Notes: generated from the sequence alone by a model not told the origin. 45,857 bases of DNA from an uncultured Planctomycetaceae bacterium (GCA_964351535.1 CAYGPA010000001.1:21454-67310), one strand, 5' to 3'; shown: positions 1 through 45,857, numbered from the stretch's first letter. Program-made: numbers and translations.

Positions 1-1
1 A

Positions 2-1540
2 GCCCCGCTGTCCACAGCCTGGGCGGCCGCCCAGGGCACGCGGTCGCCGTGCGTCGCGGGTCCCTTCCACCGCCTGACGACCGCCTGGGACGGCGGCGAG
101 ACCGTGTCGTGCAGCCTGGGGGGCCAGCCCGCCGACAACTGCGGCTGCCGACTCCCCGGCTCCGCGTGCGCGTGCCCGAAGGGCCACAGCCACCCCACGC
201 TCGACGACCCGGGACGTCGCTGCGCGTTCGACAGCGCGGCCGTGAACTTCGTGGACCCGGCGCTGCTCGCGGGCTTCGAGACGATCCGGCAGATCTACGT
301 CCTCGATCGCGACCCGAACCGCGATGGCTGCCTCGACGTGAACCCGGGCCGCGTACTCGTCAGCGCCCACCCGACCACGGGCCAGCCCGGCAACGCGAAC
401 AGCGAGTTCGCGTGCATCTCCGGCAACGGCAACCACGTCGCGTTCACCAGCATGGCGACGAACCTCCTGAGCGTCGCCGACGGCAACCCGAGCTCCGACG
501 TGTTCGTGCGCAACCTGCTGAACGGTGACCTGCAGCGCGTCAGCATCCCCGACGTCGCGTCCTTCGGGGTGCTGCAGACCCCCGTGGGCTCCAGCCAGTC
601 CTGCTGGACCGACCGCCGGGGACGCCGCGTGGTGTTCCATTCGACGGCGCGCCTCGACCCGCGCGACTCCATCGCGCCCGCCATCGAGGACGTCTACCTG
701 CACGACCGCGACCTGGACGGCGACGGGATCCTCGACGAGCAGCTCCAGGTCACTCCTCCCGGCGTCGCGACGACGTTGATCAGCGTGCGCTTCGACGGGC
801 TCGGACCGGGCAATGCGAGCAGCCGCCAGCCGTACATCTCGAGCAACGGTCGCTACATCGCCTTCGAGAGCGACGCCACGAACCTCGTCGACGCCGACAA
901 CGACGGACAGCCGGACGGGGACATGAACGGGGCCTCGGACGTCTTCCTCTTCGATCGACTCGTCGGACGCTCGGAACGCGTCAGCCTGCGCAGCGGGACG
1001 GCCGTCGAGGGCGACGGTCCCAGCTCCGAGGCTTCGGTGTGTGAGTTCGGTCGCTCGATCGTCTTCCGCAGCTCGGCTTCGAACCTGATTCCCGGCCCCG
1101 CGCTGCCGGCGGGTCAGATCTACCTGCGTCGCCGCGACACGAGCACCACGCTGCTGATCAGCGTCGCGCCCGACGGCTCCCCCGCCGCGAGCGGCTGCCG
1201 CAACCCGCGCATCTCGCAGGACGGACGCTTCGTGGCGTTCACGACGGCGGCCGCGAACCTGCTGCCCGGCGGGGACACGAACGGCCGGCTCGACCTCTAC
1301 GTGTACGACCGCGACCAGGACAGGAACGGCGTGCTCGACGACAGCGGCCAGCCCGTGCTCGTGCGCCTGTCGGTCGGGCACCGCGGTCAGCAGGGCAACG
1401 GGATCGCGGGCGGCAACACGGACTTCTCGGCCGACGGCGGCTGGATCCCGTTCATGAGCGAGGCCGACAACCTGCTCCCGGCGAGCCTCGACGCCAACTG
1501 CGAGCGCGACGTCTACCTGACGCGCAACCCGCTGTTCTGA
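2..1540 (+). CDS. PD40/TolB-like beta-propeller repeat protein, probably 5'-partial (frame open to window edge)
   Basis: Four copies of the PD40-type motif: 'ISGNGNHVAFTSMATNLL', 'ISSNGRYIAFESDATNLV', 'ISQDGRFVAFTTAAANLL', 'FSADGGWIPFMSEADNLL'. Third-position GC is high. The first in-window start is GTG at 104, but the same frame is open and coding-like from nt 2, so the gene probably begins upstream of the window. Confidence 0.75.
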   Translation, partial: APLSTAWAAAQGTRSPCVAGPFHRLTTAWDGGETVSCSLGGQPADNCGCRLPGSACACPKGHSHPTLDDPGRRCAFDSAAVNFVDPALLAGFETIRQIYVLDRDPNRDGCLDVNPGRVLVSAHPTTGQPGNANSEFACISGNGNHVAFTSMATNLLSVADGNPSSDVFVRNLLNGDLQRVSIPDVASFGVLQTPVGSSQSCWTDRRGRRVVFHSTARLDPRDSIAPAIEDVYLHDRDLDGDGILDEQLQVTPPGVATTLISVRFDGLGPGNASSRQPYISSNGRYIAFESDATNLVDADNDGQPDGDMNGASDVFLFDRLVGRSERVSLRSGTAVEGDGPSSEASVCEFGRSIVFRSSASNLIPGPALPAGQIYLRRRDTSTTLLISVAPDGSPAASGCRNPRISQDGRFVAFTTAAANLLPGGDTNGRLDLYVYDRDQDRNGVLDDSGQPVLVRLSVGHRGQQGNGIAGGNTDFSADGGWIPFMSEADNLLPASLDANCERDVYLTRNPLF

Positions 1541-1642
1541 GCCGGCCCGCACCGGGGCTCGGGGCGCGCGAGCCCGGGTCAGCCGTTTCGATCCACGCGT
1601 CCTGAATCATCGGGCCCAGGCCCCCGCTGCGTAACCTGGCTC

Positions 1643-1685
1643 CAGGTCCGGGATAGGCCAGGTCCGGGATAGGCCGGGACTAGGA
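1643..1685. repeat. Tandem direct repeat: 16-nt unit 'ccaggtccgggatagg' x2 plus a degenerate third copy 'ccgggactagg'
   Basis: Read directly from the sequence at 1643-1658, 1659-1674 and 1675-1685. It lies about 85 nt upstream of the ATG at 1771. It could be a regulator binding site, but the function is unknown. Confidence 0.7.
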
Positions 1686-1770
1686 AGGGACGGCCCGGGT
1701 GCGCCTCGCGGGCCGTGGTTGCGGTGCGGACTCGCACCGGGTCCCTTCCCCACTGCCCGGGAGCCTCGCC

Positions 1771-4401
1771 ATGCTGCAACGCCGGACCTGCGCCCTCCTC
1801 GTCGTCCTCGCCCTCTGCGGAACTCGAGGCTCCCGCGCCCAGTGCTCGGGCTGGGAGCGAGGCTTCGGGCTCCCCGGCTTCGCGGGCTCGCTGCAGACGC
1901 TCGGAGTCCACGACGACGGCACGGGCCCCGCGTTCTACGCGGGCGGAGGCTTCAGCTTCGCCGGAGGCGAGCCCGCCCAGAGCATCGCGCGCTGGAACGG
2001 GACGAGCTGGGAGGCCCTCGGCGCCGGGCTCGAGGGGTCGGTCGGCTGGCCTGCGCGCGCGCTGGCCACGTTCGACGAGGGCGCCGGCCCGCGGCTCTTC
2101 GTCGGGGGTACGTTCGACACGGCCGGAGGCGCGCCCGCGAATCGGATCGCGCGCTGGGACGGCACGCAGTGGTCCACGCTCGGCAGCGGCACGAACGGCT
2201 TCGTACGGGCGCTCGAGGTTCACGACGACGGCACCGGACCCGCGCTGTACGTCGCGGGTGACTTCACGCAGGCCGGCGGCCTGACCGTGGACGCCATCGC
2301 ACGCTGGGACGGCGTCTCGTGGTCCGCGGTCGGCGCTCCGCCGGCGTTCTTCCGGATCTCCGACCTGGCGGTGTTCGACGACGGCAACGGTCCGGCGCTC
2401 TTCGCCGCCGCCTGGCTCTTCGGCAGCGGGGGCCACGGCGTGTACCGCTGGGACGGCGCCGGCTGGTCCCTGGTCGGACCCGCCTTCGACAACCTCGTCG
2501 ACGCGCTCGAGGTCTTCGACGACGGCACCGGACCCGACCTCTTCGCCGGCGGGACGTTCACGAACGTCGGGCCGCACATCGCGCGCTGGGACGGCGTCGC
2601 GTGGTCGTCGGTCGCGGGCGGGACCGACCTCAAGGTCACCGCGCTCGGAGTGCACGACGAGGGCTCGGGTCCCGCGCTCTACGCAGGGGGCTCGTTCACC
2701 TTCGCAGGCGCCGTGCCCGCCCAGGGCGTCGCCCGCTGGGACGGGGCCTCCTGGTCCGCGCTCGGCGCCGGCGTCCGCGCGACCGGCGGACCGCCGGTGC
2801 TGGCGTTCGGCTCCCTGCCGACGCCCGGCGGCTCCGCGCTCGTCGCGGGCGGCAACCTCGACTTCGCGGGCGCACTCGTGGTGTCCTCCGTCGCGGCCTG
2901 GAGCCAGGGGCAGTGGAGTCCGCTCCCGAAGGGCAACGGGTTCCTGGCTCCCTCCGGCGTCAACCTCACCGTGTCGGCCTTGACCACGGTCGACGGGAGC
3001 AGCGGGCCGGTGCTGTACGCCGGCGGCAACTTCGAGGCGGCCGGAACGACGCCGGCCCTGCGCGTCGCGCGCCTCGACGGCGCGTGCTGGTCCGCGCTGG
3101 GCTCGGGCATCGGCACGCCCGCCAGCGGCAGCATCGTGCACGCCCTGGCCGGACACGACGACGGGAACGGCCCCGTGCTGTACGCCGGCGGCAACGTCGG
3201 CCTCGCCGGCGGTACCCCCGCGAGCCACGTCGCGCGCTGGGACGGTGCGTCCTGGTCGCCGCTCGGCGCGGGAGTGGACGACGCCGTGCGGGCGCTCGCT
3301 CTGTTCGACTCCGGCAGCGGCGTGGAGCTCTTCGCCGCGGGCAAGTTCGCGACGGCCGGCGGGGCCTCCTCGCCGAACGTCGCGCGGTGGGACGGGACCC
3401 AGTGGTCGGGCCCCGGCATTCCCGGGAACGAGGGCCTCGTGTTCGCGGTGCACGACGACGGTACGGGTCCCGCGCTGTACGTGGCCGGGGCGTTCTCCCA
3501 GGCCCAGGTCCACCGATGGACCGGCGCCGGCTGGGCAGCCCTCCCCGTCGTCCCGTTCGGGCTCGTGGAGTCGCTCGCGAGCTTCGACGACGGCAGCGGG
3601 CCCGCGCTGTACGTCGGAGCGACCGCGGTCCCCAACCAGCACAGCCTGTTCCGCTTCCGCGGGGGCGTCTGGGCCACCGTGACCTCGGGGATCAACGACC
3701 AGATCCGCACCCTGCACGTGTTCGACGACGGCGCGGGCCCCGCACTCTTCGCGGGCGGCGACTTCACGTTCCTCGGCGGCGTGCTCGCCGACCACGTCGC
3801 GCGCTACGACGGCTCCGGCTGGTCCGCCGTCGACGGTGGAACGAATGCGCGCGTGTTCTCGCTGGGCTCCCGCGTCGCCGGCGGCCGGCGCACGCTGTTC
3901 GCGGGCGGGTACTTCGACCTGGCGGGCGCAGAGCTCTCGCGCGGAATCGCGGCCTGGTCCGACCCCTGCGCCAACCGACCGTCCTCGTACTGCTCGGGCA
4001 AGCCGAACTCTGCCGGCTGCGTTCCGTTCGTCTCGTACACCGGAACACCGAGCGCCAGCAGTCCCGCCGCCTTCCGCATCGCGGCCAACGACGTCGTGCC
4101 GTCCGAGGCGGGCCTGCTGATCTACGCGCAGCGCAAGGCGAACCTCGACTTCCACGGCGGCAAGCTGTGCGTCAAGGTGCCGTTCGTGCGCACACGATCG
4201 AAGGCGCCGGTCCAGACCGGCGGCGCGTGCTCGGGATGGACGCTGCACCGCGACTTCAACGCCGTGGTGCAGGCGGGCAGCGACCCGTCCCTGACCGTCG
4301 GCGCCACGGTCTTCGCCCAGTGGCGCCAGCGCGATCCCGGCGACCCGGCGGGGTTCGGCGACGGGCTGACCGACGCCCTGCGCTTCACCGTGGGGCCGTG
4401 A
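1771..4401 (+). CDS. Secreted multi-blade beta-propeller repeat protein (13-14 repeats of about 55 aa) with a Cys-containing C-terminal domain
   Basis: The signal peptide 'MLQRRTCALLVVLALCGTRGSRAQC' starts at ATG 1771, an internal Met of track ORF 1699..4401. There are 13-14 repeats of the type 'V.AL.VFDDG.GPALYAGG.F..AGG..A..IARWDG..WSALG.G'. The C-terminal region of about 140 aa reads 'CSGKPNSAGCVPFVSYTG...LTDALRFTVGP'. Confidence 0.85.
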   Translation: MLQRRTCALLVVLALCGTRGSRAQCSGWERGFGLPGFAGSLQTLGVHDDGTGPAFYAGGGFSFAGGEPAQSIARWNGTSWEALGAGLEGSVGWPARALATFDEGAGPRLFVGGTFDTAGGAPANRIARWDGTQWSTLGSGTNGFVRALEVHDDGTGPALYVAGDFTQAGGLTVDAIARWDGVSWSAVGAPPAFFRISDLAVFDDGNGPALFAAAWLFGSGGHGVYRWDGAGWSLVGPAFDNLVDALEVFDDGTGPDLFAGGTFTNVGPHIARWDGVAWSSVAGGTDLKVTALGVHDEGSGPALYAGGSFTFAGAVPAQGVARWDGASWSALGAGVRATGGPPVLAFGSLPTPGGSALVAGGNLDFAGALVVSSVAAWSQGQWSPLPKGNGFLAPSGVNLTVSALTTVDGSSGPVLYAGGNFEAAGTTPALRVARLDGACWSALGSGIGTPASGSIVHALAGHDDGNGPVLYAGGNVGLAGGTPASHVARWDGASWSPLGAGVDDAVRALALFDSGSGVELFAAGKFATAGGASSPNVARWDGTQWSGPGIPGNEGLVFAVHDDGTGPALYVAGAFSQAQVHRWTGAGWAALPVVPFGLVESLASFDDGSGPALYVGATAVPNQHSLFRFRGGVWATVTSGINDQIRTLHVFDDGAGPALFAGGDFTFLGGVLADHVARYDGSGWSAVDGGTNARVFSLGSRVAGGRRTLFAGGYFDLAGAELSRGIAAWSDPCANRPSSYCSGKPNSAGCVPFVSYTGTPSASSPAAFRIAANDVVPSEAGLLIYAQRKANLDFHGGKLCVKVPFVRTRSKAPVQTGGACSGWTLHRDFNAVVQAGSDPSLTVGATVFAQWRQRDPGDPAGFGDGLTDALRFTVGP

Positions 4402-4635
4402 AGCCGGGCAGCGGGACCCCCGGCCGCGTTGCGGCGAGGTGCGATGGTGCTACGAATGCGTGACATCGACGCCTGCCGGACCAGGCCCGGCAGGTGCGCC
4501 AGCTCTCCCGGGTTCGTTCGTAAGTGCTCTCTTGGAAGAAGCTTGCGACCACCCTACACGTAAGCTCGGCAGGCTGGCTCGACCGTTGCATGGCCCCTGT
4601 GGTCTCCTCTCCGCTCGGCTCCTGCGACCCTCGCC

Positions 4636-5688
4636 ATGAACACGCGCATCCTCCTGCACCGAACGGCCCTCGCGGCCTCGCTCGCCCTGCTGTTCGGCTC
4701 GACGAACGCCTGTTCGACGGGCTCCGACGCGACGGACCGCGGACGCGGCTCGCAGGCCGCTCCCGCGCGGCCCGCGGTCCCGCCGCCGATCGCGGAGCTC
4801 GAGGTCAGCGCCTACGAGACGGCCCTGAAGGTCTCGCTGCCCGAGACGCAGCCCGAGGAGATCCCCGGCCTGCACAACGTCTATCGCCTCGGCGACAGCA
4901 TCGTGTCCGGCGCCGAGCAGCACGACGAGAACGCGTTCCGGCGCCTCCAGGACATGGGCGTGCGCACGATCCTCTCGGTCGACGGCAAGGTTCCCGACGA
5001 GGAGCTCGCGGCAAAGTACGGCATGAAGTACGTGCACGTCCCGATCCAGTACCGCGGGATCACCGAGGACGAGCTCACGAAGATCGCCAAGACCTTCCGC
5101 GAGCAGCCGGGACCGTTCTACGTCCACTGCTTCCACGGCCAGCACCGCGGCCCGGCCGCGGCCGAGGTCGGACGCCTCGTCCTCGACGGCATCCCGCGCG
5201 AGCTCGCCATCGCCGAGATGCGTCAGTGGTGCGGCACCTCCGGCAGCTACGAGGGCCTCTACCAGACCATCGCCGCGGGCGACATTCCCGACGCCGAGCG
5301 GACCCAAGCGCTCGACTGGGACTTCCCCGCCGCGCAGACCTTCGAGGGCTTCCGCTCCGCGATGGTCGAGCTCTCGCGCGCCGACGACAACCTGAAGTAC
5401 CTCTCGAAGCGCCAGTGGCTCGCGGGCGCCGAGCACCCCGACGCCGACCCGCTCAACGAGGCGGCCAAGCTCGCGACCGTCTTCAGAGCCACGGCCGCGA
5501 TCGACACGGTCCTCGACCGGCCCGCGGACTTCCTCCAGTGGATGGAGCAGTCGGTCGGCGCCGCCGACGAGCTGTGCGACACGATCCGCGCCTGGAAGAC
5601 GGGCGAGGTCGAGCTCGAGGCCGTCGACGCCGCCTACGGCCGCGTGCGCGGGCTGTGCACGTCCTGCCACTCGGACTACCGCAATTGA
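4636..5688 (+). CDS. Exported fusion protein: PTP/DSP-like phosphatase domain (CX5R P-loop) plus C-terminal cytochrome c'-like haem-binding domain
   Basis: N-terminal signal 'MNTRILLHRTALAASLALLFGSTNAC'. P-loop 'HCFHGQHRG' matches HCX5R. The C-terminus is a helical region of about 130 aa ending in 'CTSCHSDYRN', a CxxCH motif placed at the extreme C-terminus as in class II cytochromes c (cytochrome c'). Confidence 0.8.
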   Translation: MNTRILLHRTALAASLALLFGSTNACSTGSDATDRGRGSQAAPARPAVPPPIAELEVSAYETALKVSLPETQPEEIPGLHNVYRLGDSIVSGAEQHDENAFRRLQDMGVRTILSVDGKVPDEELAAKYGMKYVHVPIQYRGITEDELTKIAKTFREQPGPFYVHCFHGQHRGPAAAEVGRLVLDGIPRELAIAEMRQWCGTSGSYEGLYQTIAAGDIPDAERTQALDWDFPAAQTFEGFRSAMVELSRADDNLKYLSKRQWLAGAEHPDADPLNEAAKLATVFRATAAIDTVLDRPADFLQWMEQSVGAADELCDTIRAWKTGEVELEAVDAAYGRVRGLCTSCHSDYRN

Positions 5689-5760
5689 ACCCTCCGGTGA
5701 GAGCCGCAGGCCAGCTCCCCCGCGGAGGCACGTACCGCGCGCTGCGCGCGTCGTGACCGC

Positions 5761-6144
5761 GTGATCGAGGTCGACGAGCAAGCGGTCTGGGCGGCCCTGG
5801 GAGAGGACGGATGCGCCGCGCTGGTGCGCGACTTCTATGCAGGCGTCCCGGACGACCCGGTGCTCGGCCCGATGTACCCCGAGGGCGACTTCGGGGGCGC
5901 CGAGGAGCGCCTGCGCGACTTCCTCGCGTTCCGCCTCGGCGGCGTGCAGCGCTACGCGCAGACGCGCGGCCACCCGCGATTGCGCAGGCGGCATGCGCCG
6001 TTCGCGATCGATGACGCAGCGCGCGCGACCTGGCTGCGGCACATGAACGCCGCGCTGGACGCGCGCGAACTTCCGGCCGGCCCCCGCGAGTCGCTGCGCG
6101 CGTTCTTCGCGCAGGTCGCCGAGTTCCTCGTCAACCGGGTCTGA
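5761..6144 (+). CDS. Group II truncated haemoglobin (trHbO/YjbI-like globin)
   Basis: GTG start. 'FYAGVPDDPVLGPMYPEGDF...RLRDFLAFRLGGVQRYAQTRGHPRLRRRHAPFAIDDAARATWLRHMNAAL' matches the trHbO pattern (hP.LR.RH.PF.I....WL..M). Confidence 0.85.
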   Translation: MIEVDEQAVWAALGEDGCAALVRDFYAGVPDDPVLGPMYPEGDFGGAEERLRDFLAFRLGGVQRYAQTRGHPRLRRRHAPFAIDDAARATWLRHMNAALDARELPAGPRESLRAFFAQVAEFLVNRV

Positions 6145-6150
6145 GCCCCG

Positions 6151-8961
6151 CTACCTGGGTCCGGACCCCGCCCCCGGCGCATCGACGCCGGCGCGCGCGC
6201 GCTGCGACTTCGCCTCGTACTCGGCGTCGAGCTCGGCGCGCAGCTCGGGCCGCTGCAGCGCGTCGTAGGTCCGGCGCAGGAAGAGCACGGGGCCGAGCCA
6301 CATCTCGGGGTTCTCGGGATAGAACTCCTGGACTTCGGCGTAGCAGCCCTCGAGCGTGTCTCGCGCTTCCTCGTAGCGCCCGGTCTCGAGCTCGATCCGG
6401 CCCTGGAGCATGGCGAAGAACACGAAGTCCTGGGCGCCGGGCGCCAGCGAGTCGCGCGCGAGCGCGAGCGCCTCCGCGACGCACTCCTCGGCCTCGTCGT
6501 AACGCGCCAGTCCGATCAGCGGCATGGCGAGGGCCTTGCGCAGCTCGAGCCCGATCACCGGCGGAACCCGCGGGGAGTCCTCGAATTCCTCGAGGCCGGC
6601 GCGCGCGAGCTCCTCGGCGCGCACGGAGTCTCCGAGCGCGAAGAGCGCCTTGGCGCGTATGCCCTGGGCCAGGATGCGCCAGCGCGCGTACGAGCCGACG
6701 GGAGCCAGCTCGAGCACGCGCGCCGCGGTCGCGTCACCGTCCGCGAAACGCTGCTGCGCGAGCTGGATCTCCGCGAGCTGGAGCAGCATGCCCAGACCCA
6801 GCTTGCCACCCTCGCCGTAGCGCCTTCCGTACACCTCCAGCGCGTGCTCCAGCCGCTCGGCGGCCTCGACCGAGCGGCCCACGAAGCTCTGGAGGCGCGC
6901 GATGTGCACCGCGAGGCCGAGCTCCGAGAAGCTGTCGGCGCCGAACGTCGCGGCGTAGCGTTCCGGCAGCATGAGCAGCTCCGCGAGCGCGCCGTGGATG
7001 TCGCCGCCGTACTCCAGCGCGAACGCGTGCTGCAGCTCGAGGTGCAGCACCGCGGGATGCCCCTCCGGCACGCGCGGGCGGAGCTCGGCCAGGAGCTCTT
7101 CGACGAGCTCCAGCGAGCGCGCGGGCTGGGAGTCGGACGTGTACAGATCGACGAGGAGCTCGCCGCACCTGCGGCTGAGGTCGTCGGCGGGGCCCAGCTC
7201 GGCGAGGCTCTCGGCCCGCAGCGCCTCCAGCTCGCGGACCCGCTCGCCAATGTTCGCCTGCGACGCGCGCACCCGCGCCAGGCGCAGCTCGAGGGACGCG
7301 CGCGCGCTGTCGGCGACGTGCTGCTCCAGGAGTTCCTCGGCTTCCCCGAAGCACTCGTCCGCCGCGGCGAAGTCCTCAGCCTCGGCGCGCAGCTCGCCGA
7401 GCTGGCGCAGGAGCGTCACGCGCCGCGCCCAGTCGGGCGACGCGCTCGCGCGCTCGAGCTCCAGCGCGCGCGCGAGCTGCTCCTCCGCGAGCGCGACCTC
7501 CCCCAGCGGCTCCAGGCTCGCTCCGAGGACGGCGCGCAGCTCCGCCTCGACCGCCGGCTGTTCCGCGAAGCGCGTCTCGAGGTCGAACGTCGACGCGCGC
7601 AGGACCTCGAGCAGCGGCACGTTCTCGCCCAGGCGGTCGGCGTCCACGAGCCGCGGCATGTCCAGCAGGAACGCGGTGACGGCCTCGGCCGTCGCGCGCT
7701 CGCGCTGCTCGCTCTCGAGGCGCCGGTTCGCGAGCTGCTCGGCCGCGCGGGCGCGCTCGAGCCCCGTCGCGAGGCCGATCACCCCCACCACGAGCGAGGC
7801 CGCCACGATCGCCGCCGCCGTCACCGACAGCCGGTGGCGCCGCACGAAGCGCGCCAGGCGGTAGCGCGTCGTCGGCGGCCCGGCGACGACCGCCTCGTGA
7901 CGGCGGAACCGGCCGAGGTCGGCCGCGAGCTCCGCGGCGCTCGGGTAGCGCCGCTCGGGGTCGCGCTCGAGCGCGCGCTGGACGATCCAATCCAGGTCCG
8001 GAGCCAGGTCCGGGCGCACCGCCCGCAGCCGCACGGGCGCGCCCTCGGCGACGAGCTTCGCCGCCTGCAGGAACGGCAGGCCGACGAGCTCGAACGGGCG
8101 GCGACCGCACAGCAGCTCCTGCAGCACGACGCCGAGCGAGTAGACGTCGCTGCGGATGTCGACCGACTCGACCCGTCCCTCCCAGCCCTCGGGCGAGAGG
8201 TACGACAGCGTCCCGACGACCTCGCCGGGTCGCGTGCGGCTCGTGCGCTCGACCGCGTCCGGTCCGTGCGAACGCGCGATGCCGAAGTCGATGACCTTGA
8301 CGGCCCCGCCGCGGTCGACGAGCAGGTTCGAGGGCTTCAGGTCGCGGTGGATCACGCCCTGGCGGTGCCCGTAGGCGACGGCCTCGCAGATGCGCTCCAC
8401 GGCGGCGACGATCTGCGGCACGGTGAGCTGCTCCTCGCGCGCCCAGTCGAGCACGGTGCGCGCGTCCTCGACGAGCTCCATCGCGATGAACGGCACGCCG
8501 TCAACGTTCCCGGCCTCGAACACCTGGGCGATCCCCGGGTGCCGCAGGCGACCGAGGACCTCCGCTTCGTAGCGGAAGCGGCTCAGCCCCTCCTCGCCGC
8601 GAAAGCGGCCGCCGAGGACCTTGAGCGCGACGCTGCGGCGCGGGTTTTCCTGCGTCGCCTCGTACACCTCCCCCATCCCGCCGGCGCCCAGCAGGCGTTC
8701 GACGCGGTAGGCCCCGAGCGTCGCCCCCGGCTCGAGCCGCTCCGGCGGACCGAGGCCGAGGTGGCGCAGCGCCGCGTCGCGCACGCCCTCGAAGGCATCG
8801 AGAGCGTCCGTGGAGTCCTGCTGGAGCAGGCGCTCGACGTCGATGCGCAGAACCCGGTCGCCGCCCGCCAGCCGCTCGAGCGCGGCCGCGCGCTCGGCGG
8901 AGGGGACGTCCAGCAGCTCGTCGAGCGTCGCCTTGACGCGATTCCAGTGCGCGGAGTCCAT
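6151..8961 (-). CDS. Serine/threonine protein kinase with one TM helix and a long C-terminal TPR-like region
   Basis: Hanks kinase motifs 'GAGGMGEVYEA', 'HRDLKPSNLLV', 'DFGIAR', 'YLSPE'. TM segment 'LSVTAAAIVAASLVVGVIGLATGL'. The C-terminal half is helical and repeat-like. The start is taken at the internal ATG at 8961 ('MDSAHWNRVKATLDELL'), not the track start at 9066. Confidence 0.9.
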   Translation of the reverse strand: MDSAHWNRVKATLDELLDVPSAERAAALERLAGGDRVLRIDVERLLQQDSTDALDAFEGVRDAALRHLGLGPPERLEPGATLGAYRVERLLGAGGMGEVYEATQENPRRSVALKVLGGRFRGEEGLSRFRYEAEVLGRLRHPGIAQVFEAGNVDGVPFIAMELVEDARTVLDWAREEQLTVPQIVAAVERICEAVAYGHRQGVIHRDLKPSNLLVDRGGAVKVIDFGIARSHGPDAVERTSRTRPGEVVGTLSYLSPEGWEGRVESVDIRSDVYSLGVVLQELLCGRRPFELVGLPFLQAAKLVAEGAPVRLRAVRPDLAPDLDWIVQRALERDPERRYPSAAELAADLGRFRRHEAVVAGPPTTRYRLARFVRRHRLSVTAAAIVAASLVVGVIGLATGLERARAAEQLANRRLESEQRERATAEAVTAFLLDMPRLVDADRLGENVPLLEVLRASTFDLETRFAEQPAVEAELRAVLGASLEPLGEVALAEEQLARALELERASASPDWARRVTLLRQLGELRAEAEDFAAADECFGEAEELLEQHVADSARASLELRLARVRASQANIGERVRELEALRAESLAELGPADDLSRRCGELLVDLYTSDSQPARSLELVEELLAELRPRVPEGHPAVLHLELQHAFALEYGGDIHGALAELLMLPERYAATFGADSFSELGLAVHIARLQSFVGRSVEAAERLEHALEVYGRRYGEGGKLGLGMLLQLAEIQLAQQRFADGDATAARVLELAPVGSYARWRILAQGIRAKALFALGDSVRAEELARAGLEEFEDSPRVPPVIGLELRKALAMPLIGLARYDEAEECVAEALALARDSLAPGAQDFVFFAMLQGRIELETGRYEEARDTLEGCYAEVQEFYPENPEMWLGPVLFLRRTYDALQRPELRAELDAEYEAKSQRARAGVDAPGAGSGPR

Positions 8962-9106
8962 GCCACCCTCGGTACCGACGGAAAGGAGCCGCCGGGCCCG
9001 CCAAGGATATCCGCTGGACGCCCTCCGCTCCCCCGGTACCGGCCCGCGAGAGTCGAGAGCTCGCACATCCCTGCTACTCTCACCCCATCAGGCCGCCCCC
9101 TTCGCC

Positions 9107-10825
9107 GTGCTCTTCCCGTTCCTCCTCACCGCGCTCGCTGCGCACGCCCTCCTCGAAGACCCCGCGCCCGCCGCGGAGCCTTTGTTCGAGGAGGTGCCCG
9201 ACGCCCTGCCGGGCGTGCGCACGACCTGCGGCTCGGCCGAGAAGGACTTCATTCTCGAGGTCAACGGCGGCGGGCTGGCGCTGGCGGACTTCGATGGCGA
9301 CGGGGACGTCGACCTCGTCGTGGTCGACGGCTCCACGATCGAACGCGTGCGCGCGGACGAGCCGGGCCCGCCGCCGCGCCTGTTCCTCAACGACGGCTCG
9401 GGCCGCTTCGAGGCCGCCGGCGAGGCCTGGGCCATGCGCGGCGGCCGCTGGGGCATGGGCTGCGCCGTCGGCGACGTGAACGGCGACCGCCGCCCCGACC
9501 TGGTCGTGACGGAGTGGGGACCCGACCGGCTCTTCCTGAACCGCGAGGGCGCGGGGTTCGAGGAGGTCGCCGATCCCGGGTTCGCGGGCTCGGACTGGAG
9601 CACGAGCGCGGCCTTCGGCGACTTCGACGGCGACGGCGTCCTGGACCTCGTCGTGGCCGGCTACCTGGAGTTCGACCTCGCGGAGATCGCGCCGCGCGGC
9701 GCGGGCGGCTGCACGTGGAAGGGGCACGCGGTGATGTGCGGGCCCGAGGGCCTGACGCCCGTCCACGACCGCCTGTACTTCGGCCTGAGCGTGGGAGCAG
9801 GAGACGCCGCGCGCGGAGCCGGGCGCTTCCGCGACGTCACGCTCGCCCAGGGCTTCCGGCCGCGCATCGGCGACCGCCCGGCCCCGCCCGGCTTCGGCCT
9901 GGGCGTGACGACCCTCGACTTCGACGTCGACGGCCACACCGACGTCTACGTCGCGAACGACTCGACGCCCAACCACCTGTGGCGCAACGAGGGCGACGGC
10001 ACGTTCACGGAGGTCGGCTTCCGCCGCGGCGTCAGCCACGACGCGGGCGGCAAGGAGCAGGCCGGCATGGGCATCGCGTGCGGAGACGTGAACGGCGACG
10101 GAAGGCCGGACCTCTTCGTGACCAACTTCTCGGGCGACAGCAACGCGCTCTACGCGTCGCGCGGCGCACGCGACTACCGCGAGCGCTCGGCGCCCACGGG
10201 TCTGGGCGGTCCGAGCATGCGGTTTCTCGGCTGGGGCACGTCGCTGCTCGACGCGGACCTCGACGGCGACCTCGACCTGATCGTCGCGAACGGGCACGTC
10301 TATCCGCAGGCGGACCTGCCCGGGACCGACACGAGCTATGCGCAGCCCGACCAGCTCTACCGCAACGACGGGGCCGGACGGTTCCGCCCCGAGCCGCTCG
10401 CGGCGGGTCCCGACCGCGTCAGCCGCGCCGCGGCCTGCGCGGACCTGGACGGCGACGGCGACCTCGACGTCGTCTCGATCGAGCTCGACGGCGAGGTGCG
10501 CGTCTTGCGCAACACCGCGCGAGGGAGCGCGGCATCCGAGGCCGCCGGCGCTCCCCACTGGATCGCCGTCGAGCTCGCGGGGCGCGGCGCGAACACCTTC
10601 GGTCTCGGAGCGCGCATCGAGGCGCGCTGGAAGGGAGGCACCGGAAGCGCCGAGATCCGCACGGCCGGCGGCTTCCAGTCGGCGGTTCCACCGGTCGCGC
10701 ACTTCGGCCTGGGGGACGCGGAGCGCCTCGAGGTGCTGCGCGTGCGCTGGCCCTCGGGGGCGGTGCAGACGCTCGAGCGCGTCGACGCGGACCGCACCCT
10801 GCGCCTCGAGGAGCCCGCCCCGTGA
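9107..10825 (+). CDS. CRTAC1-family protein (FG-GAP/VCBS repeats plus ASPIC/UnbV domain)
   Basis: FG-GAP-type repeats 'FDGDGDVDLVVVDG', 'GDVNGDRRPDLVVTEWG', 'GDFDGDGVLDLVVAGY', 'CGDVNGDGRPDLFVTNFSG', 'DADLDGDLDLIVANGH', 'DLDGDGDLDVVSIE'. UnbV-like end 'GLGARIEARWKGGTGSAEIRTAGGFQSAVPPVAHFGLGDAERLEVLRVRWPSG'. The start is uncertain. GTG 9107 gives the hydrophobic N-terminus 'VLFPFLLTALAAHA'. ATG 8960 is the alternative, but the stretch between them has lower third-position GC. Confidence 0.85.
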   Translation: MLFPFLLTALAAHALLEDPAPAAEPLFEEVPDALPGVRTTCGSAEKDFILEVNGGGLALADFDGDGDVDLVVVDGSTIERVRADEPGPPPRLFLNDGSGRFEAAGEAWAMRGGRWGMGCAVGDVNGDRRPDLVVTEWGPDRLFLNREGAGFEEVADPGFAGSDWSTSAAFGDFDGDGVLDLVVAGYLEFDLAEIAPRGAGGCTWKGHAVMCGPEGLTPVHDRLYFGLSVGAGDAARGAGRFRDVTLAQGFRPRIGDRPAPPGFGLGVTTLDFDVDGHTDVYVANDSTPNHLWRNEGDGTFTEVGFRRGVSHDAGGKEQAGMGIACGDVNGDGRPDLFVTNFSGDSNALYASRGARDYRERSAPTGLGGPSMRFLGWGTSLLDADLDGDLDLIVANGHVYPQADLPGTDTSYAQPDQLYRNDGAGRFRPEPLAAGPDRVSRAAACADLDGDGDLDVVSIELDGEVRVLRNTARGSAASEAAGAPHWIAVELAGRGANTFGLGARIEARWKGGTGSAEIRTAGGFQSAVPPVAHFGLGDAERLEVLRVRWPSGAVQTLERVDADRTLRLEEPAP

Positions 10826-11994
10826 CGCGCTGGCTCGTCGCCGCGATCCTGGGCTGCGCCGCCGCCGTCGCCGCGCCGCCGAGCGCGCAGGTCCCGGACG
10901 CGGACCTCGAGCGCCTGCGAGCCTACGCCGCCGATCCGCGCACCCTGCCGGAAGCCCCTCCCGAGCGGTGGAGCACCTGGTCCCCGGCCACGCCCGTTCC
11001 CGACGAGCTGCAGGCGTCGATGGAGCTCGCCGTGCGCGCCTACGTGGCCACGGACTACCCGACGGCCCTCGCGCTCTCGCTCGGGATCCTCGCGCGCGAG
11101 CCCGACTTCCCGCCGTCGCTCTACCAGGCCGGCGTCGTCTACTTCCGGCTGCGCCGCTACGGCGACGCGCGCGTCCTGCTCGAGCGCTTCCTGCGCGCCG
11201 CGCCGCTGCAGGTCGGGTCGACCCAGGCGCTCGGACACTGCCTGTACTCCGTCGGCGAGTACGAGGCGGCGCGGGCGCACTACGAGCGCGTGCTGGCCGC
11301 GGCGCCCGCGAGCGTCGAGGCGCGTCGCGGACACGGGCTCGCGCTGCTGCGGCTCGGCGACCTCGAGGGTGCGCTGGCCGAGCTCGACCGCGTGCTGGAG
11401 GCGCGCCCCGACCACGTCGACGCCCTGGCCTGGAAGGCGTCGGTGCTGCGCGACCTCGACCGCTCGGAGGAAGGGCTCGCGGCCGCGGAGCGCGCGCGCG
11501 CCCTCGCCCCGTTCGATCCGCGGCCGTGCTTCCTCGCCGCGCAGCTCCTGGCCGACCTCGGACGCGAGGAGGAAGCCGCCGCGGCCCACGCGCGCTTCTC
11601 CGAGCTCGACCGCGTCGCGCAGCTCGTCGCCGCCGAGGAGGGCCGCCTGCTGGCCGAGCCGCGCGACCTGGACGGCCACGCGCGCCTGATCGAGCTGCAT
11701 CGCGAACGGGGCGACGCGACCGCCGCGCGCGCGGCGCTGGAGCGCCTGCTGCGCCTGGCCCCCGGCGATCCACGCGCGCTGGTGCTGGCCGTCGACACGC
11801 TGACGGCCCAGGGCGATGCCGTCGCCGCACGGCGCGCCGCCGACGAGCTGGCGCGCTGCGCCGGGCGCTCCCCGGAGGCCTGGCGCCGGCTCGCGGCCTA
11901 CTACGACACGACCGGAGAGGAGGCGCGCGCGCGCCGCGCACGCACGCGGCTGAGCGAACTCGAACCCGAGCCGAAGGAACTCGACGACGGTTGA
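10822..11994 (+). CDS. Secreted TPR-repeat protein, translationally coupled to the CRTAC1 gene
   Basis: GTG 10822 overlaps the TGA of the upstream gene (GTGA). N-terminus 'VTRWLVAAILGCAAAVAAPPSAQ'. Several TPR-like units, for example 'YQAGVVYFRLRRYGDARVLLERFLRAAP' and 'GHCLYSVGEYEAARAHYERVLAAAP'. The gene is the 3' part of the artefactual 1716-aa track ORF 6844..11994. Confidence 0.8.
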   Translation: MTRWLVAAILGCAAAVAAPPSAQVPDADLERLRAYAADPRTLPEAPPERWSTWSPATPVPDELQASMELAVRAYVATDYPTALALSLGILAREPDFPPSLYQAGVVYFRLRRYGDARVLLERFLRAAPLQVGSTQALGHCLYSVGEYEAARAHYERVLAAAPASVEARRGHGLALLRLGDLEGALAELDRVLEARPDHVDALAWKASVLRDLDRSEEGLAAAERARALAPFDPRPCFLAAQLLADLGREEEAAAAHARFSELDRVAQLVAAEEGRLLAEPRDLDGHARLIELHRERGDATAARAALERLLRLAPGDPRALVLAVDTLTAQGDAVAARRAADELARCAGRSPEAWRRLAAYYDTTGEEARARRARTRLSELEPEPKELDDG

Positions 11995-12076
11995 CGAAGC
12001 GCGCGCGGCCTTCCCACTGCCCCGACAGGCTCCTGGCCCGAACGATTCACGAGCACGCAGCCGAAACGACACAATC

Positions 12077-12093
12077 GGCGGCCTTTGGCCGCC
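12077..12093 (+). terminator. Short GC hairpin GGCGGCC-TTT-GGCCGCC downstream of the TPR gene (weak terminator candidate)
   Basis: Perfect 7-bp stem with a 3-nt loop, 83 nt after the stop at 11994. There is no clear T-tract. Confidence 0.3.
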
Positions 12094-12135
12094 TCTCGGC
12101 GCCTGCCCGGGTCCGCCCCACTTCGCGCAGTGCAG

Positions 12136-12175
12136 GCCCGGGTCGGCCCGGCTCGGCCCGGGTCGGCCCGGCTCC
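12136..12175. repeat. 20-nt tandem direct repeat x2 ('gcccgggtcggcccggctcg' / 'gcccgggtcggcccggctcc')
   Basis: Read directly; the copies match at 19 of 20 positions. It ends about 20 nt upstream of ATG 12197. Confidence 0.7.
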
Positions 12176-12196
12176 GGCCGAGGCGCGCGCCGCAGT

Positions 12197-13018
12197 ATGC
12201 TGATCGGCGTGCGCGCCCCGACTTCAAGCCGAGACTCCCGCGCGGCCGCGGCGGGCTGGTGCCTGCGCGTCGGCGTCGCGGTGCAGTGCGGGTCGCTCGC
12301 CTGGCTGGCGCTGCGCCACGGCACGGCCGTCGACACGCTGTTCCTGATGGAGCTCGAGCGCGCCGAGAGCACGGCGCGCGACGCCGACCGGATCCTGGCG
12401 CTGCTCGCGATCCTCGCCGGCGTCGGCGCGCTGGTGCGCCCCTGGCCCAGCGCGGTGCTGAACGCGCTGCTGTTCCTGACGCTCGCGGTCTGCGTGCGCG
12501 TCGTCGGCGGCCGGGCCTTCTCCGAGCTCGCACCCGCGGCGTTCGCGACGCGCTGGCTCGCCCCGCTCGCGCTCCTGCCGCTCGCCGCGCGCTCGCGTCT
12601 CGCACTCTCGCCGGCTCGGCGCCGCTCCGCGGAGTGGGTCCTGCGCGTGGCCGTGGCCACGACCTTCGCCACGCACGGCTGGGAGGCGATCCAGCAGGCC
12701 CCCCACTTCGTGAACCTCTTGATCGGCACGCTGCGGCGCTGGTTCGACACGGCCCCGCCGGAGTCGACGGCGCGCTACGTGCTGTTCGCGATCGGAGCGC
12801 TGGACCTGCTCGTGGCGCTGCTGCTGCTCGTCGCGCGCCGGCCGCTGCTCGCCGGCTGGGCCGTTCTCTGGGGCCTCGCGACCGCGGCCGCGCGCACGGT
12901 GGCCCTGGGGCCGGAGTTCGCCCCGGAGTCGATGATTCGCGCGCAGAATGCCCTCGCACCGCTCGCGCTGTGGTTTCTTTGGCGGGAGCTCCGCCGCGAC
13001 GACGCTCCTCCAGCCTGA
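12197..13018 (+). CDS. Hypothetical polytopic membrane protein
   Basis: Third-position GC is high in this frame. Several hydrophobic segments: 'ILALLAILAGVGALV', 'VLNALLFLTLAVCVRVV', 'YVLFAIGALDLLVALLLLVA', 'LLAGWAVLWGLATAAA'. I recognise no family. Confidence 0.6.
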   Translation: MLIGVRAPTSSRDSRAAAAGWCLRVGVAVQCGSLAWLALRHGTAVDTLFLMELERAESTARDADRILALLAILAGVGALVRPWPSAVLNALLFLTLAVCVRVVGGRAFSELAPAAFATRWLAPLALLPLAARSRLALSPARRRSAEWVLRVAVATTFATHGWEAIQQAPHFVNLLIGTLRRWFDTAPPESTARYVLFAIGALDLLVALLLLVARRPLLAGWAVLWGLATAAARTVALGPEFAPESMIRAQNALAPLALWFLWRELRRDDAPPA

Positions 13019-13027
13019 GGCTTCGAC

Positions 13028-14812
13028 ATGTTCCTCCTGCTCCTGACTCTCTGCCTCGCCTCCGCCGCGGCCTCCGAGGGCGACTCCGCCTTCGCCGACC
13101 GCTTCACGCCCCTCGCGGGCACGCAGCCGGCGCAGTGGCGCGTCGTCTGGACCCACGATCCCGCGACGGAGGCCACGATCTCGTGGTCGACGGCGGAGCC
13201 CGGAACCCGCCACCGCGTCGTGTACGAGGCCGCGTCGACCTCCGGCGGAGAAGCGGCGCGACCGTTCGCGGAGGAGCAGCCCACCCACCGCGACGGACCG
13301 TACAGCCGGAACGGACACGACGAGGGCCCGGGCGCCACCTTCCACCACGCCCGACTCACCGGGCTCGAGCCGTCGACGACCTACCGCTTCCGGCTGGAGT
13401 CGGACGGCGTGCTCTCGCGCGTCCTGCACTTCGAGACGGCGCCCGTGGACGAGCGCCCGTTCTCGCTGCTGGTCGGAGGCGACTCGCGCTCGGGCTGGGA
13501 GGCCCGCTGCCAGATGAACACCTCCATCGCCGAGTTCGCGGAGACGCACGAGGACGTGCTGGCCTTCTCGCACGGCGGCGACTACGTCATGTACGGCGAC
13601 TCCTGGGACCAGTGGAGCAAGTGGCTCACGCACAACGAGCTCGCGACGACGAGCGACGGCCGCGTGCTCCCGATCGTGCCGACGCGCGGCAACCACGACT
13701 TCGGCGCGCTGTTCGGCGAGGTGTTCGACGACCCCGGTGAGCGGGGTCAGGCCTACTACCGGACGCAGCTCTCTCCGCTCGCGTCGCTGGTCACGCTGAA
13801 CTCGAACATCGCGGTCGCCGGCGACCAGCTGACGTGGCTCGACGGCGAGCTGGAGGCGGCGCGCGCGGACTCGCGCTGGCTGCTGGTCAGCTACCACCAC
13901 CCCCTCTACCCCGCCGTGAAGTCGCCGGGCGACGCGCGCGCGTTCTGGCCGCCGCTGTTCGACGAGCACGGCGTCGACGTCGCGCTGGAGTCCGACGGGC
14001 ACGCCATCAAGCGCACGGTGCCGATCCGCGCGGACGAGGCGCATCCCGACGGCGTGGTCTACCTCGGCGAGGGCGGGCTCGGGGTTCCGCAGCGGACTCC
14101 GCGCACGTCGCCCTGGTACCTGCAACCCCCGGGACTCGTCACGAACGGGCACCACGTCATCCGCGTCGACTTCGGGCCGGAGCGGCTCCGCACGCGGATC
14201 CTGCGCATGGCCGCCGCGCACGAGCTGCTCGTGCCGCAGAACTTCCGCCAGGTGATCCCGCCCCACGGCCGCTGGCGGTTCCTGGCCGGAGCCGAGCCTC
14301 CCGCGGGGTGGATGCAGCCCGGGTTCGACACCTCGGACTGGCGCGAGGGCCCGGCGGGCTTCGGCTACGGCGACGACGACGACACGACGATCCTCGACGA
14401 CATGCGCGGCAACTACACGCGCCTGTACGTCCGCAAGACCTTCGACGGCGAGGATCCCGCGCTGGAGGGCGACGACCCGCTGACGCTGATGTGCCGCTAC
14501 GACGACGGGTTCATCGCCTACCTGAACGGCGTCGAGGTCGCTCGCGGCGGCATCGAGCCGCCGGAGGATCCGGGCGACGATCCGCGCGTGCGCGCGAGGG
14601 AAGCGACGCAGGTCGAGGCCTTCCCGCTCGACGGAGCGCGCGAGCAGCTCCGCCCGGGTCCGAACGTCCTGGCGCTCGTCGGCTACAACCGCATGCGCAC
14701 CGACCGGGACTTCACGCTGGACCCGTGGCTGGCCGGCGCGCCGCACGACGGAGCGCTGGCCGGTGGACTGGCCGAGATCGACCTGCACGAGTTCTCGCCG
14801 CGCCCGCGGTAG
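13028..14812 (+). CDS. Secreted purple-acid-phosphatase-like metallophosphoesterase with an extra C-terminal jelly-roll-like module
   Basis: Signal 'MFLLLLTLCLASAAASEG'. Calcineurin-like motifs 'LLVGGDSRSG', 'GGDYVMYGD', 'PTRGNHD', 'LLVSYHHPLYP', 'ESDGHAIKRT'. C-terminal module 'WMQPGFDTSDWREGPAGFGYGDDDDTT...LYVRKTF...LMCRYDDGFIAYLNGVEVAR'. Confidence 0.85.
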   Translation: MFLLLLTLCLASAAASEGDSAFADRFTPLAGTQPAQWRVVWTHDPATEATISWSTAEPGTRHRVVYEAASTSGGEAARPFAEEQPTHRDGPYSRNGHDEGPGATFHHARLTGLEPSTTYRFRLESDGVLSRVLHFETAPVDERPFSLLVGGDSRSGWEARCQMNTSIAEFAETHEDVLAFSHGGDYVMYGDSWDQWSKWLTHNELATTSDGRVLPIVPTRGNHDFGALFGEVFDDPGERGQAYYRTQLSPLASLVTLNSNIAVAGDQLTWLDGELEAARADSRWLLVSYHHPLYPAVKSPGDARAFWPPLFDEHGVDVALESDGHAIKRTVPIRADEAHPDGVVYLGEGGLGVPQRTPRTSPWYLQPPGLVTNGHHVIRVDFGPERLRTRILRMAAAHELLVPQNFRQVIPPHGRWRFLAGAEPPAGWMQPGFDTSDWREGPAGFGYGDDDDTTILDDMRGNYTRLYVRKTFDGEDPALEGDDPLTLMCRYDDGFIAYLNGVEVARGGIEPPEDPGDDPRVRAREATQVEAFPLDGAREQLRPGPNVLALVGYNRMRTDRDFTLDPWLAGAPHDGALAGGLAEIDLHEFSPRPR

Positions 14813-14817
14813 ACGCC

Positions 14818-15378
14818 GTGGACTCCGCGCCCGACGGCCCGGTCCTGCGCACGGAGCGCCTCTCGCTCCGGCGCTTCCGCGTCGACAATGCGCCCTTCCT
14901 GCTCGAGCTCCTGAACGACGACGACTTCCTGCGCTACATCGGCGACCGCGGGGTGCGCACGGAGGAAGAGGCCCGCGAGTACCTCCGGGCCAGGATCCTC
15001 GCGAGCTACGAGGAGGCGGGGATCGGTCACTACCTCGTCCGCGTGGAGGCCGAGGACGCTCCCGCGGGCTCGTGCGGACTCCTGAAGCGGCCGGGGCTCG
15101 CGGACCCCGACATCGGCTTCGCCTTCCTGCCGGCCTTCCGGGGCCGCGGCTACGCCCTCGAGGCCTCCGTGGCCGTGCTCGAGCACGCTCGGCGCGACCT
15201 CGGAATCGCTCGCGTCGTGGCCATCACCGCGCGGGACAACGAGCGCTCCGCGCGCCTGCTCGAGAAGCTCGGCCTGCGCTTCGAGCGCGAACTGCAGCTC
15301 GAGCCGGGCGCCGCGGTGACCCGCCTGTTCGCGACGGACGCGAGTCCGCGCTCGCCGCGCGCGCCCTCCCTCCGGTAG
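14818..15378 (+). CDS. GNAT-family N-acetyltransferase (RimJ/RimL-like)
   Basis: GTG 14818 lies 6 nt after the previous stop. 'LRTERLSLRRFRVDNAPFLLELLNDDDFLRYIGDRGV...IGFAFLPAFRGRGYALEASVAVLEHA...ITARDNERSARLLEKLGLRFE' is typical of RimJ/L-type GNATs. Confidence 0.8.
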   Translation: MDSAPDGPVLRTERLSLRRFRVDNAPFLLELLNDDDFLRYIGDRGVRTEEEAREYLRARILASYEEAGIGHYLVRVEAEDAPAGSCGLLKRPGLADPDIGFAFLPAFRGRGYALEASVAVLEHARRDLGIARVVAITARDNERSARLLEKLGLRFERELQLEPGAAVTRLFATDASPRSPRAPSLR

Positions 15379-15389
15379 AGTTCGCGCCC

Positions 15390-17528
15390 ATGCCGGCCCG
15401 CTTCGTCCTCGGTCTGAACCAGTACACGCACTCCGCGGCCGCGGCGCTGCTGGACGAGCGCGGCCGGATCGTGCACGCGCTCGCCAAGGAACGCGTGACG
15501 CGCAAGAAGCACGACGGCGGCGACACGTCCGCGGTGGTCGAGGCGCTGCTGGAGCAAGCGGGCGTGGGCGCCGACCAGCTCGAGCTCGTCGTCGCCAACT
15601 GCCACCTCTTCCGCATTCGCCCGTTCGAACGCGACCTCGCGTGGTCGACGGCGCTGCACCAGGTCCCGCCGACCTACCTGTCCCCGGCGAACCTGCTGCC
15701 GGACGTTCCCAAGCACGAGCTCTCGCACCACCTGGCGCACGCCTGGTCCGTGCTGCCGGAGCTGCCCGCCGAGCGCGGCCTGATCGTCGTCGCCGACGGC
15801 ATCGGCAGCACGTGGGCCGACGTGCAGCGGCGCTCCAGCGGATCGCAGCTGGGCCCCTACACGAGCGACGCGGACCTGCCGCGCTCCGCCGACTTCGTCG
15901 AGGTCCCCGCGAACCTGCCCGGCGACGGCACGTGGCGCGAGGCGGAGAGCGTCTACCGCTTCGACGGCCTGCGGCTCGAGCGTCTGTTCAAGCGCTGGAC
16001 GCGGGAGCACACGCCGGTCCTGCTGCACAACTACGGGTTCGAGAACATGGAGTCGCTCGGCGCGGTCTACTCGCGCGTCGCGAGCCACGTGTTCGGCGAC
16101 TGGAACGTCTGCGGCAAGGTCATGGGGCTCGCCCCGTGGTCCGGGGAGTGGGCCGCGGGCGCGCCGCCGCGCGCGATCCTCTCCGGCTCCCTGGAGAGCC
16201 TCGCGATCGACTGGGAGCGCCTGCGCGCCGAGCCGGCCCCGAACGCGTGGTCCGCGGAGGAGCACCGCGCGAGCCACACCCGGCTCTGCGCGGACGTACA
16301 GCGCGACCTGGAGGAGGTGCTCCTCGAGTTCCTGACGCGCCTGCAGCGCGCGACCGGCGAGACCTGCGTCGCGCTCGTCGGCGGCGTCGCGCTGAACTCG
16401 ACCGCCAACGGCCGCATCGCGCGCGAGGCCGGCTTCGAGCACGTCGTCGTGCCCCCCTGGCCCGGGGACGACGGCGTCGCCCTCGGCTGCGCGCACTTCG
16501 GCCATCACCTGCTGCGCCCCGACGCGCGGCCGCCGCGCGCGCCGACCTCGCCCTATCTGGGCAGCTCCGCGTCGCGCGCGCAGCTCGACGAGGCGCTGGA
16601 CGAGGTGGCCCCGTGGATCGAGTGGAGCGAGTGCGACGGCGCGGGCTGCGCGCCGGATCCCGCGGCGATCGATCCCGCGTGGCTCGGCTCCGCCCGCGGC
16701 CGCATCGAGTGCGCCGCGGACGCGCTGGCGCGCGGCGAGGTCGTCGGATGGTTCCAGGGGCGCAGCGAGTTCGGCCCGCGCGCGCTGGGCCACCGCTCGA
16801 TCCTCGCGACGCCGGCCGACGCGGGGATGGTCGAGCGCATCAACGCGGCCATCAAGAAGCGCGAGGCCTTCCGGCCCTTCGCGCCGACGGTGCTGGCCGA
16901 ACGCGCCGGGGAGTTCTTCGAGGACGTCACGCCGAGCCCGTGGATGTCGCTCACGGTCCGGACGAAGCCCGAGGCGCGCGCGCGCATCCCGGCGGTCGTG
17001 CACGTCGACGGCACCGCGCGCCTGCAGACGCTCGCGCGCGACGACGAGCCGCTCTTCCGCGCGCTGATCGACGCCTTCGCGCAGCGCACGGGCCTGCCGC
17101 TGGTCCTCAACACGTCGCTCAACATGCGCGGGCAGCCGCTGGCGGAGTCGGCCGCGGACGCGCTGGCGCTCTTCCTCGACAGCTCGCTCGACCTGCTCGT
17201 CCTCGAGGACCGCGCCGTGCGCAGGCGGCCGTTCCCGGAGCGCTCCGAGCACGCGACCGCCCTCCCGCGCCCCCACCCGGGCTACAGCGCCGAGGTCGTC
17301 ACGAACGCCGACGGCGACGCCGTGTCCGTCGCGCTCATGGCCCACGGCGACAACTGGACGTCGGACGCGCTGGAGCTGACGGTCCTCGAAGCCTGCACCG
17401 GCGAAATCTCGCTCTCCGACCTCGTGGCGGAGCTCGGCGCGGAGCTCGAGGCCACCCAGGACGAGCTGCTCGAGGTGCTTCGCACGCTCCACGCCCGGCG
17501 CCTCGTGTCCTTCGACGGAGGCTCCTAG
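15390..17528 (+). CDS. NodU/CmcH-family carbamoyltransferase with a PqqD-like C-terminal extension of about 110 aa
   Basis: 'FVLGLNQYTHSAAAALLDERGRIVHALAKERVTRKKHDGG', 'LSHHLAHAWS' and 'GGVALNSTANGRI' match the carbamoyltransferase N-terminal domain. 'EFGPRALGHRSILA...INAAIKKREAFRPFAPTV...VHVDGTARLQT...PLVLNTSLNMRGQPL' matches the C-terminal domain. The tail 'ELTVLEACTGEISLSDLVAELGAELEATQDELLEVLRTLHARRLVSF' looks PqqD-like. Confidence 0.9.
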   Translation: MPARFVLGLNQYTHSAAAALLDERGRIVHALAKERVTRKKHDGGDTSAVVEALLEQAGVGADQLELVVANCHLFRIRPFERDLAWSTALHQVPPTYLSPANLLPDVPKHELSHHLAHAWSVLPELPAERGLIVVADGIGSTWADVQRRSSGSQLGPYTSDADLPRSADFVEVPANLPGDGTWREAESVYRFDGLRLERLFKRWTREHTPVLLHNYGFENMESLGAVYSRVASHVFGDWNVCGKVMGLAPWSGEWAAGAPPRAILSGSLESLAIDWERLRAEPAPNAWSAEEHRASHTRLCADVQRDLEEVLLEFLTRLQRATGETCVALVGGVALNSTANGRIAREAGFEHVVVPPWPGDDGVALGCAHFGHHLLRPDARPPRAPTSPYLGSSASRAQLDEALDEVAPWIEWSECDGAGCAPDPAAIDPAWLGSARGRIECAADALARGEVVGWFQGRSEFGPRALGHRSILATPADAGMVERINAAIKKREAFRPFAPTVLAERAGEFFEDVTPSPWMSLTVRTKPEARARIPAVVHVDGTARLQTLARDDEPLFRALIDAFAQRTGLPLVLNTSLNMRGQPLAESAADALALFLDSSLDLLVLEDRAVRRRPFPERSEHATALPRPHPGYSAEVVTNADGDAVSVALMAHGDNWTSDALELTVLEACTGEISLSDLVAELGAELEATQDELLEVLRTLHARRLVSFDGGS

Positions 17529-17557
17529 CCTGGCTGCGTGCTCATGAACGGTCTGGA

Positions 17558-17935
17558 CTAGTTGCCCTCGACCACGCGCGGTGCGCCGCGCTCGCGCAGC
17601 CAGGTCGCTGCGCGCGCGACGTGGTCGCCCTGCAGCACGAGATCGTCGCCCTGCACGGTCCCCCCGCAGCCGAGGGCGCGCGCGAGCTGCTTGGCCAGGT
17701 CGAGCCGGGCCGCGCCGGCGATGCCCGTGATGCACGTCACGGTCTTGCCCTTCCGCTGCTTGCGCTCGCGACGCACGACGAGCTTGGGGCCGAACGGGCT
17801 CGCCGCGGCTGGAGCACCGTCGCTCGCGGACCCGGACGACGCCGGCTCGGGCGTCTCGCCGGGCGGCAGGCGCCCCCGCAGCCTCGCGAGATCTGCGAGC
17901 GCCTTGTTCTGAAACCCTGCGGGTCGCTCTTCCAC
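17558..17935 (-). CDS. yciH: SUI1/YciH-family translation initiation factor homologue
   Basis: The C-terminus 'RRERKQRKGKTVTCITGIAGAARLDLAKQLARALGCGGTVQGDDLVLQGDHVARAATWLRERG' matches the SUI1 fold pattern. The start is uncertain: GTG at 17935 or TTG at 17950. The upstream part of the 247-aa track ORF is not coding-like. Confidence 0.8.
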   Translation of the reverse strand: MEERPAGFQNKALADLARLRGRLPPGETPEPASSGSASDGAPAAASPFGPKLVVRRERKQRKGKTVTCITGIAGAARLDLAKQLARALGCGGTVQGDDLVLQGDHVARAATWLRERGAPRVVEGN

Positions 17936-18011
17936 GGGCTCATTCTGCAACCGAACCGGGCGGGCGTCGACCGCCTGGCCGGCGCGGAGTCTCCGGCACG
18001 TCGTCCCGAGC

Positions 18012-19796
18012 TCAGCGCGGTAGTCGGAGGACCTCGAGGACCGGTCCGCTGCGCTCCGCGCGCAGGACGCGCCACGCGTAGTGCGGCTGTCGCCAGATCG
18101 GCGCGTCCTGATAGGACATCGGCAGGCCCTCCTCGACACCCTCCCGGTACGGGCTGAAGCGCTGGATGAGCTCGCAGGACTTGCGGGCCTCGGTGTAGAT
18201 AGCCTCCAGCACGGGGTCGCGCCGGCGCTGGCGGTAGTCCTCGAACAGCACGTGCGTGGCCTGGAGTCCGTCGAGGAAACCCGCGGGATCTTCGAACGCA
18301 CTCTCGATGAATCGCTGGCGCCCCAGACGCAGGTACGGCAGGTGCCACGGCGTGCCGGCCAGCACGACGTCGGGATGCTCCGCCTGGTACGCGAGCCACG
18401 ACGGGATGTCCGTGCGCAGGAGCCGCAGGTTGCGATCGCGTTCCGCAGCAGCCGTCACGAGCGGTAGACCGATCCCGCGCGGACGCGCGATGCGGTCGAG
18501 CTGCGGATCGAGGTTGTCCTCGATCCAGCGCGCGGCCACGGACGCCGTATCGGGCTGCAGGCGCATCGCGACGTGGCGCTGGACCCCGACGGCCGGAACC
18601 AGCACGACCAGCGCCACGAGCGCGCCCCGCAGCGCGCGCGACAGGGAACCCCGACGCGCGGCCGCATCGCAGGCGCGCTCGACCGCGAAGGCAGCCGCCA
18701 GGTACAGGAAGGGCAGCAGCGGCATCACGAGTCGTCCGTAGGTGCGCTTGTAGGCCGCGGCCACGAGGACGTAAGGAACGACGAAGGCCAGGACCACCCA
18801 GAAGTCCCTGGCGCGCGCGGCCTCGGCCGAACTCCGTGCCGGTGAAGCCCGCCGCCGCGCGCGGATCCAGAGGCCGACCGCCACGGCGCCGAGCAGGAGC
18901 GCGAGCGGCTCGTACGACCAGAACGAGTGCAGCGTGCGCTCGAAGCCGCCGCCCGTGAACCACGTGAACTTGATCACGTGCCCGGCCTGGTGGATCTTCC
19001 CCGCCGCGAGGTCGACGCGCTCGGCGCCCTTCTCGTCCACGGAACCGCCGAGGAACGGCCAGAAGATCGCGAACGACGCCGCGATGGCCGCGGCCGGCAG
19101 CGCGGCGAGCCAGGCCGTCCTGCGCCCCGGCGGACGCTCGCGCAGCAGGAAGGCCGCGCCGACCGGCAGGAGCGTCGCGATACCGCTCTGCAGGCACGCG
19201 ACGGCCGCGCCACACGCCAGGCCCGCGGCGGCGAAGGACAGCGCGTCGCTCCGCCGGCGCAGCTCGACGGCCGCCGCCACGGCCAGCAGGATCAGGGCCA
19301 TCGCCGGTGCGTGCGGACGCGCCTGCTGGGAGAAGGCGACGTGCATGAGGCTCGTCGCCATCCAGTAGGCGGCGAGCAAGCTGCCGAGGGGCGACAGGAA
19401 GCGCCGCGCGAGCAGGAACAGCGCCGGGATCGCCAGCACGGACACCCAGGCGACCACGCGGCGAACGCGCACGAAGGGCGCGGCGCTGCGCGCCAGGTGA
19501 TCGTCGAGGTCGACCGCGGGCCGCTCGGCCGCGGGCTCCTCGGGCAGGAGCTGCGTGAGGCGCGCGAGCAGGTGCGGGTACTTGCCCCAGTTCAGGTCCG
19601 ACGCGGGGTCGTCCAGGGCGCCCTCGAGGAGCTCGACCTGCCGCACGATGTGGCCGTCCGGCTCGGGCTGGTGCGGCAGCAGGTAGTCGACGCCGGCGAG
19701 CCGTACGACGAGCGCCAGGGACACCAGCGCGAGCAGAGCGGCCCCGAGCCGGGTCCTCGGCACGGCGCGCGCGCCTTCGGGGGATTCACTCGGCAT
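18012..19796 (-). CDS. Putative GT-C fold (ArnT/PMT-like) membrane glycosyltransferase
   Basis: About 10 hydrophobic helices in the N-terminal 400 aa. An acidic first loop 'LPHQPEPDGHIV' follows TM1. The C-terminal domain of about 190 aa is soluble. The family assignment rests on architecture only. Confidence 0.6.
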   Translation of the reverse strand: MPSESPEGARAVPRTRLGAALLALVSLALVVRLAGVDYLLPHQPEPDGHIVRQVELLEGALDDPASDLNWGKYPHLLARLTQLLPEEPAAERPAVDLDDHLARSAAPFVRVRRVVAWVSVLAIPALFLLARRFLSPLGSLLAAYWMATSLMHVAFSQQARPHAPAMALILLAVAAAVELRRRSDALSFAAAGLACGAAVACLQSGIATLLPVGAAFLLRERPPGRRTAWLAALPAAAIAASFAIFWPFLGGSVDEKGAERVDLAAGKIHQAGHVIKFTWFTGGGFERTLHSFWSYEPLALLLGAVAVGLWIRARRRASPARSSAEAARARDFWVVLAFVVPYVLVAAAYKRTYGRLVMPLLPFLYLAAAFAVERACDAAARRGSLSRALRGALVALVVLVPAVGVQRHVAMRLQPDTASVAARWIEDNLDPQLDRIARPRGIGLPLVTAAAERDRNLRLLRTDIPSWLAYQAEHPDVVLAGTPWHLPYLRLGRQRFIESAFEDPAGFLDGLQATHVLFEDYRQRRRDPVLEAIYTEARKSCELIQRFSPYREGVEEGLPMSYQDAPIWRQPHYAWRVLRAERSGPVLEVLRLPR

Positions 19797-21189
19797 AGCC
19801 GAGGGCGCGCAGGGCCTCGAGGTTCTCGGCGGACACTCCGGGCGCCACCTTCGGCGCCGAGAGCTGCACGCCCTCGGCGTACTCGAGCGGGAAGCCCGCC
19901 GGGTCCGGGTCGTCGCGGATCAGCTCGTCGAGCAGCCGCGCGGGCAGCTCGTCGGGCCGCCAGGGCCGCGGGTCCAGCTCGAGCGGATCCTCGCGCAGGT
20001 CGTACGTGCGGCGCGAGGAGATCGCGCGCTCCTCCCCCACGACCGCGACGACCCACTTGTCGTCCGCGCGCAGCGCGCCGCGCCACTGCACCGCCTTGCG
20101 CGAGGCCTCGAAGAAGACGACCCGATCGGCCGGCGGCTCGGTGCGCCGCAGGTCGATTCCTGGTCCCGTCCGGTCCACGACTCCCGCGGCGCCCAGCAGC
20201 GTCGCGAACACGTCGACGCCCGACGCCAGGCCGCGCACGCGCCCGGGAGCGACCCCGGGCCCGCGCAGCATCAGCGGCACGTGCACGATGTCCTCGTACA
20301 CGTGGTAGCCGTGGTCGAACCAGCGCTCGCGATTGGCCATGGTCTCGCCGTGGTCGGCGGTGAGCAGCACGAGGGCGTCGTCGACGTCCGCCGTGCGGGC
20401 GTAGCCGTCGAGCAAACGCCCGACCTGCGCGTCGGCGTAGCGGATCTCGGCGTCGTAGCGATCGACGTACTCCAGCGCGTCGTCGACGCCCTCGAGCACG
20501 CCGTAGGTCGGGATCCGATCGACCTCGAGCGGCGCGGTGCCCTCGTGGTCGAACGCGTCACCCCAGCCCTCCGGCGGCCGGTAGGGACCGTGCGGGTCGA
20601 TGTAGTGCACCCACAGGAACAGCGGGCGCTCCGGATCGCGATCGCGCGCGAGCCACAGCAGGGCCGCGTTGGTCGTGTCCTCGGCGGTGCGCTCGAACAT
20701 GACGCGCTGCGACTCGCGCAGCGCGACGAAGTCGTCGAAGTGGTCGAAGCGGCTCCCGAGGCCCATGGCCTCGTCGGTCAGCACCATGTTCGAGACGAAG
20801 GCCGCGGTCTGATAGGCCTCCGGCAGACGCTCGGGAATCAGCTCGACCTCCTCCGGCACGAGCTGGAAGAAGAGCCGCACGCCGTGCTCCTGCGGCAAGC
20901 GGCCCGACAGCATGCTGACGACGCTGGGCGAGGTCGCGGCCTCGGCGGCGTAGGCGCGCTCCAGAACGCGTCCCTCTCCGAACCAGCGGTCGAGGTGCGG
21001 CGTCGTGTCGCGGGGGTAGCCGTACAGCCCGAGATGACCGGCGCGCAGCGTGTCGATCGTGATCAGGATCACGTCGCCGCCGGGCTCCCGGCTCTCGGGC
21101 CCCCCGGAAGGCCCGCAGGCCGCGGCCAGCAGTCCCGCCAGTGCGACCAGCCGCCGCATCACGCGCGACCGCCGTGCCCCAGGCGCCAT
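19786..21189 (-). CDS. Sulfatase-fold (alkaline-phosphatase superfamily) hydrolase/transferase lacking the C/S-x-P-x-R formylglycine motif
   Basis: 'DVILITIDTLRAGHLGLYGYPRDTTPHLDRW', 'LLTADHGE' and 'HVPLMLRGPG' are sulfatase-family blocks. The nucleophile position reads 'AATSPSVVSMLSG' (nt 20920-20934), that is T-S-P-S-V rather than C-x-P-x-R. Signal 'MRRLVALAGLLAAAC'. The start is ATG 21189 or ATG 21159. The 3' end overlaps the start of the downstream GT-C gene by 11 nt. Confidence 0.8.
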   Translation of the reverse strand: MAPGARRSRVMRRLVALAGLLAAACGPSGGPESREPGGDVILITIDTLRAGHLGLYGYPRDTTPHLDRWFGEGRVLERAYAAEAATSPSVVSMLSGRLPQEHGVRLFFQLVPEEVELIPERLPEAYQTAAFVSNMVLTDEAMGLGSRFDHFDDFVALRESQRVMFERTAEDTTNAALLWLARDRDPERPLFLWVHYIDPHGPYRPPEGWGDAFDHEGTAPLEVDRIPTYGVLEGVDDALEYVDRYDAEIRYADAQVGRLLDGYARTADVDDALVLLTADHGETMANRERWFDHGYHVYEDIVHVPLMLRGPGVAPGRVRGLASGVDVFATLLGAAGVVDRTGPGIDLRRTEPPADRVVFFEASRKAVQWRGALRADDKWVVAVVGEERAISSRRTYDLREDPLELDPRPWRPDELPARLLDELIRDDPDPAGFPLEYAEGVQLSAPKVAPGVSAENLEALRALGYAE

Positions 21190-21408
21190 CGCGCTCGGGA
21201 TAGGGACGTGCGGAGCGCTGGGTCGACGGTGCATGCTGGGTCGCGAAATCACGTTCGCCGGCGGCGCGAACTCCCCTCGCCTCACCAGGCCGGATTCTCG
21301 GCTCGCGGCCGACGCCGCGCAAGACCCCGACCACTCGCCGCGAACGTTCCAGAGCATAGAATCGCAGAAGGGCGCACGGCGCGTCCGCCAGATCTCGAGG
21401 AGGAGACC

Positions 21409-22926
21409 ATGCCGAAGAACATCGTCCTGTGCTTCGACGGGACCAGCAACGAACCCAGCGACGCGGTGCAGGCGCACACGAACGCCGGCGGCATCGAGGA
21501 CCAGAACATCACGAACGTGCTGAAGCTGCACCTGCTCCTGGGCGGTGATCTGGTCGGCGGCAGCCGCTTCGACGACCAGATCAGCTTCTACCACCCCGGC
21601 GTGGGCACGTACGGCGGCAAGGTACGGCGGATCTTCAACGCCGCGTTCGCACCGGACCAGCTCGACGTCGGCCGCATCATCCGCGCCGGCGTCGCCGACC
21701 TGCAGCGCGCCTACGAGCCGGGCGACCGCGTGTTCGTGCTGGGCTTCAGTCGCGGCGCAGCGATCGCCCGACGCTTCGCCTGCGTGCTCCCCGACCTCTT
21801 CGAGGGCGACTCGCCGCGCATCCGCTTCCTGCTGGCCTTCGACACCGTCGCCTCGATCGGCAAGCCGAACCTGGACGACAGCGAGAAGCCGGTCTCCGAC
21901 GTCGTCTTCGAGGACGGCACCGTCTCGAAGACGCTCGACGAGGCGCTGCACCTGGTCTCGCTCGACGACAGCCGCAAGGCGTTCCTGCCGACCCTGATGA
22001 ACGCGGAGGAGCGCGTGACCGAGGTCTGGTTCCCCGGGGTCCACTCCGACGTCGGCGGAGGCTACCGCGACGACGGACTCTCCGACCTGACGCTGCAGTT
22101 CGCGCTCGACGAGTTCCAGCGGCGCGAGCTCGGCCTGCGCACCCTCGCCCCGGCGGACCTCGACTTCGACTCGCTCGTGGCACCCGACGCGGACTACGAC
22201 ATCGACCTCGACGACGTCGAGCTCCAGCCCGACCCGCTGGGCAAGGCGCACTTCCAGCGCCGCCTCCCGTTCGCCACGCGCCTGACCCTGACGGTGCGCA
22301 CGCCGCGGGTGAACGTGGCGGACCGACCCAGCGACGTGCCGCCGCTCGTGCACTGGAGCGTGTCCGAGCGCATCCACGGCTCCGGCGGCTACCGTCCGCG
22401 CGCGCTGCGACGCCTGCTGCACGAGATCCTGCATCCCGATCAGTCGCGCGAGTCCTACGCCGGTCTGGCGCACCACCTGCGGGCCGGCGCCCGCCGCCTG
22501 ACCTCGCTGCGCGTCGACGAGACCCGCGAGCTCTCGTGCAGCGCGCACCAGCGCCTCAACGCGAGCGGGATCGCCCTCGAGCAGGGCGCGCAGTACCTGT
22601 TCGAGGTCCCGCCCGGACAGGTCTGGCACGACGCCTCGATCGCCTGCGGGCCGCAGGGCTGGACCCTCGACGAGGTGAAGCTCGGCCTGAAGGAGGTCGC
22701 CATCGCCGCGGTCCAGTGGCGTCGCCGCAAGCGCGACGCGAACTGGTTCGCGCTGGTCGGCTCGGTCGGGGACTCCGACGACGAGCTCTTCGAGCTGCTG
22801 CACCACACCGACGTGCCCTACGTGCCCGAGCGCACCGGCGAGCTGTGCACCTTCGCCAACGACCTCCCGAGCCGCTACGGGAACAATGCCGGGGCGATGC
22901 GCTTCCTGGTGCGCCGCGTCGGTTGA
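21409..22926 (+). CDS. DUF2235 (Tle1-type alpha/beta hydrolase) protein with a C-terminal PA-IL/LecA-like domain
   Basis: Strong Shine-Dalgarno sequence 'gaggaggag' ending 5 nt before ATG 21409. 'NIVLCFDGTSNEP...NITNVLKL', 'VFVLGFSRGAAIARRFA' (GxSxG) and 'VWFPGVHSDVGGGY' are DUF2235 hallmarks. The C-terminal part 'WHDASIACGPQGW...NWFALVGSVG...CTFANDLPSRYGNNAGAMRFLV' resembles the end of PA-IL, '...[21 protein letters not shown]'. Confidence 0.85.
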   Translation: MPKNIVLCFDGTSNEPSDAVQAHTNAGGIEDQNITNVLKLHLLLGGDLVGGSRFDDQISFYHPGVGTYGGKVRRIFNAAFAPDQLDVGRIIRAGVADLQRAYEPGDRVFVLGFSRGAAIARRFACVLPDLFEGDSPRIRFLLAFDTVASIGKPNLDDSEKPVSDVVFEDGTVSKTLDEALHLVSLDDSRKAFLPTLMNAEERVTEVWFPGVHSDVGGGYRDDGLSDLTLQFALDEFQRRELGLRTLAPADLDFDSLVAPDADYDIDLDDVELQPDPLGKAHFQRRLPFATRLTLTVRTPRVNVADRPSDVPPLVHWSVSERIHGSGGYRPRALRRLLHEILHPDQSRESYAGLAHHLRAGARRLTSLRVDETRELSCSAHQRLNASGIALEQGAQYLFEVPPGQVWHDASIACGPQGWTLDEVKLGLKEVAIAAVQWRRRKRDANWFALVGSVGDSDDELFELLHHTDVPYVPERTGELCTFANDLPSRYGNNAGAMRFLVRRVG

Positions 22927-24005
22927 GGATCGCGGCCTACGTCTATCCGGGCTGGCACCCGCTGCCCGAGCGCGACTCGAGCTTCCACCCCGGCTTCACG
23001 GAGTGGGAGCTCGTGTCGGCTTGCCGGCCGCGGTTCGAGGGTCACCACCAGCCGCGCGTGCCCCTGCTCGGCACGTACGACGATCGCGACCCCGCGGAGG
23101 TCGGTCGACGCGTGCAACTCGCGGCCGATCACGGCGTCGACGCGCTGGTCTACGGCTTCTTCTGGTGCCGCGGAAAGCGCGTCTTCGAGGAGGCGCTGGA
23201 CCTCGGGTTCCTCGGCGCGCCGCAGGGCTCCGACATGCCGTTCGCCGTACTCTGGGCCAATCGCATGCCGCGTCGGGTGCTCCCCGTTCGCCGCAGCGAC
23301 CTGCCGGTGATCGAGGACGGCCGCCGCGCGCCCTCGGACGTGGACGACTTCGTCGAGCTCGTCGCCACCGTCGCACGCGCCTACTTCCGACGACCGAACT
23401 ACGTTCGCGTGGAGGGTCGACCCTACTTCTCGATCTACGACTCGACGTTCTTCCTGCGCGAGCTGGGTCTCGCCGAGGCGACCCGCGCCGTGCGGGCCGC
23501 CCGCGCCTGGCTCGGCGCCCACGGGTTCGACGACTTCCACCTCGCGGCCATCGAGCCCTCGAGCGCGGTCGTCGGCGACCTGCGCGACGTCGGCTTCGAC
23601 AGCGTGACGCATTACGTGTTCCTGCCCGACTGGAAGGGGCCGCCCCGCCAGGACTACGCGCGCTGCGCGAACCTGCGCGCGGGCGAGTGGCGGCGCTTCG
23701 CCACGGCCTCGGGCCTGCCGTACATGCCGGCGGTCTCGCCCGGCTGGGACGCCTCGCCGCGCGCCGCGGACTTCGGTGCCGAGGTGCCGGGCAAGTACCC
23801 GTGGTCCCCCGTGGTCGTGGGCGAGCATCCCGAGCTCTTCCAGCAGGCCCTCGCGCGCGCCGTTCGCGCGGCGCCCGAGCTCGCGCGCCTCGACGACTCG
23901 CTCGTCTTCGTGGCGTCCCTGAACGAGTGGAGCGAGGGGCACTACCTCGAGCCCGACGAACGCTTCGGCACCGGCTGGCTCGAGGCCGTGCGCGCGGCGC
24001 GCTGA
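22923..24005 (+). CDS. WbsX-family (PF14307-like) glycosyl transferase/hydrolase-like protein
   Basis: TTG 22923 overlaps the upstream TGA (TTGA). 'AAYVYPGWHPLPERDSSFHPGFTEWELVSACRPRFEGHHQPRVPLLGTYDDRDPAEVGRRVQLAADHGVDALVYGFFW' follows the WbsX N-terminal pattern (YY.PQFHP.PEND..WG.GFTEW.....P.F.GH.QPR.P). Confidence 0.75.
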   Translation: MRIAAYVYPGWHPLPERDSSFHPGFTEWELVSACRPRFEGHHQPRVPLLGTYDDRDPAEVGRRVQLAADHGVDALVYGFFWCRGKRVFEEALDLGFLGAPQGSDMPFAVLWANRMPRRVLPVRRSDLPVIEDGRRAPSDVDDFVELVATVARAYFRRPNYVRVEGRPYFSIYDSTFFLRELGLAEATRAVRAARAWLGAHGFDDFHLAAIEPSSAVVGDLRDVGFDSVTHYVFLPDWKGPPRQDYARCANLRAGEWRRFATASGLPYMPAVSPGWDASPRAADFGAEVPGKYPWSPVVVGEHPELFQQALARAVRAAPELARLDDSLVFVASLNEWSEGHYLEPDERFGTGWLEAVRAAR

Positions 24006-24013
24006 ACGCGCGC

Positions 24014-24343
24014 TCAGGCCCGCGGGCGCCGCGCCTCGCGGGCGGCGAGCTCCTCGGCGCGCAGTCGCCCGTCGAGAAGGAAGGTCCCGAACGGCACGAG
24101 CGACGCGATCCCGATGCGCGTCGCCCAGCCGAACGTGCGACCGCGCCAGAACACGCCGCGCGCGAGCAGCAGCATCAGCCACACGAACAGCGCGCCGTGC
24201 AGCGTGCCCACGATGCGCACGTAGATCGGCAGCTCCGCCAGGTACTTCAGCGGCATGGCGACGAAGAGCAACAGGACGTAGGACACACCCTCGACGAGAG
24301 CGGCCGTGCGCACGCGCGCCTCGAACAGATCGATCCGCAGCAT
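24014..24343 (-). CDS. DUF3817-family small integral membrane protein
   Basis: 'VEGVSYVLLLFVAMPLKYLAELPIYVRIVGTLHGALFVWLMLLL' matches the DUF3817 pattern (PLKY....v...G..HG). Confidence 0.75.
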   Translation of the reverse strand: MLRIDLFEARVRTAALVEGVSYVLLLFVAMPLKYLAELPIYVRIVGTLHGALFVWLMLLLARGVFWRGRTFGWATRIGIASLVPFGTFLLDGRLRAEELAAREARRPRA

Positions 24344-24365
24344 GGGGTGGCTCGGGGCGCGCGCC

Positions 24366-25247
24366 TCAGAGGTCGCGATCGGGGACGTCGAAGGTGTTGC
24401 CCTGGGACAGGTCGCCGGTCTCGAAGCCGCGGCCGAACCAGCGTCTGCGCTGCGCTGAGGTGCCGTGGGTGAACGACTCCGGGACGACGCGCCCCTGCGA
24501 GCGCCGCTGGATCGTGTCGTCGCCGATCTGGCTCGCGGCGTTCAGCGCCTCCTCGATGTCCCCCGCCTCGAGCAGCGCCGCGCGCGCCTGGACGTGATGG
24601 GCCCAGACGCCGGCCAGGAAGTCCGCCTGGAGTTCGAGCCGCACCGACAGCTCGTTCGCCTCGACCCGGCTCGACCCGCGCTGCAAGTCGCGCATCTGGC
24701 CCGAGATCCCGAGCAGGTTCTGGACGTGGTGCCCGACCTCGTGCGCGACGACGTACGCGCGCGCGAAGTCCCCCGCGGCCCCGAACTGGTCCATGAGCTG
24801 CTCCAGGAAGCCCAGGTCGAGGTACACGCTGCTGTCGCCGGGGCAGTAGAACGGCCCGACGGCCGCGTCCTGCGAGCCGCAGGCCGACCGCACCGCGTCG
24901 CGGAACAGCACGAGCGTCGGCTCGCGGTACGGCGTGTCCGTGTCGTCCAGCAGCGCGTGCCAGACGTCCTCGGTCTCCGCGAGCACGACCGCCAGGAACT
25001 CGCGCAGCTCCGCTTCCTGCGGCGACTCCGCGGCCGTCTCGCCCCCACTCGAGCGGCCGACCGGCGCACTGGCGCCCACGCCCTGCTGCCCGACGACGTC
25101 GAGCAGCGCCTGGGGGTCGCCGCCCATCAGCACCGCGATCACGGCGATGATCAGCACCCCGAGCCCGCCGCCAACGGCCAGCCTGGGCGCGGCCGAGCCG
25201 CGCCTATCCTCGATGTTGTCGCTCTGACGGCGTCCTCGCCAACGCAT
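24366..25247 (-). CDS. ypfJ: YpfJ-family neutral zinc metallopeptidase
   Basis: The canonical N-terminus 'MRWRGRRQSDNIEDRRG' is followed by a TM segment. Zinc motif 'HEVGHHVQ'. The start is the internal ATG at 25247 of track ORF 24366..25538. Confidence 0.85.
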   Translation of the reverse strand: MRWRGRRQSDNIEDRRGSAAPRLAVGGGLGVLIIAVIAVLMGGDPQALLDVVGQQGVGASAPVGRSSGGETAAESPQEAELREFLAVVLAETEDVWHALLDDTDTPYREPTLVLFRDAVRSACGSQDAAVGPFYCPGDSSVYLDLGFLEQLMDQFGAAGDFARAYVVAHEVGHHVQNLLGISGQMRDLQRGSSRVEANELSVRLELQADFLAGVWAHHVQARAALLEAGDIEEALNAASQIGDDTIQRRSQGRVVPESFTHGTSAQRRRWFGRGFETGDLSQGNTFDVPDRDL

Positions 25248-25431
25248 GAAACGGCCTCCGGGACCAGGGGGGATGCTAACCCTCGCCGCGCGGTGCGTCG
25301 CGGGCGATACGGAAGGTCTTTCCCGATGCCCGAACGACCTCAAGGTCCGCTCGCGTCCCGCCGAACGGATCCTGGTCCCCGCCACCCTCAGCGTCCGCCC
25401 GGAGTCGCTGCCGTTCGACGCGAGCGCCCCC

Positions 25432-26592
25432 ATGAGCTCCCCGGCCAAGCCCCCCCGCATCCTGCTCGTCGACGACGAACCCATCCAGACGAGCGGACTG
25501 GCGCGCGCCTTTCGCGGCGAGCCCTGGGAGCTGGACACGGCCCAGTCCGCGGAGGAAGCCCTGCGGCTCTTCTCGCGGTCGCCCTACGACGTCGTCGTCA
25601 CCGACGAGACCATGCCGGGCCTGCGAGGTTCGGAGCTCCTGGCGCAGCTTCGCGAGACCACCCCCGACACCGTGCGCATCGTGCTGTCCGGTCAGGCCGA
25701 CCTCGGCGCGGCCGTGAACGCGATCAACGCCGCCGAGGTCTTTCGGTTCCTCCAGAAGCCGTGCTCGTTCTCCGAGGTGTCCGCGGCGATCCGCGACGGG
25801 CTGGAGCTGCGCGCGCAGCAGGCGGAGTTCCACGCCTGGCGCGGAGCGCGGAATCCCGCGGACGCGGCGCAACGCGGGGCGGAGTTCGACGAAGCTCTGG
25901 CGAGTCTCTGGATGGGGTACCAGCCGGTCCTGCGCGCCGCCGACGAGTCGCTCTACGGCTACGAGGCGCTCGTCCGCACCGACAGCGAGGTGCTGGTCCA
26001 TCCAGGCCTGCTGTTCTCCGCCGCGGAGCGCCTCGGTCGCTCCGCCGAGCTCAGCCGCTGCATCCGCGACCGCGTGGCGCGCGACATCTCCGCGGCTCCC
26101 GCGGAAGCGGCGATCCTCGTCAACGTGACCGCCGACGACCTGGCCGACTCCGCGTTCGTGAACGGCGAGGATCCGCTGCGCGCCCACTCCGAGAGAATCG
26201 TCCTGGAGGTCACCGAGCGGCACTCCTTCAAGGAGGACACGCACCTCCAGCAACGCGTGGCCTCGCTGCGGCGGCACGGGTACCGGATCGCGGTGGACGA
26301 CCTGGGCTCCGGCTACTCGGGCCTGACGAGCTTCATGCTCGTGTCGCCCGACGTGGTCAAGTTCGACATGGAGCTGACCCGCGGCATCGACACCTCGCCC
26401 ACCCAGCAGCGCCTGATCGAGCTCATGACCGGGCTGTGCCGGCAGCTCGGGATCCTCACGGTCGCCGAGGGGATCGAGACCGAGGCCGAGCTCGAGACGG
26501 TGACGCGGCTCGGCTGCGACCTGCTGCAGGGATTCCTGTTCGGCGCCGCCGCGCGCGACTTCGCGCTGCCGGGCTCGCGGCGCGTAGCCTGA
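25432..26592 (+). CDS. Response regulator: receiver domain plus EAL (c-di-GMP phosphodiesterase) domain
   Basis: REC: 'ILLVDDEP...DVVVTDETMPGLRGSELL...LSGQAD...FLQKP'. EAL domain: 'YQPVL...YGYEALVR', 'LEVTERH', 'IAVDDLGSGYSGLTSF', 'VKFDMELTRGI', 'VAEGIETEAE', 'LLQGFLFG'. Confidence 0.9.
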   Translation: MSSPAKPPRILLVDDEPIQTSGLARAFRGEPWELDTAQSAEEALRLFSRSPYDVVVTDETMPGLRGSELLAQLRETTPDTVRIVLSGQADLGAAVNAINAAEVFRFLQKPCSFSEVSAAIRDGLELRAQQAEFHAWRGARNPADAAQRGAEFDEALASLWMGYQPVLRAADESLYGYEALVRTDSEVLVHPGLLFSAAERLGRSAELSRCIRDRVARDISAAPAEAAILVNVTADDLADSAFVNGEDPLRAHSERIVLEVTERHSFKEDTHLQQRVASLRRHGYRIAVDDLGSGYSGLTSFMLVSPDVVKFDMELTRGIDTSPTQQRLIELMTGLCRQLGILTVAEGIETEAELETVTRLGCDLLQGFLFGAAARDFALPGSRRVA

Positions 26593-26634
26593 CCGCGGAA
26601 CCTCGAGGTCCCCGCCGGTGGTAAGCTCGCCGGC

Positions 26635-27690
26635 GTGCGCGCGCTGACCTTCCACGGCCCCGGCACCGTCCGCTGCGAAGCGGTCCCCGACCCCGGCCTG
26701 CTCGATCCCCGCGACGCTCTCGTGCGCGTCGAGCTGACCGCCATCTGCGGGTCGGACCTGCACGTCTACCGCGGCCACGAGCGCGGCCTCGACGAGGGCA
26801 CCGTGCTCGGGCACGAGTTTCTCGGCTCCGTGGTCGACGTCGGAGCCGACGTGGACGAGCTGCGCCCCGGCACGCGCGTCGTCAGCCCGTTCACGAGCTC
26901 GTGCGGAGGATGCTTCTACTGCCGCGCTGGACTCACGTGCCGCTGCTCGCACGGCGCATTGTTCGGCTGGGTGCAAGAGGGCCGCGGCCTGCACGGCGCC
27001 CAGGCCGAGTACGTCCGCGTGCCGCTCGCCGACGCGACGCTCGTGCCCGCTCCTCCGGACCTCGAACGCGAGGACGTCCTGCTCTCCGGCGACGTGCTCT
27101 CGACGGGCCTCTTCTGCGCCGAGTCCGCCGACGTGGGACCCGGGAGGACGGCCGTCGTCGTGGGCTGCGGCCCGGTCGGCCTGATGGCCGTCATCGCCGC
27201 GCGCGAGCTCGGTGCCGAGCGCGTCTGGGCCGTCGACCGCGTGCCCGAACGCCTGCGGCTCGCCGAAGAGTTCGGCGCGGAGCCGCTGGACCTGGAGGCC
27301 GTCGACCCCGTCGCCGCCGTCCGTCGCGCCACCGAGGGCCGCGGCGCGGACTCGATCCTCGAAGCGGTCGGAACACCCGCCGCCTCGCGACTCGCGGTCG
27401 ACCTGGTCCGACCCGGAGGAACGGTCGCCGCGTGCGGCGTGCACACCGAGGCCACCTTCGCCTTCGCGCCCGGCGAGGCCTACGACAAGAACCTGACGTA
27501 CCGCGCCGGTCGCTGTCCAGCGCGCGGCTACATGGAGCGCGCGCTCGAGCTGGTCCGCGCGCGGCGCTACGACCTGTCGTCGGTGTTCTCGCACAGGCTC
27601 GCGCTCGAGGAGGGCGCGCGCGCGTACGACCTGTTCGATCGTCGGCTCGAGGGCTGCACCAAGGTCCTGCTGGAGACCGCATCGACCTGA
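26635..27690 (+). CDS. Zinc-dependent alcohol dehydrogenase family oxidoreductase
   Basis: GTG start. 'CGSDLHVYRG', 'GHEFLGSVVDVG' and the structural-zinc Cys cluster 'CGGCFYCRAGLTCRC'. Rossmann motif 'VVVGCGPVGLMA'. Confidence 0.9.
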   Translation: MRALTFHGPGTVRCEAVPDPGLLDPRDALVRVELTAICGSDLHVYRGHERGLDEGTVLGHEFLGSVVDVGADVDELRPGTRVVSPFTSSCGGCFYCRAGLTCRCSHGALFGWVQEGRGLHGAQAEYVRVPLADATLVPAPPDLEREDVLLSGDVLSTGLFCAESADVGPGRTAVVVGCGPVGLMAVIAARELGAERVWAVDRVPERLRLAEEFGAEPLDLEAVDPVAAVRRATEGRGADSILEAVGTPAASRLAVDLVRPGGTVAACGVHTEATFAFAPGEAYDKNLTYRAGRCPARGYMERALELVRARRYDLSSVFSHRLALEEGARAYDLFDRRLEGCTKVLLETAST

Positions 27691-27696
27691 CCGGGA

Positions 27697-28683
27697 TCAG
27701 CCGTCGCGACGAAGCGCCTCGTCGATCGTGTCGAGCACGAGCTCCGGATGCGTGTAGAGCAGCTGGTGACCGGCGTTCTCGACCCGGACCTGCCGACAGT
27801 CCGGGGCCTGCTCGACGAGCTGCGGCACGTGGATCGTGGGACTGACGATCCGGTCTCCGGTCGACACGAGCGCGGTGATCGGCACGCGGAGCTCGCCGTA
27901 GCGGTGCGCCTGCTCGCGCAGGAACGGCTTGAGCAGGCGAATGTCCTCCGTGTTCGCGCGGTAGCTCGCGGGACGCAGCGCCAGCTCGAGGGGCGAGTTC
28001 GCGAAGCTCGGGGGGACGGGGAGCGGGTCGAAGGCGCGGGCGACGGATCCGCGCGCGAGCAGGGCGCCGAGCGGCGTGACCACGGTCTCGGAGAGCAACC
28101 GGCCCAGGACGGGCACCGCCGCGACGCGGTACTCGAGGTCGAGCGGATCCGGCCACGGGTGGCTCGGCCCGTTGACGAGCACGACCCCGCGCACTTGCGC
28201 CGGAGCCTCCAGGGCGGCCGCCAGGCACACGGCGCCGCCGTACGAGAAGCCCACGAGCAGCGGGTCCTCGATGCGCTCGACGCGCAGGAGGTCCAGCAGC
28301 AGGTGCGCCTGCCGCCCGGGATCGACCTCGCCGTCGGGGCGTTCGCTGTAGCCGTGTCCCGGTCGGTCCCAGAGCACGCACGTGTAGCGCTCCGCGGCCT
28401 CGGCCAGGATCGTGCCGGAGAAGTCCTGCAGCGCGCCGAACGCGCCGTGCACGAACACGACCGGGGGCCCCGAGCCGCGAGTGAGGACGTGCTGGCGCAA
28501 TCCCTCGACGACGACGTACTCCCCCCGCGCCGGGAACTCGGCCCGCGCGCGCGCCGCGAAGACCCGCGTCGCGACCCCGCCGACCACGGCCAGGACGAGG
28601 ACCCCGACCGCCACCGTCCGCACTCCGCGCGACAGGCGCCGGCTCCAGCGGCCGCTGCTCGGGCATCCGTCGGGTGCGCCCAT
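27697..28683 (-). CDS. Alpha/beta-fold hydrolase with an N-terminal membrane anchor
   Basis: 'PPVVFVHGAFGALQDF', nucleophile elbow 'LVGFSYGG', and 'ENAGHQLLYTHPE' near the C-terminus. TM segment 'TVAVGVLVLAVVGGVA'. The start is taken at ATG 28683. Confidence 0.8.
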   Translation of the reverse strand: MGAPDGCPSSGRWSRRLSRGVRTVAVGVLVLAVVGGVATRVFAARARAEFPARGEYVVVEGLRQHVLTRGSGPPVVFVHGAFGALQDFSGTILAEAAERYTCVLWDRPGHGYSERPDGEVDPGRQAHLLLDLLRVERIEDPLLVGFSYGGAVCLAAALEAPAQVRGVVLVNGPSHPWPDPLDLEYRVAAVPVLGRLLSETVVTPLGALLARGSVARAFDPLPVPPSFANSPLELALRPASYRANTEDIRLLKPFLREQAHRYGELRVPITALVSTGDRIVSPTIHVPQLVEQAPDCRQVRVENAGHQLLYTHPELVLDTIDEALRRDG

Positions 28684-28774
28684 CCGGCGCACCCTCGCCT
28701 CTCGGAACGCCCGCCGCAAGCCCTCCCGCGCGTCGCGCTTCGACGGCGGCGCCCCGCGAGTTAGGCTGGGCGGC

Positions 28775-29413
28775 ATGACGAAGTTCGCACCCCTGCTCGC
28801 CCTCGTGCTGACCGCTTCCTGCGCCTCCTCGGGCGACTCGAATCCCGCGCTGCCCCTGCTGCCCAGTGCGGGCTTCGAGGGCTGGAGCTTCCAGGGTCCC
28901 GAGAACGACGCTGCTCCGTTCAGCGCCTGGCGTCGAGCGAACGGGATCCTGCTGACCGACGGCTCCGTGCCGGGCGCGCTGCGCACGCTCGCGGAGCACG
29001 CGGACTACGAGGTGTCGTTCGACTGGCGCTGGGGTCCGGGAGTCTCGGGCGGCAACTCCGGCCTGCTCGTCCACGCCGGGGAGCCCCGCGTCTTCCACGG
29101 CTGGCCGCGCTGCCTCGAGGTCCAGCTGCGCTCCGGCAACGCCGGCGACTTCATCCTGATGGACACGGGCCTGAGCCCCAAGGGCGGAACGCTCGACGGC
29201 GTTCGCATCGCGCGGCGCCCCGAGGTCACCGAGCGCCCCGAGGGCGAGTGGAACACGATGCGCGTACGCTGCGACGGCGACGAGGTCGTCGTGTGGGTCA
29301 ACGGCGTCCTCGCCAACCACGGTCGCAACGCCTCGCGCGCGCGCGGCGCGATCGCCCTGCAGTCCGAGGGCGCGGAGATCCACTTCCGCAACCTCGTCCT
29401 CCGCCAGCTCTAG
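28775..29413 (+). CDS. DUF1080 (3-keto-disaccharide hydrolase-like) lipoprotein
   Basis: Lipoprotein signal 'MTKFAPLLALVLTASC'. 'GNSGLLVH...NAGDFILM...EWNTMRVRCDGDEVVVWVNGVL...GAIALQSEGAEIHFRNLVLRQL' is the typical DUF1080 ending. Confidence 0.85.
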   Translation: MTKFAPLLALVLTASCASSGDSNPALPLLPSAGFEGWSFQGPENDAAPFSAWRRANGILLTDGSVPGALRTLAEHADYEVSFDWRWGPGVSGGNSGLLVHAGEPRVFHGWPRCLEVQLRSGNAGDFILMDTGLSPKGGTLDGVRIARRPEVTERPEGEWNTMRVRCDGDEVVVWVNGVLANHGRNASRARGAIALQSEGAEIHFRNLVLRQL

Positions 29414-29460
29414 CGGGTCGCCGTCCTCGCGCCGGCGAACTCCGCGGGCCGCGCAACCGG

Positions 29461-30783
29461 TCAGTCCGCCGGCTGCAGCTCGATGTCGTGCACGTAGAGC
29501 CGGACGCCCTCCGCGGTCCGCGCGGGCGGGCGGATGGCGCAGCCGTCGGACGTGATCTCGCGCAGGCTGGAGCCCCGCAGGTTCGGATCGTCCTCGAAGT
29601 AGAGGCTCGCGAGGTGGCCTCCGTGCGGGGCGAAGCCGAGCGCGCGCGCGTTCATCACGTCGAGGTGGACGTGCGCGGGACCGTCGGACGCGTCGGCGTA
29701 GTGCCCGGGCATGACGGTGCGCACGCGGTAGGCCCCGCGCGCATCGGTCTGCACGAGGCCGCAGAGTCGCGGATTGGGCGCCGCCGTCGTCCCCGGTGCG
29801 TACCAGCCCGCGTCGTCGGTGTGGTAGAGCGACAGCACCGCGCCGGGGACGGGGGCGCCGCGCGCGTCGCGGACGGTCCCGGTCAGCACCAGCGGCTCGC
29901 CGGGCTCCGCCGGCGACACGAGCGTGAGCGCTCCGCGGGCCGGTCGCTCACGCAGGCGGCGGCGCACCTCGCGCCGGCTCTCGTCGTCGAGCATCAAGGC
30001 GGTGAAGTCGGGGTCGGCGAGTACGCGCCACGGCTCGGGGAGGTCGAGCTCGAGCGCCGCGTCGAGGGCGGCGAGCGCCTCGCCGAACCGACCCGCGCGC
30101 GCCTCCCGCGCGGCGTCCTCGTAGGCGCGCAGCGCGGGCACGTCCTCGGCGATCTCCTCGCGCTCGAAGGCGCGCGGCGCGCCGAACTTGATCGAGCAAC
30201 CTCGCGGACGCGTCCGCGGCGTGCGCACGGCGCGGCCGGTGCGCAGGTCGTCCACCGCCGCGAGCACGTACGAACGACGCTCGAGGTCCCTGCCTCCGTC
30301 GTCGAACGCACCCGAGTAGGCCAGCCGGCCCGCCGCGTCGACGACGAACACGTGCGGGGTCGCGCGCGCGCCGAAACGTCGCGCCGCCTCGCCCTCGGGG
30401 TCGAGCAGGTACGGAACTTCGAGCCCCGCCCGGCGCCGGAACGCGGCGATCTCCCGCCGCGACCCCGGCGCGTACCACGAGGAATCCACCTGCAGCCACG
30501 CCACGTCGTCCCCGGCGACGGCGGCGCGCACGTCCGCCGCCACGCGCGAGCCGTGCACCGCGGCGACGGCGGGGCAGGCGTGGTTGGTCCACTCGAGCAC
30601 GACGATGCGGCCGCGCAGCTGGGCGAGGTCGTGCGCGCGCCCGTCGAGGTCCGTGAGCGCGAGCGACGGAGCCGGATCTCCGGGTCGGGGCGCCTCCGCG
30701 GCCCCCGCTTCCTGGGCCGTCGCGCCGCAGGCGGGGCGCAGGCAGGGGAGGGTAGCGAGCGCGAGGGCGGCGAGGGCGTGCAT
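29461..30783 (-). CDS. Fusion protein: thioredoxin-fold redoxin domain plus intradiol-dioxygenase-like C-terminal domain
   Basis: Signal 'MHALAALALATLPCLRPACGATAQ'. Redoxin part 'LTDLDGRAHDLAQLRGRIVVLEWTNHACPAV...ATPHVFVVDAAGRLAYSGAFDD'. C-terminal part 'LTGTVRDARGAPVPGAVLSLYHTDDAGWY...VQTDARGAYRVRTVMPGHY...PAHVHLDV' follows the intradiol dioxygenase core pattern. Confidence 0.75.
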   Translation of the reverse strand: MHALAALALATLPCLRPACGATAQEAGAAEAPRPGDPAPSLALTDLDGRAHDLAQLRGRIVVLEWTNHACPAVAAVHGSRVAADVRAAVAGDDVAWLQVDSSWYAPGSRREIAAFRRRAGLEVPYLLDPEGEAARRFGARATPHVFVVDAAGRLAYSGAFDDGGRDLERRSYVLAAVDDLRTGRAVRTPRTRPRGCSIKFGAPRAFEREEIAEDVPALRAYEDAAREARAGRFGEALAALDAALELDLPEPWRVLADPDFTALMLDDESRREVRRRLRERPARGALTLVSPAEPGEPLVLTGTVRDARGAPVPGAVLSLYHTDDAGWYAPGTTAAPNPRLCGLVQTDARGAYRVRTVMPGHYADASDGPAHVHLDVMNARALGFAPHGGHLASLYFEDDPNLRGSSLREITSDGCAIRPPARTAEGVRLYVHDIELQPAD

Positions 30784-30970
30784 GGGGGTCTCCTGGAGCG
30801 AACGGGCGATGGAAGTCTGCGGAGCGGTGAACCGTCACCGGGTCATCCGGACGGGCGCGGGGCCGCGCCGACCGCTGGACGGTCCCGCCGCGGGGCCGTT
30901 AGCGAGCTCTCTCCGGGGTTTCCGACCGCCGCACTCGCGCGACGGCGGGTCGGCGACCGATCCAGGGGGG

Positions 30971-31927
30971 GTGCGACGCATCCCTCGACGACCGGCCTGG
31001 GCCCTGCGCGAGTCCGAGGCGACTCCCGAGTCCGCCCACGCCGACCGGCGGCGCTTCCTGCGCGCGCTGGGACTCGGTGGCCTGTCGGCCGCCGGCGTGG
31101 CCCTCGGCGGCCGCGCGCTCCAGCGCCGCGCCGAGGAGCGCGGGCTGCCGGTCGCGCCCGCGCTGCACGCGCGCCGCAACGCCGACGTGCCGCGCGCCGG
31201 ACGGGCCCCGACGCCCGAGTCGCTGGTGCTGCGCTACAACAACTTCTACGAGTTCGGCGAGGACAAGCGCCGCGTGTGGAGCCTCGCGCGCGACTTCGTG
31301 ATCGACCCGTACGCCCTCGCCGTCGACGGCCTCGTCGGGCGCCCGGGATCGATCCCGCTCGAGACCGTCGAGGCCCTCGGTCTCGAGGAGCGCCTCTACC
31401 GCTTCCGCTGCGTGGAGGCCTGGGCCATGACCGTTCCGTGGACCGGCGTACCGCTCGCGAAGCTGCTCGCCCTGGTCGAGCCGCTGGAGGGGGCGCGCTA
31501 CGTCGCGTTCCAGAGCTTCCACGATCCCGTCCAGGCGCCGGGACAGCGCACGGATCGTTACTCCTTCCCCTACTACGAAGCCCTGCGGCTCGACGAGGCG
31601 GCGAACCCGCTGGCGTTCGTCGCCACCGGTCTGTACGGGAAGCGGCTCGCACCTCAGAGCGGCGCGCCGCTGCGCATCGTGCTGCCGTGGAAGTACGGCT
31701 ACAAGGGCCCCAAGAGCGTCGTGCGCATGACGCTGCTCGCCGAGCGCCCGCGCACGTTCTGGAACGACCTGCAGCCGGACGAGTACTCGTGGCTCTCCAA
31801 CGTCGACCCGAACCAGCCGCATCCGCGCTGGGCGCAGACGCACGAGCGGCTGCTCGGCTCGGGACGGCGCGTGCCGACGCTGCCCTACAACGGCTACGGC
31901 GACCAGGTGGCGTCGCTCTACGCGTGA
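30971..31927 (+). CDS. msrP: Protein-methionine-sulfoxide reductase catalytic subunit MsrP (YedY, molybdopterin)
   Basis: GTG 30971. Tat signal 'DRRRFLRALGLGGLSAAGVA'. 'YNNFYEFG', 'RFRCVEAWAMTVPWTGVPL', 'GAPLRIVLPWKYGYKGPKSV' and 'YNGYG' are MsrP hallmarks. Confidence 0.9.
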   Translation: MRRIPRRPAWALRESEATPESAHADRRRFLRALGLGGLSAAGVALGGRALQRRAEERGLPVAPALHARRNADVPRAGRAPTPESLVLRYNNFYEFGEDKRRVWSLARDFVIDPYALAVDGLVGRPGSIPLETVEALGLEERLYRFRCVEAWAMTVPWTGVPLAKLLALVEPLEGARYVAFQSFHDPVQAPGQRTDRYSFPYYEALRLDEAANPLAFVATGLYGKRLAPQSGAPLRIVLPWKYGYKGPKSVVRMTLLAERPRTFWNDLQPDEYSWLSNVDPNQPHPRWAQTHERLLGSGRRVPTLPYNGYGDQVASLYA

Positions 31928-32232
31928 GCCCTCCCGCCGTGTATCCGCTTCTCGCGCCGCTCTTCGCCCTCGCGGCGCTGGCCGCCTGGTCGCGCTGGGC
32001 GCGCGCCGGGGGCGCGCTGCGCTGGTGGATCGGGGTTGCGTGCCTGGCCGTCGGGATCGACGCCACGCGCGTCCTGCTGCAGCGCGTCGAAGACGATGCA
32101 GGCGGCCCGGGAACGCGTGCCGTGACGGCGGGCGCGCTGCTCGTGCTGGCGTTCTTCGCCGCCCGCGCCTGGTCGCGGCTCGGCCCGACGGCGCGCGACG
32201 AGCCTCAGGGACCCGGGCCGGCGGAGCGGTAG
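31924..32232 (+). CDS. Small hypothetical membrane protein coupled to msrP (not MsrQ-like)
   Basis: GTG 31924 overlaps the msrP TGA (GTGA). Third-position GC is high. There are three hydrophobic segments and no histidine residues. The 3' end overlaps the convergent fdhA end by 28 nt. Confidence 0.4.
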   Translation: MSPPAVYPLLAPLFALAALAAWSRWARAGGALRWWIGVACLAVGIDATRVLLQRVEDDAGGPGTRAVTAGALLVLAFFAARAWSRLGPTARDEPQGPGPAER

Positions 32233-35009
32233 TAGCTGCCGGGGAAGAAGGACGAGGCCTCGCGGCCGGGCCCGTCCACGCGCGCGATCTCCGCCGCGCA
32301 GACCTTGTATTCCGCGGTGCCCGTCACCGGGTCGCCCGCGTCGTTGGTCAGGACGTTGGCGCGCGCCTCGGCGAAGTGCAGCGGCGTCCAGACGCAGCCG
32401 GGCCGGACCTGACGCGACACGATCGCGCGCGCCTGAACGCTGCCGCGTCGGGTGCGGATCTCGACCATGTCGCCGTCGGCGATCTTGCGGCGCTTGGCGT
32501 CTCGCGGGTGGATCTCGACGAAAGGCTCGGACTGCTTGGCGGCGAGCCCCGACTCGCGCCGCGTCTGCGTGGCCGCGTTGTAGTGGTAGAGCGTGCGCCC
32601 GGTCGAGAGCAGCAGGCCGTACTCCTCGTCGGGCAGCTCCATCGGCGGCCGGTAGTCGACGGCCTGGAACAGCCCCTTGCCGCGCAGGACGCCGCCCTCG
32701 TGCAGGAACTCGGTCCCGGGGTGGGTGGAGTCCGGGCACGGCCACTGCAGGCCGGTCTTGCCGTGGGGCCGCTCGGCGTCGAGACGGGCGTGGCTGATCC
32801 CGGCGAGCTTGGGGGCGTCCTTGACCATCTCGTCGTAGACCTCGGCCGGCCCCGCGTAGGCCCACGACGCGCCGCTCGCGTTGGCGAGGTCGACGAGGAT
32901 GCTCCAGTCGGCGCGCGCCTCGCCCGGGGGCTCCACGGCCTTGCGCACGCGCTGGACGCGGCGCTCGGAGTTCGTGAACACACCGTCCTTCTCGGCGAAC
33001 ACCGCCGCGGGCAGCACGACGTCGGCGAAGCGCGTCGTCTCGTTCAGGAACGGCTCCTGGACGACGAGGAACTCCAGGCGGTTCATGGCCGCTTCGAGAC
33101 GCAGCGCGTTGGGCTCGGACAGCACGATGTCCTCCCCCATCACGAACATCCCGTAGATGCCCTCGCCGACCTTCTTCATCATCTCGTTCAGGTTCAGGCC
33201 AGGATCGGGCGAGAGCTTCACGCCCCAGGAGCGCTCGTACTTGGCGTGCACCTCGGGGTCGTCGATGCGCTGGTAGCCCGGAAGGAAGATCGGCGTCGCA
33301 CCCGAGTCGTTGGCCCCCTGCACGTTGTTCTGACCACGCAGCGGGTTCATGCCCGCCGAGCGCTTGCCGAGGTGGCCGGTCATGAGCACGAGGTTCGCCA
33401 GCGCGTAGACGTTGTCGGTACCGTGCGTGTGCTCCGTGATGCCCAGCGTGTAGTAGATCCCCGCCCGCTCGGTCGTGGCGTAGCGACGCGCCGTCCAGCG
33501 GATCTCCTCGGCGGAGATGCCGGTCACCTTCTCGGCCTCCTCAGGGGTGTAGCGCGCGAGCGTGTCGACCACGCTCTGGAAGCCCTCGGTGTGCTGCTCG
33601 ATGAACGCGCGGTCGACGAGGTCCTCCTCGACGATCACGTGGGCCATCGCGTTCAGCAGCCAGACGTCGGTGCCCGGAGCGAGCTGCAGGTGCTTCGACG
33701 CGATGGTCGTCATCCAGATCGCGCGCGGATCGGCCACGACCAGCGTCGCGCCGCGACGCACGGCCCGCTTCATCTCCATGGCGATGATCGGGTGCGCCTC
33801 GCTCGTGTTGCTGCCGATCACGAACAGGAAGTCGGCGTCACGAATCTCGCCGATCGAGTTCGTCATCGCGCCCGCTCCGAAGGTGGTGACCAGACCGGCC
33901 ACCGTGGGAGCGTGTCATGTCGCCGCGCACTGGTGCACGTTGTTCGTGCCGTACACCGCGCGCGACAGCTTCTGGACCAGGTAGTTCTCCTCGCAGGTGC
34001 AGCGCGACGAGCTGACGAACCCGAGGGAGTCCGCTCCGTGACGCTCGGCCACGCCCCGGAGGCCGGCCGCCGCGACGCGCAGCGCCTCCTCCCAGGTGGT
34101 CTCGTGCAGCTCGCCGTCGGCCCCGCGCAAGAGCGGCTTCGTCAGGCGATCGGGATGGTGCACGAAGTCGTAGGCGAAGCGCCCCTTCACGCACAGGTTG
34201 CCGTCGTTCGTCGTGCTGCCCGGCGGCGGGCTCGTGACCTTGACGAGGCGCCCGCGCCCGCCGTCCGCCTCGCGGTCGACGTTCAGGTCGAGCTGACAGC
34301 CGACGCCGCAGAAGTTGCACGTCGAGCGCACCTTCTCGAGCTGGACCTCGGGCTTGGCGTGCCGCGTGAGCGGCAGCTTCTCGCCCATGGCTCCGGTCGG
34401 GCAGACGTCGATGCAGCCGCCGCAGAGCTCGCAGGTCGTGTCCAGCAGCGACAGGCTGTCGGCCGTGGAGATCGTCGTCTCCGAGCCCCGCCCGGTCAGC
34501 GTGATCGCGGTGACGCCCTCGACCTCGTCGCAGTAGCGCGTGCAGCGCGCGCAGAGGATGCAGGTGTCGGGCTCGAAGTGGATGTAGGGGTTGCGGTCGC
34601 CGGGGCGGCCGGCGCGCTTCGACGGCAGCTTGGTCCAGTCCGTCGGGGCCTCGTAGCGCCGCGCCATCTCGAGCAGCTCGTTCGGCGCGCTGCTCGCGGG
34701 CTGCGCGTCGGTCGCGGGCTGATCGGTCAGGTACAGCGCGAGCAGCGTCTTGCGGTGGCGGTCGATGCGCTCGCTCTCCGACTGCACGACCATGCCGGGG
34801 GCGGCGGGCGTCGCGCACGCGGGCGCGAGGCGGCGCCAGCCCTCGATCTCGACCAGGCACGTCCGGCACGCGCCGGCCGGGTCGAGCCGCGGATCGTGGC
34901 ACAGGGTCGGGATCTCGATGTCGAGTCGCCGCGCGACGTCGAGCACGGTCTCGCCCGGCTCGAACGCGACGGTCTGTCCTTCGAGGGTGATCTGATGGGG
35001 TTGGATCAC
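32205..35009 (-). CDS. fdhA: Formate dehydrogenase alpha subunit (NAD-type; N-terminal 2Fe-2S/4Fe-4S domains plus Mo/W-bis-MGD domain) with selenocysteine at the in-frame TGA 33915-33917
   Basis: Track ORFs 33915..36785 (3' part) and 32205..33902 are one frame interrupted by TGA. Read-through gives '...[36 protein letters not shown]', which parallels the FdhF Sec context 'CARV-U-HGPSVAGL'. The N-terminus 'VIQPHQITLEGQTVAFEPGETVLDVARRLDIEIPTLCHDPRL..CRTCLVEIEG' is NuoG-like. GTG 35009 overlaps the upstream TGA. Confidence 0.9.
33873..33917 (-). promoter_or_regulatory. UGA(Sec) codon plus bacterial SECIS-like stem-loop
   Basis: On the minus strand the sequence reads UGA CA[CGCUCC]CAC[GGUGGCC]GGUCU[GGUCACC]ACCUUC[GGAGCG]. 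The 7-bp upper stem includes one G-U pair and closes a GGUCU apical loop. The 6-bp lower stem is CGCUCC/GGAGCG. The loop codons GGU CUG sit at the same codon distance from UGA as in E. coli fdhF. Confidence 0.6.
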
Positions 35010-36616
35010 GTGCGGAACTCCTCGGGGAAGTGCTTCAACGCGCTCGTCAGCGGGAGCGGGGCCGCCTGGCCCAGCCCGCAGATCGAGCCCTCGTTCATCT
35101 GCCAGGCCGCGTCGGAGACCTGGGCCAGGCTGCGCGCAGCGTCCTCGCCGGCCGAGCCGTCGGCGAGGTGTCGTTTCAGCGCGTCGCGCAGGTAGTACGT
35201 ACCGATGCGACACGGCGCGCACTGCCCGCAGCTCTCGTCCTCGAAGAAGCGCAGCTGGTCGAGCGCGGCCTCGCGCAGGTCCGCCGTGTCGTTGAGGACG
35301 ACCACGCCCGCCGACCCCAGCATCGAACCGACCGCGGCCAGCGACTTGAAGTCGAGCGGCACGTCGCGCATCGAAGCCGGCAGGAAGCCCGAGCTGGCGC
35401 CGCCCGGGCTGAAGGCCTTGAGCTCGCCCACGACGCCGCCGGCGGCCTCGAGCAGCTCGTCCAGCGTGACGCCGAGCGGCAGCTCGTACGTCCCGGGGCG
35501 CTGCACGTGTCCGCTGACGCAGTAGAGCTTCGTCCCGGGCTCGGTGCGGCCCAGCGCGCGGAACCACGCTCCGCCGCGCTCGAGGATCGGCGCGATGCAC
35601 GCGATCGTCTCGACGTTGTGCACGAGCGTGGGCTTGCCCCACAGGCCGACCTCGACGGGAAACGGTGGCTTCAGGCGCGGCATGCCGCGCTTGCCCTCGA
35701 GCGCCTCGATCAGCGCCGTCTCCTCGCCGCAGATGTACGCACCCTGCCCGGCGTGCAGGTGGAAGCGCAGGCCGTCGAAGACGTCGTCGCGCTCGAAGCG
35801 CGCGAGCGCGTCCTCCACGATGCCCCACGGCACCTCGAACTCGCCCCGCAGGTACAGGTAGACCTCGTCGGCGCCGACGGCGCGCGCGGCGATCGCGAGC
35901 CCCTCCAGGACGCGATCGGGTCGGCGCAGCAGGACCTCGCGGTCCTTGAACGTGCCCGGCTCGCCCTCGTCGGCGTTCAGGACGACGTAGCGCTTCGTCT
36001 CCGGCTGCCCGTGCACGCCGCGCCACTTGATGTGGGCGGGGAAGCCGGCGCCGCCGCGGCCCTGCAGGCCGGATTCCTCGAGCGTGGCGAAGAGCGCCTC
36101 GGGTCCGAGGTCGCGCGCGCGGCGGTAGGCGGCGCCGCTGAAGTCGGGCGTGCCGTGCAGGTCGAGGACGAGGTGTTCGGGGTCGGCGCGCTCGGGCCAG
36201 GCGTGGCCGAACCACGCGCGATCGTCGGGCGCGCCCGCGGAGCGCAGCGCGCGCCAGTCGCCCGCCGCGCGCTCGACGTCGGCGACCTGCACGGCCGGCA
36301 GCACGCGGCGCTCGCGCAGCACGGCCGGCGGCACGTCGCAGCCCGCGAGGCAGGAGCAGCCCTCGACCGGCATGCCGGCCGCCTCCGCGGCGCGCAGGAC
36401 CTCGTCGGCACCCGCCAGGCGGCACGAGAGCCCGGTGCAGACGCGCACGTGCTTGTCGGGTCGCGACAGCAGGTGGAAGAAGCTGCCGACGCCGTAGATC
36501 GAGGCCTCGGGAACGCCGGTGCCGCGCGCCAGGTCGCGCGCCACGCCCTCGCGCAGCCCGCCACCCCGCTGCAGCAGGTCGGGTACATCTCCGGAGGGTC
36601 CAGATCTCGACGTCAA
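35006..36616 (-). CDS. Formate dehydrogenase beta/diaphorase subunit (fused NuoE-like 2Fe-2S plus NuoF-like NAD/FMN/4Fe-4S)
   Basis: NuoE-like part 'IYGVGSFFHLL...VRVCTGLSCRLAG...CLAGCDVPPA'. NuoF-like part 'GLQGRGGAGFP...KW', 'YVVLNADEGEPGTFKDR', 'GAYICGEETALIEALEG' and 'ESCGQCAPCR'. The start is uncertain. TTG 36616 was chosen because it is preceded by 'gagagga'. The upstream part of the 706-aa track ORF has low third-position GC. Confidence 0.85.
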   Translation of the reverse strand: MTSRSGPSGDVPDLLQRGGGLREGVARDLARGTGVPEASIYGVGSFFHLLSRPDKHVRVCTGLSCRLAGADEVLRAAEAAGMPVEGCSCLAGCDVPPAVLRERRVLPAVQVADVERAAGDWRALRSAGAPDDRAWFGHAWPERADPEHLVLDLHGTPDFSGAAYRRARDLGPEALFATLEESGLQGRGGAGFPAHIKWRGVHGQPETKRYVVLNADEGEPGTFKDREVLLRRPDRVLEGLAIAARAVGADEVYLYLRGEFEVPWGIVEDALARFERDDVFDGLRFHLHAGQGAYICGEETALIEALEGKRGMPRLKPPFPVEVGLWGKPTLVHNVETIACIAPILERGGAWFRALGRTEPGTKLYCVSGHVQRPGTYELPLGVTLDELLEAAGGVVGELKAFSPGGASSGFLPASMRDVPLDFKSLAAVGSMLGSAGVVVLNDTADLREAALDQLRFFEDESCGQCAPCRIGTYYLRDALKRHLADGSAGEDAARSLAQVSDAAWQMNEGSICGLGQAAPLPLTSALKHFPEEFRT

Positions 36617-36813
36617 GGCGGTTCCGCGTCCTCTCGCACCCCATCCTACTGTTCGAGAGCACGGGCGTCCCCATCCGCCGCGGCGCATCCCGCGTGGAAG
36701 AGTCTCGCGCCCGTTCGCAGGCGGCGCGGACCGAGGTGCCCGCCGGGCTCGGTGGACTCCGCATCCGGCTCGAGGGCGTACGCATCGAGGTGCTCGTGCC
36801 ACCCCGAACCCGG

Positions 36814-37893
36814 TCAGGTCGCGACCAGCTCCGTCAGCCAGCGAGGCTCGGACAGCAGTCCCGCCAGGACCCCGACGCCGTTCAGGAACTCCCGCTCCTC
36901 GACGTGCTCCTCGGGCGTGTGGTCGAGCCGACTGTCGCCGGGCCCGTAGGCGAGGCAGGGACATCCCCACGCGGGCGCGACGACGTTCATGTCCGCCGTT
37001 CCGGTCTTGCGCACGTATCCGGCCCGGCCGCCGCGCCGCGCGATCTGTCGCGCGAGCGCGCGGTGCAGCGCCGTCGTCCGCGGACCGGACCAGGCGGGCA
37101 TGCCGCCCGAGGTCTCCACCGACCACTCGGGCAGGACGCGCTCGAGCCAGGACTGCGCGAGCGGCGGCGGGAGGTCCTCGGGCAGACGCAGGACGACGTC
37201 GAGTCGCGCGCGTTCGCGCAGCCCGGTCGGCCCGGCCTCGACGCGCTCGAGCCGGGTCAGCAGCCGGGTGTAGAGCTCCTCACGGCCGGCGTCGAACTCA
37301 CGCGCGGCACCCTCGAGGCGCTGCCAGGCGGCACAGGCCAGTTCGGACGCGCTCGAGCGGTCGTGCGCACCGTGCCCGCCGTCGACCTCGCGCGAGACGA
37401 GCGCGCGCAAGTACCCCTTGTATCCGAGCGTCATCCGCTCCCACCCGCTGGGCTCGCCGACGACGCAGGCGGCGGGAGCGCGTCGACGCACTGCGTGGCG
37501 CGCGCCGCGGGAGCTCGGCGCCTCTTCCTCCACGCAGCCGATCACCGTGACCCGCGCCGCCAGCCGCCCGTCGCGCGCCGCCCGTGCGGTCGCCGCGACG
37601 AAGGCCACCAGCGGGCCCTTGGCGTCCACGGTTCCCCGGCCGTAGAGGCGCCCGCCCGATCGCCGGACCGGGACCACGCCCGGCACGGTGTCCACGTGGC
37701 CGAGCAGCACCAGCTCCGGCCCGTCCGCGGGCCCGACGGTGCCGACGGCGTTGCCGACGGCGTCGACCGCCGACTCGAACCCGAGCTCCGCCATGCGCGC
37801 GACCAGGAGCTCGGCCGCAGCCGCCTCGTCGCCGCTGACGCTCGGGACGCGGACCAGCTCCTCCAGCAGGTCCAGGGCCTCGCGGTCGTTCAC
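36814..37893 (-). CDS. lysK: [LysW]-lysine hydrolase / acetylornithine deacetylase-type M20 peptidase (LysK)
   Basis: GTG 37893 overlaps the lysJ TGA. 'LLEELVRVPSVSGDE', 'LLGHVDTVP' and 'GRGTVDAKG' are M20 (ArgE/DapE/LysK) motifs. It is the last gene of the lysW cluster. Confidence 0.8.
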   Translation of the reverse strand: MNDREALDLLEELVRVPSVSGDEAAAAELLVARMAELGFESAVDAVGNAVGTVGPADGPELVLLGHVDTVPGVVPVRRSGGRLYGRGTVDAKGPLVAFVAATARAARDGRLAARVTVIGCVEEEAPSSRGARHAVRRRAPAACVVGEPSGWERMTLGYKGYLRALVSREVDGGHGAHDRSSASELACAAWQRLEGAAREFDAGREELYTRLLTRLERVEAGPTGLRERARLDVVLRLPEDLPPPLAQSWLERVLPEWSVETSGGMPAWSGPRTTALHRALARQIARRGGRAGYVRKTGTADMNVVAPAWGCPCLAYGPGDSRLDHTPEEHVEEREFLNGVGVLAGLLSEPRWLTELVAT

Positions 37894-39104
37894 GCGGACA
37901 CCTCCGCGCGCACGCACTGCCCGACGGCCGCCGCGAGCGCTTCGAGCTGTTCCTCGGTGCTGATCAGCGGAGGCAGCAGGCGGAGGACGCGTCGACCCGC
38001 GCCGAGCGCCAGGAAGCCCCGGGCCTGCAGGCTGCGCAGGACCGGCACCACGCCGCCGGGGAGCTCGACCCCGACCATCAGACCCAGGCCGCGGACGTCG
38101 CTCGCCGCGCTTCCGCAGTGCTCCCGCAGGGCGGCGCGCAGGAGCTCGCCGCGAACCGCGGCCGCCTCGACCAGCGCGTGGTCCTCGAGAACTCCGATCG
38201 TGGCCAGGGCCGCGGCGCACGCCAGCGGGTTCCCACCGAACGTCGATCCGTGCGCTCCCTGCGGCAGCTCTCCCGCACTCGCACGCAGCGCGGTCGCGCC
38301 GATCGGAACCCCGCCCGCGAGGCCCTTCGCCAGGCAGACGAGGTCGGGATCCAGCCCGTGATGACGGAACCCGAACCAGCGCCCCGTGCGCCCCATCCCC
38401 GTCTGCACCTCGTCGATCCCGAACAGCGTGCCGTGCGTGCGGCAGAGCTCCTGGACGGCCTGCAGGAAGGTCCCGTCGAGCACGTGCACGCCGCCCTCGC
38501 CCTGGACGACCTCCACCAGGACCAGACCCACGTCGCGCGCGCGAAGCGCCTCCGAGAGCCCGTCGAGATCCCCGGGCGCCACGTGCCGGAACGACTCGAG
38601 GAGCGGCCCCGCTCCGGCGCGGTGATGCGCGCGCCACGTGGCGCTCAGGGATCCGAACGTGCGGCCGTGGAACGCGCGCGCGAGGGCGACGACCCCGGGC
38701 CGCCCGGTCAGGTGGCGCGCGAACTTGATGGCGGCTTCGACCGACTCGGTGCCCGAGTTGCAGAAGAACAGCCGATCGAGAGGGGCGAGTCGCTCGCCCA
38801 GGCGCGCGACGAGCGCCTCGCGGACGGGGCTGCCGAAGCTCGCGGAGCACGCGACGAGCTCGCGGGCCTGCTCGGCGACGGCGCGCGCGATGGCCGGGTG
38901 CGCGTGCCCGAGCACGGCGACGCCCATCATCGACGTGGCGTCGAAGTAGCGCCGCCCCGCGTCGTCGAACACGTACGGCCCTTCCCCGCGGACCAGGTTC
39001 AGCCCGCGGGACCCCGCCAGGCACAGGTCGCGCGCGGGACCCGCGGCGGCGCGCGCATCCGGCGGTTGCCCGGTCGCGGAACCCGGCGAAACCGTGCGGC
39101 TCAA
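37890..39104 (-). CDS. lysJ: [LysW]-aminoadipate semialdehyde / acetylornithine aminotransferase (LysJ, class III PLP)
   Basis: 'GEGPYVFDDAGRRYFD', 'FFCNSGTESVEAAIKFAR', 'LFGIDEVQTGMGRTGRWFGF', 'LAKGLAGGVPIGA' and 'STFGGNPLACAAA'. The TTG start is inferred to overlap the lysZ TGA (TTGA), consistent with the track frame. The exact start is uncertain. Confidence 0.85.
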   Translation of the reverse strand: MSRTVSPGSATGQPPDARAAAGPARDLCLAGSRGLNLVRGEGPYVFDDAGRRYFDATSMMGVAVLGHAHPAIARAVAEQARELVACSASFGSPVREALVARLGERLAPLDRLFFCNSGTESVEAAIKFARHLTGRPGVVALARAFHGRTFGSLSATWRAHHRAGAGPLLESFRHVAPGDLDGLSEALRARDVGLVLVEVVQGEGGVHVLDGTFLQAVQELCRTHGTLFGIDEVQTGMGRTGRWFGFRHHGLDPDLVCLAKGLAGGVPIGATALRASAGELPQGAHGSTFGGNPLACAAALATIGVLEDHALVEAAAVRGELLRAALREHCGSAASDVRGLGLMVGVELPGGVVPVLRSLQARGFLALGAGRRVLRLLPPLISTEEQLEALAAAVGQCVRAEVSA

Positions 39105-39961
39105 GACACTGCCTCCACCGCGCGCTCCGCCGCGATCTGCGTGCCCTCGCCCGCCAGGGCGTCCGTCAGCGGTCGCGCGCGGCGCGCGTCTCCGATGACG
39201 ACCCGTTCGACGCCCGCCGCGAGGGCCTCGCGCGCCCCGAGCAGCTTCTTGCGCATCCGGCCGAGGGCCAGCGGCTCCACCCGGTCGAGCTCGCATGCCG
39301 CCACGAACGGGACGAGCGTCTCGGGCCGCGCGGGATCCTCGAGCAGTCCGCGCACGTTGGTCAGGAGAACCAGCGTCCGGGCCGCGAGGGCTCCCGCGAC
39401 ACAGGCCGCGAGGCGGTCGGCATCCACGTTCAGCATCTCCCCGCTCCCGCCGCAGGCCAGCGGTGCGATCACGGGAACCAGACCGCGCGCGCGCAGCATC
39501 TCCAGGAGTCCCGCGTCGACGTGCTCCGGCCGCCCGGTCCACTCGTCGCGCAGGATGCGGGTGCGGCCGTCGACGACCGCGCGCACCTGGCTCTTGCGGC
39601 GACCCCGGACGCAGGCACCGTCCAGGCCCGACAGACCGAAGGCCGGCACGCCGCGGGAGAGCAGACCTTCCACGAGCTTGCGGTTCAGCAGCGCCGTCGC
39701 CATCGCGAAGGCCTCGAGCGCCGCACGGTCCGTGCGCCGGCTCGTGTGGCCGCTCGGCGACGTGATGAACTCGGCGGGCCGGCCCAGCGCGCTCTGCAGG
39801 AGCGTCGTCGCCTCCGAGCCGCCGTGCACCACGACGGGCAGCACGCGACCCGGCTCGGCCCGTCCCCCCCCGTCCCGCGCCCGCAGGCGGGCGGCGAGAT
39901 CGTCCAGCAGCGGATCCAGCGCGACACCGCGGGCTCCTCCGACCTTCACGACCAGACTCAT
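39101..39961 (-). CDS. lysZ: [LysW]-aminoadipate kinase / acetylglutamate kinase family (LysZ)
   Basis: 'MSLVVKVGGARG', 'VVVHGGS', 'VPVIAPLACGGSGEMLNVDADRLAA' and 'LVLLTNVRGLL' are amino-acid kinase family motifs in cluster context. Confidence 0.85.
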   Translation of the reverse strand: MSLVVKVGGARGVALDPLLDDLAARLRARDGGGRAEPGRVLPVVVHGGSEATTLLQSALGRPAEFITSPSGHTSRRTDRAALEAFAMATALLNRKLVEGLLSRGVPAFGLSGLDGACVRGRRKSQVRAVVDGRTRILRDEWTGRPEHVDAGLLEMLRARGLVPVIAPLACGGSGEMLNVDADRLAACVAGALAARTLVLLTNVRGLLEDPARPETLVPFVAACELDRVEPLALGRMRKKLLGAREALAAGVERVVIGDARRARPLTDALAGEGTQIAAERAVEAVS

Positions 39962-39980
39962 GGCTCTCGTCTCCTCGTTC

Positions 39981-41018
39981 CTAGCCGACGGGGTGCAGTC
40001 CGCGAGCCGCGAGACCGGTGGTCTCGTCCCAGCCCATGGACAGGTTCAAGCACTGCACGGCGCTGCCGGCAGCGCCCTTGCCCAGGTTGTCGAGCGCGCA
40101 CAGGGCCACGACCCGGCGTGAGTCGGGGTCGAACGCGAAGCCCAGGTCCGCGCGATTGGTCCCCCACAGGAGCTTCGGCTCCGGGTGCCGGTAGGCGCCC
40201 GCGCGCTCGTGGACGACGTCGAGGAAGGGCTCGGATGCCACGGCGCCGTGGTAGGCGCGCAGGAGCGCGCGCTCGTCGACCCCGTCGTCGAGGAAAACGT
40301 GGCACGTCGCGAGCGCACCGCGCACGAGTTCGACGGCCGTGATCGACAGGTGGAGGTCGACCTCGGGGAAGGCCTGGATCACCTCGGCCGCGTGGCGGTG
40401 GCCCACGGGCGCGTAGGAGCGGACCACGGCACTGCGCACGGGATGGTGGCTCCCCGCGTTTCCGTCCGCCCCCGCCTCGCTCGAGCCGACCTTGACCTCG
40501 GCGACGACTCGCTCTCCGCGGTTCAGCCACCCCGACCGAGCCAGGGGCAAGAGCGCCAGGTTGACGGCCGTGGCGTTGCAGCCGACCCCGCTGACGTAGC
40601 GCGCGCCCGCGAGGCGTTCTCGTCCGACCTCGGGCAGGCCGTAGACGAAGCGCTCGAGCCACTCCGGCGCGGGATGGTCCGCTCCGTAGCGACGCGCGTA
40701 GTCGTCGGGATCGCGCAGGCGAAAGTCCGCGGAGCAATCGACGATGCGTTCCGCCAGCTGGGCGAAGCGCTCGATCGAGCGCGCCGCGGCTCCGTGCGGC
40801 AGCGCCAGGAAGAGCGCATCGCACGGCCGCAGGTCCTCGATGGACGTGAACCGCGGGAGCTCGACACCGCGCAGGTGGGGATGAACGCGGCGCACCGGCT
40901 GACCGGCGAGGCGCTCGGAAGTCACCTGGACGACGTCGACGAGGGGGTGGTCGACGAGCAGGCGCAGGAGCTCGCCTCCGACGTAGCCCGAGGCGCCGGC
41001 CAGGGCCACGCGGATCAC
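39981..41018 (-). CDS. lysY: [LysW]-aminoadipate 6-phosphate reductase / N-acetyl-gamma-glutamyl-phosphate reductase family (LysY)
   Basis: GTG 41018 overlaps the lysX TGA. 'VALAGASGYVGGELLRLL', 'CSADFRL', catalytic-Cys block 'VSGVGCNATA', and 'ALDNLGKGAAGSAVQCLN'. Confidence 0.9.
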   Translation of the reverse strand: MIRVALAGASGYVGGELLRLLVDHPLVDVVQVTSERLAGQPVRRVHPHLRGVELPRFTSIEDLRPCDALFLALPHGAAARSIERFAQLAERIVDCSADFRLRDPDDYARRYGADHPAPEWLERFVYGLPEVGRERLAGARYVSGVGCNATAVNLALLPLARSGWLNRGERVVAEVKVGSSEAGADGNAGSHHPVRSAVVRSYAPVGHRHAAEVIQAFPEVDLHLSITAVELVRGALATCHVFLDDGVDERALLRAYHGAVASEPFLDVVHERAGAYRHPEPKLLWGTNRADLGFAFDPDSRRVVALCALDNLGKGAAGSAVQCLNLSMGWDETTGLAARGLHPVG

Positions 41019-41914
41019 GGCGCGGCCTCCGCGAGTCGCGGCGCGGCCTCGTTCCGGGCGCGCTGCACGTCGAGGACGTGCGCCACGATCCGGTCGGCCA
41101 GGTCCACTCCGGTCGGCTCGATGCTGTTGCGAAACTCCATCGAGTGGTTCACCTCCAGCACCAGGAGCCGCCCGTCGACGTCCTCCACGAGGTCCACGGC
41201 GACGACGTCGCCCTCGACGGCGCGCGCGGCTCCGCAGGCGAGCTCGGCGAGTTCGCGGGTCACGGGGCAGTTGCTCGTACGAGCTCCGCGAGCCGTGTTG
41301 GTCACCCAGTGCTCGCTCTCGCGATAGACCGCGGCCACGGTCTCGTCGCCGATCACGAAGGCCCGCACGTCGCGCCCCGGCTTGCGCACGAAGGCTTGGA
41401 GGTAGAGCGAGCGGTGGGTCCAGCCGCCGAGGACCTCCCGGTCCTCCAGCACGGCCTCCGCGGCGTGGCGATCGTTGAGGCGGGCCACGAGGCGTCCCCA
41501 CGAGCCCACGGCCGGTTTGATCACGGCCGGATAGCCCAGCTCGTCCTCCAGCAGTTGCAGGGCCTCCTTGCTGGAGAAGGCGAGCCGGGTGCGGGGCTGG
41601 GGCAGCCCCGCCCGCGCCAGCTGGACGCTGGTCCGGATCTTGTCCCCGCAGAGGCGGACGCAGCGGGCCGTGTTCACACAACGGAGGCCCAGGCTCTCCA
41701 GGACCTCGAGCGCGTGAACGGCGGAACCGAACTTCACGGAGCGGTCGTGCACGACGCCCACGTCCGCGAGCGACGCGGGCGGAGGACTGCCGTCCAGCGG
41801 CAGGACCAGGCTGCGCTCGTCGAGCCTTACGACCTCGACGCCGCGCTGCGCGTAGGCCGCGAGCAAGAACTTCTCCTCGGGGCGTACCCGGGATGCCAGG
41901 AGGGCGATGCGCAC
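41015..41914 (-). CDS. lysX: RimK/LysX-type ATP-grasp ligase ([LysW]-aminoadipate ligase)
   Basis: GTG 41914 lies 3 nt after the lysW stop. The ATP-grasp pattern includes 'YPAVIKPAVGSWGRLV', 'LYLQAFV..PGRDVRAFVIG' and 'VVAVDLVED..GRLLVLEVNHSMEFRN'. Confidence 0.85.
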   Translation of the reverse strand: MRIALLASRVRPEEKFLLAAYAQRGVEVVRLDERSLVLPLDGSPPPASLADVGVVHDRSVKFGSAVHALEVLESLGLRCVNTARCVRLCGDKIRTSVQLARAGLPQPRTRLAFSSKEALQLLEDELGYPAVIKPAVGSWGRLVARLNDRHAAEAVLEDREVLGGWTHRSLYLQAFVRKPGRDVRAFVIGDETVAAVYRESEHWVTNTARGARTSNCPVTRELAELACGAARAVEGDVVAVDLVEDVDGRLLVLEVNHSMEFRNSIEPTGVDLADRIVAHVLDVQRARNEAAPRLAEAAP

Positions 41915-41917
41915 GCC

Positions 41918-42082
41918 CTATTCCCCCCAGTCCTCGTCGACTTCCGGCGCCGGCGCCACCGCCGGCGGGGAGAGCCCCACGACCTCGAGCTCGGCCTCGC
42001 AGCTACCGCAGGCGAGGACCTCCCCCTCCACGATGTCGGCGGGCAAGTCCAGCGGAGACGCGCATTCGGTGCAGGCAATCAT
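41918..42082 (-). CDS. lysW: Amino-group carrier protein LysW (54 aa; below the ORF-track length cutoff)
   Basis: My own translation of the minus strand gives MIACTECASPLDLPADIVEGEVLACGSCEAELEVVGLSPPAVAPAPEVDEDWGE*. It has a zinc-ribbon CxxC...CxxC and the diagnostic acidic C-terminus 'EDWGE'. Shine-Dalgarno-like 'gaaagga' lies upstream. Confidence 0.9.
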   Translation of the reverse strand: MIACTECASPLDLPADIVEGEVLACGSCEAELEVVGLSPPAVAPAPEVDEDWGE

Positions 42083-42147
42083 GGTTCCGGGTTCCTTTCA
42101 GGGAGCTCGGACCCACGGTGGACCGGGAAGCGTTCGCCATGCAAAGC

Positions 42148-42181
42148 GAAGCCGCCGGCCCCCCGAGGGGCCGGCGGCTTC
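42148..42181 (-). terminator. Perfect 15-bp GC-rich hairpin (GAAGCCGCCGGCCCC-UCGG-GGGGCCGGCGGCUUC): candidate attenuator/terminator between the leader ORF and lysW
   Basis: Read directly and cross-checked against the track translation of the plus-strand ORF 41907..42482. On the minus strand it is followed by GCUUUGCAUGG, a short U run. On the plus strand it is followed by GUUGUUCUGCU. It sits 66 nt upstream of the lysW ATG and 26 nt downstream of the leader-ORF stop. Confidence 0.7.
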
Positions 42182-42206
42182 GTTGTTCTGCTCGAATACG
42201 AAAGAC

Positions 42207-42266
42207 CTAGCCGACCCCGCGGGGGCACAGCTTCTTCTTCAGGGCTTTCGAGACTCGAATCGTCAT
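42207..42266 (-). CDS. Candidate 19-aa leader peptide MTIRVSKALKKKLCPRGVG with three tandem AAG Lys codons
   Basis: Minus strand: ATG ACG ATT CGA GTC TCG AAA GCC CTG AAG AAG AAG CTG TGC CCC CGC GGG GTC GGC TAG. It is codon-aligned antisense to the track frame '...DLADPAGAQLLLQGFRDSNRH...', which confirms the bases. Four Lys in 19 codons is striking in a very GC-rich, Lys-poor genome. No clear Shine-Dalgarno sequence is present. Confidence 0.5.
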   Translation of the reverse strand: MTIRVSKALKKKLCPRGVG

Positions 42267-42351
42267 GGATCGTCGCGCTTCGCGCGCGTTGCTGATCCGG
42301 AGCCTAGGTCTTCCGAGGCCCAGCACAAGCACCTTCTCGGATTCCGAGCGA

Positions 42352-43506
42352 TCAGTAGCCCGCGTGCTTGTCGACCACGTTCAACAGCGGTTCGCCCCGC
42401 GCGAAGCGCCGCAGGTTCTCGCGGAACAGGTCGCGCACGCGGTCGCCGGTCATGGCCGAGCGGCCGGCGACGTGCGGCGTGAGGACCACGTTGGGAGCGG
42501 ACCAGAGCGGGTGTCCCGCGGGCAGCGGCTCGGGGTCGGTGACGTCCAGGCACGCGCCGCCCAGGTGTCCGCTCGAGAGGGCCTCGACGAGTGCGTCGGT
42601 GTCGACCACGGCTCCGCGGGCGATGTTCACGAGCAAGGCCCCCGCCTTCATGGCGAGCAGCCGCTCGCGGGAGATCAGGCCGCGCGTCTCATCGGTGAGC
42701 GGAACGCAGAGCACGACGACGTCGGCCTCCCCGAGCCAGGCGTCGAGGTCGGTCGAGACTCCGGCGCGACGCACGAACTCCGGCGCGGGCCGCGCGGTCC
42801 GGCCGATGCCCCACACCTCCATGCCGAAGCCCGCGCCGCGGCGCGCCACCTCCGTACCGATGCCGCCGAGCCCGACGACGAGGAGCCGCCGGCCGTGCAG
42901 CGCGAACGGCTCGCGCTCCGGGCTGGAGCGGTCCCACTGACCGGCGCGCTGCCGCTCCGCGAAGACATCGAGGCCGCGCGTCAACTGGAGCAGCATCGCG
43001 AACACGTGGTCGGCGATGGTCGGGCCGTGCATGCCCTGCATGTTGGTCAGCACGATGTCGTCCCGCTCGACGAGCGCCGTCACGGCGAGGGCGCGGTCGA
43101 CGCCCGCGCTGAAGGCCTGCACCCACTTCAGATCGGGTGCCGCGCCCAGCAGCTCGGCGGTCGCGTAGCGCGCGTCCATGCCGTCCAGCTCGCCGGCCCG
43201 CGCGAGCGCCTCCTCGGAGGACAGGTTGCGCAGCAGACGCACGTTCGGAGCGAGCTCGGACAGGAGGCGGGCCTCGTCGTCGTCGATGCGGCCGGCCAGG
43301 AACGTCAGCGGAACGCGTCCACCGTCGGTGTCCACGGCGACGACGGCGTGCCGCGTGGAGCCCAGGTCCGGAGCTGCGTCCCCCGTACGAGACGAGCCTG
43401 CGTCCCCGGCGCGGCAGGAGGACGTCGCGAGCGCGACGCCGAGAACGAGCGGAGCGAGCCATCGTGTCCGCGGCGGGCTGCAGGGCGACGTGAGGTGTGC
43501 ATGCAT
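42352..43506 (-). CDS. D-isomer-specific 2-hydroxyacid dehydrogenase family protein with an N-terminal signal/anchor-like extension
   Basis: 'LLVVGLGGIGTEVARR' is the NAD-binding motif. 'VVVLCVPLTDETRGLI', 'LVNIARGAVVD' and 'LDVTDPEPLPAGHPLW..PNVVLTPHVAG' are family blocks. N-terminus 'MHAHLTSPCSPPRTRWLAPLVLGVALATSSC'. The start is ATG 43506 or GTG/ATG 43527. Confidence 0.85.
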   Translation of the reverse strand: MHAHLTSPCSPPRTRWLAPLVLGVALATSSCRAGDAGSSRTGDAAPDLGSTRHAVVAVDTDGGRVPLTFLAGRIDDDEARLLSELAPNVRLLRNLSSEEALARAGELDGMDARYATAELLGAAPDLKWVQAFSAGVDRALAVTALVERDDIVLTNMQGMHGPTIADHVFAMLLQLTRGLDVFAERQRAGQWDRSSPEREPFALHGRRLLVVGLGGIGTEVARRGAGFGMEVWGIGRTARPAPEFVRRAGVSTDLDAWLGEADVVVLCVPLTDETRGLISRERLLAMKAGALLVNIARGAVVDTDALVEALSSGHLGGACLDVTDPEPLPAGHPLWSAPNVVLTPHVAGRSAMTGDRVRDLFRENLRRFARGEPLLNVVDKHAGY

Positions 43507-43662
43507 GCCCACACTCTCCCCGCACACTCGCTTTGAAGCAAGCCGGCGCGACGCGCCCGAGCCGGCCGAGGCCGATGAAGCCGGGGGGGGCGGAACAATG
43601 CCCCGCGCCAGGAGCGCGCCGTCTTGGCATACTCTCCCCCTCCACCTCTCAGGAGCCCCGTC

Positions 43663-44121
43663 ATGCCCCGCATCGCCCTCGCCCTACTGGTCACCCCGCT
43701 GCTGCTGCTCGTCGCGTGCTCGACGCCGAACCTCCAGCACGTGCCCTTTCCGGACCTCGAATCCGACCTGGAGGCGGGAGAGGTCGGGAGGGTCTTCGTC
43801 CTGCGCCAGGAGCAGACCGTGGGCTCGATCCGCTCGCTGCGGGTCTACGACGGCGGGGTCCTGATCGGCTCGATCGGCAAGGACGGCTTCCTGTGCTGGG
43901 ACCGCCCCGCCGGCCGCAATCCGCTCGCCGTGGTCTACGAGGGTCCGAAGATCGACGGCGGCGACATCGAGAGCATCTCCGACCTCCACGTCGTCGCCGG
44001 AGCCGAGCACTACTACGAGGTGAGCCTCGATGGCGGGACCAAGAAGCCCGTGATCACGAAGCTCGAGGTCGCCGACGGTCGGGCCCGGATCCAGAGCCGC
44101 GAGCGACCCGAGGTCGACTAG
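43663..44121 (+). CDS. Small lipoprotein (DUF2846-like)
   Basis: Shine-Dalgarno 'aggag' ends 8 nt before ATG 43663. Lipobox 'LLLLVAC'. 'VFVLRQEQTVGSIRSLRVYDGGVLIGSIGKDGFLCWDRPAG' resembles the DUF2846 pattern. This is a family-level guess. Confidence 0.6.
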   Translation: MPRIALALLVTPLLLLVACSTPNLQHVPFPDLESDLEAGEVGRVFVLRQEQTVGSIRSLRVYDGGVLIGSIGKDGFLCWDRPAGRNPLAVVYEGPKIDGGDIESISDLHVVAGAEHYYEVSLDGGTKKPVITKLEVADGRARIQSRERPEVD

Positions 44122-44236
44122 TCGAGGCTGCCTCGCGCGCGGCGGCACCCGCGGCGCACCCGTCGAGCTCCCGCCCGGCGCGTCCGGCGACGCGCCGCCA
44201 CTCCCGCGGGCCCGCGAGCCCCAGCGAAAGTTCCCC

Positions 44237-45466
44237 ATGCGCACCATGCTCCTCACCACCGCTCGCCTCCTCGCCTGCGGCGCCGTCGTCTCCTCCTGCG
44301 CCACGCCTCCGGACCCGGGCGAGGTGGACGCCCGCGCCCTGCGCCTCGCGTGGGAGACGATCGTCCTCGACGGACACGTCGATCTGCCGATCCGCCTGAG
44401 CGGCGCGCCCGAGGACGTGTCCGTGCGCACGGCGAGCGGGGACTTCGACTACGTACGCGCTCGCGAAGGCGGCCTGGACGCGCCCTTCATGTCGATCTAC
44501 GTGCCCGCCGCGTTCGAGGCCGAGCCCGGCAAGTCCTACGCCTTCGCGAACGAGCTGATCGACCTGGTCGAGGGTCTGGCCCAGGACCATCCCGACAAGT
44601 TCGTGCAGGTCCGCACCGCCGACGAGGTGCGCGCGGCCTTCGCCTCGGGGCGCATCGGACTGCTGATGGGCATGGAGAACGGCTCGCCGATCGAGGGCGA
44701 CCTCTCGAAGCTGGACGCGCTGGCGGCGCGCGGGATCGGCTACGTGACCCTCTGCCACTCCAGGGACAACCACATCTGCGACTCCTCCTACGACGAGCGC
44801 GACACGCCGCGCGGCCTGACGGAGTTCGGCCGCGAGGTCGTCGTACGCATGAACGAGCTCGGCGTCCTGGTCGACGTGTCGCACATCTCCGACGACGCGT
44901 TCTGGGAGGTCATGGAGGTCACGCGCGCGCCGGCCATCGCGTCGCACTCGTCGCTGCGCCACTTCGTCCCGGGCTTCGAGCGCAACATGAGCGACGCGAT
45001 GGTCGAGCGCCTCGCGGAGAACGGCGGCGTGGTCCAGATCAACTTCGGCTCGACCTTCGTCACGGCCGCGGCCAACGCCCACGGCTCGGAGCGGCGCGCG
45101 GCCATCACCGCCTTCATGAACGAGCACGACCTGCCGCGCGATCACGAGGACACCGTCGCCTTCGTCGCCGACTGGGACAGCGCGCACCCCTTCCCGCGCG
45201 CGGACGTGCGTGACGTCGCCGACCACATCGATCGGGTCGTGGAGCTCGCGGGCGTCGAGCACGTCGGCTTCGGTTCGGACTTCGACGGCGTCGGCGACTC
45301 GCTGCCCGACGGGCTGCGCGACGCTTCGATGTACCCCAACCTGATCGCCGAGCTCCTGCGGCGCGGCTACAGCGAGTCCGACATCGAGAAGATCGCCTCG
45401 GGCAACGTCCTGCGCGTCATGGACGAGGCTCGTCGCGTCGCGCGCGAGCTGACCGAAGCGCGCTGA
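44237..45466 (+). CDS. Membrane (renal-type) dipeptidase, peptidase family M19, lipoprotein
   Basis: Signal 'MRTMLLTTARLLACGAVVSSC'. 'LDGHVDLP', 'LMGMENG', 'YVTLCHSRDN', 'VLVDVSHISD', 'ASHSS' and 'VGFGSDFDG' are M19 motifs. Confidence 0.9.
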   Translation: MRTMLLTTARLLACGAVVSSCATPPDPGEVDARALRLAWETIVLDGHVDLPIRLSGAPEDVSVRTASGDFDYVRAREGGLDAPFMSIYVPAAFEAEPGKSYAFANELIDLVEGLAQDHPDKFVQVRTADEVRAAFASGRIGLLMGMENGSPIEGDLSKLDALAARGIGYVTLCHSRDNHICDSSYDERDTPRGLTEFGREVVVRMNELGVLVDVSHISDDAFWEVMEVTRAPAIASHSSLRHFVPGFERNMSDAMVERLAENGGVVQINFGSTFVTAAANAHGSERRAAITAFMNEHDLPRDHEDTVAFVADWDSAHPFPRADVRDVADHIDRVVELAGVEHVGFGSDFDGVGDSLPDGLRDASMYPNLIAELLRRGYSESDIEKIASGNVLRVMDEARRVARELTEAR

Positions 45467-45476
45467 ACCGCGCGGG

Positions 45477-45857
45477 TCACTCCGTCGAGAGCAGCCACAG
45501 GGCCGCGACCAGGGTCGCCAGGCCGGCGAGCAGCGCCAGGGCGCTGCAGGCGCGGCGCACGCGATCCGCGGCGTGCGGCGAAGGAGCTGGAGCGGCGGCG
45601 ACCTGCCGCTCGGTGGGCGCCTCGAGCCCCGCCACGCCGGCCCTCGCGGCCCGCAGCGCGCATGAAGGCGGCATTGGCGAACAGCAGCCTGCCGTCGCGG
45701 TCGGCCATGGCAAGGCCCAGCGGCAACTGACTGAGCAGCGCTTCGAGATGCGGCACCGCGGCCGTCGCTTCGCCGACGCCGCTGCCCAGCCCCACACCGG
45801 AGTCCACCAGCAGCATCAGCAGGGGAAAGAAGAAGATGCCCGTGAACGCGGTGAATG
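45477..45857 (-). pseudogene. 3' fragment of a membrane/PAS-like sensor gene running in from beyond the window; apparent frame switch near 45650-45670
   Basis: The frame of track ORF 45367..45816 is coding-like from the window edge ('FTAFTGIFFFPLLMLLVDSGVG...LLSQLPLGLAMADRDGRLLFANAAFMRAAG', a TM segment plus the start of a PAS-like block). It then degrades. The frame of ORF 45477..45797 becomes coding-like only in its 3' half ('...RVRRACSALALLAGLATLVAALWLLSTE*'). Confidence 0.3.

Follow-up and report, generated by a model that had tools for sequence, protein, structure and literature searches.

A candidate ribosome-mediated lysine attenuator in the leader of a planctomycete lysWXYZJK operon

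The spacer in front of lysW

All leader and operon coordinates below refer to the minus strand of the window, i.e. the whole stretch of 45,857 nucleotides that was analysed. The operon starts with lysW and continues with lysX, lysY, lysZ, lysJ and lysK (Table 1). With the operon proteins of a relative (L167) as tblastn queries, no hcs, hacAB or hicdh gene was found in the 45.8-kb window. The hcs gene (homocitrate synthase) stands first in the aminoadipate pathway to lysine. The cluster is split in the window, and the leader lies directly before lysW.

Upstream of lysW, a gene for a 2-hydroxyacid dehydrogenase (Pfam 2-Hacid_dh_C) ends at a TGA codon (42354-42352) and is separated from the lysW ATG (42082) by a spacer of 269 nt (42351-42083). 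An earlier note on this DNA had described this spacer as poorer in GC than its surroundings, and both its boundaries and the GC dip were verified (0.60-0.67 in the spacer, 0.70-0.78 in the flanks). The same note had read the spacer as a ribosome-mediated lysine attenuator, built from a lysine-codon leader ORF (uORF) and a terminator hairpin. Its elements are listed in Table 1.

Table 1. Features of the leader and operon in the window (minus strand)
Feature	Coordinates	Strand	Sequence or remark	Basis
Predicted -35 hexamer	42323..42328	-	TTGTGC	motif conserved in position among leaders
Predicted -10 hexamer	42301..42306	-	TAGGCT	16 nt from -35
Small GC hairpin	42274..42286	-	CGCGC-GAA-GCGCG; between predicted start site and uORF	folding
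Leader ORF (uORF)	42207..42266	-	19 codons + UAG, MTIRVSKALKKKLCPRGVG; ATG at 42266, TAG 42209-42207	homologous ORFs in all 11 further leaders
Segment 1, 5' half of leader stem	42222..42258	-	UCGAGU, CGAAAG, CCU, AGCUG, GCCCC	folding
Lys codon 7	42246..42248	-	AAA	within 5' strand of outer leader helix
Lys codons 10-12	42231..42239	-	AAG, three times	8-nt internal loop of leader stem
Segment 2	42192..42218	-	GGGGUCGGC-UAG-GUCUUUCGUAUUCGA	pairs with segment 1 or terminator 5' arm
Segment 3, putative terminator 5' arm	42167..42182	-	CGAAGCCGCCGGCCCC	folding, covariation
Segment 4, putative terminator 3' arm	42147..42162	-	GGGGCCGGCGGCUUCG	folding, covariation
Weak U-enriched tail	42137..42146	-	CUUUGCAUGG	sequence
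lysW, first gene of the operon	41918..42082	-	Shine-Dalgarno-like GAAAGGA in front	
lysX, lysY, lysZ, lysJ, lysK	36814..41914	-	remainder of operon	tblastn, L167 operon proteins

Relatives carrying the leader

Relatives were gathered through LysX searches (genome contigs, homologous proteins and the contigs encoding them), which also placed the window in NCBI assembly GCA_030427005.1. The LysX scan of genome contigs yielded at least one close relative (L001) among the matches listed, and a LysW protein query returned 3 candidates only. Twelve distinct leaders were obtained, namely those of the window, L001, L002, L060, L063, L064, L066, L144, L163, L167, L168 and L169; L065 is nearly identical to L064 and was not counted separately. 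The eleven further leaders (LysX 56-77% identical to that of the window) have a common architecture of promoter-like motif, Lys-codon ORF, leader stem and hairpin. Presence of the uORF and its Lys codons in relatives had been set beforehand as a test of the attenuator reading, and both are conserved in these 11 leaders.

The closest among the relatives listed, L001 (LysX 77% identical), has the same synteny as the window and a uORF of likewise 19 codons (MFTRTSKAKKIKLCPRGVG). Its CTGTGCCCCCGCGGGGTCGGC and terminator are identical to those of the window, with the upstream spacer half diverged. In more distant relatives (LysX 56-69% identical), homologous leaders are found at every place where the lysine genes have an intergenic gap in front of them. 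Their leader ORFs end in NKAKPKPRPLGDG (L060), TKAKAR (L066) or AKAKSSEKPLSRGSG (L163), contain SSKSSKIKPAPPGG (L063) or TKAKPAG (L002) before further codons and the stop, or read MHLATIKPSLKKKLYPSGTV (L064, near-identical in L065) and MMFAFPCKQEAQLTPTRGRPVLA (L168). The remaining three precede hcs: MYTTKPKAAQESTLPHRGG (L167) and MTTQLSFARFSSKAKPLPLGER (L169) in full operons, and an ORF ending in GKKGAKKKLNPLGAG with its hairpin ~60 nt before the gene (L144).

Predicted promoter and 5' end

Of 11 leaders scanned, 8 have a promoter-like motif (TTGNNN-N16-18-[TC]ANNNT) that ends 31-52 nt before the uORF begins. The motif is scarce otherwise: these loci, 287 kb in total, contain 38 matches. The L001 equivalent, TTGTGC-17-TAGCTT, lies at the same place as the hexamers of the window. 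From these hexamers, transcription is predicted to start near 42296-42293; since the motif is located 5' of the uORF, the latter would lie inside the transcript. By eye, small hairpins analogous to the GC hairpin 5' of the uORF occur in L064, L066 and L167.

A 12-bp long-range helix between CGGAAGACCUAG (42315-42304) and CUAGGUCUUUCG had been listed among the mutually exclusive pairings. The complementarity exists; a mechanistic role was rejected, because CGGAAGACCUAG lies in the predicted promoter, where it overlaps the spacer and the -10 of the promoter-like motif, because the pairing has no counterpart in L001, the closest relative among those listed, and because the minimum-energy fold of the spacer does not use it.

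The leader ORF and its lysine codons

The 19-codon ORF with three AAG codons and a fourth Lys was verified as previously described. Lysine takes up 4 of its 19 codons, as compared to 22 of 2112 residues (1.0%) in seven neighbouring genes (binomial P = 4e-5). The AAA codon at position 7 is part of a K-A-K core common to several family members, and the AAG triplet run (42239-42231) is the proposed stall site. Within the 12 leader ORFs, frame 0 holds 35 AAR triplets and the two remaining frames hold 7 and 2; the leaders are related, so that these counts and the z-scores given below are not independent. The codons between the lysines vary (K-A-L-K-K-K, K-A-K-K-I-K, K-A-K-P-K, K-S-S-K-I-K). Fewest Lys codons are found in L066, L167, L169 and L002 (2 each) and in L168, where a single one is followed by CAA GAG, both one-step neighbours of Lys codons.

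A stop codon (UAG, UGA or UAA) lies directly 3' of GGGGNCGG plus C or U in 8 of the 12 distinct leaders. The uORFs of L063, L168 and L002 have their stop several codons beyond segment 2, and that of L066 ends at a UGA just before the inner CCCC/GGGG hairpin (identical in two samples). Since the position of the stop is kept while its identity varies, the pattern argues for translation of the uORF. By eye, no Shine-Dalgarno sequence was found before the uORFs, whereas lysW has one (GAAAGGA).

The same features were weighed against a ligand- or protein-operated RNA switch, in which the Lys codons would be incidental A-rich loop nucleotides. This is unlikely, even though the window and L001 do not differ by a single nucleotide in the 3' part of the ORF, not even at synonymous sites, which points to constraint on the RNA, and the AAG/AAA triplets lie in an exposed internal loop. 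The missing Shine-Dalgarno sequences, the early end of the L066 ORF and the single Lys codon of L168 also speak for such a switch. However, the AAR triplets keep a 3-nt register in frame with the start codon in 12 of 12 leaders, the stop is held in place irrespective of its identity, and a distance of 5 to 40 codons between start codon and Lys codons is more readily explained by an ORF than by a fixed fold. Furthermore, the leader consists of simple stems in which neither a multi-helix junction nor a loop sequence is conserved, and Rfam (lysine riboswitch and T-box included) gave no match at gathering threshold in the whole window and, for 41900-42500, nothing above noise at E-values up to 10. 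A translated leader ORF is therefore preferred over an RNA switch.

Folding and covariation of the leader RNA

Segments 1 and 2 form a leader stem (42258-42192; -28.1 kcal/mol, z = -2.4) in which the only sizeable unpaired stretch is GAAGAAGA, i.e. the KKK codons. The CCCC-CGC-GGGG hairpin noted earlier downstream of the Lys codons was recovered by folding. Segments 3 and 4 form the putative terminator, previously given as a perfect hairpin of 15 bp (42181-42148); it is present and in fact has a full length of 16 bp (42182-42147; loop UCGG at 42166-42163; -39.1 kcal/mol, z = -7.1). The third pairing had been described as 9 bp, one of them G-U, between GGGGUCGGC (42218-42210) and GCCGGCCCC, and was found as such (-21.5 kcal/mol). 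The antiterminator exceeds these 9 bp: segment 2 (42218-42199), of which the pairing strand reads GGGGUCGGC..GGU..UUUCG, can pair with the terminator 5' arm over its full 16 nt (-27.5 kcal/mol, z = -4.4; equalled by none of 200 shuffles). Segment 2 includes the stop codon of the uORF, and this UAG adjoins GGGGUCGGC directly. The folds 1:2, 2:3 and 3:4 are comparable in energy and mutually exclusive, as the earlier note had proposed for its pairings, and the energy comparison that it had suggested is thus one of -39.1 kcal/mol for the terminator against -27.5 kcal/mol for the antiterminator.

A covariance model (R1) was built from the leaders of the family. It recovers all 12 training rows and also L020, L003 and L002, which were absent from the training set; an R1 search of the window gave no second leader copy. 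On the alignment A3 (12 rows, i.e. 11 distinct leaders and L065), pairing holds in 90.5% of the cells of the terminator and of the two inner helices of the leader, and in nine pairs both partners have changed. Covariation was scored at 0.286; shuffles gave 0.149, with none of 500 reaching the observed value, and slid partners gave 0.02-0.10. The terminator and the inner leader helices covary. For the 9-bp antiterminator, in contrast, the covariation check failed: A3 showed no compensatory double changes, and the 79.6% of cells that pair are not above shuffles.

The longer fold of segment 2 with the 5' arm beats shuffles in 12 of 12 leaders (z -1.2 to -4.1, from related leaders), with 11-16 nt of the arm paired, and in each member segment 2 begins much like the 3' arm of the terminator. 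In L163 the terminator differs considerably (21 bp, top CCGGACC/GGUCCGG), and with GGGUCCGG as segment 2 a matching, perfect 8-bp antiterminator can form. Ribosome-masked folding, a crude equilibrium proxy that leaves co-transcriptional kinetics outside its reach, gave a terminator arm less paired with a ribosome at the stop than at the best Lys stall in 9 of 11 leaders, in support of the model; the states were not separated in L063 and L066. Against the model, the terminator arm of the window came out paired when this folding was run with no ribosome.

In the high-GC members the hairpin is followed by no more than a U-enriched tail (CUUUGCAUGG in the window), and intrinsic termination is not assured because the U-tract is weak in this group. 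This weak tract, together with 65 partly conserved nt between hairpin and lysW, could also suit a uORF that is translated and acts post-transcriptionally (on mRNA stability or lysW translation) or through Rho-dependent termination. Such action is quite improbable, as the lower-GC equivalents have clear U-tracts typical of intrinsic terminators and the ribosome-binding site of lysW lies clear of the hairpin, and as the mimicry of the terminator 3' arm by segment 2 is a signature of competition between terminator and antiterminator. Attenuation by transcription termination is accordingly retained as the preferred reading of these folds.

Genomic context of the leader

In the window and in L001 a co-oriented gene lies upstream of the hairpin, which might therefore be nothing but the terminator of the dehydrogenase gene, with the short Lys ORF arising by chance. 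Similar GC hairpins (GCCGCCGGCC...GGCCGGCGGC) are common in metagenomes, where they are generic, often palindromic and unlinked to lys genes: a metagenome scan with the terminator-hairpin pattern returned 95 stretches, nearly all of this kind, and L144 as the single true member of the family. The hairpin sequence by itself is not diagnostic of the leader family. As an account of the whole unit, however, the combination of gene terminator and chance ORF is highly improbable. It is contradicted by synteny, since the unit of uORF and hairpin follows an upstream neighbour on the opposite strand (divergent) in L060, L063 and L066, so that the hairpin cannot be the terminator of the upstream gene there, and since it stands before hcs in L144, L167 and L169. 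Moreover, the hairpin is located ~170 nt past the dehydrogenase stop with the promoter-like motif in between, and the Lys enrichment of the ORF (see above) argues against chance.

Because of these divergent neighbours and of the hcs genes downstream, the leader appears to track the first gene of aminoadipate lysine operons and not the upstream gene. In L057, L058 and L062 there is no comparable gap, and lysW comes straight after the genes for homoaconitase and homoisocitrate dehydrogenase. In relatives with LysX 64-69% identical to that of the window, hcs-hacAB-hicdh are fused to lysWXYZJK with the leader ahead. Since these fused operons follow the same type of leader, a function of the window cluster in lysine rather than arginine biosynthesis, as argued in the earlier note, is supported by the sequence comparison.

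It is hardly credible that the short ORF acts through its peptide product, be it a functional micropeptide or a nascent chain which, in the manner of TnaC and SpeFL with their ligands, would sense free lysine and halt the ribosome at the stop codon: a Pro-x-Gly recurs near the C-terminus and many of the ORFs end in Gly-stop, but Pro and Gly are accounted for by the CCCC...GGGG RNA hairpin, the last residues are diverse (VG, DG, TV, AG, GG, SG, ER, LA, TS, SS, AR) and the N-terminal parts are unrelated.

Distribution in other lineages

A scan of the regions upstream of lysW in other genomes, proposed together with the attenuator reading, found Lys-rich short ORFs with hairpins in Phycisphaerae (L012, MTLVSALKSAKSKACPSGQALWCIAV; L022, L015, L044, L046), other Planctomycetota (L003, L020) and Anaerolineales (L009, L016, L018, L021; e.g. 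MTNRETISILKKKCLKRPEPGPG). Lys-rich uORFs were present in 11 of 40 sampling windows upstream of lysW and in 37 of 1100 control windows of the same loci (P = 6e-8). The earlier implication that a Lys leader before lysW is rare did not hold, as it recurs across phyla. In lower-GC lineages the Lys-rich uORFs are followed by hairpins with clear U-tracts, and two tandem units are found in L003, L020, L009, L018 and L021. In the leaders of distant lineages the ORF runs well past the inner hairpin, and a duplex test around the stop missed segment 2.

Proposed attenuation mechanism

Taken together, the spacer is probably the 5' leader of lysWXYZJK and a ribosome-mediated transcription attenuator that senses lysine via charged tRNA-Lys. 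This reading of the earlier note is supported by the 11 further leaders, synteny, in-frame Lys codons, stop placement and covariation. Points against it are the poor U-tract, the missing Shine-Dalgarno sequences of the uORFs and two relatives with aberrant leaders. Most likely, the leader would shut the operon off when lysine is plentiful.

Transcription would start ~30 nt 5' of the leader ORF. With no ribosome on the leader, or after a ribosome has run through, the long stem 1:2 would fold, the 16-bp GC hairpin 3:4 would form and transcription would be halted before lysW. If Lys-tRNA is scarce, a ribosome would stall at AAA or at AAG-AAG-AAG and cover segment 1. The free segment 2 (GGGGUCGGC...CUUUCG) could then pair with the emerging 5' arm of the terminator, which would block the terminator and allow transcription of lysW-lysK. 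If lysine is plentiful, the ribosome would reach the UAG directly after GGGGUCGGC and mask segment 2, and the terminator would form. Translation of the uORF, termination at the hairpin and its dependence on lysine are all predictions from the leader features.

Comparison with known systems

The leader represents a known type of control and not a new mechanism. Lysine leader-peptide attenuation has reportedly been described for the hcs cluster of Thermus thermophilus. That leader likewise combines a short Lys-codon ORF with a stem-loop terminator before aminoadipate lysine genes, and L144, L167 and L169 also carry the element before hcs. In contrast to the Thermus leader, the leader of the window lies directly before lysW in a split cluster, belongs to a different, uncultured lineage and has a weak U-tract. 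R1 gave no match in the lysW locus of Deinococcus murrayi (L004), a locus without the hcs region.

The best-supported model would have the leader work like the trp, his and thr attenuators. With the enterobacterial attenuators (trpL, hisL, thrL, leuL, pheL) it has in common the regulatory codons in segment 1, the stop next to segment 2, the competition of 2:3 with 3:4 and a cognate biosynthetic operon downstream. It differs in its amino acid (lysine), in having no sequence similarity to them and no Rfam match, in lacking a Shine-Dalgarno sequence, and in its GC-rich terminator with a poor U-tract. Of the features of an attenuator, the leader ORF, the Lys codons, the exclusive pairings and the lysine genes downstream were all seen; the terminator is a strong, conserved and covarying 16-bp hairpin with a tail that is only U-enriched, clear U-tracts being found in lower-GC relatives.

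The lysine riboswitch (L-box, RF00168) also controls lysine biosynthesis from a 5' leader, often by transcription termination, but it binds lysine directly through a five-helix aptamer of ~180 nt, whereas the leader of the window is a simple stem plus terminator. A T-box senses tRNA charging through terminator/antiterminator competition with a codon displayed in a loop, as proposed here, whereas the window has several in-frame Lys codons inside an ORF with start and stop. RF00168 had no match at gathering threshold (window) or at E-values up to 10 (41900-42500); the same holds for T-box models, and no T-box sequence or Stem I architecture was found in the window. The leader is neither a lysine riboswitch nor a T-box.

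Implications

No paper among those searched joins LysW, attenuation and leader, and to our knowledge Thermus is the one experimental case of lysine leader-peptide attenuation. We give an even chance to the joint reading that the leaders form a multi-phylum, uncatalogued family of lysine-sensing leader-peptide attenuators in LysW/aminoadipate operons of Planctomycetota, Phycisphaerae, Anaerolineales and the lineage of the window, placed before hcs or lysW depending on how the cluster is split, sometimes in tandem, with an ancestral K-A-K core and a stop fixed against the antiterminator strand. Judged from these sequences, lysine leader-peptide attenuation would recur in at least three lineages besides Thermus, with no Rfam model to represent it.

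The model R1 and the alignment A3 could seed such a family model and help to annotate LysW clusters as Lys- or Arg-specific; in the window itself, the leader supports the lysine reading of the cluster. Hairpins with weak U-tracts, as found here, are candidate terminators for termination studies in high-GC bacteria. For an uncultured, high-GC host with ~1% Lys, a spacer before a LysW-type operon would thereby be given a function and a regulatory logic.

Leader variants and tandem units

At locus L144, a leader of the family precedes a homocitrate synthase gene by about 60 nt. Where the aminoadipate pathway is split, more than one operon can thus carry the leader. The uORF of locus L066 is identical in L067 and ends on a UGA stop located immediately 5' of a CCCCCC/GGGGGG hairpin. 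A stop at that point is at odds with the rule of stop-codon masking of segment 2, the leader strand that can pair with either segment 1 or the 5' arm of the terminator.

Two tandem units were observed upstream of lysW in three Anaerolineales loci (L009, about 2500–2830; L018; L021) and in two Planctomycetota MAGs (L003, about 1600–2010; L020, about 2380–2750). Each unit consists of a Lys-rich uORF and then a U-tailed terminator, an arrangement that suggests serial attenuators.

Elements around the window uORF

Hairpins comparable to the small GC hairpin of the window were present in L064, L066 and L167. In the window, possible roles of this element are stabilisation of the 5' end or modulation of initiation. 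Between terminator and lysW, the window (42083–42146, minus strand) and its closest relative by LysX (L001, 1515–1589) shared the conserved blocks CCGUGGGUCCG and GAAAGGA.CCCGGAACC-AUG, and conservation here exceeds what a Shine-Dalgarno motif alone would account for.

In metagenomes (loci L068–L162), hairpins built as (A)GCCGCCGGCC-loop-GGCCGGCGGCT were common, without relation to lys genes, and many were palindromic enough to give matches on both strands. They resemble generic terminators of GC-rich bacteria and may be bidirectional.

Features of the window and of compared loci
Feature	Locus and position	Strand	Remark
Small GC hairpin, CGCGC-GAA-GCGCG	window 42274–42286	minus	between predicted transcription start and uORF
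Family leader, ...GKKGAKKKLNPLGAG* and hairpin	L144, 606–826 of the reverse complement	reverse	
Leader uORF, (GTG)NNRTGTKAKAR	L066, 2149–2282		identical in L067
Ser/Thr kinase with TPR repeats	window 6151–9087	minus	Pfam match
Protein with T6SS Tle1-like phospholipase domain	window 19687–22926	plus	Pfam match
Neutral zinc metallopeptidase	window 24366–25583	minus	Pfam match
Molybdopterin oxidoreductase	window 32205–33914	minus	Pfam match

Gene content and lysine usage

The four window genes with Pfam matches in the table have no connection to the leader finding. lysZ and lysJ are separate genes in the window, unlike in L167, where a single 740-residue ORF (11966–14188) replaces both; the equivalent ORF of the near-identical L059 matched both amino-acid kinase and aminotransferase Pfam families. 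At L169, the interval 882–4829 holds IS66-family transposase genes and a group II intron-type reverse transcriptase; the hcs leader follows a few kb downstream.

The seven minus-strand genes at window 36814–43527 encode extremely lysine-poor proteins, with 22 Lys among 2112 residues and none in LysW. Such scarcity would turn Lys codons into a sensitive sensor.
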